64,000 bases of DNA from Lytechinus pictus (lineage: Eukaryota): the NCBI RefSeq assembly GCF_037042905.1, contig NC_087245.1, positions 12,588,001-12,652,000 of the forward strand. The letters run 5' to 3'. A model generated the notes under the pieces. The model was not told where the DNA came from. It saw only the letters and a program-made list of their open reading frames with translations, and did no database searches. This document shows, one piece after another, positions 1 to 64,000 of the stretch. The position numbers and the translations under genes are program-made. Position 1 is the first letter of the stretch. The number at the start of each line of letters is the position of its first letter.

Positions 1-356
1 CAGACAATACCCTGGGGTGTCGCGAGCTCGAACGCCCGAGAAGCGAACGCAACAAGCCTGCGAATAATCTCCAAAATAATGGCTATAAAGTAAAAAGCGA
101 ACACACAATACTAGTACGTACACGCACCACATACACAATCAATCATTCTTTCGCTGCATGTTTTAGCGATCAGGATTACAACCAAGCGACAGGTGGGAAT
201 ATCGCGAGTGGTTTTTATTCATATTCTGTTGGCGCCGAACGAAAAAGTGGATATACTATCTGTATTAGATTGGAAAGTGGCGAGAAATTATCCATAGCTG
301 GAAAACTACGGAATAAACCCCTCTCCATCGAATTCTGTTGATATTTCAACAACTTG
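1..356 (+). other. Probable promoter / non-coding first exon of the ankyrin gene
   Basis: CpG-rich relative to flanks; ends in donor TTG|GTAAGA (GT at 357); the next acceptor with coding potential is at 5564. No transcript evidence. Confidence 0.4.
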
Positions 357-1811
357 GTAAGAATAATCTGCCGAATAAGATTGTCGTCAACTCATCATCA
401 TGTTAACATAAAAGTTGTGTCTTTAAGATCGATCTTATATTTCATCATTTTGTTTACATTTGTACTACATTGCAAGACCGAGGCATAATTATCATTATAA
501 GTAATTTAAAAATAGAGCTTTTTGGAACGTGATGAAATTAGTTTAAAGATTTCGCAGACGAAATAAACCATGAGTCCATTCACTACAGTGTGTCATGGCC
601 CGATGATATTTCAAGCCAAACTATATACTTGTAATGTATATAGTTCAATTTGCTTATATGGTTCGTTCCCTCCATATTATATATGGACTCTAAAGCTGGT
701 CACAGGGATGCTTCAGTAATTAAAACTCTTATTAGATTGAATACCCTAGAAACCAGCCTTAATGAATTAGATTTTATGATTCTAATTTTCGAGTTCTTAA
801 ATCTTACTTCATTATGTTCATATCGATAATTCATGCAGGCCTAATGCCAAATAAAAAATGATATTTGTTTTTCGAAAAGTTATCATTCAGATTTGAAAAA
901 CCTTCTCCGACTGTAGGTTGATCAACGAAATATACGGGAGCTTAATGCCATTTATCACTCCAATATCGAGTTTCATTAAATATTTGACATTTAATATTGA
1001 TTGGCACGCATCATTATATTGTTCAGATGTATTATACCCCCATTCATTTGATATGTCAAAGTTCATTAAACATTTATGAGATGCATTGAAATTAATTTTT
1101 CACCTTCAATCGTCGACAACAATAAATGGATTCACTTTTAATACGACAAAACTATATCAAATAATTTTTATGACAGGTACATATCAGTCTAGAGGGAGCT
1201 TTTGAGAGAAAACAAAAGGGGAATATTATGTGAAGTTTATAATCTATATCGATTATCTTGTTTTTATTTGTTTGTCTCTTCATTAATCATTTTTATTCAC
1301 TTATTTTATCAAATTATCATTTCCAATGTTTCTCTTTATCTATTTCTTAATTTAGACTTGATTAATTTATATATCTATCTTGTATTTCACACACTTTCTA
1401 TTCTTATATGTATTTGATAACCAACCTATTAAGGGCTCGTGTATTTTATGTCAAATTTTAAAGTGGTTTTTGGATATCATAATATGCATGAGTATAAATT
1501 AGTTAACGAATTAACGAATAAATTGATACAAATAATTGCATTAGTAAATGCGAAAAATCAAGTCAATTAATAAATAATTTAGAGGAAACAAGGAAAAATA
1601 ATAAACACAATTCATATGAAAAATTGAATAAAAGGGATATTTTAGAATTACAAGAATATACCCAGGCTTCCCTCTCTTTTGACACTTTACTAGTTTACTT
1701 TCTTTTTTCCCTTCAATTTCCTTCTTCTTTCCTCTTGTCCTTTTTACCCTTTTCAATACTTGTCCTGCCACCCATCATACCCATGGAGTCACTAACATGT
1801 ATTGCCTTAAA

Positions 1812-2640
1812 GGGAAACCAGCCCTGTTCATAAAATGTTGTGTCGGAAAGGGGAAAAATAAATAAAACAGAATGGTGATAGTGTGAAAGAAATCGCAATG
1901 AGAAAGTCATGGCTGCTTTTAAATTGAGATCTTTAATACTATGTATATTTCAAATTGGCAACTGGGTTCTTAAATTATGATAAGGGGCAAGGCCATGTGA
2001 TTAGGGATTTGTGGTTTTCTCCTACGTACCTATTCCCTTGGGGTAGTAATCAAAATATAACCCAGGTTTATTGTTCTGTTTTATTACCTCCTGAAAGAAA
2101 AATATAGTTTGAAATATAACTTTTGAATTTTTTAAAGCCAATTTATGTATTTGAATACATGGAAGTGTAGTGTGGAGCGTTGTGGCCCAGTGGATTAGTC
2201 TTCGGACTTTGAAACAGAGGGTCGTGGGTTCGAATCCCAGCCATGGCGTAATTTCCTTCGGCAAGAAACTGATCCACAATGTGCTGCACACAACACAGGT
2301 GAGGTAAATGGGTACCGGTAGGAAGTAATTCCTTAAAAAGCTGTGTGCGCTCTGAACGCCTAGCTTAGCCGGGTAATATAGGAGCGCCTTGAGCACCTAA
2401 CAAGGTGGATATGTGCGCAATATAAATACCCTATATTATTATTATCACATATCACATCACATATGCGGCCAATTTGAAGTCTTCACGGGTATAGTGATTA
2501 CTAATGTTTACAACTTTAAAAATTCATATCTTTAAAAATATCATATCTCATTGTTTGTCCGATATTATTTAACCTTTCACCTCGTCTGATATTTCTTTTT
2601 TCCTCTAAAAACAAGTTTTTATTTGGAATGGATTCCCCTT
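1812..2640. mobile_element. Degenerate non-autonomous DNA element, Kolobok-like, interrupted by a SINE
   Basis: Starts TTAA|AGGGAA and ends TTCCCCT|TCAA, with degenerate inverted arms. A similar end (..ACTCCCCCT|TTAA) occurs near 63430-63611. Confidence 0.4.
2173..2444 (+). mobile_element. tRNA-derived SINE (family A)
   Basis: Pol III box A TGGCCCAGTGG and box B GGTTCGAATCC, then a non-tRNA body and a (TAT)n tail. 3' fragments resemble ~5626-5680 (-) and ~58670-58730 (+). Confidence 0.85.
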
Positions 2641-2689
2641 CAACAAGAGAAGCATGTGAAAAGTAATAACTTCACAATAAAATGTAAGG

Positions 2690-2695
<6 letters not shown>

Positions 2696-2763
<68 letters not shown>

Positions 2764-2782
2764 TAGGTCCTTGCTCATCACA

Positions 2783-2823
<41 letters not shown>
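2696..2823. repeat. Two (TA)n microsatellites
   Basis: Pure TA runs at ~2696-2760 and ~2787-2823. Confidence 0.95.
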
Positions 2824-2828
<5 letters not shown>

Positions 2829-5185
2829 ATAAATTTGAAGTTAGCAGGAATTGGGTTATGGGGAAATAAAATAACAAAATTCAATTTTCATTTAAAAAAA
2901 TTAACATTTTTTATCGCTCGGGATTTTAAGATATTTTTCCCACTTGCGCAATGTTGTGCCCCCTTATTTTTATTTTTTGCTCATAACGCCATGCACCGGT
3001 AGGACATTGATTTGGTACAGTGTGTAATTATTAAAAGAAGCAAGTTAAGGGTTGGTTGACCATACTTGTCTTCCCTCTTGAAGTTAGATTTACTCTGTTG
3101 AAGCATTCTAATCAAACTATTCTTAAATACTGATGATTTTGTAATCTGCTGAATCGAGTTCATGGTGGATTGCAAAAGCTTCATTGTTTCACCTACTTTA
3201 TTTAAAGTATGCAATATCTTACAAAGTATCATAAATTTGTTTCTCACGGTTAACTCCGTTTTAATCACGATCGATCTTTATCCTTCCATGCTCTATATAG
3301 ATCTTCATCAGCAAGGTTATGCATATTGTAGCAGAGTTTCATAATCTATTCCCAGCCTGATAATATATAAAGACTGGTGTATCTGTAAAGCTCTCTCATC
3401 CCGTGGTAATCAAAAATGTGAATATTAAGATGCATTCTCATTAAACAACCCAAATAAAACATGAACAGATGTAATGAACTGTACGAGTACGTCGTATGTT
3501 CATGTAATTGAATTATTGATTTATAATCAAGATTGGTACAAAACAAAATAACAGTGATTAAACTGTGAGTCTACAGTAATAATGTCTATTATCGTTATTT
3601 CATATAAATATCAACTATTGTTTCTGTTATGTTATGTGATAAACCTATTTGTAAAATGATATCCTGTTAAAATAAATTACAATGAAATAAAACCCAACAA
3701 ACAAAATAATAAATATTGTCTAATGTCGATTAGTAACCAATTAATAATGAATACGAATAATGTGTACAAATCATAAATCGAATGAAAAAAAGAAGCTGTA
3801 AAATGAAAAATGACGAACGCTTATACGCCATAATTTAGTAAATTTACCATGATAATAAACTCAATTAGATTTTATTTAATGTCATGATGTCAAGACTATA
3901 AATTAAATTAGAAAAACTTTTTACCATCAAAATAACACAGCCAATCGTGATGTTGGTATTGTTCATAATCAATTTATATTTCATAAAAAATTTTACTTTG
4001 GTTATCCAATTTGACGTCTTAAAAGTATTCAAGAAATTAAATAGCGATTCCAAGTATTTTGTGCATAATGTCAGATTAATTGTAAAGAAAAGGGGGAATT
4101 TTGTTCAGTGATTCTACCAGAGCATTCCATCCAATCCATTTTGACTCACACCTCACCAATTGTTATGCAGTAAGATCATGACATTTTTATTATCTACCAT
4201 ATAACACTTGCCCCGATTTCATACTTTCTTCTTCTTCTTCTTCTTATTCTTCTTCTCCTCCTCCTTTCCTTCTTTTCCATCATTATCATCATCTTCTTCT
4301 TTATCTTCTCCTTCATCTCCTCCACCGATCAGTGGCGGAAATCAATAGCTGCAGGGATTCGTTCGCGTTCGACACACATGCATTAAAAACATCTGATTAA
4401 AATACAAAGAAATATACAATCAAATTTATAGTTTCCTTTGGTCGAATACTGTATACTCCTTCAAGGTTGAGTATATATGCAGACATGAATATCATATCTG
4501 TACATATTTTGCATACTTATAAAACATCTCGTAGATAATAACATTGGCTCTGCAATGACGTGCTCTAGGGAGTATTTCGACTTTCACTTCTTTAAATAGC
4601 CTTTGATGTTGACAAAGATAATCAGAACTCAACGATCCCTTATGTCACAACATTATTGAATGCTGCTCTCGGATATGTCAAAATTGGCTATTGCTATGTA
4701 TGTGCCTCTGTATATGCCATTGAACTCCATGTCAACCCTTGTTCATGTTTGTATATAATTTGTCTGTAAAAGTGTAAAATTGTTTTCTTCCCTTCACCCT
4801 TCACCTCCTTTTTCATAATTTGCAAAAGTTTTTTTTTCCTCAATTTACATTGAAATCAATCAACATAATACATATCCCAATATTTTTGTGTCTTTTTATC
4901 GGTCATTCTATTTTCTCTCTATATAGCATTATCCCCCTTAATGATATTTCTGTAATGTGTAGAACCTCGAGTGCAATATTTGATCTTACTCTTATGTTCT
5001 TATTACATTTTGTTAATTCGTAGGTATATAATTTAATGTATTTTTCCTTTTTTCTGTTAACTTTGTATGTGTCAGTCTGCGGACTGTTTTACAATGTCTT
5101 TTCATAATAAACCGAAATTGAATTGAATTGGATTCGTCTCGAAGCGCTTTACATTTTTAAAATTCCTTTTGAATGTTTTGTCATA

Positions 5186-5380
5186 TACTGTAAAAACGCT
5201 GTTACATGATGTAAAAGTGTTAAGCAACACTGTTTAAGCCTGTCACTCTAACAACTATCGCTTAAACTCTTAAACAATTGTTTAAAATTTTTAAACAACT
5301 TTTAAAAAAGTTTCAACAATAGTTGTTAGAGTGACGGGCTTACAGCGTTGCTTAACATTTTTAACAATGTTTTTACAGTG
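5186..5380. mobile_element. Palindromic MITE, CACTG-type termini
   Basis: TA|TACTGTAAAAAC...GTTTTTACAGTG|TA; inner arms GTCACTCTAACAACTAT / ATAGTTGTTAGAGTGAC. Confidence 0.75.
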
Positions 5381-5567
5381 TAACTACTACTAGTCCGGTC
5401 ATTAGAAACGGGTGTGATTAAAGATTATGAGAATAAGTTGATCTAATCTGAGATATAAAATTACATTAATAGGCCTTTTTTCCACTTTCTCTACACAAGT
5501 TATCATATTTCTCACCGTGATGGTTCCGGTTCTTCTCGCCTGGTGGTAACTGCATCATTTAAAGATC

Positions 5568-8500
5568 ATGAGTAATTGGAGTATCAAACAACGATTGCGG
5601 GAGGTATTGGGCATTTCTTTTATTTATAATAATAATAATAATAATAATAATACATGTGACTCATAAAGCGCTCAAGGCGCATTTATCAGTTCATTTTTCA
5701 TCAGTTTATCATTATCAGTTTTACAATATAGATCACTCTACCGAGTAAATTACTAATGCTCAATGATTGTATCATGCTTCTGTAGAGTATCTCCAAATTA
5801 ACAAGAGCTTGATATCGAAATATGACACATTTCATATGAAAAATTCTTATATTGATGAAATTTTCAGCAGAATGTTTTGTTTGATATTTTTACAATATTT
5901 ACCAGATCAATTTTGTTATTGTCATTGACTGTGCCTTTCATAAGGTAGCACATATACGAATATCGATATTTTACATATTTTTATTGTTCAGGAAATTTTG
6001 GAAGCCGTTGAAAAAGGAGATACGGAGAAAGTTGAATACTTGCTTGACAGAGGAGCAGATGTAAACGAAAGTGAGGTAGGATAAACAAAAAATCAAATTA
6101 GTTCATGTTAGGTTGTAAATATAACTTCATAAATTGGTATCTATCTAAATCTTATACGGAACACCATGTTTTGAAATTAGTTGTGGAAAATGGGATCGTT
6201 AACAATAAATCAGTATTCAAATTAAAGATGAAATGAATATGATATTAAAAGAAATCTTAATCTCTTTAATGTCACACTTTAAACAATCCACCAAGAGTTA
6301 TTACCGAAAGTAAATAGAATAACTTATTTCATTTCCTGAATCTAAATGACATTAATCAGCCTTTTAAAACTTTCATTTAAAAAATGAAACACAAAGTGTA
6401 TATGGCATGACGTGGTTTTATAGCTGATAAGATATATGCCTATAGAGACTAATTATAATAATTATATTATGATTGAAATAAGATTATTGCTACCATCTTT
6501 ATTATTCATTTGAAATTGATTATTTTGTCATTCTATATTTCAGGGAGGTTATATTGCCAAGAAAACTGTTCTGTTATTAGCAATAGAGAAAAATCATGAA
6601 CACATTGCAAAGCTCTTGGTTGATAAGGGTGCTGATTTAACCGTCACTGTAACAGTAAGTATAGTACTCTTATTCTCCGTCTGTTGAAATGTTTTCTGAT
6701 TTAACCGTCACTGTAACAGTAAGTATAGTACTCTCATTCTCTATCTGTTGAAATGTTTTCTGATTTAACCGTCACTGTAACAGTAAGTATAGTACTCTTA
6801 TTCTCCGTCTGTTGAAATGTTTTCTGATTTAACCGTCACTGTAACAGTAAGTATAGTACTCTCATTCTCTATCTGTTGAAATGTTTTCTGATTTAACCGT
6901 CACTGTAACAGTAAGTATAGTACTCTCATTCTCCGTCTGTTGAAATGTTTTCTGATTTAACCGTCACTGTAACAGTAAGTATAGTACTCTTATTCTCCGT
7001 CTGTTGAAATGTTTTCTGATTTAACCGTCACTGTAACAGTAAGTATAGTACTCTCATTCTCTATCTGTTGAAATGTTTTCTGATTTAACCGTCACTGTAA
7101 CATTAAGTATAGTACTCTCATTCTCCGTCTGTTGAAATGTTTTGTAAACTTGTCACCATTATGTACATTTCGATTGATACATTTAATAATTCGGAATAAT
7201 AGAACTTTGTTTACATTATTATTGGTGTTTGTGCATATATAGGTTGTATCTGCCGAGTCCTCAGTTTTTCAAATACTTTATGAATAATTAAATTCGTACA
7301 TCTTACGATATAGTGATTTATCAAAATTATCCTAGTGAGTCAGGAAAAGTTTACACCTACAAAATCGCAATTTCTATTTTTTTAAATGTCCGGAACACGA
7401 CACTGTCATATATGTCATGAGAGGGAATGTTATCCATTGAAGCCATGTTCATGTGCTATATGTTTACGCTTGAATAATTATGAAATTTTCTGTATTGCGA
7501 TGTAAAGTTCAATTTACGCCAAATAGGCATAAGGCTTGAGTTTTTTATCTACGGGTTTTATCTTTGTTGAATTATCATTCTTCTTCATCGTCTCCTCCGT
7601 GAGCATTGACTGATTTTTCAATATTGATTTTGGTTTATTTTTATTTTCTAAATTTAATTTCAGTTAACTGGTACGAAAAAGACGTTACCCGACATTGCCA
7701 GAGACAAGGGATTCAATGACTTGGCTAACCACATGCAATATAAACTTGACATGAATGAGGTTCGTATAATCCATTATTGTTTGTTTTCTCTACAGAAACT
7801 AAGGACCTACTTCAATTTTTATTCTGTCGCCTGGTCACTTATCAAGAGTGCATATAGAATAATAAGCAACCGAACACACAATCACTTGCAGTAGACAATA
7901 TCGACTATATACCTTTGCACGTTGTCCCTGATATGATCAATTTATTTTCGATTACGTCAGTGGTCTGGATAACTGACGTTTTGACCATTTTTTATACCGT
8001 CAGTCATAGAATTTAGTGTGTATAGGCCTATTAGTCGTGTTTTTTGTATATTTCCCAACATGATTTCGCTTACTGCATTAGTTATTGATACATGTAATTA
8101 GAGATAGATCTGTTAACAATAAAGAAAATCTTATCAGCAACTTAGATATAAATAGTTTGGATGAAAACAAATTATTGTATGAAGGTTACTATTTCTTTAA
8201 AAAAATATTGGGTAAAATTTTAACCAGCACGAGGGTATTTATTTGTCCAACCAATTTGGGGCAGTATTTTACCCAATGCGGGAAGCATATTGTCCAGTCA
8301 GGTTAAAAAATAAGCAGCAATTACTTTAGAATGGGCAAAACTTTCATTACACTGGATAAATCAAAATACCCAAAAGAAATGCCCAATGTTGGTTAGACAC
8401 ATAATTATCCCCATGGAGCATTTTTACCCAATATTTTTTTTTTTAGAGTGCAGCTTAAATGTTTGTTATTGATGTGTTAAAATATGCAGAGATTAACAGC

Positions 8501-11500
8501 TTCGGTTAAAGACGGTTATATCGATTACGTACAAGACAACATCAATCGAGGTGGTGATGTCAACGTCATGTATCGAGTAAGTATAGTATCAATAATTATT
8601 TATCCGATGTTTGTACGCATTCTTATGCAAATGATACAATCAAAATAAGGAGAAAATGGGACATAACATATAATTCCAGTAAGTGTTTTACAAAGCCTGT
8701 CCCTCCTACGGATGTTTCAAAATGCGGACCAAAATAATGAACATCTCAATGATTAGAATTTCATTAGCTAAGGTTGAATGAAAATATTGATTAAGGTATT
8801 AAGGTATATTTTCAGGTCAAAGCAAAATTTTGCTTTGCTTAAAGTCTGATTTTTTTTTTCGAAAAACGAATAGTCCAGAATGCATTCCTGTAGACGGGTG
8901 AGCTTTATAAGTCTGTGTTAATGCCAAACTAATGATCACAGATTTTATGATGATGCACTTCATTTTGACCAAATAGCCTACACCACGCCGACAATTAAAA
9001 TTGTTGGTTTTATATCATACTTATAAAACAGCAATATAGCTTGCTTATAATTTATTTATCATTCTTAAAGTATAATTATGCTGTATTTTACCTCTAACAA
9101 TTCCCTCATTTTTGCCTTGTAAACCAAACAGCCTCCTGAAATAGACCAACCAGATTGTACACTATTACAACTAGCTCTCATAAAAGGTCACGTGGATATT
9201 GCCAAGATCTTACTTCAAAATGGCGTCGAGTTACATTACGTGATGAAGGTATTTTAAAAGCATTATACACTCCTACTATACCCGGGCCCCCTCAAAAAAG
9301 AAAAACGCGGAAAACAAAGTGCGATGCCAAAGGGGGGTGTACGCAGGGGCGAAGATGAGAAGACGTGATAAATTGTGCATTTAATAATTAATATACCCCT
9401 TCTTTTATATCAAAAATATGTTTTGGGTCTTCTTAACCCGACTATCAAAATAAGCCAACGCAGCACCTTGGAAATGGGGCAAATGTACCAATACGAGATG
9501 TGGAGACTTCGAGTCAACTATGCATGTATCTAACCAAATTTGCACTCACATGATTGTTATGAATTTGAAATTCTTGCTGTCATCATGGTCATGTACATTG
9601 TCATTATCATGAAAGTGAAAAGAGGCAAATTATGGATCTTACCAAATTGCGCAAGGGTGGCGATTTTATGTTGAGAGTGTGGGGGGGGGGGGCGGCGTCA
9701 AAGTTGACCGCCTCAAATCTGGAGCGGTCAGAGCAGGATATTTGGCTGAAAAAACCTCAAAGCAATCAGAACATGCAATCACATCAGCTTATTTTACAAA
9801 ATATTACAATGAAAGATACAAAGTTGTAATTTCGAAGGTGTTTCCAATGTGATATTGATTTGCTCCTTAGAGGTGTTACGTTGAACTTGCCAGTCTGAAT
9901 ATGTAGCTATAAAAGGATGTGATAGAGGTTTGACGGATGCCGATATATGAGAGGTGACTACTAAAGGAATCAAACCAGCCATTGATTGAAAAAAGGAGAA
10001 GATAACGCGGGTTATAAATTTACAACTAAGTGCTCCCTCATGATAAATGTACGTGTTCATGATGAAACCACCCTTGGCATCAATCAATGTTGTTTTCCTG
10101 CATTGTGGGGGCTCTCTATTGTGTAACTTATTGTTACATGGAGCTCGTTCATATCATGTTTATGATTACTTAGCAACGAATGTAAAATCAAATGTCATTT
10201 ATGCACCGCCCCCAGCCTTCTATTCTCTCCCAAACACCCCATGCAGCGTCTTTGCTATATACTCATCCCGTTGTGTTCTTTTTTTTCTTTGTCACCATGC
10301 AGTCGAGGTAGGAGGTGACTGCTTCCTATTCAAGCATCAAATATATTTGAACAGAATAATAAAATATAAGAGAGAAAAAAGGGAAGAAGACAAAATCGTG
10401 TTGAAAAGGGTGACTTAGCCGTAGATCATGATGAATACCCCTTATTTTTTCATCACCGAAAAACGTCTACTTCACCCCTATTGAAATACACTTGCTCTTC
10501 CCCGCTTTAAACCTTAATATTAATTATGTTTGGTAAAACTGATGTATATTTGTGCACGTATATATTCAACTATTCAAGCCTACAAGCCCCCAACCTTCAT
10601 TTTCTTGGGGGTCTTATCGGTTATGTTCTAATATATTTCTTAGCCTTGTTACCTATTTACATGGATTGTTGTATTGAGTACTGATTGAATAAAGACAATG
10701 TATCAGTATACAGAATGCTACATAAACCATTAACAAAACAGACGTGCGTTTCCCGAAAAAAAAAATCAAATTTGTAAGTCCATCAGTCTCCCACAAATGG
10801 GGCCTATTTATAACAATTATTATTATTTTAGGTGTCTTGATATACGTGCAAAATGCAAATTTTCAACAAACTACTCTGAGATTATTTTACCTGAAAGGTA
10901 TAATGACCCTTTTAATGATATTACATTGATATTACAATGATATTACACGACAGTTTGCATCTGATTGAAATAGATTTCATGATACATTTGTAATCCTAAG
11001 TCTTATTTTTATAATTCCATTATTTTTTAATTACATATTTAGTGGGATGATCAGTCAGAAGATACGGCGAAAACCTATGCAGAAAGAATGAATTATGACG
11101 ATATTGTCAAATTAATCGAGGAAAAATTAAAAGTATTACCAAACAACGTAAGTATGAAACTTATCATATTAAGGCGATGCCAAGTATCAATTTTCATTTC
11201 TATTTATAGTATCCGAATTGTCTTTAAAAATGTTAAAATATTGTGCTCCCCTTCAAACAGTAGCTGGGTAGATAAATGATTAACAAGATATTGAAATTTT
11301 GTTTTAGCCGGTTCTTTTACGCCCTCAAATCACGCTCCCGGAACCCCCCAAAATAAGATATTGTTACTCAATAAAGGACTCCGTGCATGGACGTAAAAAC
11401 TCTGTCAAAAATGAAATAAAGCGTGTAAAGTAAGCATTTCAGAAAAAGTGTACTTTTCAGATAGAGTGGAGAACACAGTGTACTAATTTGAGAGCATTGG

Positions 11501-14500
11501 ATGCATGGACGCGTTCACTTGAGTCCTACGATATAAGCACTCTTTCAAATTTCTTACCAATTATAAAATAATTGTTTCATATTTATATCAAGAAGTGCGT
11601 GCATATTCAGTAGTCATTTGTTTGTTCATTTCCATAGGTTTATGAACTTATGTAACGTACGTTCTGCACGTAACCTCTCGAATTATACAACAGCGTAATT
11701 TTTTACGATTTGTAATTTTTATATTTATTGCATTCTGCCTCTTTTCTAAAAGGCTCTTAACATTGTTACCATAGAAACAAATCCTCTATCGAAATTAAGA
11801 GTTAATCCATGTTTTTCGACATTTCCCACCTAAATAACATGATAATATAATAGGTTTCTTCGAAATGAGTGAAGAAAATGAATCTTTATTCTAAACATTA
11901 TAAAACGTTATACACGCTTCTTTCCAACTAATAGAATTCCAAAGTGGCTAATGGGAACGGCGTTTCAAATTATGAGGTAAGTAAAACTTGAAACTTTTTA
12001 CAAATATTTTAACGACATAGCTGCATAGTTGAGAATACTAGTACCAGAAATCAAGGTGCAGTTTACGGATAAAATCATTGGTGGGACCCATGGGGGTGGC
12101 GGTGATGGTGGTGGCGGTGGTGATGATGATGATGGTGGTGGTGATGGTGATGATGATGGTGATGGTGATGATGATAGTGGTGGTGGTGATGATGGTGATG
12201 ATGGTGGTGGTGATGACGATGATGATGGCGGTGGTGGTGGTGATGGTGATGATGATGGTGGTGGTGATTATGATGAAGGTAGTGATGATGGTGGTGGTGG
12301 TGATGGTAATGATGGTGATGATGATATGGTGAAGATGATGGTGATGATGACGATGATGATGATGGTGGAGATGATGATGGTGATGGTGGTGGTGGTGATG
12401 CTGATGATGGTGGTGGTGGTGGTGGTGATGATGATGATGGTGGTGATGATGATGATGATGGTGGTGGTGGTGATGATGATGATGATGATGATGGTGGTGG
12501 TGGAGATGATGATGATGATGGTGGAGATGATGATGACGATGATGATGATGGTGAGAATGGTGAAGATGATGGTGATGATGACCATGATGATAGTGGTGGA
12601 GATGATGATGATGGTGATGATGATGGTGGTGGTGGTGGTGATGGTGATGATGGTGGTGGTGGTGATGATGATGATGGTAGTGATGATGGTGGTGGTAGTG
12701 ATGATGATGGTGGTGGTGATGATGATGGTTGTGGTGGTGGTGGTGATGGTGATGATGGTGGTGATGATGATGATGATGATGGTGGTGGAGATGATGATGA
12801 TGATGGTGGAGAGGATGGTGATGATGATGATGATGGTGGTGGTGGTGCTGATAGAGATGAAGGTGGTGGTGGTGGTGGTGATGATGATGATGATGGTTGT
12901 GGTGGAGGTGGTGGTGATGGTGATGATAATGGTGGTGATGATGATGATGATGATGGTGGAGATGATGATGATGATGGTGGTGGTGTAGGAGATGATGATG
13001 ATGATGATGGTGCAGATGATGATGATGATGATAATGATGATGGTGGTGGTGGTGATGGTGATGATGATGGTGGTGGTGGTGATGATGATGATGGTAGTGA
13101 TGATGGCGGTGGTGGTGATGGTGATGATGATGCTGGTGATGATGATGATGGTGATGATGATGATGATGATAAACATTTTAGACCAATAATGAAAATAGCG
13201 TTCATGAATCATTTATCGTCTTCGGTATCAAGTATGATAAATATATTTTGGCAATATTTCCCTCTGAGTACGAAAATCTTTCACTCTTTTCATCACAGGA
13301 AATCAACGAAACGAAAGGAAAACACGTTGAAGTATATGATATAGAAGACGTGGATGAATTGCAGGTGTGTTTCTTTCTGCTTCTTTTTTGATAAATCAGT
13401 TTTAGAAATAAGTTTATGATATTTATTTTGGAAAACTATTTGTTTGTGAAGTTACAGCCAAATCAATGTATAAGATTGAGTTGAGTGCTGTATAAACCAA
13501 TGATAATTATGATGCGAGAAGAGAAGGATGAGAGGGAAAGAGGAAGAGTTGTAAGAATAGATAGGCATGATAGGGGGAGGAGGAACGGAAGGAAAAGAAT
13601 ATGATAATGAAGAAAACGAAGCTCTACAATTATACGGGAAGAATTTTGAAAAAGAAACAGGAAATGAAAATGAGTAATAATCTTTCTAATGATGATGATG
13701 ATGATGATGATAATAATAACAATAATGTATTTTTGTAGCTTTTGATACTAGTATTTATCATGTTTTTATATTGTACAATTTGAATATGGTAATAAAAGAA
13801 TGGAATTGAATTGAATTGAATAATAATAATGAAAATGATAATAATGATGATAATAAAAACAATAATAATTCAGTTTTAATAATAATTATAGTAATATCAT
13901 GATCATCATGAACATCGTCATCATTTTCATCAGTATCCATATATTCCAGAGCGTAGAACTCTACCTCACATTATGTTACCTTCCAAAGTTCACTTGATTA
14001 CTCGTCTCTTAATCGTGCGTAAGACTATGCGTCACTACCATGGTGACAAGTATTATCTCCATGGTAACATGATGAAATTTACGACACCTGAAAAAAGTTG
14101 ACTATTAGAAAGTCGATATAGATAATTGGGCTCACGAAGGCCTGTGAAATAATTATTTCTGGTTGAATCAATTAGATGTATCGAAGAAATTGAAATATGT
14201 GAGAGATTTAAAAAATAATGTCCTCTCAAGTACAAATGGCCCCGAGAAACAAATATATCTCGCAAAATTTCAAAATTTATCTTAAAAACATACAAAATTA
14301 AAAAGTTCTTATTTGTCTAAGATTGATGTTGGATATCCCAGAATTATCAAATAATGTAAAGGGGGGGGGGGCACCCTCGCGCGAACATGGATATTAAAAA
14401 TCCCCTTAAACGCGTTATGTCCACATGCATTAAGAAAATTAAGAAAATTTAGACAAAATTTTGTGTCTCGCCCACTCGTAAAAATAACCAGAAATATCGT

Positions 14501-17010
14501 GATTTGCGAGGGCACGCAACAGAATTGTATCGAAACTTCATTGTGAAATGACTGAGATGGAATGATACTTGTCATTAGAGTCTTTAACGTAAACGTTAAT
14601 GTTGACCTGAAAATGGCCTTTGACCTTCCCATGCAACCTCCGACTGCAGCATAACATGCAGGTCCCCCAAGTACATCTCCCTTCCAAGTTTGGTTGAAAA
14701 TTGACTTACGGTTGCGGAGTTAGGTGTCATAATGAGAGTCTTGCATGTAAACTTTAACGTTGACCTGAAAATGACATTTGACCTTACCATCTGACCTCCG
14801 ACTGCACCATAACATAGGTTCCCAAGGTACATCTACCATCCAAGTTTGGTTGAAAAGTGACTTACGGTTGCGGAGTTATGTGTCATAAGAGAGTCGATTC
14901 TTGCATGTAAACTTTAACGTTGACCTGAAAATGACCTTTGACCTTACCATGTAATCTCCGACTGCAGCATAACATGCAGGGCCCCAAGTCCATCTACAAT
15001 CCAAGTTTGATTGACAAGTGACTTACGGTTGCGGAGTTATGTGTCATAAGGTGTGTGACGGACGGACGGACGACATTTTGATCCCTAAGTCTCGCCTTCA
15101 CCTCTGGTGGGCGAGACAAAAAGGATACGTAATTGGGGATCTTCCTACAAAAAAGAAGTGAAATTCCAACCACTTTTTATAATCGTAAACAGGATAGGTT
15201 TATAAATAAACAATTAATGCGAGCGCGAAGCCCGAGCGGAAAAATTCGAGACTTAGACCTACAAACAGGACGCTCTATTCATGTTTTATAAATCATGAAT
15301 TTCAATGGAAAATGATGAGTAATTGGGAATCTTCCTACATTGATAATGCTAATTATGATTAATAATAAGAAGTGCGAGCCGGAAATTTGTGATATTCTGA
15401 TCAGAAACTGGATTATGATTTAAATAGAGAACAAGCTGCTTATCTAAATAAACATGCGCGCGCATCTTTCATATTTAGACATAGAATCTGGGTATTCTAA
15501 ATGCATTTTTTATCATGAAAATCAATAAAGCGAGCGCTAAGCGCGAGCTTAAAATATTTGATATTCCGATCTAAAAAACGATCAAATTAAGCTCTATATT
15601 TCACGCACTTTGTAGGAAAATTATGAGGTGGACATGGATCGCACTTTGTTTTTTTAATAATAAAGAGCTGATATTTTACTATTTTTATTATTCTATTATT
15701 TACTTTGAGTTTTGACATGGGACCGGGACATTCTTATGACATTTTGTCAACGTATGAAAATGATTGCTATCTTCCTATTCCTTTTCCTAAACGCGAGAGG
15801 AAACTTGTCGATATTCCATTCTGAAAAGTGGCAATTTAATTATTGAATTAATATCTTATTAATTAATTCAATAAGCCTATGAGAGCGCAAAAATCGGTTA
15901 ATATTATGGCCTGAAAACTGGATTTTTCAAGCACTTTTGTAATTTGAATACGATGCATGAGTTGATATATTTTTAACAATTAATGCGAGCACAAATCTCG
16001 AGCTGAATTTTTTGTTAAACTGTCATGAAATGGGGATTTTAAGTTTGTTAAAGAATTAATATTGAGTTATACATAACTCACCAATCAAAATGCGAGCGCG
16101 CAGCGCTATAGCTGACACTTTTTGACAATCAGACCGGAAAATGGATAATTTGAGAACTTTATGAAATACACGAAATTAATAGGTACTTGACAAATCAAAT
16201 TTTGCGAGCAGAAAATATAGATATTCAGACCATAAAACTGACTCGGACACTTTTTACAAAGTACTTTAAAAAAATCAATTTGTAAATCAAACATTATCAT
16301 GAAAGTTCGATTTCCGAGCTGAAATATGTTTGTATATTGAATTCAAAACTTGATATGTTAAGCTCCATATGGAGGAAGATATGTAAATCACCAAACAGGC
16401 AATGCGAGCGCGAAGCGCGAGCGAAAATTTTATATAGTGACATAATTCAATTTTTTTCCAAGTCTTCCCCTCATCTTATTTCTTCTTTCTCTTATTTTTC
16501 CTCTTCTTTCTCCCTCTTTTTCGCTTTTCCTTTTTTTCCCTTTCCCCCTTTTTTTGTTTATTTTTGCTCCGGCACTAGGCGGGGGGAGGGGGCAGGCCCC
16601 TCGGGCCCCCTGGATCCGCCTATGCACAAATCTCCATCATCTCCAATGACGAAACTTTTTTGCCACATTTTTACTTTAAGCCGACTTCCTTGAAAACTGA
16701 GATTGGCTACCATAGGAAATATACCGGAAAATGAAATATAAAGGCCTCGACAAAATGCGCGACAATTAATAAATAGTATAATTTTTTTTTACAAGTCCTG
16801 TCTTAATTATATATGGGTGTCTCATTGAAATTATGTGTCATTATATGAAAGTAACATTATAATGGGTGTGTCACTGGCATGATGTATCAAGGCGACTTTG
16901 TAAATGAAAGTGTCAGTCAATGGCCTTTTTTCTCCATGCAGGAAAACAACACAGCTCCAGCTATGCAGGCTCATCAGAAGAAGAAGAATGGCAACTGCGT
17001 CATTAGTTGA
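5568..17010 (+). CDS. Ankyrin-repeat protein (~270 aa, 6 ANK-like repeats) with C-terminal CaaX prenylation motif; 10 coding exons
   Basis: Hand-assembled exons, all GT-AG and phase 0: 5568-5603 (MSNWSIKQRLRE), 5992-6075 (EILEAVEKGDTEKVEYLLDRGADVNESE), 6544-6654 (..KTVLLLAIEKNHEHIAKLLVDKGADL..), 7664-7759 (..TLPDIARDKGFNDLANHM..), 8490-8576 (RLTASVKDGYIDYVQDNINRGGDVN..), 9132-9248 (..TLLQLALIKGHVDIAKILLQNGVEL..), 11043-11147, 11935-11976, 13299-13364, 16942-17010 (..HQKKKNGNCVIS*). Candidate AATAAA at 17815, 18200, 18341. Confidence 0.85.
6632..7143 (+). repeat. 64-bp minisatellite x8 spanning an exon 3' end and splice donor
   Basis: Unit CTGATTTAACCGTCACTGTAACAGTAAGTATAGTACTCT..GAAATGTTTT starts at 6632, 6696, 6760, 6824, 6888, 6952, 7016 and 7080. 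Confidence 0.97.
8192..8450. mobile_element. Palindromic MITE, CACTC-type terminus
   Basis: AAAAAAATATTGGGTAAAA ... TTTTACCCAATATTTTTTT..AGAGTG; further inner arm similarity (TCCAACCAA / TTGGTTAGA). Confidence 0.65.
12095..13170. repeat. ~1.1-kb compound (GAT/GGT)n trinucleotide microsatellite, intronic
   Basis: Mixed GAT/GGT triplets between ankyrin exons 11935-11976 and 13299-13364. Confidence 0.97.
14452..15122 (-). mobile_element. HINE/pearl/Tsp-type element (Helentron-associated-like), family 1
   Basis: Subterminal IR GTCTCGCCCAC / GTGGGCGAGAC, (GGAC)n microsatellite, three ~155-bp internal repeats, T/A-run flanks. Reverse-complement copy at 45752-46427. Confidence 0.8.
15123..16624 (+). 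mobile_element. 5'-truncated copy of hAT-like non-autonomous element with GCGAGCGCGAAGCGCGAGC subrepeats
   Basis: Colinear with ~31490-32324; same terminus CCCCCTGGATCCGCCTATG. Confidence 0.7.
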
Positions 17011-17591
17011 TATTGCAATCAAGCAAAAAAAAAGACTTTGAATACTGCTTCCAGTATAAGCGCCTGTTGTCATGGTGAGATTGGTACCAATGACTTGATC
17101 CGTCTACAAGGAGTCCATCATCTTCTGAGGAAACACCCACCAATCCTCCGCATTCTCCCAAACTAGCTAGGCTGCTTCTTTTTATGGCTTTACAAACGAG
17201 CATAAAAGGACTCATGACAGGCCCCAGCATTTCCCCATGTTCTGATCAAGTATCTATCTTCATCTCAAGAGTATTAATACCTCCCAAATCTAATATAATG
17301 ATACGATAATGTATTTTTAAGAACATAACTCAATGGCTTGTTTTAAAAGAGGGTTTATCAATTTCTGCGTTATTCAAATTTCGGAATTGATAATCATTCT
17401 TATGTAGGTCTCATAAACAAAGTTAAACCAAGCTAATTAATCAGCTTTGGAATGATACATCAACTGGTGACGTCACTTATCTTCGCCTGGAGTTCCGCCA
17501 TGATAATTTATGACAATCAAACATAGTTGAGATGTAATATAATCATTAGGGAAATTATCTGGAAATAATGCTGCACATTGTTATGTAATTG

Positions 17592-17805
17592 CACACTAAA
17601 AACTGAAATGTTAAATGAGCAGTATTATTGAAAGGTTGGAGGAGTTACAACCTTTACCAAAGGTTGCATTGCCCTCTTTAAATGGTTTGATCCATGCAAC
17701 ACTTAGTTGGATTCAGCTTTATGCAATGTTGGATACAACATTTTGAAAAAGTTGCCATTCCTCCGACCTTTCAATTGCTGATTTAACATTGCAGTTTTTA
17801 GTGTG
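17592..17805. mobile_element. Palindromic MITE, CACTA-type termini, in putative 3' UTR
   Basis: CACACTAAAAACTG.AATGTTAAAT...ATTTAACATT.CAGTTTTTAGTGTG; inner arms TTGAAAGGTTGGAGGA / TCCTCCGACCTTTCAA. Confidence 0.75.
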
Positions 17806-18459
17806 TGCTATTAGAATAAATATTCCCAGCAAGTTAGGAGTAATAACAGTCGTCGTGTAAATAAATATGTCAGTAAATTATGAGAGTCGCAGATCAATTA
17901 TTGATAGATGACATCTATAGGTTTCTTGTGTGTTTCAGAAATTGTGTTGCCATGGTAACGTGCGAAGTTGTATAAACATTTTATACATTTTAGATCGAGT
18001 AGGAATTAATCTGAAATTATTTTAATCGTAAGGGAACATCCGAATTTAGATTAAGGAGTTTTATTTAATACAGTATTGATTATGTATATTACAATATTTC
18101 TAAACTTATTTTGGATTCAACCTGAATTAGAAATCAAACTTGGCTTGACATTGAATAATATATTACCGTTAAGTTTTAGACAGCTAATTATGATATCAGA
18201 ATAAATAAAGCACCGAATTCCAGTTCTATGATAGCGTGCAATATTTTATTTGATATTGATGACCTCCGTCCTTTTTGTAACAAGTATAATATAGTTTTAT
18301 TATCATGTAATGCGTAGTTATACTTATATATATTTTGTGAAATAAATTTTGTTGATAAATAATATATAAAATGATAATAGTGTGTGTAGGCTTAAAATTT
18401 AGCTTATAATTAATTTTATTTCTAGATATATCCTATTTTTCAATCGTGGACAAATTTCA

Positions 18460-18815
18460 CGATTTTCCAGCCCAATTTCACATTAATAATAGCGAAAAAC
18501 TTTACGAAAGACCCAAATCAATAATGGAATCTGTGTAGCCCCCTTCCCCCCCAAAAAAAAAATAGATGAAAAAAATTACAGTAACCAATGCAATTTTAAG
18601 TCGCGCAGCAAGTTGCCAGGAATTCGATGCATTTTCATTTTGACGGTAAATTTCTGGCAACTCGCTGCTAAGTTTTTATACTCTGATTTACATTAGGGTC
18701 TTTTAAACTGATTTCACCATTAAATTGGGTCTTCCGTAAAGCTTACGCTATTTTCACAGTAAAATTCGGCCTGAAATTGCGGTTTGCCTGTTAAAGTTAC
18801 GTTTTTTTTATAGTG
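18460..18815. mobile_element. Degenerate palindromic MITE
   Basis: Arms TTTACGAAAGACCCAA / TTGGGTCTTCCGTAAA and CAGCAAGTTGCCAG / CTGGCAACTCGCTG; ends TTTTTTATAGTG. Confidence 0.5.
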
Positions 18816-19739
18816 AGTATAATATACCTCAGTGAAACTTATGTTTGATTTTTGATAAACAATATTAAACAATATCTTTGATGGGCACCGGTCAACATAT
18901 GGACTTACTGCTCTGTCAGAGTAGTATGGTCACCAAACCTTTATCAATTTGCCAAATTTGCTTGAAGTTTTCATCTGTCTATTGCCCCCTGAAAATATTC
19001 ACTCTTTAAAGAGTTAATTTATCTATAAGTGAAAAGATCCCATTTTGGAGTGACCTCATTGAACGCTTCAGTTGGGAATGATGAGTAATCCCTGAGATCA
19101 ATCAAGACATGCACATTTCATTCTAAATCCACTACCGATTTAGTCTTTTGTAATTTACTCATAAAAGAGAATGATAATTCACTCATTTCCAGTGAATACT
19201 CTTCAAGGTGGCATGGCACTTGATCTATAGGCGATTTATATGTTTGTGTATATGCACTATAGTAGCTGAATGTGAATTTTAAATCTCAGTTTTATTACAT
19301 GCTCAGTGAACAAAACATCTCAAAAGTGTCTATAATACAATGATGGTTTATGTATATAACTTTATTGTTTGTGGGTGTGCATTGTAGAAAGTAATTTATC
19401 ATCACAAATATTTTTATCAGTCTTTGTGGTCGTTTTATAAAAAAATCTATAGTCAGGCACGGTGTCCAGTTTATGTTCAAGTTTAACGCCTTGTAATACC
19501 TTGCTAGCATACATGGTTTATTTATGGCTGATTATGTGACATGTGCATTTCATGATTCTATGCGCTGGTATATACCAGGAAAGAACATAAAGTTTGCATC
19601 TTTTGAACTTTATTGAGCCAATGAAAAATTTGACCAAAGTGTGGCATAATCATACACCAGACTTTGAAACTCACCAACTTTTCGTATATCTCAGCACGAT
19701 ATGCGATGTATACGACCATTCCGACATAGCGACCCGATC

Positions 19740-21118
19740 TAGTGCGTATCAAAAAAAACGGGACAGATTTGAAAAGTCTATAAAATTTTAGTTTCAAATA
19801 ATGATGTCTATATTTTGGTGTTAATAGATGCTCTAAGGTCTTATCTTTAAAATGCAATTTAAAAAAATAAATTTTATTCATGCTTGACCGAACACGGGAC
19901 GTTTTTGTTGGGGGTTCAAAAAGAGGCTTGCGCCAGAATTGCAGAATATGTGTAATACAATGATCAGACTTCTTGCTAATCAGGAGACTTCCTCTTGACC
20001 TTTTCATTATCTGTGCCACAATTTTCGAATTATGTTGTCAAATTTCATTTACAAAGTTATTTATTTAATTGAATTATTTTGTTTTTTCATTTAAACTTCG
20101 CTTACCTTTTAATTTTCCTTCAAAAGTAACTGAGAAAAGAAGATTTTTTTTTGTTAACCCAAGCAAGAAGATTTGAATTATTAATTGGGAAAACTTGTGA
20201 TTATTCAAATCGTTTTATTATGTGAAACAAATTATGTTATGTACCTTTAAAAGACATGAATCTATTTTTCAATGGGTCATTAATTCGTTGACCAAGTTTA
20301 ATTGCTTGACAGGAAACACAGGAAGGGATTCATGTCTTTCAATGACAATGGTGTATTGAGTCAATTTAGAAGGAGCTAGATATGGCAGATCGGGTAAAAT
20401 GTATTAAAAAGTTGTGAGCGAGCGAAGTGAGCACGCAAATATTTCCAATTTTTTTAATTACAATATCAAATTTTGTGATAGATTTTGACATAATATTCAG
20501 CAAATAATATCATATTTTACTTTCTATCTTTCCTTTTATTTCCTGTCCACTTTTTTTCTTGGTCATTATTTTTTTTAATTGAGGGGGGGGGGGAGCAACC
20601 CCCGAGCGCCCGCCCATCTGTGTGGCTTTGTTCAAAAGGCACCATAACCTTTGTAGCACATAATGAAAGGATTTGAATAACAAATCCATGCTCTCCCATA
20701 ATTCGGTTGAAAAAAATAATTTTAGCTTGAAGAAGGAATATTCAAAGCTAACAGAGAGCATATTAAAAAGAAATAACAGAATAATTCAATCAAATAAATA
20801 GATCTGAAAATGAATTTTGACCGCATGATTTGAAAATTATGGCAAAGATAATGAAAAGTTTAAGAGGAAGTCTGCTAATTAGCAAGAAGTCCGATCATCA
20901 TATTACTCATATTCTGCAATTCTGGCGCAAGCCTCTTTTTGAACCCCCAACAAAAACGTCCCGTGTTCGCTCAAGCATGAACAAAACTAATTTTTTTTAA
21001 TAGCATTTGAAAGACAAGACCTTAGAGCACCGATTAACACCAAAATATAGACATAATAATTTGAAACTAGAATTTTATAGGCTTTTCAAATCTGTCCCGT
21101 TTTTTTTAATACGCACTG
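19740..21118. mobile_element. Non-autonomous Tc1/mariner-type element with ~350-400-bp TIRs
   Basis: (T)AGTGCGTATCAAAAAAAACGGGACAGATTTGAAAAG... mirrored by ...CTTTTCAAATCTGTCCCGTTTTTTTTAATACGCACTG|TA. The CAGTG/TA terminus is intact on the right only; no transposase ORF. Confidence 0.8.
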
Positions 21119-22394
21119 TATATATACGATAATCATAATAGAGGAACGTTTAGACGCAAAATTAAGATGCAAAAAATGTTCTATTTGGCCTACAATACGA
21201 GGATTATGAGGCTCATCTAAAGGTGGGATGCTGCTTAACTTTCTGACTCTTAGTTACAGAAAAAGTGGTTACTACAATATTTTGATTTTCACTTTGGCAT
21301 TTTTTCCCAACAATATTTGTCCAACAAAATGTAGCTCGTGGTTATTCTAAACATTTAGGTTTTCAAGTTGTTGATAAGTGCATGGATGAAAATAAAAACC
21401 GAACATTAACTTCATTTAATTTTGGAATGATAGTTACGAGTTTTGATGCAACAAAGCGTAAACACGTTTGCAAATCGAATTGCTCTACATTCATACCTCC
21501 GTTTAGTTTGTATGGTGATGATGTTTTTAAATGAATAGATTATCTATTATATGTTTTGAATAAAAAAGGGCCTCGAAATTGTGTTCCATTTAAAAGTATA
21601 TGAATTTGTAGTTTTACCGGTTTTGATTAGAATAATTTGGAATTGTTATTTTGTTTAAAAATATAGGCCTTAATGAAAACGAAATAAAGTATATTCTATA
21701 ATGTAGTGATCTGTATTGTTTTGTTTCATTTTGAAATTTATTGCAGATATTGTATATTTCTTATCAATGGTTTGTTGCAAATAGCAAGTGTTTTTACATA
21801 GCTAAAAGCTATGTTGTCACAAATTATGTAGGCCTACAATATATGTAGCTCGTACGTGGAAATGTCAATAAAAATGTTTAAGATGTTATAAGAAATAATT
21901 TATGCAACTTACTTATTCCGTCCATGATCTGATGATAGAGAGTGAAAGTGAGAGAGAAAGGGGGAATGAGAGGGAGAGAGAGAGAGTGAGAGAGAAGGGG
22001 GGGGGGGGCTAAAAACGCATACTGCGTGTACACAAAAATTGTGTTATGAACATTGCTCTTGCAGCCTCAACATTATAATTTGATTTAAAAATCATGACAC
22101 AATTTCGAAAGAAAATAAGGAGCTTTGGACAAGATCACACGGATCAATGATTTCATAAACAATTAAGGAGTGCGAAAAATGGTGGGGTTTTCTGCAGAAT
22201 TTTCTTACAAAAAAGAGCCTCAACCTGAAACAGGGAGAGCGATCCATTTAAATATGATCTTGTTTACTTCTGATAGATGCCCTTCCTTCTTTTCTAATTT
22301 ATTAAGAAAAAAAAAAGTCTGTTATAATTGAAATCAGCGCCCTTTGTTTATCGGAGCGGAACGGAAGAGGGGCAATGGAGGCACTTGCCCCCCC

Positions 22395-25300
22395 TGTTAC
22401 ACCCACAAATGTAATAATCGCCCACAAATGTAATAACGCCCACAAATGTAATAACACTTTACCCACAAATGTAATAACGCCCACAAATGTAATAACACTT
22501 TACCCACAAATGTAATAATTTCACCCACAAATGTAATAATGCACTTTACCCACAAATGTAATAATTTTTGATCGCCCACAAATGTAATAATGACTTTACC
22601 CACAAATGTAATAAATTTGAAGGGATTTTTGGCGAATCTGTTCTAAACTAAAATCCTATAGTAATGCGTTCATATAGCACAAAAGTGCAAAGTCTTTTTT
22701 CCAGACCCGGTTAATAAAACATTATAGTACAATTCCAAAGTCTTTTTCCAGACCCGGTTGTTTCAAAATTATAATATACGTCCAAAGTCTTTTTTCCAGA
22801 CCAGGTTAATTCAAAAATTATAATATACACCCGGTTGTTTCAAAAATTATAATGCAGGTCCAAGGTATTTTTTCAGACCCGGTCGTTTCAAACATTAGAA
22901 TATAAAAAAGTCCAAAGTCTTTTTTCCAGAACCGGTTGTTTCAAAAATTATAATATACGTCCAAAGTCTTTTTTCCAGACCCGGTTGTTTCAAAAATTAT
23001 AATGTAAACATTAGAATATAAAAAAGTCCAAAGTCTTTTTTCCAGAACCGGTTGTTTCAAAAATTATAATATACGTCCAAAGTCTTTTTTCCAGACCCGG
23101 TTGTTTCAAAAATTATAATGCAAGTCCAAAGTCTTTTTTTTCAGACCCGGTCGTTTCAAACATTAGAATATAAGTCCAAAGTCTTTTTTCCAGACCCGGT
23201 TGTTTCAAAATAATCATAAGTCCAAACTAAGATAATGATATTCTAGTGGAATAAAATGAGAATCGAGCTTAGTCTTTTCTCCAGACAAAGTCAATTAAAA
23301 CTTGTGGAAAAGTAACAAAGACCCCCACTCTCTTGTAAATATTATATAACATGGAAATATAGCGTAGTCTTTCATCCAGACCCAGATCTTTCAAATAACA
23401 AATGAATAATAATAATGATAATAAATTAGTAATAATAAAAAAGCAAACAAAGACCCACGATCATATTTATGCTGAATAACATTGAAATATAGCGTAGTCT
23501 TTCCTCCAGACCCAGATCTTTCAAATAAGAAATGATGAACAATAATAATAAATTAGTAATAATAATAAAGCAAACAAAGGCCCACGATCCTCTTTATGTT
23601 GAAAAATATGGAAATATAGCGTAGTCTTTCCCCCAGACCCAGTTATAAAAGTAATTAAAAACACAACAACAACAAAACAAAGACCCTGCAATCTTTTGAA
23701 CATTGAATAACATGGAAATATGCTGTAGTCTTTCTTATTATTATTTCAAAATAACCAAAATCATTAAAAAAGAATAACAGAATCTAAGGCCCAACTATCC
23801 TTCAAACTAAGAACCTTCAATAAATAAAAGTTTAGAGAGCTTTCTTTATTCCAGACCTTGTCATTTCAGAAATAAGATAAATGAAATCCTCATAACTAAG
23901 ACTCACTCATATTCTTGTGCCTGTACAACATGAATAAGATGATTGGGGGAGTATTTCATCAACATTTATGTCCGACAAGTTGTCAGATCTGACAACTGTT
24001 CTTGATGTTGATTGGCTGAGAAGCAGTGCTACCAGTGTCGGATAAAACGTCAAACAACTCCTTTCATGAAATGCTCCCCGGGCTCTAAGTTTTGATGTTG
24101 TTTTTTTATTATAGATTTCTTTGCCTGGAAGAAAAAATGAATGTTTAATTGCATCATTTACAGGATGTTAGGCTGGAAGAGGGTTGAATTTTTTTTTTTT
24201 CTGTTTTTTTTTAATAAACTGGTCTGGTCAAATTAAGTATGCGTTATCAAAAGGGTTTTATAGTTTGGAAGATGCTGGGGTCTAGGTTTTAAGATTAATG
24301 TTTCGCTTAATTTGTATTTTAAAGAGAACTGGGTGAGGGGTAAAGACAACACTCTAAGCCCAAGCATTTTAAGTGGGTTTAATTTTGAGGATTGGTCTTA
24401 GCTGTGATTATTTTTCAATATTTTTTTATCTTTTAAATAACCGGGTCTAGACGAAAGACTAAGCATAATACTCGTGTTATTCCACAAGAATAAGAATATG
24501 ACAAAGTCTTTTGTTTTTAAGACTGTTTAAATCATTTTTAAATTACTGGGTCTGGAATAAAGACAACGCTCTAAACATGTGCTTTTCTACATGCATGGTC
24601 TTAATTTGGAGGATTGTTGGTCCTAAAACTCGTTTTGGGGGGTTGGGTTTTATTGATTTTTTATTCTTCAAATAATTGTGTCTGGAGGAAAGTCGATCTT
24701 CGACAATCGGTCTTCATGTTATTCCACAGAAATTAGATTATTGGGTATTCGTTTTAGAATATTTGTAAAAACTATTTTATTTTTTTCAAATAATAACCAA
24801 GTCTGGAGAAAGGATGTTTGCTTTACCCATGCATTATTACAATGTTTTGTAGGGGTCGTAGTATTATTTAAAAAACTGCGTATGGGGTAAAGACATATTT
24901 TTTTTACTGGGTGAAACTTTGGAAAATTGGTCTTAGATTTGAAGTTTTTTAATTCATTTTATAATAGCCGGGTCTGGAGGACAGACTTTGGACTTATATT
25001 GTAATTGTTTAATTATCCGGGTCTGGAAAAAAACACTTTGCACTTTTGTGCTATATGAACGCATTGCTATAGGGTTTAGTTTTTAGTTTTAAGTAACCGG
25101 GTCTGGAGAAAAGACTACGCTTGATTCTCAATTTACTCTTAGCGCATATATTCACAATATACGCCGTATAAGTTAAAACAACAACAAAGACATTTATTCC
25201 ATCTAGTTTAAATTAACTGGGTCTGGAGAAAAGACTAAGCTCGATTCTCGTTTTTTTTCTGGAATACCATTAACGTAACTTAGTTTGTACTTATATTATA

Positions 25301-26853
25301 ATTTTTTTAATAACCGGGTCTGGAAAAAAGACTTTGGACTTATATTGTAATTGTTTAATTATCCAGGTCTGGAAAAAAGACTTTGCACTTTTGTGCTATA
25401 TGAACGCATTGCTTTAGGGTTTAGTTTTTAGTTTTAAGTAACCAGGTTTGGAGAAAAGACTATGCTTGATTCTCAATTTACTCTAGCACATATATTCACA
25501 ATATACGCCGTATAAGTTGAAACAACAACAAAGACATTAATTCCATCTAGTTTAAATTAACTGGGTCTGGAGAAAAGACTAAGCTCGATTCTCATTTTTA
25601 TTCCACTGGAATATCATAATCGTATCTTAGTATGGACTTAAACTATAATTTTTGAAATAAACGGGTCTGGAAAAAGACTTTGGACTTATATTAAAATTTT
25701 TGAAACAACCGGGTGTGGAAAAAAGACTTTGGATTTGCATTATAATTTTTTAATTAACCGGGTCTGAAAAAAAGACTTTGGACTTATATTAAACTTTTTG
25801 AAACAACTGGGTCTGGAAAAAAGACTTTGGACTTATATTATAATTTTTTAAACAACCGGGTCTGAAAAAAAGACTTTGGACGTATATTATAATTTTTGAA
25901 ACAACCGGGTCTGGAAAAAAGACTTTGGATTTATATTATAATTTTTGAAACAACCGGGTCTGAAAAAAAGACTTTGGATTTATATTACAATTTTTTAAAC
26001 AACCGGGTCTTGAAAAAAGACTTTGGACGTATATTATAATTTTTGAAACAACCGGATCTGGAAAAAAGACTTTGGACGTATATTATAGTTTTTTAATTAA
26101 CCGGGTCTGAAAAAAAGACTTTGGACTTATATTAAACTTTTTGAAACAACCGGGTCTGGAAAAAAGACTTTGGACTTATATTATAATTTTTTAAACAACC
26201 GGGTCTGAAAAAAAGACTTTGGACGTATATTATAATTTTTGAAACAACCGGGTCTGGAAAAAAGACTTTGGATTTATATTATAATTTTTGAAACAACCGG
26301 GTCTGAAAAAAAGACTTTGGATTTATATTACAATTTTTGAAACAACCGGGTCTTGAAAAAAGACTTTGGACGTATATTATAATTTTTTAAACAACCGGAT
26401 CTGGAAAAAAGACTTTGGACGTATATTATAGTTTTTTAATCAACTGGGTCTGGAAAAAAGACTTTGGACGTATATTATAATTTTGAAACAACCGGGTCTG
26501 GAAAAAGACTTTGGACTTGTACTATAATGTTTAATTAACTGGGTCTGGAAAAAAGACTTTGCACTTTTGTGCTATATAAACGCATTACTATAGGATTTTA
26601 GTTTAGAACGAATTCGCCAAAAATCCCTTCAAATTTATTACATTTGTGGGTAAAGTCATTATTACATTTGTGGGCGATCAAAAATTATTACATTTGTGGG
26701 TAAAGTGCATTATTACATTTGTGGGTGAAATTATTACATTTGTGGGTAAAGTGTTATTACATTTGTGGGTGTTATTACATTTGTGGGTAAAGTGTTATTA
26801 CATTTGTGGGCGTTATTACATTTGTGGGCGTTATTACATTTGTGGGTGCAACA
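22395..26853. mobile_element. Foldback-type non-autonomous DNA transposon (4.46 kb) with modular inverted arms
   Basis: Termini TGTTACACCCACAAATG / CATTTGTGGGTGCAACA; outer arrays of CCCACAAATGTAATAA; inner arrays of a ~58-bp unit (AAAGACTTTGGAC..AACCGGGTCTGG) in opposite orientation in the two arms; inserted in a C-run. Confidence 0.88.
23946..24079. mobile_element. Small MITE nested in the foldback element
   Basis: GGGGAGTATTTCAT...ATGAAATGCTCCCC; internal palindrome AGTTGTCAGATCTGACAACT. Confidence 0.6.
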
Positions 26854-27680
26854 CCCCCCCCCAAAAAAAAAAAAATCCGGTTCGAAAAAAAAATGAAAGG
26901 TGCCCTTTTAAAGTTACACATTTTTGTTCTGCACATTTTCGTCCCTAATTATAAGTTGATTATCTTTTATTTGTTACACTCTTAATGTGAAAAATTTCTT
27001 TGCTCTATTTTCATTCATTTTCTCTTTTTTCGTCCCTGAAGGGATATGTATACAATACATAGAATACATAATTGGGTGAGTTTTATTCAACGAACATTTT
27101 AGGTTTGGAAAACCTTGGTCCCTTTTCTTACAGTTCCCTCGCGGGCAAGCAAAATGGCCCCTCTTTTCCCGTAATTACATGCCCCTAGGTTTATTCTATT
27201 CAATCGATAAAAAAGTGTCTTTCGTGAGGGAAATTTTCGACGATCATTTTCTCTTTTATAACAAAAGCATTTGAAGGGAAATAATTTTCCATATACCTTT
27301 TAAACAAACTAAAACAATAAAGAAAAGTTGTAATTGGCACGAGAATAAACCAAAAAAGCATATTTTACGACTTGGAATTTCATTTTTTCCAAAACCGCTC
27401 GCTCGCTACCTTCGCTTTCGATTTGCCACCCCCAAGAAAATAATTCACCCCTCATCCCACAGGCTATAAGTTTCATGAAATTCGTTTAGAGTATAGGGTA
27501 GATCAGGGTTATTTTTCTTTGTTTTAAAGCAGATACGAACCAATAGCGCCATCTCGAGTCCTCAACTACTCATACCTGGCCAGTTTCCCGACCCATAATG
27601 CTAGTGTAGTCTAGTAATATAGACCCACTTGAATGATTACATGCTAATTAACTACTCAATACATTTATACCGCAATAATT

Positions 27681-27872
27681 TGATTGGTGGTGATTTTTTT
27701 ACCTGATTGCTAAGAAAGCATGAATGCTTGTAAGCAAGAAACCAGAGGACCGACGGCTTAAGGTCCTCTCCGAAGGACCTGGTACTAAGCGCACTAGCGC
27801 ACCAAGTGGGAATCGAACCCGGGCGACCAAAATACGAACCCCCCGCTCTACCGACTGAGCTATCGTGCCTCC
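27681..27872 (-). mobile_element. tRNA-derived SINE (family B), internally deleted
   Basis: Minus-strand head GGAGGCACGATAGCTCAGTCGGTAGAGC...GGTTCGATTCCC; closely matches 40971-41186 except for a ~20-bp deletion. Confidence 0.85.
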
Positions 27873-29344
27873 TAATTATTCTCTATACAAATACAATTAT
27901 AATTCAATTTATTCTCTGTAGTATTAATATCTGAAAACGTATATTTTAAAACTATGTAGTTATAACATACAGTCAATGAGAGACCACACAAAGTTCACTC
28001 CCCTTTTAAGTTATTGCCATTTTCAATAGAAGAAGTGTCACTTTTCCTTGCCATTTCTAACTTCGCTTCTGTCTCGAAAAGAACAGAAAGTAAAAAAGAA
28101 AAGAAAAAGAAAACAAGTGGAAGGCATTTGCAATAGAGAACGGGGTGCTTCCCGGGTATGCAAACATGTCACTGATTTCTAACGAAGCCACTGGGGGCCG
28201 TAGGATCAATGGACTTACGGAGAAATGAAGGTCACAGACCAGAAAGTGGCATAAAAAAATTATAATCTTAGAAAATTGTGTTTATTGCATCATGATTTTG
28301 TTGGTGAAATATATAGAAGAGAATGGCATTTTATTTTTCATTCTTTGGGCAAATTACCATGATTACCCCCACTGATTTCCTGCCACGCAATAAAACCATC
28401 GTCTCGACTCTCGATGTTCTGTTTCCATAGCAATAATTGTAGTAACTTGGCTCTCGCAGTTTTCAAAAGTATATGATAACCTATAAGTTCCCTTCAAAAT
28501 TGCCAATCGTCTTCATCGAGAAAGATAATCTTGCAATCAACTCGGAGACGCGAGGCCAGAGGAAGACAATTAAAGTCCTCCATGGTACCATGGAGAGTAA
28601 GCAGAATTTGTTCCGGGGGGTATAAACATTTTTTATGAAACTCGAAAGCAAGGGAGCGAAGTGACCGAGCTTGCCATTAGGGCGCTTTTGCATTTTCTAG
28701 AATGAAAATGAAGAATTTTGTTACCAATTATGGTTAGTTTTGTGAATATTTTTTTTTTTTTGGGGGGGGGTAGCTGCCCCTCTGCCCCCATCGCTTCGTA
28801 CTTCACTAAAAAAAACTGGGAGCGAGCAAAAATTAATTTTGTAACTTTAGTCTAATTTTGTAATTTTAGTCTAATTTTGTAACAGATTTTTACACAATAT
28901 CTAAATATTTTATATCAATATGTTACAAAATTAGATTAGAAATTGACCCTTTTTCTTCCATGGCCCCTTTGCCCCATATTTGCACTCGGACAGCGGGTAT
29001 AGTCCTTAAGACTACAGTCTTATGTACAGGTTCGCTTTATTGGAAAACGAGACCAAGTACTACGGCGTACATGTATACGAGATCAATACGAGCGCGAAGC
29101 GCGAGCTGATTTTTTTATTGACCAGAAAATATCCCATTTTTATAATTTTTTGTCGGTTTTCAGGTTTATTTCCCTTTTTATACACTCTTTTGAATTTAAT
29201 TCTCATTTCTTTTACATCATAAATCGGGATGAAGAATACTGACGAAAAAAGAAGTGACATTTGAAAGGGTGGATAAACGGGGTACGTACATCCCAAGCGC
29301 TTGGTTGTGGGGAGGGGCAAATTTTGATAAGCTAATATCATGTA

Positions 29345-29561
29345 CAGGAGCGGGTCCAGGATTTTCCAAAAGGGGAGGGGGGCACATTTTCCCGAGGAAA
29401 AATTTGACAGGCAAAAAAATAAGAAAAAAAGGTCCTCACTTTTAAAGGGGGCACAGTTGTATTTTAACGGCATTTTTACACCACAAAAATTAATTGTGAC
29501 CCTCAAAGGGGGGGGGGGGGCACGAACCGGCTAAGCCCCCCCCCCCGTGGATCCGCCAGTG
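29345..29561. mobile_element. hAT-type MITE with 8-bp TSD
   Basis: CAGGAGCGGGTCCA...TGGATCCGCCAGTG flanked by ATCATGTA at 29337-29344 and 29562-29569. Confidence 0.85.
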
Positions 29562-31000
29562 ATCATGTATATTAAAAACCATTAACATGTTATTCTATTT
29601 CATCCTGGGTTTTCTTCTATATCTATCTGCTTCCAATGATATCCAAAAGGAATGGTTTCATTCAATAACAAGGGTCCTACATAAGTAAATTCAGAGAGAA
29701 TATATTGGTCATCATGCGTATATACGACAATCAATGTTACCATTGGTAACACACGCCATTCCCCCACCTGAAACGTGGAGTTATCTCCCACACCCTCACC
29801 CCCACCCCGTGATCGATACCCAATAATGAGTCCTAAGGGAATCGCTACCATCACGATAATCATCATTATTATTATCACTATATCATACTTGTCATAATTA
29901 TGATTCATTGTATTAAAAAAATGATGTTTGACCTTTGGGGGATGATAACACAGGCCATCCCTCACCTGAAATATGGGGGGGGGGGGATATATACCCCCAT
30001 CCCCCCGGGATCGACACCCATGCTCGATTGTATTACATTTTGTTTATGTTTCGAGCAGTCCATTTTATATCATGATTTCATTGCCTATTCGCATTTTCCC
30101 CAATTCACAAACACCGTTCGAACATATTTCACTGAAACAATTATTACTCCACGTGCTTTAAAATCACGATCACGTTTAATCCATTGTCCATGATCCATTC
30201 CCATAATGGTCAAAATCTTGTTTGTGAAGACAATATAAGCGTACATGCAGACATTACAATCAACATAGAAGGAAATCAAAAAGCCATCATTGTTGCTCCT
30301 GATGTGGACTGAGTTGAGATATGGATATATAGTATGGAAGTAAGTAAGTAGTGAGTGACTGAGTAAGTAAGTGAGTAATATGTAAGTAAGTAATTAAGAT
30401 AGATCGTAAGTAATTAAGTAAATGAAATATCAAAAGAAAGTAAATAACTAACAAAGTAAATAAATGGATGAATAAATTTTATACAAACTATAGTTTCGCA
30501 GATAGCTATAATGACTATCCAGGTGCCCAAACTCATGAGATGTCGGGGTTTTTTTTGTGTGTGACCCATAATCTTTTTATTGGGGTCAATGGAGGCTGAA
30601 CCGTTCTTTATTCCCGTAGGAATTGCCCCAGCCCTGAGAAGTGAGGGCGCCAGTAGGCCCTTTATTCATTTCCCTTTTAAATCCGCCCTCTATTACGGGT
30701 TTTTTTTGCCCACCAATTAAAGGACACTCATTACGGCACATGACCCCATGCAGGCCCTGTTACTTGTGACATTCACTTTTCGGACATTTATACCTAAACC
30801 TGAAAATCAAGTCCACCTCGACAGGACCACAAAAAGTGAAGGTTGATTTCAATAAAAAGAGCAAATAACGGATAAGGAAATTAATTATGACATTTAAAAA
30901 ATGTTACTCTACACAACACAGTGATATAATTTCGACTCTCTCTCTCTTTACTTCTTTTGTATTTTATTGAAACATACATTAAAATTGTGCACACAATATG

Positions 31001-32324
31001 CAGGGGCGGATCCAGCTTTCGCCAATAGGGGGGGGGGGGGAGGGGCGCCCGGAAATTTTTTTCACCCAAATTTTCCCCGGCGACCGCTCAAAGTTGATTT
31101 TTTTTTTCTTTGAAGGGGTATAGTCCTAACAGTCACTTCTTAGCTGTATTCCTCTCTAAGAACATACAGTAAATATATATATAATAATCTCATAAGCCTT
31201 ATTTAACTAATGCGAGCTAAAATTCTCGTAAATTTCATTTATTTTGTCCTGAAAATTGAACATTCTGAGTAACGTTTGTGATCCTAAACAAGATGCGTAT
31301 ATAACTAAATAAATATTGCGAGCGCGAAGCGCGAGCAGAAAGTTTTGATATACGTTTTTGCCTGATCGAAAGGGACCTGTTATGACTGTTTGCAGATAGC
31401 CATGAAGACGATACATATTTGAATCATAATGCGAACGCGAAGCGCGAGCTGAAAATTTTTGACATTCCGACCTAAAAAATGGACATTCTAAGCACTTTTT
31501 GTAATCATGAACAAGGTAGGTATATAACTAAACAATGCGAGCGTGAAGTGCGAGCGGAAAAAAATTGAGATTTAGACCTAAAAACGGGACACTCTATTCT
31601 TGTTTTGTAAACCATGAAGATGGGTAATTGAGTATCTTCCTACATTAATAACAGGGGCCGCGGAACCGGGGGGGGGGGGGGCTGGGGGGGCTTCAGCCCC
31701 CACTTTTTTCCAAAACCGTAAAAATGACCATATGATTGTGATTTTTAGCATGGTCAGCCCCCCACTTTTGGCTCAGCCCCCCCCCCCACTTTGAAAACTG
31801 TTCCGCGGCCCCTGAATAATGCGAGCGCGAATCGCGAGCAGAAACTTTTTAATATTTTGATCTGAAAAAAAACGGTCAATTCAAGCACTACTTCAAGCAC
31901 TGAAAAAGAAAATTGTAAAGTGGATATGAATCGCACTTAATAAATGATGCGAGCGCAAAGCGCGAGCTGATATTTTTAAAAATTATTTAACCTAGGACCG
32001 GGACATTCTAAGGACATTTTGTCATCATATGAAAATGATCATCATCTTCCTATTCCTCTTCCTAAGCACGAGATAAAACTTGTCGATATTCCTTTCTGAA
32101 AAAGGGACAATTTAATTGTTAGGAATTCATGAAAATTTCATTATCTTATTTATTAGTCTAATAAGCCCAATGAGAGCGAGAAATTTCTTGATATCAAAGC
32201 CTGAACTTGAAAATAGGATATTTTTTATCACTTTTGTAACTACGAATAGGATGCATTTGATAGTATATTTTTAACAATTAATGCCAGGGGCGGGCCCCTC
32301 GGCCTCCCCCTGGATCCGCCTATA
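31001..32324 (+). mobile_element. hAT-like non-autonomous element with GCGAGCGCGAAGCGCGAGC subrepeats
   Basis: CAGGGGCGGATCCAG...CTGGATCCGCCTATA, with AATATG directly repeated on both flanks. Confidence 0.75.
31652..31814. mobile_element. Nested MITE with perfect 15-bp TIR and 5-bp TSD
   Basis: CAGGGGCCGCGGAAC...GTTCCGCGGCCCCTG flanked by AATAA on both sides; absent from the homologous position of the 15-kb copy. Confidence 0.85.
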
Positions 32325-33241
32325 AATATGGAAGCATCTTTATGAATCACACTCACAGCAATCACACCTTCATACAACAATAAAACTATACTCACCGAGT
32401 ATGAGAATTATCATCATGACAGAAATGTAATAGTGAACATGATTATGTGAGCTAGCTTGTGCATGGATGGCGTCTTCGCTTCCTCATGCATGCCATACAA
32501 AGTGAAACTTGAAAACGTCCCTGAACGTCATAACTTTTGTATTAATTTTACTCGCAATTTTTATGAAATTTATGTTATATCCCGGGGTAGAGATTGTAGC
32601 ATATACATTAGATTCGCTTCTAACAGTGGGCAGGATATTAGTGTAGTGATTAAAGTTTGATTTTTTTCGGGACGGATCGACTCCCCTGAGGATAAGAGAC
32701 AAAAATGCAGTTTTCATGGCGATTGCGTAATTTCTTGTCTAGTAATATCGAGAACATTGTTGTATGTGAAATAAAGGATGATGTCATACAATACGTAGAC
32801 CCACCAGTGAGATCCACCAGTCATGCTACCGTGAATGCAGGGCTGGGAATTACGTAATTTCTATTTTCATACCAAAGTCATATCCATGGGCAAGGTGATA
32901 CGGTTTTTATGATATTATTCCAGAAGGGGATTCTGAAATGATTTTACAATAAAAAATATTTAAAGAACATAATATATTGCAAAATTGAAGTTAAATGAAT
33001 GTTCAGAATTTGTCATGGTGAAAATATGTGACTGTACCTCTGCACTTAATGATTTCGCGCTCGAATATTCCGAGTTACTCCTCGAAATGTCAACATAAAC
33101 AACAGGCAATGGAAAAGGAATCTTGCGAAAAAAACAATGGATTGCTAAATTTGATCACAATATCCACCTATTTCTGCGCCGAGTGGGACAGTAATAGTTG
33201 AACGAGTGCATATAGTGGAAGTTCAAGCTCAATTATTGAAA

Positions 33242-36200
33242 ATGAATGAAAATATAGCCCTAGAAGTGAGATTTGGAGGAGAAACGCAAATTTACAGCCC
33301 TGCTTACAAAACATCATGGCAGGATCTTCTCGCAATGGTGAGCAACTCAATTGACTTTTTACATGTAAACTGTGTTAGAACTAAATGTCTGGATACACAG
33401 CTGCGTGGTATGGTAGTGGATCGTATTACTGAACACTTTTCATGAATTCAATCATATCAAACACATTATCCTCCTAAAATTCACCAAACTTTCACTATAA
33501 ATACACAATTACCTACAAAATATAAATATGTAAAAATTTTGCCGAAATCGTTTTTCCTTTTTACGATTGAGCTTCCAATCGGACCCCTCTTCGCATGTGA
33601 AATATTTTGGTCACTTGAAAAAGGTATCGTATGGTACCAAACGTATGTTTTCTATGGGAAAAGTTGAGAAAACAACAAAATCACGGATGAGCTTTTTTGA
33701 CCATATTTTATTATTTTTAGAATATTAAGACAGTTTGAAAATGTGTTTTGTACCACTTTTCATCTTCTTTCTATTCAAGTTCTCTTTGGAAGGATGTTGC
33801 AAAATTTTTAGCGTATGAAATGATTTTCTGATGCGTATGATGCGCGCGTTCAGTAATACAAGGCCGGTCGGTAATACAATTTGTTTTTACTTGCACGCTG
33901 TAAGCAATTTTTTATTGAATGATGTACATACACTTGCACGCTGCACTTCACCAGTACGATAATACACCAGACGGTGGACTGTACTGTTTCCAGAAGAAGA
34001 AGACAATCACTCACTATACTACTAGTAAAATAAACGTTATCTAGAATAGATGTAGATCTATATCCGAGGCGAGAGATAAAAATAATATCAGATTGTCAAA
34101 TTTCATTTAAAAAAATAAAATAAAATATTTTAAAGATAAATGAAATCAGAATACCACCCCTGAACTTATTATATTAAATCTAAGTTAAGTAGGCTGACCA
34201 CTACTTAAACTGCAAATGTGTACTAGCATGACTAGGTAGGACAAAAATAAACACTCAACACTCAGACAACAGCATTTCTAATTCTACTAAAATTAAAAAA
34301 GCATTACCTTAATATATTCTTTATTATTTAGCATTATTATCACAGACATTGCTCAAAACTTACCTCAAAATTTCCTAAATAGTGAAAAATAAGGCTTAAT
34401 TTACTTCATAAAATGTGCCTGGGATTTCTGGAAATGCATGTATCAATCAGTTCATCCCTATCTGCCTATGTAGGCTTTACTGTGGGCTAGTGGCTAAAAT
34501 AGGCATTTTAAAGTCTTTATGCTGACTTAGACTGTATGAGCCTCTGTGAGGAGCCGTGGAAACATGTCACATTGATAGATAATCAACTTGGCTGCCAGAA
34601 AATGTGAAGATGTTGCTAGTTTGACTAGATCTACTTTGTTCTCTCAAAATATAGAAAGAAAATTTGAGGCCATTTCACCTTTTGACTTTTTGGACACATG
34701 TCTACAGCACAAATCTAGTGCGATGGCATTGCCTACCCTAGATACGATTTTTTATTTTATTTGCGATAAATTTTATCTGGCATTTGAAAGTCTAACTATT
34801 AAGGTTCTAACGTTAAGAAAGATGATACACGTCAGCACTCAATCAATGAACAAGGTTTTGATATGCAGGCGATTTGTAGTGTAATAGCCAGGAGGGTTCC
34901 TAGAGATGAAGTCATTCACTAATGTACTTAATCTCCACGGAGCCAGGGATTGCCCCAATATCCTCTTCCTCCGTTAGCTTTGGACTCCGAGATCAGCAGA
35001 GAGATCCTGCACATGTAGTACATGTAATGTATTGTAAGATTGGTCAGTCAGAGAAGGTAATTGTATTCAGCAGAGAGGACTAGGACTCGAGTGAAGATGA
35101 CCTTAACATGGATTTTCAGCAAGAAATTGAGGGCAAGCATCGTAAAAGATTTCACAGTGTCTGCAGGGAGGTCTTGGTTTGGGAGGAGAATTAGCAGGGA
35201 GACTGACACTCATTCCCAAATCAGGCAGCATCTTGTTGACATTCGATGTTAAAGTGACTCGCTGAGAATGTAGATGGCTACAAGAGGAGATGAAGCGAAG
35301 GGTGTTTTCATCATCATCTTTGCATAGCAGGCAGGATCTCTACACACACCTCGCCAGGAGGCTCCTAGAGAGTAAAAGTCATTCACTGACGTGTGCTTAC
35401 TCTCCATGGAGCCAGGGATTGTGCCCCTATCCTGTGCGTATACCGCGGTCAAACTTGAAATTTTCAGCCCCGAGATTTCTAATTTCCCTGTAAAAGATCT
35501 GTTGTGTAGCCCTAAATCATGTAAATGGGTTAGAACTTCATTTCCAACATTTATACAATATTGCTTACATTTTAAACAAATATTAATAAAAAAAAACAAA
35601 GGTATTTTGAGAATACGGGAAAAAACTTGCCGATGTTTACGTGGCCATCTTGTTTTCTTTGTTAGTAGCGTACATGTAGCTACGAGATGAATATAGAGGC
35701 GGCAGATGTCTGCTGCTGGCTCTGTGAAGAGTAAGCACACGTTAGTGAATGATTATTGCTTTCTAGGAGCCTCCTGGCTACGCACACCGTAGTTATTTTT
35801 ACAATTAAGAGTTCTTGCCCTCAGTTATGTAAATGGGCTACAACTTCATCTCCCCCTTAGACACTAATGATTGTATATTTTTTTTTAATGAAAATTAATT
35901 GTTAAATTAAGAAAAAGATCATAAGAAGATGAGCAGTTACTCACGGATGTTATAGTCGCCATCTTGTCGTCTTTGTTATTGTAGCCTATCTACGACATGC
36001 GTATAGTAGGCGGCAACATCATGAGCGATGCTAGATAAAAAATGTGCGCATTGGCCGATAAATATCACATGTGAATCTCACCTCGATGATAAAATATCCC
36101 GCATGCTAGACCAGTTAAAGCGGGATTTAGCATCGAGGTGAGATTCATGATATTTATTGGCCAATGGCATGCACACATTTTTTATTGAATAATCATAGCA

Positions 36201-39200
36201 CTCTCATTTTATGCCATTCACTGTATATTATTATTACATTGGTGTTCTCTTTAACTGACCAAATTGACCAAGGGCCTTCTCCTCTTTCACAGGTCATACT
36301 TTATGTACTGAAGATTCATTGGATGTTCATGATAACTTATACCCATTAACAGTTTCTTGAAGTCCTTTCCTTTAAGCTTCATGGTTGTTTAAAGTGATCT
36401 ACATGTATAGTTAACAGTTAACTCACATACTCATGCTGTATTGTTTATATTTCTTGCAGCTCAAGTGTTCTTTTGATTTGGAAGATGTCTTTGCAACCTA
36501 CATTGATGATGAGGAAGATGAGGTACTTTGTAAAGATGACATTATTTTCTTGACAGTGGTTGTAGTTTGTTTCTAACTTTGGTGGCCATATTCTTTCTTC
36601 AAAGTTGTAAAAGTGGATGAATTAAAATAAATGATACAGTGGAATGATCTTCAATTAGAAATGCCATCTACAGAGTAAATCCATGGTTGCTTTCACTACT
36701 TTTCAGTATTATTCACTTTGAGTGAACAATCAGTAAAAGATGACCAAATTCACCATTGTTCATCTGCTTTAGTAGCATACAATTTCTACCGGTAAATAGA
36801 GAGAACATGCTCAATGAACAGAACTGACTAATAAAACTATAGTAACCCCTTTTTTATTCCTACATGTACATACACTGTACATTTGTGACTGGATCTTTCC
36901 ATTTGAATTTTTCATTCAGCTTGGGATAGAATGTATTACATCAATGACTGAATTGAATTACATTAATATATTCTAACATAATTTGTCAAGTGGGATTTGT
37001 TATAGTTGAGGTAAATGTATTATGTGTAGTGTACAAGTGTAGAAGAAATTGAAGAATGTTGAGTCATGCCCTCATTTGCACATGACTAATATATTCAATA
37101 TTTTCATTTTTTGTTCATCACCAACTTGTATTTTAACCTTCATTTTTGTCTCACCTGCATAGCAGAGTGAGACTATAGGCGCCGCTTTTCCGACGGCGAC
37201 GGCGACGGCGGCGGCGGCGGTGGCGGCGACGGCGGCGGCGGCGGCGACGGCGACGGCGACGGCGGCGTCAACACCAAATCTTAACCTGAGGTTAAGTTTT
37301 TGAAATGACAGCATAACTTAGAAAGTACATGGACCTAGTTCATGAAACTTGGCCATAAGGTTAATCAAGTATTACTGAACATCCTGCCTGAGTTTCATGT
37401 CACATGACTAAGGTCAAAGGTCATTTAGGGTCAATGAACTTAGACCATGTTGGGGGAATCAACATCAAAATCTTAACCTAAGGTTAAGTTTTTGAAATGT
37501 CATCATAACTTAGAAAATATATGGACCTAGTTCATGAAACTTATACATAAGGTTAATCAAGTATCACTGAACATCCTGCATGAGTTTCACGTCACATGAC
37601 CAAGGTCAAAGGTCATTTAGGGTCAATGAACTTTGGCCGAATTGGGGGTATCTGTTGAATTACCATCATAACTTTGAAAGTTTATGGATCTGATTCATGA
37701 AACTTGGACATAATAGTAATCAAGTATTACTGAACATCCTGTGCAAGTTTCAGGTCACATGATCAAGGTCAAAGGTCATTTAGGGTCAATGAACTTTGGC
37801 CAAATTGGGGTATTTGTTGAATTACAGCCATAAATTTGAAAGTGTGTTGGTCTAGTTCATAAAACTTGGACATAATAGTAATCAAGTATCACTGAACATC
37901 CTGTGCGAGTTTCAGGTCACATGATCAAGGTCAAAGGTCATGTAAGGTCAAAGAACTTTGGCCACGTTGGGGGTATTTTTTGAATTGCCATCATATCTCT
38001 ATAAGTGTATTGGTCTAGTTCATAAAACGTGGAAATAAGAGTAACCAAGTATCACTGAACATCTTGTGCGAGTTATAGTAGTTTTCAAAATCAGCACTGC
38101 TGCTATATTGAATCGCGTGATGCAGGTGAGACGGCCAGAGGCATTCCACTTGTTTGTCTATGGCATTAATTTCTAACCTTTGATCTTGTTATCTTTTTTT
38201 TTTTTATTATGTACAGATTGCCGTAGACACTGAAGGTAAGTGAATTATCAGTTGATGATATGATGAATTGCTTCTTCTGAATAAAAAACATATTTTGTTT
38301 TGTTTTGATATCCATTGTGATTATTTTATTTTAGTACTTTGTAAATTTTTAAGAAAAAAATATTTAAGTTATATGCTTTGCTTTAGAAAAAAATTGCTTT
38401 GGCATGTTGTCATCTGAACCTTAATTAATGTATGTTTGTGTATAAAAAAAAGTTTTAACTCAGTTTGCTTCCTGTACTATGGGAATCATGTTAAGGTGAC
38501 ACTTTCTGTTTCTAATAGTACCTGATTTGATATAAGACTGTATTAGGACTGAGTCATGTTGATAATCTCCCTGTCCAGATTCTTATACTATTCAGTAACT
38601 AATATTCTGATGTACATGTATGGATGTGGGGAACTTTCCCATAAGATTGGCAATATGATTGATGGAAGTGGAATCTCCTTGATTGTAAAGGAATTACAAT
38701 GAAGTAAGTAGTCCTGATCAAATAAGTGCAAAAAAAAAGTTTCTGAGTAAGGTTTATTAGTATCAAAGATAGTATATTTCGACAGGGCTGCACATAATGT
38801 AATGTAAGTACATGTACATCCTTGATAATATAACCATCCTACTTCCTTTATCCCAACAGAAGAATATGACCAGGCCAAAGCATTGGCTTCCAAGTGTCAG
38901 AACGTGCTTCGTCTTAGAGTCTACCCCAAAGACAAGAGACCCAGCTTGGACTCCGTTCCAAAGAAAAACACAAGTCCTCCTGAGGTAAGGTTTAGGTGTA
39001 CATACATAAATATTGTGATATGACAGAGTTCTCAATGTAAATTAGAATTTTCCACTTGCATTGGACTGATAAACATGTGTGGAACTACATACTGGTACCA
39101 ATTAACCATGATTGTACTGTCCAAACTTAACCAATTGTAACGGTACTGGGAAGTGTTTATAAAGCTATATTTGTAAGTAACACATGCCTGGTGGTCCTTT

Positions 39201-42200
39201 CTCATGCTAAGTAAAATTTCCTTGTTTAAATGACAAAATAGAAGTGCACTTTCTAGAATTCTTATTAAATCTTGACAAATAACAAACTTTGCATTCAAGA
39301 GCTTGATAAAAATGAGTTTGTTGTAAGAATATTGAATTTCACTTCAGTCAATAGAAATAACATACATTTAATTTGCATCTTCTGTTAACATATTCTATGC
39401 TCTAAATACATTTCTTTACAGACAACAGAATCTGTTAAAAGGAAGAGAATGCATGCACCACCTCGGCCAGAGAAAGAAACGCCAAACACCCAACCAGACC
39501 CTACCATCCCTAGTACCCCTCCCATCCCTGTGCCCCCACCACGCCCTAAAGTTCCACCTCGCCTGACCCGGACAAACTCCTTACCCTCCCACAAGCAGCC
39601 ACATGCTGTGAGTTCTTATGTGATGGAGGCAGTGGAGGAACTCAAACAGCTAAATATATCTACCCCAGAGCAAAGTGATGGTCCTGATAAAGAGAGAGAG
39701 GTAGGATTCAAGCTTGAAGTTTTGATTGGATTGCATATTTGACATTTGTTAACAGAATTATGTTGGGCCTAATACAGATTTGAGCACTGGTTTCTCACAG
39801 CTACCATAATAAGGCATACACAAATATGAAGAATATATTTACATGTAATTTGCAAATTGATCCACTGTGATGTTTCTTTTGCTGACTGCCTCTCTGCTTT
39901 TAGTGTTTAATTACCAGTAAATACACCAAGTGCTGTATATTATGCAGAATGCTTGTAGTACATTTCATTTCATTTCATTTATTTCCATTTCCAACAATCA
40001 TTGACAATAAGTTTGGTCCATACATCTTGATACATAATCAATGAAACAAGGACAATTTTTTAACCATACAAACCAGTTAGAAACGGAGGAGGCTGCCAAA
40101 ATGCAAAGCTTGTAGAGTTGATTAATTTTATAGCAATTATCATTGCATGGTTGTTTGATAATTATGTGAACAAGGTGTTAAAATGCAATTTAGAAAATAA
40201 AATGTGAATCCCAAGTTTGTGAGTATTAGATAAAAATGAAGTTGTGTTTGATTTATGGAGCTACGTTTGCTTGCATCTCTTTCTGCACTGGTCTTCAGGG
40301 CCCTGTTACATGATACTCTCACGTAATCATAAGGATGTATTTTATGCTTCTTTTTATTCAAATCAACTGTTTGATCAATTATTAAGCACCAGGAATAGAG
40401 GTTTTAATGGGCCCAACTTGATAATTTGAAAATTAGAAGTGGAATTCATTTTTTTTTTATGAATGAATATTCTTATCACTATGGAATACACTTATCGGAT
40501 GATTTGACTCTGCAGTTGATAGACCAGATAGTCAAAGGAGTGATTGATGGTCTTGGAAAACCTTACTTGGACAAGACCCAACCTTACCCTTGGGAGCCAT
40601 CCCAGAGAATGGCTGGGATCGGGTCCCCTGTGTGCACCACCCCTCCAACCAATGAGCAAGGGACCAAGCCCAAGAACAGAACACCAGGTGAGTTCATATT
40701 CATCATCAAACATTGATATTATCACATTGAATATACCGTAGAATTTGCCGGTATTATAACCATTCTTAGCACATGGTGATAAGTGTATTTCTTATAATTG
40801 AGAAGAGAGTGAGATGTTTGGTACTACAAAAGTGATAATGGCATACAAGTTATAGTATATTTGTCAAATTTGTTCATTTGATACTTCTGGACTCATAACA
40901 TGTATGTAATTTTGATTATAATTGGAAATTGAGATTCAGATTTTATTTCATTTATTGTATTAAACCATCATGATTGGTGGTGATTTTTTTTTAAACCTGA
41001 TTGCTAAGAAAGCATGAATGCTTGTAAGCAAGCAACCAGAGGACCGACGGCTTAAGGTCCCCTCCGAAGGACCTGGTACTGAGGATTAATGCCTTACCAA
41101 AGGGCACTAGCGCACCAAGTGGGAATCGAACCCGGGTCACCGGAATACGAGTCCCCCGCTCCTACCGACTGAGCTATCGCGCCTCCATGATCTAAAAAAA
41201 AAAAAAGATGATTCGATACACAAAAATGGATTAAGAATATATATGTACTTTTATTTTAATTGATGAATATGAATTTAGATGATTTTATTGTAATCAATCA
41301 TGAAAAATGTCATATTCCATAATATAAATGGAAAATTGTTAATGAGAAACATACATGTACACATTATACTGAACATGCTATCCCTTTAGTTTTTTGTTAA
41401 TAATGTAGGTAAATTTGGATTAATTATGCTTATTGTCAATTTTATTCTTTAACTTTATCAAATGTTTCTTTCTTTTTAATCCCCCTCGTAGCCAAGCTAG
41501 TACATACAGGTGTAAAATGTGACAAGTGTGATTGTGTTATCGCTGGCATCAGATACAAATGTGGGTGAGTATAAACCTCCAAATGAAATTTAGATATTTA
41601 TTTCTCATTTGTTATAGGTTTTCAACATAAAACAAAGAAGAGTTTGCAAGCTGAAACGTTTTAATTGTGGTTCAAATAGAAGACTAAATGGTAAACAAAA
41701 AAATGTGAATATGGAGTATACCATTGTTGCTGAGAATACAGCAATTATGGGTGTGTAACTGAGTTTTGTCAGACGTGTATCAATCAGATATGATTATTTA
41801 TGCTGGGACCGACCTTTAACGTCACCATCCGAAATGCTTGACCAATGGTCGATCCTCTACATCAATTTGCAACTTCCTCACATAGTTTGGATTACAGTAG
41901 CACACCACAATGCCAAGCAAGTAGGTGTTAATGCTAAATTTTTGAAGACCAGCAGAATTAATTCAAGTGTCAACTAGGGTTTGTACCTGCAAACTAATCT
42001 TAGCAATGTTCACTAAGAAATGTGAAAAAAAATTGGGACATTTAAATTTATCTGGTCAAGTTAAATTTTTGATCTTGTGCTATGAACAATGATTTATAAC
42101 ATTTATTCAAGCATACAAACATATATATGGAACTTGTGAGGATAAAATACCATGAGAGACTATGAGTTTACACCCTAAACGCATTTGTACCAGTTTCATA

Positions 42201-45200
42201 TTGTGGATTTTATATCCTTCCATTTCAGCCATTGCCTGAACTTTGACCTATGTGAAGAGTGTGAAGCTCTACCTGGTGCGCATGATGTTAACCATGTGTT
42301 CCTGAAGCTCAAACGACCAGCATACCGTATTGGAATGAAGTCTGATGGAAGGACTGCTCCTATCTTCAAACATCCTATCTATGCTGATGATGACACACCT
42401 GTCTGGGAATACAAGTCAGTTGGATTCCAGTGCTTACAATTAATACTGAAACATTTTAGTTAAATGCAACAGACCCCCCCCCCCCCCAAAAAAAAAAAAA
42501 AAAAAAAAAAAAAGAATAACCCCCAAAAGAATGCCCTCCAAACTATGATTATTTAAATTCTGAATTCAGTCAATTTTCTTTCAATCTGTTTTAGATTGTG
42601 GGACATATTTTTCATCCAATATACCGGTAATTGTATTCAATGACCATGAATTAAAAATCAAACTTTCATAGTCATACATGAGTTGTGTTGTACTACTTAG
42701 CATGATTTGTGTTACTTGTCTTCAGGAATGTTATTGAATGATAGTGACGTTCACCATATGAAGTCAAATACGCGCATGTTCAAATTCTTAAACAAAATTT
42801 CTACTTCATTTTAAGCTAAAACTGGCTTTAAAATTTAAAATATGACTGATTTTCCTCTTGATTTTTTTTTTCTTCATAGGATCAAGAAACTTGAAGAGAA
42901 GATGGCCAGGAAAGCTGCTCGGGCAGAGCTCAAGCGAAAGTACCGAGAGGAGAAGCGCCGTGTCAGGGTCGAGTGTCACAGCCAGGTATCACCAACTAAG
43001 AGAGAGAGGATAGAGAAGATGGCTGAGAAGCAGGCCGAACAGATTGTGGTTGCTGCAAGTGTGGCTGCTTTCCCTACAACCTCTACCACTTCAGCAGCAG
43101 ATTCCACCTCTGAAACAACTCCTCTGCTTGCACTGTAAGTTATTCTTAAAACTCCTTGTGTTGTCATCCTATAATTATAATTCTATAGAGATTTATTGAT
43201 CACTAGTAATCAAATACCTTGTAGGAGGGAGTTTCAGTATCAAGAGGTTGAGTGATACAAGTCTTGATGGGTAGTTACTCTCAAGAAAACCATTATATTT
43301 GACCTATACACACAATGTAAAAGAAGTATGTCTTTTCAAATAGATCAATGATATTAAGATTATGTCAGGAACATTTGTTTTGTTAAGATTAACAATTATT
43401 AGTTCTACTTCTTTATGATTTACACAGAACGAAGTTTGATGCTGCCTTTGTTAGTGATGGTAACTTGCCAGATGAGACCCATCTTCAACCCATGACTAAG
43501 TTTGTCAAGAGCTGGATCATGATCAACAATGGTAGTGTGCAGTGGAACTCAGATACCAAGGTAAGAAATAATATACAACAGACCACAGGCTCTTTCACAC
43601 AAAACACTGTCCAGGCCTTACGGCAGGTTAAAAAAAAATCTGATTGAAATGAATGAGTCATGTTCTATTTGGTGAAGTAGTTCTTGTCAAACATGTAGTC
43701 ACCAGAAGAGTAACTTGAACAGTTTTTAAGCAATCACTCTGGGAGTGATTTGATAAATATGGAATCCAATTACTAAGGCCAGTACCACAAAGCTTTACTA
43801 TTGATCACAGGACCGATTTAACTCTGGATTGCATTGATGATTATGTGCAATCATTTGTAAAATGCCAGTTGTAGAATAAATTGGTATGGAGTGATTGGAG
43901 ACAACGGAGACATACATTAGTATGCTAAAAGAAAGAAGAGTTTATTGCTTGTCAGTAATCTATTAATTGAAATGAAATGTCAATTGCACTAACACAATGA
44001 ACATCTCACTCCTATTTGCTCCAGGAGAGGAAGGACTAATCTACATGGAATTTTTGGTAAAAATTTGTTTTATATGTAATCAACCATTTTGAATCAAATG
44101 TTTAATTTCAGTTGAGGTACCTGTGGGGTAACATCAAAGTCCTTTCCCCTGACCCAATGATTATCCCACTCCTGTTACCGGGAGAGGAAGGACCCATCTG
44201 TGTGGACTTTGAAGCACCTGCCAAACCAGGCCACTATCAGAGTCACTGGAGACTTACACAGAAGGGAGAACAGTTTGGCCATCGTGTCTGGTGCAATATT
44301 ATTGTGGATGAGGCTGAAATCTTGGAGCCGAAGTGTGAGAGCAAGAAAACTGTGCAGGAGGAGCTGATTATACCAAAAGTTAAGGTTAGTCATGTCAGTG
44401 GTTATAATCATGTGGTTCCATTCAAGATTCTCAAACACAACTATAGCTAAATCCATTTGGCCAACTAGCAGTTAAGTCTAATTTTTGTTTTTGTCCAATT
44501 ATCACTTGTTTGTATACTTGCATGTGCTTGGTATCATTTTGTCCAATTGACGTTTCTCATGACAAATGGTGTGATTGCCATTTTGTCAAATATGATCAAC
44601 TTTGTGGTCTGGGACAAAGTTGTTGACATTCCATGTTATCTTCTAATGCTTTCCCTTAGGAGAATGATGGAGTCCAGACTGAGACCAGTGAGAATACAGC
44701 ATCAAGTGCCGTGGCCCACCTCCAGAGTGACCAATCAGATAACGGCTCTCCGACCAGGATGGTCTCATCCTCTGATGTTCTCACTGCCCATGATGTCCTC
44801 TCATTTGAACTGCTCAGTATCCATGATGACCAGGATGCAGACAAGGAAGTTGCTGGCCTGAACAGTCCTGCTGCCACTACTACACCTAACAATACTCCAA
44901 TAGGTAAGGAGAGAATCATTTTGGATCATCTGTTGTAAATGTGATTAATGGTCATACGAGAAGCAGGAACTAGGAAACATGAATTGTGCCTCACTTGTGT
45001 ATTAGAATTATTTTTAAATTACCTACCCTTCTTTTAGAGTGAGCTTTCCCCCATTGTTTTGCAGAAAATTGAAAGAAAAAAGCCCCTTTTCTTTGCACCC
45101 CTCAAAATATGATACCTTGGATCCACCCCGGGAGTTACAGGACCCTGTAAATCGACATTCCATTGACAAATCATGGGGAAATCAAGGCTAATCTCAGAAC

Positions 45201-48200
45201 AGCAAAGGGATTCAAGTCTTTCACTCGGCTGCATGCCTGGGGGTGTTATGTAATAGACGCCGGCATGTCTGGGAGGTCTAATATAGGAGAGCAATAGTTA
45301 GTAGACTAACCAACTAGGAATAAACTGCTTGTTTTCACTTTGAAACATGTAACTTCACAGAGGTTATTTATTTTGGTTTAGCAATCAAGAGACCTGCTAA
45401 GAGTTTAGGAATTGGGATTGTTGGAAACTAGAACTGCGACGACCTGAAGTAAATAACCATCACGAGTTCGGTCAAATTCATGCTGTCCGAACTTTTATTG
45501 CATTAGTCGTACCAGAAAAAAAATTGACAAGCAAAAAAAAAAAAAAAAGGTCTTCAACCACAAATAAAGGATTTCGTCCCAGAAAAAAATTTGACAAGCA
45601 AAAAAAAAAAAAGGTCTTCAAGACTCGTCAGGGGGGGGGGGGGGGCGGGGCAGGGATATGTCCCTTGCATGGGTTGTGACTCGTCAGGGGGGGCAGTCTG
45701 CCCCCCCCCTTTCTCGTAGGTACGCTAGTGCCTGGAGTGATTCAAATGCAATTTTTGTCTCGCCCACCAGAGGTGAAGGCGAGACTTAGGGATCCAAATG
45801 TTGTCCGTCGTCCGTCCGTCACAAACCTTATGACACATAACTCCACAACCGTAAGTCGCTTTTCAACCAAACTTGGATGGTAGATGGACTAGGGGGACCT
45901 GCATGTTAGGCTGCAGTCAGAGGTCACATGGTAAGGTCAAAGGTCATTTTCAGGTCAACGTTAAAGTTTACATGCAAGACTCTTATGACACCTAACTCCG
46001 CAACCGTAATTCACTTTTCAACCAAACTTGGATGGTAGATGGATTGGGGGACTTGCGTGTTATGCTGCAGTCCGAGGTCACATGGTAAGGTCAAAGGTCA
46101 TTTTCAGGTCAACGTTAAAGTTTACATGCAAGACTCTGTTATGACACCTGACTCCGCAACCGTAAGTCACTATTTAACCAAACTTGGATGGTAGATGGAT
46201 TGGGGGACCTGCATGTTATGCTGCAGTGGGAGGTCACATGGTAAGGTCAAAGGTCATTTTCAGGTCCACATTAAAGTTTACGTGCAAGGTTCTTATGACA
46301 AGTGTTATTCCATCCCAGTCATTTCACAATGAAGTTTCGATACAGTTATGTTGCCTGCCCTCGCAAATCACGATATTTCTGGTTATTTTCATAAGTGGGC
46401 GAGACACAAAATCGCTTTTGCCTTGTTTTTAGAAGATTAATCTGTGAAAAAGTGTTTTCCTTTAGAGTCTTCAGGCATGTAACTTATCAAAAGCTTGCTT
46501 ATTGTGATTGCTTGAGGATTGAGATATGAAGAAACCATTTGTTTGTATGTAAGTAAACCTCAGGAGTGAGAGTACTTACATATCAATACCTTACCAAAGA
46601 CTGCCAGCTTAACCAACTGGTTTCCAACCAAACAGATTATTGATTACCAGACAAACGACCTACCAACCGAGCAATCCCACCTTCTGAAAGCTTTACCTTT
46701 GTATTTCTCTCTTTACAGTTGGACTGACCCCCTGTATCTCACCCATCCCTCAGCTGGATGAGAAGCTCCTATGCCGTAGGGTATCTGAACACAGTGATCT
46801 TGAGATTATCCATCGTGAAGACATCCCAGAGATCATTGAAACCCAGGATACAGTCAAAGATGGACCAGCCATGGAGATAGCTCAGGATGGTGTTCCAGTA
46901 GCATCCTCTTTCTCTGATAATGAAGGTATAAAACACATGTATCCAGTCAATAGTAACAATTATATCATGTATTAAGTGGATTCTTATCAAATAATATTAT
47001 GTATGAATTTACCAGCTTGTGTTTTTAATGATCTTTACCATGTATATTTCTGAGAATGTTTTACTTATCACTTTGATCGGAGCTTTACAAGTAATTTAAG
47101 TATCACAAATCATCTACAGTTGTGATTTCCATTGAAATTTTACAATCGTATTCATTTTGTGACACTTCAGTTACAATGACTTTGATACATCCCAATTTTT
47201 ATCTATGAAACAGTTGAAATAGGCATTTATTCTCCATGATTGTCTCTTTTCTTTGCCTTTATTGTATTATGTTTTATTGTTCTTGTTTATTTTCAGATGA
47301 GTTAGAGAGTATCTGTAGTTCATCTGATAGTGACATGCTTGATGACTACTGCGTGGTACCTCTACCAGATTGCTTTGATCCATCTAAACCTTTGGATAAA
47401 TCCATGATCCTCTCTAGGACGTCCATGTCTTCATCATTGGTAGGTAACTCTACAAAAGAATGCTAGTCAGCTTGGTCGATTGCTGATTGGTTTACACCCG
47501 CTTTCCATTTGGTCTCATCACACATGGTTCATCCTAGTTTGTCTGCAACCAGTTCTTATACGAACCATTAGGTCATATTGCCATTTAGCCCATTTGTCAT
47601 TTGGTCTAATTTTTGGGCTTTACCTATTTTTTGTCCAATATCCACTTGTCTACACCTCTTAAGGGTATATGGTTAGATGAACTGTATATGAAAGAAATTT
47701 CATTTGACAAAGGAAAGATGATAAGCAAATGAAGAGGAAATTAGACCATCTGGGCATCTAAATGAGAATTAGACTAAGTGGATATTGGATCAAGTATAGT
47801 GTAGACAAATTGGTAGTAGATCAATTGGGTTTAGCCCTTGTGGTATTTGACTATCTAAAAGGTAGACCAAGTGAATATAAATCTTCACTGATGACATGAT
47901 ACTTGCTCCTCTTTTTATTTCTTGAAAGACATACAGTTGTGCTCCAAAGTTAGCGAACCCCACCACAAAGTGCACTCCTTCATGCTGAGTGTTGAATATA
48001 GACAACAAGACTACAATGTTCAGCAAGCCCAGAGAAACAAACTTTATTGAATGTAATAGTATATCACCTGACTTCACAATTAAATATAAAAAACATGGCA
48101 GAACTTGAACACTTTTCTTGTAGGGTTCACTAAATTTTGAGCACTGCTGTGGTTCATACGTGTAATGTGATAGGGTTTTTAGTACAGGATAATGTCAGAT

Positions 48201-51200
48201 TACATTTAGATTATGTTTTAGGTTAGGTTTTTTCAATCCATTTAATGTTCAGATTTTCCATTGGCGCAATTTTAGCGGAAGCAATTGTCATGGAATCATC
48301 AATGTTTTCCCCAAGCAACCTCTCCTCATATTTCTGTAAGGAATAGATAAGGGAGGACTACACTTTACCCCCTTATTGATAGAAAATAATAGGTGAAGAA
48401 GATTTGAATAATCAAAACTTCGTAGAATATCATTCACTTGTTTCAACAACGTTAAGTAATGAATATGAAATGTTGGTTATGTTTGCATGTTTACATTTGT
48501 TGAAGTCTTCAACTTACATTGGAGGTTGCAATCATTGTTTACGTTTTTGGTACAGTTTAATAATGGACGTTCTTGATAATTGAAGTGGAATGTGTTGCAT
48601 TCATTGCATTGGGTATGCAAAATCAGCATTTAGTTTAGGTTATATTAGGTTATTGTGATAATATTTGGAATCCTTAAATGTCTTATCGATTAATTTGATC
48701 CCAGACCTCTAGCATTCTAGCACCAAGTGCTGAGAGCGCACCCCTGGTCAGGTTACCTAGTTATGAAGAGAGCCAGGCAGAGATCGAAAGCACCTCCACT
48801 TCTGAAGGTCCCTCCATGTCGGAAAGTTCATCCATGTCTCCAAAAGCATCCACTCCCATCATCATAGAGGAAGAAGTTCCTCAGTTTTCCGCAGCTGCTG
48901 CCCCTGAAGACAATGCAACTCCATCTGCTGAACAAGACCATGGAAAGGCAGAAGAGATCATCCAGATGGAAAAGGTCCAAGCAGAAGACTCTATCAATGC
49001 TGAACCATCCGTAGATGCCATCCTAAGCACTTCAAACCCTGCTCTGGAAATCACCCCTCTCATCCCATTAGTGGCTGCTACCCCTGTTCAGAAGCAGCAG
49101 GTCAGTGATGCTACCATCCCGTCCCCCAAGCCAACCACACCCAGCCAGGAGACAGTCACAGTTGCACCCATGCCAGAGATCACTCTCCTGGCTAGTCCAG
49201 TACCAACCCAGTCTGAGGAGGCTGTGCTGATTAACCCAGAAGGGAGTGTCCTGTACGCCACAAGACAGCGTGAGGTAAGAATGAATATTTTACATGTACA
49301 TAAACCACATTAATTGGAACTTGGCTTGTTGGTGAAATCAACCATCCAATTGGTTCATTGACAGTGCACCCTGTTGCGTCGTGCACTCATTGTAAATCTT
49401 AAACACTCCAAGCTTTGGGCTTGAAGCTCTCTGAATGTAGTATTTTATTTATCAAGAAATGTCAGAATCTTTAACTTTAGTAGGAGAAAGACGTTAGTAG
49501 TGGTACATGTGTATACAAATCCCAGCAGTGATGAATTATCACATATCTTTTTTTCACTTATCAGGTTGTGAGAGAGTCTCGTACAACCCCTGCTGTTGGT
49601 GGTGCTGAAGGGACCAACCTTGACTTGATTGAAACAACTGTCCAACCTCAAGAGACAAAGGTCAGTATAGAAACACAGCGACCTGGTGAGAATTTCTTGA
49701 AAAGCTCTGTTAGTGACATTCACTGATTAATTTTGCCTTAGCCAATGAGATTCAATGACTTGCAGTGAGCTTATATTATCTGTTGGTGAATATCACTGAT
49801 GAAACTTTTCATGAAATGCCCCACTAAAATTCACAAAGGTTTTAAAGTTTAATCAGTTTAAGGGCCCTGTCATGTCGTTCTGTTCAAGCCTTGTGTTTGA
49901 CTTGCGGATTACTATTGTTTGCTACACGCTGGTCACCCATATTGACAGTATCTCGCATGTATCTCACACGCAGTTGCCTGCTGAAGCGCACGTACCGTAA
50001 GTCTAATTTGCACGCAGAAAAGTTTTGAACACGCTTAAAACTTTGTTGCGTTTGTTGCAGAGTTTTGAGTGATTGCCTGCATCTTGCCCTCAAGGCTTGC
50101 ATGGAACGATGTGACAGGGCCTTAAATTAGGTATCTTTACCTTAACCAGCTTTGTCACATTGGGATTTCACAGTGGCTTTTCTGATCCCTCATGTTTTAG
50201 AAAATGGAGGGTTAAAGGCAAGAAAAATATTGAGTGGGATTCCCACTAAAAGTGCTGAAATTTTATTCAGAATTTTGTCAATTACCTCAAGAGATTGACT
50301 TTGAAGCTAGCAAAGAAATCCAATGCCATTGGCCACTGTAAGAAAGGAATAAGAAATGTAAGTGATAAGGTGTTTAAATCTATCCTAGAATCATATACTG
50401 AGGACAACTCTATATCTTTTACATATTAATAGGCCCTGTTATATGAGATAATGGTCAATGTCATGAAGCCCACAGTGTAGGAAAGTGGACTGTAAATTAC
50501 TCATAGCATTAATATCAAGGTAGAGTCTTTGAAATAAAGTTCAATGGTTATCCTATCATAGTAAGGTGTTACATGGCTAAAGCGAGTCAGGTTTGTAAAA
50601 TAATGAATACTTCCTGGAAACTGGGTAATGCTAAATTGTGGAAAATCGGCAATGTGAATAAGCACATGTGGGTATGTGTAATATTATATATTGGGGAAAA
50701 AGATCCATTAATTACTCATTTTCTATCAAAATAATTGGGCATGTATTATTTGTTCATATTTCCAATCACTCCATATTACTTTTGTTGGATTATTTTCTGA
50801 GTTTATTTTGTAGTCATTACTTGAATGCATGTTCAATGTTCATAGGTCCAAGAACCTGAGAGGCATGAGGATCATGATGATGAGTTCCATGATGCTCAAG
50901 ATGTACCAACCCAGCAGATGAATACCCAATATAACAACACCTACAGTGATGTCCAACTTGAAACTGACCCAGTTGATCTCCTAGGGTAAGTCTTCTCCAT
51001 GGCTTCATCACTCAAATAAAAGGGCTCCCAGACATATGAAGACGTGGCATGGGGGTTCTAAATCACCACCCCACCCACAATAACATTTCTTTCTCACATA
51101 TTCCCATATACACTGATTTTTTTTTCAATCTGTCCACAACCCAGGGAGCGATATTTTAAAAGAAAATTTAAAATGTTTTTAAACACAATTTAAGATGTCT

Positions 51201-53633
51201 TTCAAATGGTTGTTTTCCGTTTCCTGGACAAATCATGGGTTAGATTATGTGTATCATGATATACATGTATGTGCTGTTTTTACATTTTGTTTATGTATTT
51301 TTAGTTAAGTAAGACACTCATGACACTATTCTGATTATCTTGTCATTGGCAGGTACACTGCTGCACGAGCAGTAGAAGTAGCAGGTAGTGTTGTTAGACA
51401 AGCCTTTGATACAGCTGCTAGCTCTGTGAATGCCCTTCTAAGACCACAGGTAAGAGTCTTTTCATAGTAAAAGAAAGACAAATCATCCCTTTTCCATATT
51501 TTGGCCTCATATTTGAAAGCAATTGTTCAATTTTTATTCTTTTTTTAATATTAAAACATAACTTTTTACGTCATAATGTAATAAGATCAATTCAAACACT
51601 GCTTTTTAGCAAACATTTGAAAATTAATTGTATTAGGTAATGTTAGGAGAAAGTTGTGAACTATCAAAGGACTCAAACTGATTCTTCTCAATTCTCAGAG
51701 ATGAAATGAAGAGGGACTGGAAAAAAAATCAAGAATGAAAGAGGGGAATAGTGATAAAAAGGAGATAAGTAAGAGGGTTAGACTGTTTGGGGAAGGATTC
51801 CATACATAAATTAATAAGTTTTTTGTAGGTGGGTTTTTGAAGGCCAAGACTCATCAATTTTAATGGGGAACGTAGTCATTGGTTGTTTACTTGGTTACAG
51901 CTGTTGTTCAACCCATAGAATGGAGTCTGCTTTTGTGACCTACATGTACAGGGCAGGGCACGACAAACCCGCTTGCCCGGGGCAAGTGAAAATGATGTGC
52001 GGGCAAGCATTTCTCAAAGTCAATTGCCCGATCGAGCAAGTGGTTGTTTTGGAAATAAAATATCAGTTGACCCTCTAAATTTCAATATCTTTTGGATAAT
52101 CACAACTATCTCTCAGATTATGTCAAACCAGTAAAAAAAAACAGTGGAAACTGATGTAAAATCAGCGCCAATTACCTCGTTCGAAAAACCGTGCCATTGC
52201 ATCTTACGTTCTATGTGTACAATGACTGCGCATGCGCTACTTGAGCAATTTGCCAATATGCACACCCCAAAAAAAAAAAACCAAAAGGGGCTTAAATTTC
52301 ACATTTTGCAAAAATCCATGAAATGGCCATCTATTTTCCATATTACCTTGAACTTGTTTTGATTTAGTTGGAAACTACTGAAAAAATGAAGAATATTCAG
52401 CTCTTTCTTGACTCTCTTTCTTTACTCTGATTTATGATGGTGTTACACTCGGTAAATGTTTTTTATTATTGTGGACCCACATGTAGACTTTCATGTTGAC
52501 CAAGTGTAAAACGATCAAACGATACGATCAATGATCAATGCTGCAACACCATGAAAAAAAAAAAAACATGAAAGTCTACATGCGGGACTACAATAACAAA
52601 AATATTGACCGAGTGTAACATCATAAAATGATGAAGAAAAGACAAGAAAGAGGTGAAAATTTAAGGAAATATGGAAAATAAATGACCATTTCAAGGATTT
52701 AAAGATGCAAAATGTGAAATTTTAGCCACTCCACTTTTGATTTTTTTTTTTTTTTTTTAACATCATAAAACGATCTTTTTCAGGGTCAATAAAGAGCTGA
52801 ATATTTTTCACTGGCTTTCTTTATAGTTTCCAACTAAATCAAAACAATTCTAAGGAAAAAAATGGCAAACAGATAACCATTTCGTGGATTTAAAGATGCA
52901 AAATATGAAATTTTAGCAACTTTTGGTGAAGGTTTTTTTAAACCTTAAATTAAACCCCATTTATAAATAGTGAAAAAAAATCAAAATAAACGCAATGACT
53001 CAGGCCTACGTTGCTGAACATAAACTTTTAAATGTGTGTTCTTTTATACTGCACATGATTCTCAATTGTTGTTATTTTGTATGACCTTTAAAAATAAGAG
53101 TAGTGCCGTCATAATAAAAAAAAATTATAAAACAAATAGGGCAAGCAGTTTTTTCTATCGGGCAAGTAAATTTGTAGAGGCCTGGGTCTGTTGATGCTCT
53201 GTTAATTCCACTTATGATATCATATGGTATTGTCATTATCTCATTTATTCTAGTTAATGATGCCTGAAGTAATTTGAAGATTCTCTATGCTGGGGCAACT
53301 GATTTAGCTGCCCCTACCCCTCCCAGAACCTCTATTACAGGTAGTTCAATGCTATTCACAAAATGCTGAGTCATCAAAGTATAATTGTTTCAATGAAAAC
53401 TGCAAAATATCTCAACTTATAGCATCATTTTGCCTTTCATTTGACAGCCCATCCCCATGCCTGCCCCATACGAACCACCAAGCCTCTCACCTATGGACCA
53501 GCTGATTGAGATGGGCTTCGGGAACAGGACTAAGAACCAAGAACTACTAGAGAAGCATAATGATGATGTGTCAAGGTGTGTCCAGGATCTCCTTCAAGCA
53601 GAGGAAAATAATTGGTCCGATACCAGACACTAG
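33242..53633 (+). CDS. NBR1: NBR1 (next to BRCA1 gene 1) selective autophagy receptor, ~1118 aa, 19 coding exons
   Basis: Exons (GT-AG, phases consistent, 3357 nt total): 33242-33337, 36460-36522, 38217-38235, 38860-38984 (PB1, OPCA motif YIDDEEDE), 39422-39700, 40516-40687, 41492-41564, 42229-42414 (ZZ: CDKC..RYKCGHCLNFDLCEEC..H..H), 42880-43134 (coiled coil), 43428-43560, 44112-44384 (FW domain: FVKSW..NNG..W, YQSHWRL..QFGHRVWC), 44660-44903 (DVLSFELL), 46719-46925, 47297-47439 (LIR DDYCVVPLPDCFD), 48705-49274, 49565-49660, 50846-50985, 51353-51449 (amphipathic helix), 53448-53633 (UBA: LIEMGFGNR..W..RH*). Confidence 0.95.
34887..36030. repeat. Complex of direct and inverted repeats in NBR1 intron 1 (decayed DNA element)
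   Basis: GCCAGGAGGCTCCTAGA..TCATTCACT..GTGTGCTTACTC at ~35353, inverted copy at ~35715-35778 and diverged direct copy at ~34887; the block GCCATCTTGT..CTTTGTTA..AGGCGGCA is repeated at ~35644 and ~35958. Confidence 0.6.
36036..36185. mobile_element. 150-bp palindromic element
   Basis: Arms ATAAAAAATGTG..CATTGGCC.ATAAATATCA..TGAATCTCACCTCGATG / CATCGAGGTGAGATTCA.TGATATTTATTGGCCAATG..CACATTTTTTAT. Confidence 0.7.
37143..38154 (+). mobile_element. HINE/pearl/Tsp-type element, family 2
   Basis: Subterminal IR GTCTCACCTGCA (37148) / TGCAGGTGAGAC (38121), partial inner IR GTGAGAC, (GGC/GAC)n microsatellite, ~4.5 internal repeats of 162-192 bp, T-run flanks. Confidence 0.8.
40971..41186 (-). mobile_element. 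tRNA-derived SINE (family B), full copy
   Basis: Minus-strand box A TAGCTCAGTCGG and box B GGTTCGATTCC; body CTTCGGAGGGGACCTTAAGCCGTCGGTCC; paralogous to 27681-27872. Confidence 0.85.
45752..46427 (+). mobile_element. HINE/pearl/Tsp-type element, family 1
   Basis: Reverse complement of 14452-15122; GTCTCGCCCAC / GTGGGCGAGAC IR, (GTCC)n, three ~155-bp repeats. Confidence 0.8.
49862..50122. mobile_element. PIF/Harbinger (Tourist-like) MITE
   Basis: TAA|GGGCCCTGTCATGTCGTTC...GAACGATGTGACAGGGCCT|TAA; 3-bp TAA TSD. Confidence 0.8.
51954..53184. mobile_element. hAT-like non-autonomous element with internal long palindrome
   Basis: Imperfect TIR CAGGGCACGACAAA / TTTGTAGAGGCCTG; subterminal GGGCAAG repeats at both ends; inverted arms ~52290-52730. 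No TSD found. Confidence 0.6.
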
Positions 53634-56247
53634 GACCTAGCCTTTCTCCGCCAAGTCCATGAGTGGTCAAATATTGATATTAAGGACCTAGAGTAAACCT
53701 ACATTTCTTATTGATTGAATTAAATTTACTGGAATTTATTCTGATATTAATGAAAAGTTACTACTGTGCATTGTAGATACACCTTACGTGTTAACTTTAT
53801 TCACTCATATATAGGCCTGCATGTAGATTATGCTGGAAAGAGGGTTAAATGTCTAAATTTGTATGGCTTTTGTATGGGGATAAGGGTATACAACTTAGAC
53901 AGGTGTTGTAGTGCATATAGTAAAATTTGTTCATCCCTCGTGAAATAAAAGAAATCAAACTTTTAATTTGTGAAAATCAAACGTCATAGATTATGTACAG
54001 AAGTGCAGCTTATTGAATAATATTACTTATTTTGTCATTTGTGCGAATATGCCAATTTTATTTCTTCATTTCCCATTCAAAGTTGAGTTTAAACTCTCAT
54101 ATACTGTTAAGATTTGCTGCGTTCCTTATTTCTTCCTAATATATACATTGCTTTATTAGTTCAAGAAAGTTATGAATCATGATTATGTAGTGTGATGCAA
54201 ATATCATTCATAGATCTTGCATACATGTACAGTGTAGATACGTGTATACTTATCTGTATGAAGTGGTGGATATTGGATTTGTCCTTGTGTAATGACTGGA
54301 TTTCAGTCATATTGCCTTGTCAATTGAGGAATCTTTTTATTAAGATCATGACACCTATTCTTAGTAATAATGTAACCAAGGATCAAGGTGATATAAAATG
54401 TGTCAGTTGCTGCATTCAGAATTTATTGATTTATGATACTTGTATGTGGTTTATTAAACATGATCATTTGTTTTCTTCCATTTTAATTTTCTTCATCTTT
54501 TCTCATTCAAATCTGTTACAGCATACAAAAATAGAAATATACACAAACTTGTATACAAAATCCCTAGAGACCACAACTTGTGATGGGATAAGTCTGTAAC
54601 ACTTGCACTTAACATTTACTATTATTTACAGGGCTATAAAAAGAAACCAACTTTATTATTATCTATTGTAAAATAACATATATTGATGGTTAATTTTTCT
54701 TTTTAGATTTATTTTTGATGACTTATCTTTTTAAGAGATACACAGCTATCTCTCATTTTTTTCTCTATCATGTTTTATGTAATAATTGTAAATATTCAAG
54801 ATATTATTCTCATATGGAGTAGAGTTGAAATTATATAAGAAATGTACTGTATCATAAATTGTAGATAAAAAAATTGATTTATGATGAAGATCGTTTGACT
54901 CTTATGTTAAGATAAGCTCTGTCATGTAAAAAGTAAATTATTAGGCTTTTGAGTCATTTTCATGTTGACATTGACAGAAAAAAAGTTTTGAAGGAATATC
55001 AAGTGTATGTGTAACATTGTCTTCTTTTCCACATTAAAAGCTTTATAAATATGTACTTATTAACTTAATACACTGTTATTAAGGCAGATACCCTCTTGTA
55101 CACAAATTATGTTTATCCATCCAATACAATTTGACTGCATGTACTTCATTTGAATGAGATATTCTTATTTTTCCCCTATAATATCATTATTATTACTTAT
55201 ACTGTACTTTTTCCATGAGGCCCAAATCGCTTACAATGAAATAATTCAAGAATTGACTATATTCAAGTTTCTATTTGAAAGGTTTAAAGATTTTAGATTC
55301 TGTTTTTTTAGTATGGGCCTGTAGTAAACAAATATCTGTAATTGCTTTATACTAGAGATTGTACCAGCTAGGGGACGCTCCCTGTGGTGGTTGTGAGAAG
55401 AATAGAAACCAAACTAACATGCATGCCCCATCCATTACTAGCAATGGCTCACAAATATTTCCTGCTCACAAAATGCACTTTAGTTGCATTGCCTGCCAAT
55501 GCTATTTAATTCAGTCTTAATAATGTCATGAAAAACAATGAGATGTCCATGCACAGATGGATCACATGCACTATATACTGGGTCAGGAAATATTTTCTTT
55601 TCTTTCAGATAGGTTTACAAAAAGGTTCTTGTATAGTCCCTGAAATCTTGATAAGTATGTGAAACTAAAAACTTGCAGTATGTGTATATATTCAAACAAC
55701 AATAAGTAGTAGGTTTATCTAATATTCCATTGTTAAATCTATTGTATGTTATTCCTTTGTATAGTAGAAATTTGGCTTTGTGATCCATTGTAAGAATATT
55801 TGCCAGTACACTTCAACATTTAGAGGTAATAAGATTATGATACAGAAAAGATATAACTAAACAAGATTCTCACTGTCCTGGCAGGAAAACATAATCTAAA
55901 AGTGAAAACTTGCTTGAATTCTTATGGAAAAAGATTGAAAAGTGTTTGTAGCACTAATGATGATGAAGTGAAGTAATACTTAAATGCCTGTGTATAGATG
56001 TTCTTTTTTCAGAGTTTTAATTGTGGACAAGGAATGATAAAAATGCAGCTTGTGAATCAAGTGTGATTCATCATGTATTTGACATGTTTTATTTCAAATA
56101 AATTATTTTAGGAAGATGCGATTGCTGTAGAATGAATGCATGAAGAGGGTGTGCGTGATAAGAGAAAGAGAGAGAAAGAAACAACGATGTGAAATATCAT
56201 CTTGAAGAATGAATTATTATGTGATATCAATTGAAGGAGTATATTCA

Positions 56248-56253
56248 AATAAA
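56248..56253 (+). terminator. Candidate NBR1 polyadenylation signal
   Basis: AATAAA followed by a GT/T-rich tract (TTTGTTTATTGTGTTTT) at the end of a ~2.6-kb AT-rich, repeat-poor stretch after the stop codon. Confidence 0.45.
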
Positions 56254-56739
56254 GATGTATATTGAATATCTTTGTTTATTGTGTTTTCCCTTGTGTCTGA
56301 AATCAAAGTTTTTTTTCTATGGGCATCCAAATGACTCTACATAGGCCTTTAATTGCTACATCAAGTCCTACATTGTGCTACAAGGGGGAGGGGCACTTGA
56401 TGTGTACATGCTGCAACAGAGTTGCAAATATGGGACTTGAGAACTAACCTTGGTTTTAAAATTTTAGGAACAACTCTGGTTAAATATTGCTGAAAGTACA
56501 TTTGTATGAAACGCCTTATTGTGATCTAAGGCTGTGAGGCAGAAAAAAAGGGAACTCTATCTTGGAAACCAAATTTCTTTGTATTCGTATATTGACCAAT
56601 AAAAGAATCTTGAATCTTGGTAGTGGTGATGATGGCCGGTGGAGAAAGTGGTGATGGTGTTGGTGAAATTGATATGATGCAGACGTTTTGATGAATAAAA
56701 TGATGTGGTGGAGATAATGGAGATCATAGCGATGTTTGT

Positions 56740-56859
56740 GGTATAGTGATGGGGATGATGATGATCACTATAATGATGATGGTGATGATGCATGATGATG
56801 ATGATTGATGATGATGGTGATGATGATGGTGATGATGATGATGATCGATGATGATGATG
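56740..56859. repeat. (GAT)n-rich microsatellite
   Basis: GAT/GGT triplet runs. Confidence 0.85.
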
Positions 56860-56869
56860 TGAGGATCAG

Positions 56870-57152
56870 TGTATAGAGTACGCACGGCCAGCAAGCTAAA
56901 CGCGCTATCGCGATCGCTAGTCTGGAGCTCTCGTATTCTTTTTTCCAATTTTTTGGCGACTCGATCGAATTATATGCATTGCGCTTCCGCTTTTTATATT
57001 ATATTGCGAGCTAACAGCTACCGGTCGGTACTTGAATTGGTTGAGTGGATTTTCTGTTCTGAGCGAGGCGGTCTCAACCAAAATCAAATAGAAAAGACGG
57101 CATTTTGTCACTGGGAATTTGGGAGGTCTTTCTGGATAAATGCTCCGCAGAG
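56870..57152 (+). other. Probable promoter / non-coding first exon of a downstream gene
   Basis: CpG-rich segment ending in a consensus donor GAG|GTAAGT (GT at 57153); no coding exon identified in the window. Confidence 0.45.
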
Positions 57153-57665
57153 GTAAGTTAATTTGAATGACAAACAATGAGTGCATAAGTTATAAATATT
57201 AGACATGATTGATACTACTACTAGTAGCCGCATGATTGATAGTGAGCCGAATGCTGTTCTCTCTCTATCGGAGAAGTCCTGGCAACGTGGCTAATCAATT
57301 TCCGTTCCGGTCGGTGGGCTTCTGGATGTCTGAGCTGTGCTTTGCCTGTGACACGTATGGTTGGAACTACCCCTTATCGACCACCTAATCTTCTCAGCAT
57401 CGTATCTGCGAAAATATTCATCAATTTTACCCAGTTTTAGTCTCATTTGTGCAGAAAATTGAGCAGATCAGATTCCCATGTTTCGCTCGGCGACTCCGAT
57501 TCAATCCGCGTATATATCGACGAACAACGAATACGACGATTTTACATTTGCTCATTTGCACCCGTCTTTTGAAACCGACCACCCGCGATACACTAAGTTT
57601 ACGGCCGATTCTTGTCGCGGTGGCGAAATATTTTTACTCTTCCAAATCAGTTCTATGATGTCAAC

Positions 57666-58370
57666 CACTCATGGTATCAATGCATCTCGCGTGCGAAGGA
57701 TTCATATGCACATGGTGCACTCGAATTTTTCACACCCTTTTTACTAAAATAACTAAGCCATTCCTTTTAAAATAATGTTTCTAATTGTGCTATGACACTT
57801 ACCGAACCATATGGATCGTTTCTTGTCTTCTCTTTGGTGTGTTTTTAAGAAAAAAAATGCATTTTCTCGTGATCTTCACGTAGATACCGCAGGGTAATTG
57901 TGGTTGTAAACTTTTGCTTAAAGAGGGCGCGCAATATTATTCACAAGATGTTTGTTTACGAATCGACGGTTCTGCAGCTTGTACTGCTAGCTGCATTTTA
58001 GACGCTCAGCATTATTTTCCTCTTTCTGTTTTTTTTTTTTGCTGTCAAGCGGTATTTTCTATTGTAGCGCCATCAGCGATGATGAAATGTAAAGAGTCGC
58101 CTTGAAATGAAGAAAAATTATGTCACATTAATTCGTTAGTTTGTTTCCTATTTTTTTCCACTTTTTTCTTCTTCCTCATCTATGATCAAAGGTGAATACC
58201 TTTTTTTGATATCTGTTCTAAAAGCTGGACATTTTAAATATTTTGTTCAAGTAAATAAATCAACAGGATAGTAATCAAAATGCGATAGAGCTGCCCGAGC
58301 TGAAAATTCTGATACAAGGACTTGAAAATAAAACATTCTGAGCACTTTTTATAACCATGATGAGGAGACC

Positions 58371-58406
<36 letters not shown>

Positions 58407-58491
58407 AAGTTATACATGTACTACAGCTTTGGCAACTCTTTTATTTAAATATTGTGTGAAAGATATATATAAAATGCTTGATTTATTTGCG

Positions 58492-58534
<43 letters not shown>

Positions 58535-60466
58535 TGTATATGAAATAAGCTAACACGAAAAAAATACGTTTTGGGGACTGTTAAATAAGAATTCATGAGT
58601 GGGATAAGTAACTATCTATTCTATTCTTGTTCGTTTTCTATTATTATTTGTGTGTTGTGTTTATTTTTCTTGAAGCACCAAAAGGTGGACATGTCCGCTA
58701 AGATATATTAACGAAGTCACCATTATTATCACAAGCTAACGGATCAATTAAAATGCGAGCGTGAAACGTGAGCTTCTTTTTTTCTTAATTCAGTCTTAAC
58801 GATACTTTTTCATCATATTTTAAAGGTGAATCTCATGATTCAAAATGATAAATGCTTGTCGCACGGGCAGAAATAGCGGGACCAATAGTTATTTTCAATA
58901 TTCCGAACTGCATTCTGGACGTTAAGCGAATTTGTATAACAATTAAAAGGGTAGGTCTATTTACCTTACAAATTATGCGAGCGCTGAACTTTTGGACATT
59001 TAAACCTCAACAAATGGACATTTTTAAAATATGAACAACATCATAAATGTCACTTACAAAAATGATGCCAGCGCGAAGCTCGCGCTTAGAGTTTTTGATA
59101 TTGATGACAGGACTGTATCTAAATGAAAAATAATGCGAGGGCATTTGCGCTTAAGATTTAAATTTGGGATTTGAAAAGTCCGACAGATTACCTATACTTT
59201 TAAAAGAGGAATGACCTCCAGAATTCAAGCGCGAAGCGCCAGTAGATTTACGTTGAAGTTTAGACCTAGAACAGGGACGTTGAACCTTTATAATCATGAA
59301 AAAGATGGTATTTTTATAAATAAAACATGGGAGTCTAATTTTGTTTTAGTGTTAATATTCAGATCTTCAAACTTGACATTTTCCTATCCCCTTCATTATC
59401 CCCTCTCCTTCTCCCTTTCCCCATTTTCGTTCTCCCTTCTTTTCTTCTCTCCCTTTCCCTTCCCTTTTTCGCTTTTCCTTTCTCCCTCCCCTACTCTTTT
59501 CTCGCTCTTTCCATTTTTCTTTCCCTCTCCCTTCCCCTCTTCCTTTCCTTTGTTTTCTTTCTATTTTATGGTCTCCTTTTCCCTCTCTCTCCTCTATCTT
59601 TCCCCCTCCCTTTCCTTTCCCTTTCCCTCTCCTTTTTTGTGCAAACATTAACACGAACATCTTGCTTCCTACACACACACACAAACGCCCGCAATCTAAC
59701 ACACGTAATGCGAAACAATCGGGACATTATCATTTTGTTCATACATATATATGTATATTTTCTCAATGAACATTTTCATCTATTTAAAGCTTTGAAAATT
59801 ATCAAACAATGATTCCACAGGCGAAATCTCAATGATCATTAGAAAGGTACTTTACCCATTTTCATTTTATGTCATTGTGATTATTCCATACTAAGGCAAC
59901 ATATTTTGGATATAAAAATACGTGAAGGATATGTTCCTCTTCTGTTTTATACTTTAACAGAAAACATTTTGTTCAACCAAATTATGATTTGTATTTCCAA
60001 GTTCCATGTAATATTTTCATTGGAAAATCTCTTAAAGGTCAAGCTAGTGCACCCCAGAAAAAATTGTTTGAATAAATAGAGAACTATGTTGATTTTTGGT
60101 ACAATTTCCTATTATGCGCCGACGACTTGAATCGAGAATGTTCGATAGGAAAATTTCGCATTTCGATTGTTGTTTGCGTAATTTCCACCGCAGTACGAAG
60201 GATGACTAAGGACGGACCGAGCGAAGCATCCTGATTGAGATTTGGAGGTAAGCGATAAAAACACTTTAATAAATAATTTATAATTGCTTTTTCATAAAAA
60301 CTTGATCATACGATCAATATTAACATAGCGGACAAATATTGAAAGGTTTGGCGTAGTTTAGTCCCTCACATTCGTGTGATGAATGAAAACGTCAAAATGC
60401 ACTATGAAATCACATGTGTTGTGCGAGGTTAGTAATAGTATACTAACCTCGCATGTTGTGTGAGTG
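57666..60466. mobile_element. 2.8-kb insertion with CACTCA...TGAGTG ends and GATGTCAAC target duplication
   Basis: GATGTCAAC occurs at 57657-57665 and 60467-60475 but only once in the uninterrupted copy of element X. Confidence 0.85.
59385..59640. repeat. Polypyrimidine (C/T) low-complexity tract
   Basis: Almost exclusively C/T on the + strand. Confidence 0.85.
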
Positions 60467-61202
60467 GATGTCAACATGCTAAATGATCGTCTCACTACTT
60501 CCACTGCGAGCTCCGGCACATGATTCGACGATTGACGACGGATATTTGTTCTAAAGCCGTTTCCTATCGGATTTCTTGGTTTTTCAGCGGGAATTGGGTC
60601 TGGTCAATACAATTTTGATTAATTCTACTAAATTTTTACTTTTTGTTGCTTCTTTTTTTCTCGTAAAATCGATTCTTACCGTTCCTATGGACACTGCGCC
60701 TACTCTCCCGCGCGTATCGTTTGTAATACGCAATAATTTTAACGCGCGCAAGGTGGTCGGTTTCAAAAGAGGTGGTCGATATGTGGTAGTCTCACCATAC
60801 GGTATGGAAGGATAAAAACCGCGAGTCGAGACCTGCTCAGTTTTATGATTGATTTGACAAAATATGGATATCAAATAGCACAGTTTCGTTTTATGGAAAT
60901 CTGGGCCTTATCATGAAATTAGTCACTAGATTTAGTACCGGTAGGATGGGGGGAGGGGGGGGGGGGTCGGGTGTCCGGACACTTTATAATATTTTTGAAG
61001 CCTTCTTTTTTGTCTTTGGATTACACTAAAAATGTGAATTCAATAGTTGTAATCATTTATTATTTTGTTCTCTATAATATTTCCCAACATTTTGTACTAA
61101 AAATTGATGAAACTTCGCTTGTAATTTTTTCCGAATGACTTCATTTCTAAAATTGATCGTCCGGACACACAACCTGTCCGGACACACAACATTAACAACT
61201 GG

Positions 61203-61851
61203 GTATGGTGAGACTACCACATATCGACCACCTCTTTTGAAACCGACCACCTTGCGCGCGTTAAAATTATTGCGTATTACAAACGATACGCGCGAGAGAG
61301 TAGGCGCAGTGTCCATAGGAACGGTAAGAATCGATTTTTCGAGAAAAAAAGAAGCAACAAAAAGTAAAAATTTAGTAGAATGCCTAATCAAAATTGTATT
61401 GACCAGACCCAATTCCCGCTGAAAAACCAAGAAATCCGATAGGAAACGGCTTTAGAACAAATATCCGTCGTCAATCGTCGAATCGTGTGCCGGAGCTCGC
61501 AGTGGAAGTATATAGTGAGACGATCATTTTGATTTAGCATGTTGACATCATAGAACTGATTTGGAAGAGTAAAAATATTTCGCCACCGCGACAAGAATCG
61601 GCCGTAAACTTAGTGTATCGCGGGTGGTCGGTTTCAAAAGACGGGTGCAAATGAGCAAATGTAAAATCGTCGTATTCGTTGTTCGTCGATATATACGCGG
61701 ATTGAATCGGAGTCGCCGAGCGAAACATGGGAATCTGATCTGCTCAATTTTCTGCACAAATGAGACTAAAACTGGGTAAAATTGATGAATATTTTCGCAG
61801 ATACGATGCTGAGAAGATTAGGTGGTCGATAAGGGGTAGTTCCAACCATAT
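61203..61851 (-). mobile_element. ~650-bp TIR element X, intact copy
   Basis: Imperfect ~30-bp TIRs and subterminal ACCGACCACC motifs; near-identical to the split copy (the spurious ORFs at 57449/61757 translate identically). Confidence 0.88.
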
Positions 61852-62309
61852 GTGATATTCATTTTGTCAAACTTCCTTTGGAACAATCAAGTTAATATTA
61901 AAATGTTTTAATGTAGACTGCTGGGGTGGTGTTCTGAGGCCATTTTATCTTTAAAATATTTTATTTTTTAGATCATAATAATAATCTCTCGGATAAAATT
62001 TTGAATTTTTATCTTGAGGATCTGTAGATGTTACGCGACAGAACATGCCTGCGTAGATATCAGCGTTCTCGGAAACCTGCCTATTCGGTGGTGGCCAAAT
62101 TTGCACGTGATGTTTTGATTTTCACATGCGCTGCGCTTTGATCTGATCCAAAGTCAAGTTTCATTGCCAATCCGCAAAGTTCAATAGACAATGTACCGGT
62201 AATGCTGTTTTAATCGGCGGTAGTCACCAACCTAAAATTGATATCGGCAAAAATATTGGAATGTTAAGTTGTTATTTATCTCAAAATTTAGGGGTCTTAT
62301 TTTTTTGTC

Positions 62310-63030
62310 TGGATATGTTTTAAACTGTTTTGAGGTGTTAATGAGTTAAAATATATTTCATATTCCTTTTGTTATGGACTCCCATTCTCTGAGAAGAAAT
62401 ATAAATCACGCATTATTCAGACAACGGCGGAAAGGAAAATAAAACAAAATAGAAGTCATAATGCACAAACATCACAGATTAAGGAACGATCGATTAGGAA
62501 TGTTTTAAAATTGTTTTGGGGTCCTAATGAGTTAAAATATATTTCATATACCCTTCGTCATGGAGTCCCGTTCTCCGAGAAGAAATATAAATCACGCATT
62601 ATTCTGACAATGGCAGAAAAGAAAATAAACAGAATAGAAGTCACAAACATCTCATATTAATGAACGATCTATCAGGACATGTTTTAACATTGTTTTGAGG
62701 TGTTAATGGGTTAAAATATATGTAAACTCATCAACACCTCCGTAACCTTTCGTTACAGACTCCCGTTCTCCGAGAAGAAATATAAATCACGCATTATTCT
62801 TTAATTTCTTACAACGGGGGAAAAGAAAATAAAACAAAATAGAAGTCACTAACATAGATTAATGAATGATCGATTGGGAATGTTTTAAAATTGTTTTGAG
62901 GTCCTAACGAGTCAAAATATATTTTGAATACCTTTCGCTATGAACTCTTTAAGAAATATAAATGACACATTTATTCTGATAACAGCGGAAATGAAAATAA
63001 AATTGAACAGAATTCACAAACATATCAGAT
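62310..63030. repeat. ~180-200-bp tandem repeat x4
   Basis: Unit TGTTTTAAA..TGTTTTGAGG..AAGAAATATAAATCACGCATTATTC..AGAAGTCA starts at about 62316, 62501, 62680 and 62881. Confidence 0.85.
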
Positions 63031-64000
63031 CACTTGGATTGTGAAGCATCCCGGCTTGATAGGGAGGTATAAACCGGGGTATAAATGATAGTCTTAAAAT
63101 TGTTGAAGATTCATAACATATTTGTAAAGAGTTTTGATGTGATATCTACGTGATTTATGATATAAAATCATTCTTTGAAAAGCAAAATGAAGCTCACAGC
63201 CAAAGCAAGTGATACCTCCTTGTCATAAGGTACATTGCGTAATACCTTAGGTGACCCAGCTGGGCCAGGTCTGTCATCAAGACACTCGACAACAAATTGA
63301 GATAATCTGTTGAGATTTGCTGAACCATTAAATCAGGTAAACATGAGATAAAAATTGTTTCTCTTGGGAGTCATTTGGGCAGCCACTGAACTGATTTTAA
63401 AACATGAGCCACGCGAGCAATTGCTTTGGGTGGTGATGGACATTTCATTGATTTCTTTTTTAATCAGCGACTTTACAAATAAAAAATAATAATACAAATT
63501 CTAATAACTTTTTAAATCTTTGATGGATTTTCCTCAAACTTTCACCAATACTTATTATTTTTTCTCCTATCTTTACAATAAACTGTTTGTCAGGGTGAAC
63601 TCCCCCTTTAATGCTTGGTCACTTGAAAATGACACCTACATATCATGAACATGTTTTCAGTTGGGAAAATTTGGATACAAAGTTTATTTTTACCATGTTT
63701 GAAAATGTGTTTTTGACCATTTTCATCATTTTGCAATTCAAATTCCCTTTAGAAAGATTTTGCAATGTCTTAGGGATATTTCTGATCTGTACAATGCAGG
63801 ATCTAGGGGCGGGGAAGTTTTTTTTTGTATTGAGTAGTTTTTATTTGACAACTTCAATTTATGTACAAAATAAAATACATATAGGAAATAGAAGTTTGAT
63901 GTCTTTACAAACTGATCAATACCTTGACAACTCATAAATTCAACACCATTTTTAAAAATTAAAGTGACATTACAATAAAACACAATGTCAGACATCTTCC

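What the first reader, a model, noticed from the sequence alone, without database searches (positions are those of the whole stretch)
16942..17010. Small ankyrin-only protein ending in a basic patch + CaaX box (KKKNGN-CVIS*)
Seen: the last exon encodes ENNTAPAMQAHQKKKNGNCVIS then stop, after a ~50-aa acidic linker. Established: CaaX with X=Ser is a farnesyltransferase substrate, and upstream lysines act as a second membrane-targeting signal (K-Ras4B-type). Inference: this is a lipid-anchored ankyrin scaffold with no catalytic domain, an architecture I cannot assign to a known family. The exons are too short to appear in the ORF track.
Basis: partly seen in the sequence, partly recalled or inferred. 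Interest (0 to 1): 0.7.

Follow-up and report, generated by a model that had tools for sequence, protein, structure and literature searches.

The report
Lipid-anchored double ankyrin adaptor family
This sea urchin gene encodes a small, unstudied protein made of two rigidly joined binding modules and a tail that ends in a lipid-attachment signal kept from sea urchins to acorn worms, so it is probably a membrane-tethered adaptor with partners still to be found.

Summary
16942-17010 is the last of ten phase-0 coding exons (5568-17010). The spliced 270-aa product equals a RefSeq Lytechinus pictus model labelled 'ANKRD50-like' and ends KKKNGN-CVIS.

It belongs to a distinct, apparently unstudied family found in all five echinoderm classes and in hemichordates. 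Cys at -4 is kept in 13 of 14 aligned orthologs, although in non-echinoids the tail before it is only 12-31% identical. Only 3 of 159 unrelated ankyrin hits have it. Prenylation is therefore very likely, though not shown.

Two AlphaFold models give two 3-repeat ankyrin modules, from an internal duplication, joined by one continuous helix, then a disordered tail holding a conserved acidic DxED motif.

It is not AnkAT-1 (57 kDa, basic), lacks MYPT3/TIMAP's PP1 motifs, and the ANKRD50 label looks generic. The junction was not seen in reads. Restriction to echinoderms and hemichordates is only weakly tested.

Verdict: a new variant of a known kind, the prenylated ankyrin adaptor.

The parts
5568..5603 (+). 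Coding exon 1 (aa 1-12): ATG and N-terminal lead-in helix carrying the family motif W-x3-Q-x-LRE
   Evidence: motif in 20 family records and in none of the non-family proteins held
5992..6075 (+). Coding exon 2 (aa 13-40): ankyrin repeat 1, module 1
6544..6654 (+). Coding exon 3 (aa 41-77): conserved GGY loop and ankyrin repeat 2
6632..7143 (+). 64-bp minisatellite, 8 copies, that repeats the exon 3 donor site (1 used, 6 intact decoys, 1 mutated)
7664..7759 (+). Coding exon 4 (aa 78-109): repeat 3 and first half of the continuous helix 95-117 that joins the modules
8490..8576 (+). Coding exon 5 (aa 110-138): ankyrin repeat 4, module 2; paralogous to exon 2
9132..9248 (+). Coding exon 6 (aa 139-177): ankyrin repeat 5; skipped in predicted isoform X2 of both Lytechinus species; weak splice sites
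11043..11147 (+). Coding exon 7 (aa 178-212): repeat 6, end of the folded part
11935..11976 (+). Coding exon 8 (aa 213-226): start of the disordered tether
13299..13364 (+). Coding exon 9 (aa 227-248): acidic segment with the conserved D-x-E-D motif (240-243)
16942..17010 (+). Coding exon 10 (aa 249-270 and stop): three lysines and CaaX box CVIS; Cys267 is the predicted farnesylation site
17011..18346 (+). Probable 3' UTR; AATAAA candidates at 17815, 17860, 18200 and 18341 (none tested)

Best explanation
The gene encodes a prenylated, peripheral-membrane adaptor with no enzyme activity. (1) Farnesyltransferase adds farnesyl to Cys267 of CVIS, normally followed by removal of the last three residues and methylation (inferred from the motif, its conservation and known CaaX chemistry; not shown). 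(2) Farnesyl plus three lysines gives weak, reversible binding to internal membranes and partly to the plasma membrane (inferred). (3) A disordered tether of about 55 aa holds the folded head off the bilayer (predicted) and carries a conserved acidic D-x-E-D motif, probably a docking site (inferred). (4) The head is not one six-repeat stack. It is two three-repeat ankyrin modules that arose by duplication of a three-exon unit and are fixed to each other by one continuous helix (predicted in two models), so it can hold two partners at a set geometry (inferred). Module 1 carries invariant non-consensus residues (W4, Q8, R11, E12, G41, Y43) and is probably the site for an ancient partner. Skipping exon 6 would break module 2 and leave a one-site form (inferred from predicted isoforms). 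The partners are not identified.
For: The gene model is open and in phase and equals RefSeq P0003. Cys -4 is present in 13 of 14 aligned orthologs (12 of 13 named species plus one unnamed record), while residues 209-266 are only 12-31% identical outside echinoids; background is 3 of 159. The gene tree matches the species tree as recalled: echinoids with the sea cucumber (92/92), hemichordates (100/99), asteroids (99/98). Only ankyrin domains are found. Both AlphaFold models show helix 95-117 and a tail with pLDDT under 50. Each half matches three-repeat ankyrin domains closely (1n0q: Z 12.0, rmsd 2.1 over 88 residues for model 109-206; Z 10.7, rmsd 1.9 over 89 residues for model 11-105), while full-span matches have rmsd 10-21 A. 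The top PDB sequence hits are DARPin-DARPin rigid fusions. Internal duplication scores 63-118 against shuffle maxima of 26-33 in 4 of 4 proteins tested. CVIS is a farnesylation motif in ZAP-L. P0059, called on one 1357-base contig, runs in one frame from repeat 2 to a CTVC end and groups with starfish, so it is probably a spliced transcript (DNA not seen).
Against: There is no biochemical, localisation or expression evidence, and the last junction was not seen in reads. 6 of 24 family records lack the CaaX: two fragments, two older models, one shorter isoform, and the only brittle-star record. pTM is only 0.66-0.67 from alignments of 11-14 sequences, so the angle between the modules is uncertain. 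Some partial structural matches run past the junction at moderate rmsd (6rz3: 126 residues, rmsd 3.5; 6jmt: 138 residues, rmsd 5.1). Module 2 is less conserved than module 1 (29-43% against 45-51% in full-length non-echinoid orthologs), which also fits a single binding site.
Confidence: 0.6

Rival explanations
1. A prenylated one-partner regulator: module 1 binds and inhibits or sequesters one signalling protein at a membrane, as small ankyrin-only inhibitors do (INK4, IkappaB, NRARP, myotrophin; functions recalled). Module 2 is a spacer or stabiliser.
For: The invariant non-consensus residues lie mostly in module 1. The predicted isoform without repeat 5 exists in both Lytechinus species, so module 2 may be dispensable.
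Against: Both modules are kept in every full-length ortholog, and module 2 has its own invariant residue D180 (14 of 14) and R192 (12 of 14).
Confidence: 0.2
2. One reading: farnesyl plus a polybasic patch gives a stable, K-Ras4B-like plasma-membrane anchor.
For: Basic residues precede the Cys in all 13 CaaX-bearing orthologs, and there are 6 in a row in Glandiceps. No palmitoylable Cys lies in the last 30 residues of those 13, so the basic patch is the only second signal.
Against: Only 3 Lys here and 2 in Diadema. A farnesylated peptide with three basic residues was largely on internal membranes (PMC8361095). An acidic segment lies 20-30 residues upstream.
Confidence: 0.1
3. A ciliary prenylated cargo, sorted by PDE6D, acting in larval cilia as AnkAT-1 does.
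For: The family is found in animals with ciliated larvae (recalled), and sea urchin ciliary proteomes list several ankyrin proteins (PMC3812683).
Against: High-affinity PDE6D cargo has a large hydrophobic residue at -1 and Ser at -3 (PMC5512577). 0 of 14 sequences have a large hydrophobic -1, and echinoids also lack the -3 Ser. Mass and pI differ from AnkAT-1. Caveat: low-affinity cargo is not barred from cilia.
Confidence: 0.05
4. The CaaX is not used: the terminal exon is a prediction artefact, or the Cys is kept for another reason and the protein is soluble.
For: All named records are computed models (XP_ or PIK accessions); the brittle-star record and one crinoid isoform end without CaaX; no reads were seen.
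Against: Independent genome annotations of 12 species converge on C-a-a-X at the exact end. The older sea-cucumber model's tail fits a one-base frameshift of the CaaX-coding tail (all 11 codons compatible; 0 of 2000 shuffles). The older S. purpuratus model diverges exactly at the exon 7 donor, as intron read-through would.
Confidence: 0.04
5. A shortened MYPT3/TIMAP-like subunit that targets PP1 to membranes.
For: Same order of parts: N-terminal helix, ankyrin repeats, C-terminal CaaX (PMC6737228).
Against: No RVxF/KVxF and no MyPhoNE pattern in 14 of 14 sequences.
Confidence: 0.02

Closest known systems
MYPT3 / TIMAP (PPP1R16A/B)
   Same: Animal ankyrin-repeat proteins with a C-terminal CaaX that gives prenylation and membrane association (PMC6737228 passages; PMC1847700 passage).
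   Different: They carry MyPhoNE and KVxF motifs for PP1c; 0 of 14 family members do. They are about twice as long (recalled).
Legionella AnkB and avipoxvirus ankyrin-CaaX proteins
   Same: Small ankyrin proteins anchored by farnesylation: AnkB has three repeats and a CaaX (PMC5506055 passages); a canarypox/fowlpox ankyrin protein has a predicted farnesylation motif (PMC1847700).
   Different: AnkB has an F-box and is a bacterial effector; no F-box was found here. This family is a vertically inherited, intron-rich animal gene with two modules.
Engineered DARPin-DARPin rigid fusions; tankyrase ankyrin clusters
   Same: Short ankyrin modules linked by a helix. DD fusions are the top PDB sequence hits (5le2, E 1.5e-26); tankyrase ARC1-3 appears in the fold list (5jhq, Z 11.8, rmsd 12.7 over 190 residues). 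That these use a shared or linking helix is recalled.
   Different: Analogy of architecture only; whole-model superpositions are poor (rmsd 7.5 A or more in the Foldseek list), so the module angle differs or is uncertain.
Sea urchin AnkAT-1 (SPU_024961)
   Same: A sea urchin protein named for ankyrin; needed for apical tuft cilia (PMC4215294 passages).
   Different: 57.2 kDa, pI 8.69 against 30.3 kDa, pI 4.85 for the S. purpuratus ortholog. No direct sequence comparison was possible.
ANKRD50 (the RefSeq label)
   Same: Ankyrin repeats.
   Different: Vertebrate ANKRD50 is a large retromer/WASH-associated protein (title seen in a reference list; size of about 1400 aa and PDZ-binding end recalled). 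Orthologs of this gene carry other labels in other species (2-5A-dependent ribonuclease-like, ANKHD1-like, RBE_0997, uncharacterized), so the names look like generic best hits.

Membership tests
CaaX-prenylated proteins | Cys four residues from the C-terminus, followed by two mostly aliphatic residues | tested here: met
   CVIS here; Cys -4 in 13 of 14 orthologs
CaaX-prenylated proteins | X residue suited to farnesyltransferase (M, S, A, Q) | tested here: met
   X=S in the window protein; rule from PMC13524398. X is L in the crinoid and F in two hemichordates.
CaaX-prenylated proteins | Isoprenoid actually attached to the Cys | not testable with these tools
   Needs labelling or mass spectrometry
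K-Ras4B-type anchor | Polybasic run (about six Lys, recalled) next to the farnesyl-Cys | tested here: not met
   Longest K/R run is 3 here, 2-3 in 12 of 13 CaaX-bearing sequences and 6 in Glandiceps only
MYPT3/TIMAP (PPP1R16) | KVxF/RVxF PP1-docking motif before the ankyrin repeats | tested here: not met
   0 of 14 sequences match the pattern anywhere; feature from PMC6737228
MYPT3/TIMAP (PPP1R16) | MyPhoNE motif | tested here: not met
   0 of 14
MYPT3/TIMAP (PPP1R16) | Ankyrin repeats plus C-terminal CaaX | tested here: met
AnkAT-1 | Size and charge of SPU_024961 (57.2 kDa, pI 8.69) | tested here: not met
   Ortholog P0004 is 30.3 kDa, pI 4.85
AnkAT-1 | Sequence orthology, and apical-tuft expression under FoxQ2 | not testable with these tools
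   The AnkAT-1 sequence was not on hand and the original paper is not in the library
ANKRD50 | Large multi-domain protein with a PDZ-binding end (recalled) | tested here: not met
   270 aa ending in CVIS; full-length orthologs are 258-302 aa. The defining feature is from memory.
ANKRD50 | Reciprocal orthology with vertebrate ANKRD50 | not tested
   No vertebrate ANKRD50 sequence was fetched
Legionella AnkB-type F-box ankyrin | F-box domain | tested here: not met
   No F-box Pfam match at E 0.1 in 4 of 4 proteins or at E 0.01 in 3 of 3 further orthologs
High-affinity PDE6D ciliary cargo | Large hydrophobic residue at -1 and Ser at -3 before the prenyl-Cys | tested here: not met
   -1 is N, G, T or S in 14 of 14; -3 is Ser in 6 of 14; rule from PMC5512577

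The most novel reading that the evidence does not exclude
An echinoderm-hemichordate innovation: a natural 'tandem DARPin' in which a duplicated three-exon ankyrin module is locked to its twin by one shared helix and hung from membranes by a prenyl anchor. The lipid type and charge have been retuned by lineage (farnesyl with 2-3 basic residues in sea urchins; geranylgeranyl-type ends in a crinoid and perhaps acorn worms), and an exon skip conserved in Lytechinus switches it between two-site and one-site forms. It would be a splice-controlled, membrane-bound cross-linker of two signalling proteins with no counterpart among the characterised prenylated proteins found in the searches.
Probability: 0.25. 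Interest if true: 0.65.

Novelty: new variant of a known kind. Interest (0 to 1): 0.45.

Why it matters
Prenylated ankyrin proteins are few. The animal examples found in the library are the PP1 subunits MYPT3 and TIMAP. This is a separate family that has kept its lipid signal since echinoderms and hemichordates split, and it is filed under misleading automatic names in different genomes. It can be tested directly in L. pictus (C267S, knockouts, pull-downs per module), and its predicted shared-helix two-module head is a natural parallel to engineered rigid DARPin fusions. It does not overturn any principle, and without a partner or phenotype its importance is open.

Tried and rejected
AnkAT-1: rejected on mass and pI; the original paper was not available to read.

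Alternative starts: the ATG at 5520 leaves phase 2, which does not fit the phase-0 acceptor at 5992; the ATG at 5568 gives the RefSeq N-terminus.

Metagenome scan with the family alignment: 282 pattern matches, 147 confirmed, best 80 kept. All were generic ankyrin matches (best E 6e-12); no ortholog or cDNA was recovered.

ESM Atlas: whole protein gave only generic ankyrin clusters; the tail 205-270 gave no usable hit. Neither shows novelty.

Fold searches gave ankyrin domains only, with no natural full-length match; absence from these lists is no evidence of a new fold.

Literature: six accession or locus ids gave 0 papers. 'sea urchin + prenylation + ankyrin' gave 5 papers and 'ankyrin repeat + CaaX + echinoderm' gave 6, none about this gene by title or abstract start. 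'ankyrin repeat + CaaX + farnesylated' gave 43, of which 30 were listed, none about it. Most subscription papers are not in the library.

The ciliary proteome supplements of PMC3812683 list 17 ankyrin rows by SPU id; 4 were seen and none could be mapped to this gene.

The acidic tail motif is not an aDLF motif, since it lacks the Phe (definition in PMC9038204 passages). A Src-type YEEI in the linker (motif recalled) is not conserved beyond Lytechinus.

The idea that the acidic tail folds back onto module 1 remains untested: no complex model is available, and the single-chain models leave the tail at pLDDT under 50.

The internal alignment used overlapping halves and was uninformative; it was redone.

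The small word shares of non-matching runs were not used. Earlier findings of the scan: nothing returned.
Full report
1. Observation. The 69 bases at 16942-17010 follow a strong CAG acceptor and read ENNTAPAMQAHQKKKNGNCVIS*. With splice weights set by hand from the recalled metazoan consensus, this acceptor scores highest of the 14 sites above 6 bits between 13400 and 22000. Upstream lie nine more exons: 5568-5603, 5992-6075, 6544-6654, 7664-7759, 8490-8576, 9132-9248, 11043-11147, 11935-11976 and 13299-13364. Every intron is GT-AG and phase 0, and the frame is open for 270 codons. The product is identical to P0003, RefSeq XP_063952297.1/XP_054751925.1 of Lytechinus pictus, labelled 'ankyrin repeat domain-containing protein 50-like isoform X1'. 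The linker has 10 acidic and 3 basic residues over 211-258. A CaaX-like end occurs in 6 of 1553 AG-to-stop stretches of the window, so it is uncommon but not decisive alone.

2. The family. One exon retrieved the L. variegatus and S. purpuratus proteins. The full protein added Diadema. A phmmer search of 1.84 billion representatives (30,644 hits at E 0.001, best 150 listed) gave six further short, single-stretch matches, and a profile search added three more. Look-ups named them as starfish (Patiria, two Asterias), brittle star (Amphiura), sea cucumber (Apostichopus), crinoid (Antedon) and acorn worms (Ptychodera, Glandiceps, Saccoglossus), plus one unnamed JGI record. The sea urchin and Ptychodera proteins align end to end at 37% identity. 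A profile of the family separates 24 family records (best domain 112-413 bits) from all other stored proteins (81 bits or less); the profile was built from 14 of those 24, so part of the gap is by construction. The tree of 15 rows groups echinoids (94/95), asteroids (99/98), hemichordates (100/99) and echinoids with the sea cucumber (92/92), as the species tree is recalled; three rows have long branches. This fits vertical inheritance of one gene. No member outside echinoderms and hemichordates was found, but the test is weak. The phmmer list was cut at 150 rows dominated by long ankyrin proteins. The profile search returned only 3 of the 8 cluster representatives in its own alignment.

3. The C-terminus. 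In the 14-sequence alignment, 13 have Cys at -4: CVIS, CIIS, CTVS, CVVC, CTVC, CIIT, CVIL, CVIF. Residues 209-266 are only 12-31% identical to the window protein outside echinoids, so the Cys is kept against a drifting background. Among 159 non-family proteins, 3 have Cys at -4. Ten family records were left out of that alignment as isoforms, near-copies, fragments or older models. Over all 24 records, 18 end in CaaX and 6 do not. Two of the six are fragments (P0167, P0183). The older S. purpuratus model P0002 diverges exactly at the exon 7 donor, as the window's own read-through does, and the newer model ends CIIS. The older sea-cucumber model P0178 has a tail fully compatible with a one-base frameshift of the CaaX-coding tail (11 of 11 codons; 0 of 2000 shuffles; DNA not seen). 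Antedon isoform X2 lacks it while X1 has it. The single brittle-star record lacks both the acidic segment and the CaaX. It diverges near the exon 8 boundary, which suggests read-through (inference), but true loss is not excluded. P0059 was called on a 1357-base contig, runs in one frame over what spans eight exons here, and ends CTVC. It is probably a starfish cDNA, and so indirect transcript support.

4. What the tail predicts. X = Met, Ser, Ala or Gln directs farnesylation and Leu or Ile geranylgeranylation (PMC13524398, passages). CVIS is the S-farnesylation motif of ZAP-L, where it moves the protein to endomembranes with fairly weak binding (PMC8568172, passages). The sea urchin protein should therefore be farnesylated and the crinoid one geranylgeranylated; Phe in acorn worms may go either way (recalled). 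The second signal is modest: 3 Lys here, 2-6 K/R across the 13, and no nearby Cys for palmitoylation. [quoted passage not shown] 'K-Ras4B-type' thus overstates the case for sea urchins. The residues at -1 and -3 do not match high-affinity PDE6D cargo (PMC5512577, passages), which argues against exclusive ciliary sorting.

5. The head. Only ankyrin families pass their Pfam cut-offs. Exons 2-4 (28, 37, 32 aa) parallel exons 5-7 (29, 39, 35 aa), and the halves align well above shuffles in 4 of 4 proteins, so a three-exon unit was duplicated before echinoderms and hemichordates split. AlphaFold models of the sea urchin and acorn worm proteins agree: six repeats with long beta-hairpin loops, one unbroken helix at 95-117 that ends module 1 and starts module 2, and a tail with pLDDT under 50 (pTM 0.67 and 0.66). 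The two models share most of their alignment, so they are not independent. Each half matches three-repeat ankyrin domains at about 2 A (1n0q: Z 12.0, rmsd 2.1, 88 aligned; Z 10.7, rmsd 1.9, 89 aligned), while full-span matches lie at 10-21 A. A few partial matches cross the junction at 3.5-7 A. The best PDB sequence matches are engineered DARPin-DARPin rigid fusions. Residues invariant beyond the ankyrin consensus are W4, Q8, R11, E12, G41 and Y43 (13 of 13), D180 (14 of 14), and D240 and E242 in the tail (13 of 13). That the module 1 residues form one surface patch is inferred; coordinates were not examined. RefSeq predicts an isoform without exon 6 in both Lytechinus species, and that exon has weak splice sites (1.1 and 5.3 bits).

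6. Mechanism. Shown: the gene structure, the domain content, the duplication and the conservation of the CaaX. Predicted: two modules on a shared helix and a disordered tether. Inferred: farnesylation of Cys267 (about 0.85 on its own), weak reversible membrane binding, and recruitment of two partners by the two modules, with the acidic motif as a further docking site and exon 6 skipping as a valency switch. Confidence in the whole chain is 0.6. The main rival is a one-partner inhibitor using module 1 (0.2). A stable plasma-membrane anchor (0.1), ciliary cargo (0.05), an unused CaaX (0.04) and a PP1 subunit (0.02) are less likely.

7. Comparison with known systems. It works like MYPT3/TIMAP or AnkB in joining ankyrin repeats to a prenyl anchor, but it is a member of neither. 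It has no KVxF or MyPhoNE motif (0 of 14; features from PMC6737228, passages) and no F-box (PMC5506055, passages). The PRENbase paper names PPP1R16 and avipox proteins as ankyrin-bearing prenylation cases (PMC1847700, three passages). AnkAT-1 differs in mass and charge (PMC3812683, passages and four supplement rows; PMC4215294, passages); the original AnkAT-1 paper was seen only as a reference line. The ANKRD50 label is one of several unrelated automatic names given to orthologs. Four searches found no paper on this gene. The library lacks most subscription journals, and expression or proteome supplements indexed by SPU ids could hold it unseen.

8. Verdict. It is a new variant of a known kind: an unstudied, apparently echinoderm-hemichordate family of prenylated ankyrin adaptors with a predicted two-module, shared-helix head. 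Interest 0.45; the most novel reading has probability 0.25 and would merit 0.65.

Noticed in passing
window 6632-7143: A 64-bp minisatellite of 8 copies starts inside exon 3 and repeats its donor site. Six intact decoy GTAAGT donors follow the real one and the eighth is mutated; using any decoy would bring in a stop at codon 48 of the extended exon. A natural test of 5' splice-site choice.
   Followed up: partly
window 33242-49313 (+): An NBR1-like gene lies downstream: ORF 44106-44447 matches Pfam N_BRCA1_IG (E 2.8e-14), and a probable first coding exon starts at 33242 (PB1-like by recall). Synteny with the ankyrin gene in other species was not tested.
   Followed up: partly
window 9132-9248: Exon 6 (repeat 5) is skipped in RefSeq isoform X2 of both L. 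pictus and L. variegatus, and has weak splice sites.
   Followed up: partly
window 22400-26850: Two related arrays of short tandem repeats in opposite orientation (about 22400-23200 and 24990-26850) lie between the two genes, seen by eye; possibly the ends of a foldback or MITE-like element.
   Followed up: no
window 1-5567: Possible non-coding 5' exons: donor candidates at 192 and 356 and an AG acceptor at 5500 ahead of the ATG at 5568.
   Followed up: no
P0023 (Amphiura), P0167 (Saccoglossus), P0178 (Apostichopus), P0002 (S. purpuratus): Public models that appear truncated, read through into an intron, or frameshifted at the 3' end and so hide the CaaX.
   Followed up: partly

What the first reader, a model, noticed from the sequence alone, without database searches (positions are those of the whole stretch)
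50852..50902. FFAT-like motif in NBR1: possible VAP-anchored ER/contact-site autophagy receptor
Seen: exon 50846-50985 encodes EPERHEDHDD-EFHDAQD. Established: the FFAT consensus is an acidic tract followed by EFFDAxE and binds the VAP MSP domain; soluble ER-phagy receptors (S. pombe Epr1, CALCOCO1) combine FFAT-type and LIR/AIM motifs. Here it lies between the LIR (YCVV, 47347-47358) and the amphipathic helix-UBA. I do not recall an FFAT described for vertebrate NBR1. Inference: this NBR1 may bridge ER-resident VAP, ATG8 and ubiquitinated cargo.
Basis: partly seen in the sequence, partly recalled or inferred. Interest (0 to 1): 0.7.

Follow-up and report, generated by a model that had tools for sequence, protein, structure and literature searches.

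The report
Echinoderm NBR1 carries conserved FFAT-like motif
The autophagy receptor NBR1 of sea urchins, starfish and their relatives carries a short, expressed, strictly conserved peptide resembling the tag that docks proteins on the ER anchor VAP, absent from the vertebrate copies sampled; it likely lets the receptor hold its cargo against the endoplasmic reticulum, but binding is predicted, not shown.

Summary
Exon 50846-50985 is exon 17 of a 19-exon sea-urchin NBR1 gene (1118 aa, identical to the Lytechinus pictus record). RNA reads join it on both sides, and skipping it breaks the frame. The core EFHDAQD (50882-50902) lies in predicted disorder and scores 1 on a re-derived FFAT matrix (11 of 600 whole-protein shuffles do as well). 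FHDA is the only invariant stretch of a 132-residue linker in 10 of 10 echinoderm orthologues from all five classes, with acid at -1 and +7 and a free position 6: the FFAT pattern. The same FHDA core is needed for VAP recruitment by Toxoplasma ROP1. None of 19 vertebrate-clade NBR1s scores below 3; other invertebrates are patchy. A predicted complex with a stand-in VAP gave weak support only. Best reading: a lineage-specific VAP-binding motif about 30 residues before the membrane-binding helix and UBA, likely tethering ubiquitinated cargo to the ER. ER-phagy is possible but untested. The invariant His is not explained by FFAT rules, so a caspase site (EFHD/A) stays a rival. No NBR1 FFAT found in the papers searched. 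New variant of a known kind; interest 0.5.

The parts
33242..53633 (+). NBR1 coding gene, 19 exons, 1118 aa (exons 33242-33337, 36460-36522, 38217-38235, 38860-38984, 39422-39700, 40516-40687, 41492-41564, 42229-42414, 42880-43134, 43428-43560, 44112-44384, 44660-44903, 46719-46925, 47297-47439, 48705-49274, 49565-49660, 50846-50985, 51353-51449, 53448-53633)
   Evidence: one open frame, all introns GT-AG; identical to P0002; five 3' junctions seen in RNA reads and contigs
50846..50985 (+). exon 17, carries the motif; needed for frame
   Evidence: joints 49660>50846 (8 and 2 reads in X19, X20; contigs in X1, X7) and 50985>51353 (8 and 3 reads; contigs); skipping gives a stop at aa 990
50864..50881 (+). 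upstream acidic tract HEDHDD (positions -6 to -1), 4 acidic residues
   Evidence: 3-4 acids in 10 of 10 echinoderm orthologues, position -1 acidic in 10 of 10
50882..50902 (+). FFAT-like core EFHDAQD, aa 991-997; invariant FHDA at 50885-50896
   Evidence: score 1; FHDA in 10 of 10 orthologues, position 7 D/E in 10 of 10, position 6 variable; predicted coil, pLDDT under 50
47347..47358 (+). LIR-type core YCVV (aa 726-729) after an acidic run; aligns with the YIII/YIIV block of vertebrate NBR1
   Evidence: ATG8 binding not tested
50969..51440 (+). predicted amphipathic helix (AH), aa 1020-1054, split over exons 17 and 18
   Evidence: helix in AlphaFold model, block pLDDT 65-71; best 18-mer hydrophobic moment 0.58; AH role from the NBR1 review
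53490..53597 (+). UBA domain, aa 1072-1107
   Evidence: PF24932 match, E 6e-5 on the exon, below curated cut-off; three helices, pLDDT 86-89
43428..44384 (+). FW (four-tryptophan, Ig-like) domain over exons 10-11, diagnostic of NBR1
   Evidence: PF16158
41492..42414 (+). ZZ zinc finger over exons 7-8
   Evidence: PF00569
33242..38984 (+). PB1 domain over exons 1-4
   Evidence: PF00564

Best explanation
Exon 17 of this sea-urchin NBR1 gene is spliced into the mRNA and encodes an acidic tract plus EFHDAQD whose FHDA core is invariant in echinoderms, and this peptide likely binds the MSP domain of ER-resident VAP, which would hold NBR1 and the ubiquitinated cargo gripped by its nearby helix and UBA domain against the ER. 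Shown: sequence, expression, conservation, predicted disorder. Inferred (about 0.7): VAP binding, with Phe992 and Ala995 in the two hydrophobic pockets and Asp994 on the lysine pair, as in solved FFAT complexes. Inferred further: because the motif sits only 29-61 residues before the amphipathic helix, which with the UBA targets mammalian NBR1 to ubiquitinated peroxisomes and late endosomes, the C-terminal 130 residues would form a short ER-to-cargo bridge, placing cargo where VAP also recruits FIP200/ULK1/WIPI2, while the LIR 145-403 residues upstream engages ATG8 on the growing phagophore. The ER would be the platform rather than the cargo.
For: Exon included, frame-essential. Score 1, 11 of 600 shuffles as good; 9 of 10 echinoderm motifs score under 3, 7 of 10 at most 2 against 0.56 expected from shuffles. 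FHDA are the only 4 of 132 linker columns invariant in 10 of 10; 10 of 10 further echinoderm cluster members that include the C-terminus also have it. Pattern of constraint matches FFAT structure: 2, 4, 5 fixed, 7 acidic, 6 free (pockets described in PMC7705450). All four prediction criteria of Mikitova and Levine are met or plausible. TgROP1 motif DDTFHDALQE: F166A abolishes VAPA enrichment and MSP mutants fail (PMC12669048), so His at 3 is compatible with VAP recruitment; the crinoid motif TFHDA has the same five core residues. Complex prediction: weak support, score 0.52, best of 3 controls 0.01, runs agree in at least 79% of contacts, partner pLDDT at least 49; the mark was reached by 51 of 78 solved and 2 of 108 mismatched pairs, but at 0.60 or under by only 5 of the 78 and by all 4 mismatches that passed (of 180); peptides and disordered chains are untested, FFAT-VAP complexes are solved so the pass may be from memory, and the VAP was a stand-in. 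AH/UBA role in pexophagy.
Against: No binding, localisation or function measured. His3 is invariant although FFAT rules leave position 3 loose and one transition would give the better-scoring Tyr; FFAT alone does not explain that. Position 1 drifts to Val in 4 of 10 (scores 2-3). Low scores are common: 2,079 of 20,373 human proteins score below 3 as phospho-FFAT and 124 of 600 shuffles reach 2.5. The motif-to-helix spacing varies as much in relative terms (29-61) as motif-to-LIR (145-403), so spacing is short but not shown to be constrained. Vertebrate and arthropod-clade NBR1 work without it (0 of 19 and 0 of 15 below 3). No echinoderm VAP sequence was examined.
Confidence: 0.5

Rival explanations
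1. Soluble ER-phagy receptor: the motif binds VAP and the LIR binds ATG8, so ER membrane itself is the cargo.
For: Same sequence evidence for VAP binding as above. FFAT plus LIR/AIM in one disordered chain is the known minimal design; such short-motif receptor functions are described as gained and lost often.
Against: No data on ER turnover. NBR1 has its own cargo-binding AH and UBA right beside the motif; the NBR1 review mentions neither VAP nor FFAT and lists no ER-phagy role in the passages seen. Many FFAT plus ATG8-binding proteins (ORP1L, FIP200, ULK1) use the ER as platform.
Confidence: 0.2
2. The constrained element is read by something other than, or in addition to, VAP; most concretely a caspase site EFHD/A that cuts the helix-UBA end off NBR1 (as caspases do to p62) and would at once destroy the FFAT.
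For: P2 His, P1 Asp and small P1' Ala are the preferences of inflammatory/initiator caspases (PMC12550167) and are exactly the invariant H, D, A; site is in exposed disorder; explains His3. The hemichordate Ptychodera keeps HDA but not F at the aligned place. Caspase cleavage of p62 is in print (search listing only).
Against: Caspases prefer Glu at P3 and bulky/defined P4; here P3 is invariant Phe and P4 varies (E/V/T). It does not explain the fixed acid at +7 and -1. No echinoderm caspase specificity data seen; no NBR1 caspase-site paper in the 9 listed (titles and abstracts only).
Confidence: 0.2
3. Chance resemblance in an acidic, low-complexity linker with no function.
For: FFAT-like scores are frequent by chance; the finding was picked by eye from a whole gene.
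Against: Invariance across five classes in an otherwise unalignable linker (0 of 5000 shuffles); synonymous-only change in the His codon in a related organism's contig (position 50890). The shuffle test treats related sequences as independent, but neighbouring residues share the same ancestry and are not kept.
Confidence: 0.05

Closest known systems
NBR1 (vertebrate selective autophagy receptor; review PMC9582228)
   Same: PB1-ZZ-coiled coil-FW-LIR-AH-UBA order; groups with deuterostome NBR1 in the tree
   Different: longer LIR-UBA linker (322 aa against about 105-200) with an FFAT-like motif; 0 of 19 vertebrate-clade linkers score below 3 (best 3, medaka)
Conventional FFAT motif (EFFDAxE; ELM TRG_ER_FFAT_1) of OSBP/ORP, CERT, Nir2, VPS13
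   Same: acidic tract, Phe2, Asp4, Ala5, free 6, acidic 7; unstructured context
   Different: invariant His at 3; host protein is an autophagy receptor, not a lipid-transfer protein; binding not measured
Toxoplasma ROP1 FFAT-like motif DDTFHDALQE (PMC12669048)
   Same: identical FHDA core with upstream acids; Phe needed for VAPA recruitment
   Different: parasite mimic anchored at the vacuole membrane; unrelated protein; Gln at 7; convergence, not homology
Soluble ER-phagy receptors CALCOCO1 (FFFSTQD) and S. pombe Epr1
   Same: VAP-binding-type motif and ATG8-binding motif in one soluble chain; lineage-restricted short motifs
   Different: those have shown VAP binding and ER turnover; CALCOCO1 binds no ubiquitin, whereas NBR1 has UBA and a membrane helix beside the motif

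Membership tests
NBR1 | FW domain with PB1 and ZZ before it | tested here: met
   Pfam above cut-off for all three
NBR1 | LIR, amphipathic helix and C-terminal UBA | tested here: met
   conserved LIR block, helix and UBA fold; UBA Pfam score below cut-off; activities not assayed
FFAT / FFAT-like motif | at most 2 sub-optimal elements (or score under 3) on the position weight matrix | tested here: met
   score 1; matrix re-derived from Table EV4 and checked by hand on 9 of 9 published rows, not the original Murphy/Slee-Levine file
FFAT / FFAT-like motif | critical residues conserved more than neighbours | tested here: met
   4 of 132 columns invariant, all in the core
FFAT / FFAT-like motif | unstructured, non-helical, cytoplasmic context | tested here: met
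   coil, pLDDT under 50 for 537-1019; cytoplasmic location follows from the family, not tested
FFAT / FFAT-like motif | exact canonical consensus EFFDAxE | tested here: not met
   His at 3, Asp at 7
FFAT / FFAT-like motif | binds the VAP MSP domain, lost in KD/MD mutant | tested here: inconclusive
   prediction only, weak support, 0.52 against best control 0.01, stand-in VAP, like complexes solved; real binding not testable here
Soluble ER-phagy receptor (Epr1/CALCOCO1 type) | VAP-type motif and ATG8 motif in one soluble protein | tested here: met
   both present by sequence
Soluble ER-phagy receptor (Epr1/CALCOCO1 type) | required for lysosomal turnover of ER | not testable with these tools
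   needs cell assays
Caspase cleavage site (group I / initiator) | P1 Asp, P2 His, small P1' | tested here: met
   H993-D994-A995 invariant
Caspase cleavage site (group I / initiator) | P3 Glu, P4 Trp/Leu | tested here: not met
   P3 Phe in 10 of 10, P4 E/V/T

The most novel reading that the evidence does not exclude
Echinoderm NBR1 is a three-way bridge (VAP on the ER, ATG8 on the phagophore, ubiquitinated organelle through AH-UBA) whose ER anchor doubles as a caspase switch: a cut at EFHD/A would destroy the FFAT and free the cargo-binding end. FFAT-like motifs in the same linker of oyster, nemertean, annelid and hemichordate NBR1 would then mean that VAP docking was repeatedly gained, or ancestral in bilaterians and lost in vertebrates.
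Probability: 0.12. Interest if true: 0.8.

Novelty: new variant of a known kind. Interest (0 to 1): 0.5.

Why it matters
NBR1 is regarded as the archetypal selective autophagy receptor, and how receptors bring cargo to ER sites of autophagosome formation is an open question. A direct VAP-binding motif beside the cargo-binding end would be a natural, single-motif solution that the sampled vertebrates lack, and it can be tested cheaply with a peptide or by grafting onto human NBR1. It would add NBR1 to the short list of receptors with VAP motifs and give a second, independent FHDA-type FFAT, suggesting that matrices under-rate His at position 3. The limits: both the motif class and the protein are well known, the trait is lineage-restricted, and binding is not shown.

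Tried and rejected
Alternative exon-16 donors (49664, 49685, 49708, 49712) and exon-17 skipping: only donor 49660 (and a weak in-frame 49708) with exon 17 keep the frame; RNA uses 49660. No skipping joint is among the 14 joints shown, 43 weaker rows were not shown and depth was low (about 6% of each run), so rare skipping is not excluded. The run index listed no holder on record as RNA (no RNA holder listed; no evidence either way); raw RNA runs came in by species label. Non-canonical LIR reading of FHDA rejected: position 4 is Ala, not L/I/V (consensus recalled). Pan-animal conservation rejected: linker score at most 2 in 0 of 19 vertebrate-clade, 0 of 15 arthropod-clade, 1 of 4 hemichordate/amphioxus and 4 of 27 lophotrochozoan/other proteins (1.11 expected; at most 1 in 3 of 27, 0.15 expected), and those motifs are not FHDA and not at one place; scallops show only decayed forms, and abalone, limpet, octopus and chiton none. 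Spacing constraint between motif and helix: not supported. Slee and Levine 2019 was not held and Murphy and Levine 2016 was not read, so the original conventional matrix was not seen; supplement files 11 and 13 of PMC7705450 were not searched. Human NBR1 was not retrieved; it is absent from Table EV1 by name and by a recalled accession, which only says it has no phospho-FFAT score of 3 or less. No echinoderm VAP was obtained. The tree is the quick version, used only to place unnamed rows. Rfam found nothing in the window. No earlier scan finding concerns NBR1.

Full report
1. Observation. Positions 50852-50902 read EPERHEDHDDEFHDAQD inside an exon bounded by AG/GT at 50846-50985. Nineteen exons from 33242 to 53633 join into one open frame of 1118 residues, identical to P0002, named 'next to BRCA1 gene 1 protein-like [Lytechinus pictus]'. 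Pfam gives PB1, ZZ and FW above cut-off and the NBR1 UBA below cut-off. An AlphaFold model built on 10 echinoderm sequences shows folded PB1, FW and UBA, a helix at 1020-1054, and coil with pLDDT under 50 over 537-1019, which includes both the LIR (aa 726-729, YCVV at 47347-47358) and the motif (aa 991-997).

2. Expression. Exon 17 enters in phase 0 and leaves in phase 2; leaving it out stops the frame at aa 990 and loses helix and UBA. In two raw RNA runs (about 6% of each read) 8 and 2 reads join 49660 to 50846 and 8 and 3 join 50985 to 51353, all in the orientation expected of a + strand RNA; one contig in each of two assembled runs shows the same joints. No skipping joint is among the 14 rows shown; 43 weaker rows were hidden. 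In the run from the second organism the His codon differs by a synonymous change (50890 T>C).

3. Score. The original conventional matrix was not available. I took the phospho-FFAT matrix of Di Mattia 2020 (PMC7705450, Table EV4 read whole), set position 4 to D/E, and checked it by hand on 9 published conventional rows, four of them with His at 3; 9 of 9 were reproduced. The motif scores 1 (His at 3 is the only penalty), the next best site in the protein 3. Shuffling the whole protein gives 1 or better in 11 of 600 trials, 2.5 or better in 124 of 600. Published cut-offs are below 3 (PMC8306308, passages) or at most 2 sub-optimal elements (PMC3261905, passages). A score alone is modest evidence: 2,079 of 20,373 human proteins fall below 3 on the phospho version.

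4. Conservation, the main result. Three homologue searches and one profile search gave 10 full-length echinoderm NBR1s: three sea urchins, two brittle-star-clade, three starfish-clade, one sea cucumber, one crinoid (names; two unnamed rows placed by a quick tree). All 10 have FHDA. In the 132-residue stretch between the previous conserved block and the helix these four are the only invariant columns, and FHDA is the only 4-mer shared by five class representatives; 0 of 5000 shuffles share any 4-mer (the test ignores relatedness, but the neighbours share the same ancestry and diverged). Position -1 and position 7 are acidic in 10 of 10, position 6 takes four residues, position 1 is E (5), V (4) or T (1). 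Scores are 1-3, 9 of 10 below 3. Of 17 further echinoderm cluster members, the 10 that include the C-terminus all have FHDA; 7 are fragments of other regions. Outside echinoderms, among 75 proteins with LIR and UBA blocks: 0 of 19 vertebrate-clade and 0 of 15 arthropod-clade linkers score below 3; 1 of 4 hemichordate/amphioxus and 4 of 27 lophotrochozoan/other score at most 2 (1.11 expected for the latter; 3 of 27 at most 1 against 0.15) with different cores and places. Proteins lacking a recognisable LIR or UBA block (fungal, plant-like, partial) were left out of these counts. Human NBR1 was not in the sample. The motif is thus an echinoderm trait, with scattered look-alikes elsewhere.

5. 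Is it read by VAP? In solved complexes residue 2 and residue 5 fill two hydrophobic pockets and residue 4 meets two lysines, the positions fixed here. The Toxoplasma protein ROP1 carries DDTFHDALQE; its F166A mutant fails to enrich VAPA and MSP mutants abolish the contact (PMC12669048, passages and one section), so an FHDA core can recruit VAP in cells. To model binding I fetched VAP-family genes from metagenome contigs with the published VAP consensus; one animal-like MSP domain (L056; PF00635; E 8e-63 to solved VAP-A) keeps all 11 contact residues checked (seven of these lie in or next to the search pattern). Its predicted complex with aa 979-1016 gave weak support: score 0.52, best of 3 controls 0.01, runs agreeing in at least 79% of contacts, partner pLDDT at least 49. 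The tool's mark was reached by 51 of 78 solved and 2 of 108 mismatched pairs, but at 0.60 or under by only 5 of the 78 and by all 4 passing mismatches of 180; on eukaryotes by 39 of 65 solved pairs without a like complex and 2 of 126 unrelated pairs; peptides and disordered chains are untested, the alignments were not used, the VAP is a stand-in, and like complexes are solved, so the pass may reflect memory. I put VAP binding at about 0.7.

6. Mechanism. In mammals the amphipathic helix folds on phosphoinositide membranes and, with the UBA, targets NBR1 to ubiquitinated peroxisomes and late endosomes (PMC9582228, passages). The echinoderm motif lies 29-61 residues before that helix and 145-403 after the LIR. 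The simplest working model (0.5) is an ER-to-cargo tether: VAP holds the motif, helix and UBA hold the ubiquitinated organelle or aggregate, and the LIR reaches ATG8 on a phagophore forming at VAP-rich ER, where FIP200, ULK1 and WIPI2 also dock. All of this is inferred. The ER-phagy reading (0.2) needs the same binding but makes ER the cargo, as for CALCOCO1 (PMC7396842, passages) and Epr1 (PMC8997447, passages); nothing here tests it. The invariant His is the loose end: FFAT rules do not ask for it and Tyr, one transition away, would score better. His-Asp/Ala matches caspase preferences at P2, P1 and P1' but Phe at P3 and E/V/T at P4 do not (PMC12550167, passages), and a caspase site would not need the acid at +7. 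I give a second or other reader 0.2; both uses could coexist. Chance is 0.05.

7. Novelty. Searches for NBR1+FFAT (23 papers), NBR1+VAPA+VAPB+interact (24), NBR1+echinoderm+autophagy receptor (4), FHDA+FFAT (11) and an NBR1 evolution query (15 of 95 listed) showed no title or abstract start describing an FFAT in NBR1; I saw listings for most and passages for the papers cited. The 2022 NBR1 review has 0 occurrences of FFAT or VAP, and the sea-cucumber xenophagy paper mentions only UBD and LIR (PMC8902612). The library lacks most subscription papers, so absence from print is not proven. No earlier scan finding concerns NBR1. Verdict: a real, expressed, conserved FFAT-like motif in a known receptor; a new variant of a known kind, binding and role untested; interest 0.5.

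Noticed in passing
window 49008-49085 (aa 857-883); P0009 aa 740-930: A second conserved linker block (VDA.L.TS...PLIP) between LIR and FFAT is kept from echinoderms to molluscs and vertebrates and is tandemly repeated about six times in starfish NBR1; several copies end in QT, recalling dynein light chain LC8 sites (recalled, untested).
   Followed up: no
window 44786-44822 (aa 601-613): Conserved block around LSFELL after the FW domain, matched by vertebrate NBR1 (15-34 bits on a local profile); probably the second LIR (recalled).
   Followed up: partly
P0025, P0032, P0203, P0014, P0012, P0035: Separate strong FFAT-like motifs in the LIR-to-C-terminus region of pearl oyster (EFFEALS, 1), an unnamed bivalve-clade protein (TFEDAFE, 1), Lineus (SFSDASE, 1), Owenia (EYLECVQ, 2), Saccoglossus (TFSECDS, 1) and an unnamed protein (EFEDARE, 1): possible repeated gain or ancestral motif with turnover.
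   Followed up: partly
P0010 (Ptychodera flava) about aa 930-940: RRHDASG at the place aligned with the echinoderm motif: His-Asp-Ala kept, Phe and upstream acids lost; record is flagged low quality.
   Followed up: partly
P0014, P0022, P0023, P0025-P0028 and other lophotrochozoan NBR1: Proline/tryptophan repeats (PP..W) between the amphipathic helix and the UBA, absent in echinoderms and vertebrates.
   Followed up: no
P0015, P0040, P0145: Long fungal NBR1-like proteins share a C-terminal acidic xY(E/Q)DSRS motif scoring 3 on the FFAT matrix.
   Followed up: no
window 7658-7891, 11043-11276, 17094-17306 (+): Short exon-like open stretches of an upstream gene; two were scanned and gave no Pfam match.
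   Followed up: partly
window 12103-13170: About 1 kb (GAT/GGT)n microsatellite causing the strong GC skew.
   Followed up: no
window 47930-48115 and 49930-50125: Intronic interspersed repeats drawing heavy two-strand read coverage, the second with inverted joints; transposon-like, not part of NBR1 mRNA.
   Followed up: no

Follow-up and report, generated by a model that had tools for sequence, protein, structure and literature searches.

The window (the whole 64-kb stretch of DNA that was analysed) is AT-rich, repeat-dense animal DNA in which the exons of an NBR1-like gene run along the + strand from 44106 to 53560. The NBR1 Ig-like domain at 44106 scores above the Pfam cut-off, and a UBA-like exon near 53500 is recognised by motif only. 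About 4 kb beyond this UBA-like exon sits a 2801-bp segment that splits a ~640-bp host repeat (copy A), and the features of the locus are collected in Table 1. The preliminary description had presented the segment as a mobile element whose boundaries are well defined by an empty site within the window. Both a second, inverted copy of the host repeat (copy B), in which the 9-mer GATGTCAAC is present once, and public runs confirmed these boundaries. Among 20 public runs listed, 18 contained the stretch or part of it, and our evidence comes from four of them (X1, X2, X5 and X15; X2 and X5 are of organism B). The empty junction 57656>60467, at which nine letters fit either side, was found in 1, 2 and 3 contigs of runs X1, X2 and X5, respectively, and in no contig of run X15.

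Table 1. Features of the element and of the host repeat it splits (positions in the window)
Feature	Position	Strand	Evidence
Non-coding element, 2801 bp; very probably a non-autonomous DNA transposon copy	57666..60466		Filled versus empty site; 16 overlapping ORFs without a Pfam cut-off match; no Rfam match
Left target-site duplication GATGTCAAC, favoured 9-bp reading	57657..57665	+	Target symmetric about its centre in 5/6 pairs
Right target-site duplication GATGTCAAC	60467..60475	+	Joint 57656>60467, 9 letters fit either side
Left 6-bp terminal inverted repeat, CACTCA	57666..57671	+	End comparison
Right 6-bp terminal inverted repeat; element end reads TGAGTG	60461..60466	-	End comparison; X5 contig departs after 60466
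Host repeat copy A, TATGG...CCATA ends, split by the insertion	57356..60799	+	Self-comparison of the window
Host repeat copy B, inverted, empty site at 61541-61549	61204..61850	-	Self-comparison of the window
High-copy left end segment, inner edge approximate	57666..58165		X2 summed depth 56906, 13316, 1622 versus 1-600 in interior bins
High-copy right end segment, peak 60098-60466, inner edge approximate	59741..60466		Run depth
Low-copy interior: TA and CT-rich simple repeats and older interspersed-repeat remnants	58166..59740		Repeat scan, depth
Subterminal palindrome, 13-bp arms, 6-nt loop	60422..60453		Folding versus shuffles, Markov resamples, run depth
Inverted YGCGAR pair, positions 21 and 27 from the left end, candidate transposase sites	57686..57697		Motif scan

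With the insert removed, copy A differs from copy B by 3 substitutions and 3 indels, all of them right of the insertion site, and copy B shows a 6-bp indel adjoining that site. Given that both copies share variants absent from most of the run depth (57395, 57439, 60592 and 60593), copy B is likely a local duplicate of copy A, and the insertion likely postdates this duplication. Of 25 ORFs scanned against Pfam, 16 overlap the element, one is a host-repeat ORF reaching its left tip and 8 lie elsewhere; no element ORF attained the cut-off, and no helicase or transposase remnant was found in the element. The sole match above the cut-off among the 25 ORFs was the NBR1 Ig-like domain, and a CxC7 match at 47790 (E 0.022) fell below the cut-off and outside the element. 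An Rfam search gave no match at E<=0.1. The element is a recent, gene-less insertion.

The terminal likeness was described previously as limited to CACTCA/TGAGTG, and the end comparison bears this out. The two ends are alike over 6 bp only; beyond these, shuffled sequences equalled the real ends in 394 of 500 trials over 40 nt, in 428 of 500 over 60 nt and in 336 of 500 over 100 nt, and no longer or offset terminal inverted repeat (TIR) was found between the two element ends. The empty site can be rebuilt from this one filled site with a target-site duplication (TSD) of 9 bp (CAC...GTG ends), of 8 bp (two asymmetric readings), of 7 bp (CC...GG ends or asymmetric) or of shorter length. The 7- and 8-bp readings require ends beginning CC or AC, and the 2-5-bp readings require ends other than CA...TG. 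Taken about the middle base of the 9-mer, 5 of 6 pairs in the target before insertion are symmetric; this base is the centre of the 9-bp and of the symmetric 7-bp reading, and the three other target centres give 0, 1 and 2 symmetric pairs of 6. Equal symmetry is found by background at 527 of 63986 window positions (0.8%) and at 4 of 633 positions of the host repeat.

Flanks of other copies bear on the same question. One X5 contig, under another organism label, departs from the window after 60466 with C rather than G, which counts against a terminal GG and thus against the CC...GG 7-bp reading. The match of an X1 left-end contig begins at 57664 and so extends two bases beyond the proposed left end; this start fits an 8- or 7-bp asymmetric reading better and would arise by chance in about 1 in 16 cases under 9 bp. 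We therefore favour a TSD of 9 bp, from the target symmetry and one foreign flank at one site, with 7 and 8 bp also permitted. The preliminary description had weighed just two readings, a 9-bp TSD and a 7-bp CC...GG alternative. Both are permitted and the first is favoured by symmetry, but the terminal GG of the second is opposed by the X5 contig, and asymmetric 8-bp and shorter readings are permitted as well. Palindromic targets are typical of staggered-cut DNA transposons, and a staggered cut made by a DDE transposase of two-fold symmetry is recognised by a perfect duplication at a symmetric target (PMC2577343).

The perfect 13-bp stem that had been reported 13 nt from the right end of the element is real and far beyond chance: none of 200 shuffles folded as well (z -4.9), none of 300 Markov resamples of the element held a stem of this kind, and the whole window contains one other. 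At the left end, no significant hairpin was found (z -0.37). Five of the six loop bases are missing in ~85% of the X2 and X5 depth, leaving a loop of ~1 nt, and run X15 mostly retains the 6-nt loop; the arms are thus perfect while the loop differs between organisms. With the loop reduced to ~1 nt in most of the X2 and X5 depth, two protein sites represent the simplest reading, and the palindrome is more likely a set of paired protein sites on double-stranded DNA than a Helitron terminator. Each of its arms has a YGCGAR hexamer as the outer 6 bp, at position 14 in one and 40 in the other when counted from the right end, and the hexamer is again found as an inverted pair near the left end (Table 1). 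Two or more YGCGAR occur in 528 of 63952 50-bp windows (0.8%), a background for a motif that was picked after viewing the right end, and the interior of the element contains further copies. The inward hexamer lies 7 and 20 bp from the TIR at the element's two ends, and an 11-mer overlapping the left arm of the palindrome recurs directly at 60454-60464.

Three further observations concern the right end and its palindrome. In one X1 contig the palindrome is followed by 13 different letters after 60453, which may represent a sister family or a cut contig. An X5 joint, 60466>60236 via 10 letters, may reflect a tandem unit of the right end; it lacks the form expected of a nested insertion flanked by a TSD. 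Near-identical palindrome arms also occur in a bacterial contig (L003:2013-2040), just upstream of a TetR-looking gene, where they are probably an operator and the likeness a matter of chance.

The earlier reading of the segment as a mobile element was upheld by the public runs, whose multi-copy ends speak against a single-copy repair insertion. In all four runs used, the ends are covered more deeply than the interior, as judged by summed contig depth (depth is not copy number). In X2 and X5 the summed depth reached ~13,000-109,000 over 57683-58004 and 60098-60419 versus 0-2,100 over 58166-59936. The same shape, weaker, was seen in X15 (95-660 at the ends versus 0-23 over 58166-59775). Foreign flanks agree with this, and the 9-mer GATGTCAAC lies outside the element in other copies among the run contigs; the loose ends and joints considered were, among those listed, 24 of 1356 and 15 of 109, respectively. 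In X1 and X15, contigs with few differences span most of the interior, no piece of the unique flank left of 57355 was found among those listed for these runs, and the X1 left-end contig continues into 28 other letters of foreign flank. These observations suggest that the 2.8-kb form is present at other loci too, and we infer that its ends are those of a larger family whose interiors differ. Part of the interior (58273-58360) is 74% like 31422-31510, and no second copy of the element was found in the 64-kb window. Matches to the end pattern in viral and metagenome contigs and GTDB genomes were confined to three loci (L001-L003) and were set aside, since nothing beyond the pattern is shared and the DNA looks microbial.

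The element is very probably a non-autonomous cut-and-paste DNA transposon. The preliminary description had concluded that CAC ends together with a 9-bp TSD fit no known group, a conclusion that does not stand: its comparison omitted BuT5, of the P superfamily, and AcademH. BuT5 is a non-coding P-superfamily element of the Drosophila repleta group (Rius et al. 2013, PMC3698922). In BuT5 and its P master the TIRs span 3 bp, the ends are unlike and the interiors unrelated; BuT5 is ~1 kb long, carries a sub-TIR pair of 16-17 bp together with THAP sites of the fly type, and has a TSD of 9 bp in 13 of 17 copies and of 8 bp in 4. A BuT5 end primer, BR, starts with CAC, and the same report added 55 bp for unsequenced ends. 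By arithmetic, these 55 bp correspond to BR at positions 1-20 plus BL at 17-35, and BR likely begins at the terminus, so that the BuT5 terminus would be CAC. The element found here is likewise non-coding, with CA...TG termini, a very short TIR starting with CAC (as that of BuT5 would), ends that are largely unlike and an unrelated interior, and the 9-bp TSD favoured at this one site is the most common length in BuT5. It differs from BuT5 in its length of 2.8 kb, its 6-bp TIR and the palindrome with 13-bp arms at one end.

At the level of letters the likeness is weak. The right end of the element agrees with BuT5 in register at 9 of 11 positions (13-23), an agreement reached by random window positions at a frequency of 0.0044 (0.009 for two ends), and the value depends on the run length chosen, with p 0.03 and 0.08 for other lengths and 10/27 (p 0.25) over positions 4-30. 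The left end gave no match to BuT5 (best 3/11), and no sub-TIR pair of the BuT5 type was found in the element. Fly THAP sites occur at chance level, with one 1-mismatch match in 600 bp and none by the strict degenerate pattern, where the fly consensus may not be that of the host. In the 9-bp register, the flanks of the target depart from ATR...WAT, the motif of fly P targets. In D. melanogaster, the P terminus has AGGT at positions 18-21, just inside the 17-nt cut. This cut is the staggered donor cut of P elements, most of which carry 27-32-bp TIRs and 7-8-bp TSDs. The unequal spacing of the hexamers here (7 and 20 bp) recalls the unequal spacing between TIR and binding site at fly P ends, 9 and 21 bp. 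The P-MITEs of Anopheles gambiae resemble the element in having shared ends in high copy number around unrelated central filler; they differ in their long TIRs (27-32 bp) and 8-bp TSDs, as compared with a 6-bp TIR here (PMC1562414).

The element behaves like BuT5 and is not filed as a P element, since it has neither a ~30-bp TIR nor a sub-TIR pair. That its transposase is one of the P superfamily, supplied from elsewhere in the genome, is our preferred reading, which we hold tentatively, at slightly less than an even chance. Under this reading, a transposase made elsewhere in the genome and acting in trans would bind short inverted motifs inside each end, namely YGCGAR at 21/27 on the left and the palindrome arms at 14/40 on the right. 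The two ends would then pair and be cleaved at CAC...GTG, and a two-fold symmetric complex would nick a symmetric target 9 bases apart, with fill-in yielding the TSD. In this scheme the palindrome would function in double-stranded form rather than as a rolling-circle terminator read in single strands. Unrelated filler could be brought in when gaps at donor sites are repaired, which would give shared ends with variable interiors, a gain of filler of the kind proposed for P-MITEs (PMC1562414). The element is probably a new family of a kind with published precedent, not a new class.

Among the alternatives, a non-autonomous member of AcademH, the helicase-encoding Academ lineage, moving by cut-and-paste with a 9-base stagger, is unlikely, though more probable than the others. 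In some AcademH families the TIRs are shorter than 10 bp and the termini read YR...YR. AcademH elements make TSDs of 9 or 10 bp (Kojima 2020; as cited in PMC10045372), and 9 bp is the length favoured here. Against membership, the element ORFs lack a helicase or transposase remnant, and Academ-1 termini start with TAG or TAC in 13 of the 13 listed (of 100), where the labels are Academ-1 and not Academ-H.

An undescribed DDE lineage with a 9-base stagger, whose palindrome might be read as an extruded cruciform, is improbable. It would account for the finding that no known group matches the element on termini, TSD, end symmetry and palindrome together, and for arms that stay perfect while the loop varies between organisms. 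However, every feature but the palindrome has a precedent in BuT5, and a loop of ~1 nt suits the double-stranded two-site reading equally well. A search on such ends that was confined to the literature, as distinct from Repbase and Dfam, led to BuT5 but to no description of this family and to no echinoderm family, which is weak evidence for novelty. In its full form, this alternative would mean a cut-and-paste lineage with a 9-base stagger, two unlike ends and a cruciform-extruding palindrome, and in a milder form the first BuT5-like P lineage with a 9-bp TSD outside flies; we consider such an outcome similarly improbable.

If the left end were shifted and the TSD were 7 or 8 bp, the element could be a non-autonomous KDZ member of the Kyakuja or Zisupton type, for which the X1 contig beginning at 57664 offers some support. 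Fungal Kyakuja have CA...TG termini without TIRs and start with CAC in 7 of the 14 listed, several with CATG soon after, like the left end here (PMC12730594). TSDs are 7 bp in Kyakuja and 8 bp in Zisupton/Dileera, and the 7- and 8-bp readings of our site either lose the CA or TG terminus or place the cut away from the centre of target symmetry (0-2 of 6 pairs). Moreover, CAC starts are found in 0 of the 11 Zisupton/Dileera 5' ends listed, and the listed Kyakuja are coding elements of 9-23 kb (PMC12730594), in contrast to the 2.8 kb of non-coding DNA found here. We regard this assignment as distinctly improbable.

A non-TIR or short-TIR derivative of a MULE has very little probability. MULE TSDs span 8-11 bp and some families lack TIRs (PMC6446971); non-autonomous members have mixed interiors, and Muta1 has a terminal palindrome (PMC5225508). 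However, bivalve MULE 5' ends start with G in all 14 of those listed (of 39), many with subterminal tandem repeats, and both features are absent from the element, whose CAC ends and 6-bp TIR also differ from the G-starting, usually long TIRs of this group. Other cut-and-paste groups were rejected on similar grounds. The CMCT groups (EnSpm, Chapaev and Transib) pair CA...TG ends with a TSD of 2-5 bp, a combination that no reading of this site provides; hATm termini read TAGGGTG with an 8-9-bp TSD, and differ from CAC; and Merlin departs from the element in a tested terminal or TSD feature.

That the segment is a rolling-circle element of the Helitron or Helentron (HINE) type, or that it was left by a single repair event beside a duplication arising by chance, has almost negligible probability. 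The preliminary description had pointed to a Helitron-like hairpin, and the palindrome near the end is indeed real, 13 nt from the terminus and within the 8-35-bp range of HINE 3' palindromes (PMC4067079). The non-coding sequence and the microsatellites inside are further points of likeness to HINE/DINE-1, the non-autonomous Helentrons. Yet the likeness is superficial: HINE/DINE-1 elements have 12-15-bp subTIRs, T-flanked junctions and no TSD or other target modification (PMC4067079), whereas the element has a perfect 9-bp duplication, no T-run at its junctions and no subTIR pair. A repair insertion is opposed by ends that occur in multiple copies and by other copies of the element to which the 9-mer does not belong.

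Whichever transposase moves it, the element adds one young, abundant repeat family to the genome's library and corrects a rule of classification, in that CAC...GTG ends combined with a 9-bp TSD fall within the range of known groups. Should its master prove P-type, as in our preferred reading, the 9-bp, nearly TIR-less variant known from a single lineage of Drosophila would be present in an animal distant from flies as well, and the family would offer a test of how two unlike ends are paired by P-like transposases. A master outside all known superfamilies would represent a new transposase lineage with a recently active substrate.

Several other repeats were observed in the window. The two copies of the host repeat, ~400 bp apart, each have their own imperfect TIRs, and their termini, TATGG...CCATA, fit the IS3EU signature TAYGG..CCRTA; no 6-bp TSD was found around them, and their flanks can be read as a duplicated TA within RTAY. 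Between copies A and B lies a separate, very high-copy short element (60936-61203) with the highest run depth. In other copies of this short element, a target containing TA adjoins the right end. The short element also contains repeated GTCCGGAC motifs, which form the core of the consensus target of fly P elements. Nested inverted repeats at 52269-52927 form a foldback-like element of ~650 bp with a partial extra arm, and a large inverted arrangement at 22395-26853, both arms of which (88% over 857 bp) contain arrays of 49-bp and of 18/23/41-bp units, resembles a foldback or MULE-type element with nested inserts. Finally, 14458-15122 and 45752-46412 form an inverted pair, 89% alike, of a repeat with ~156-160-bp tandem units, to which an array at 37268-38074 looks related.
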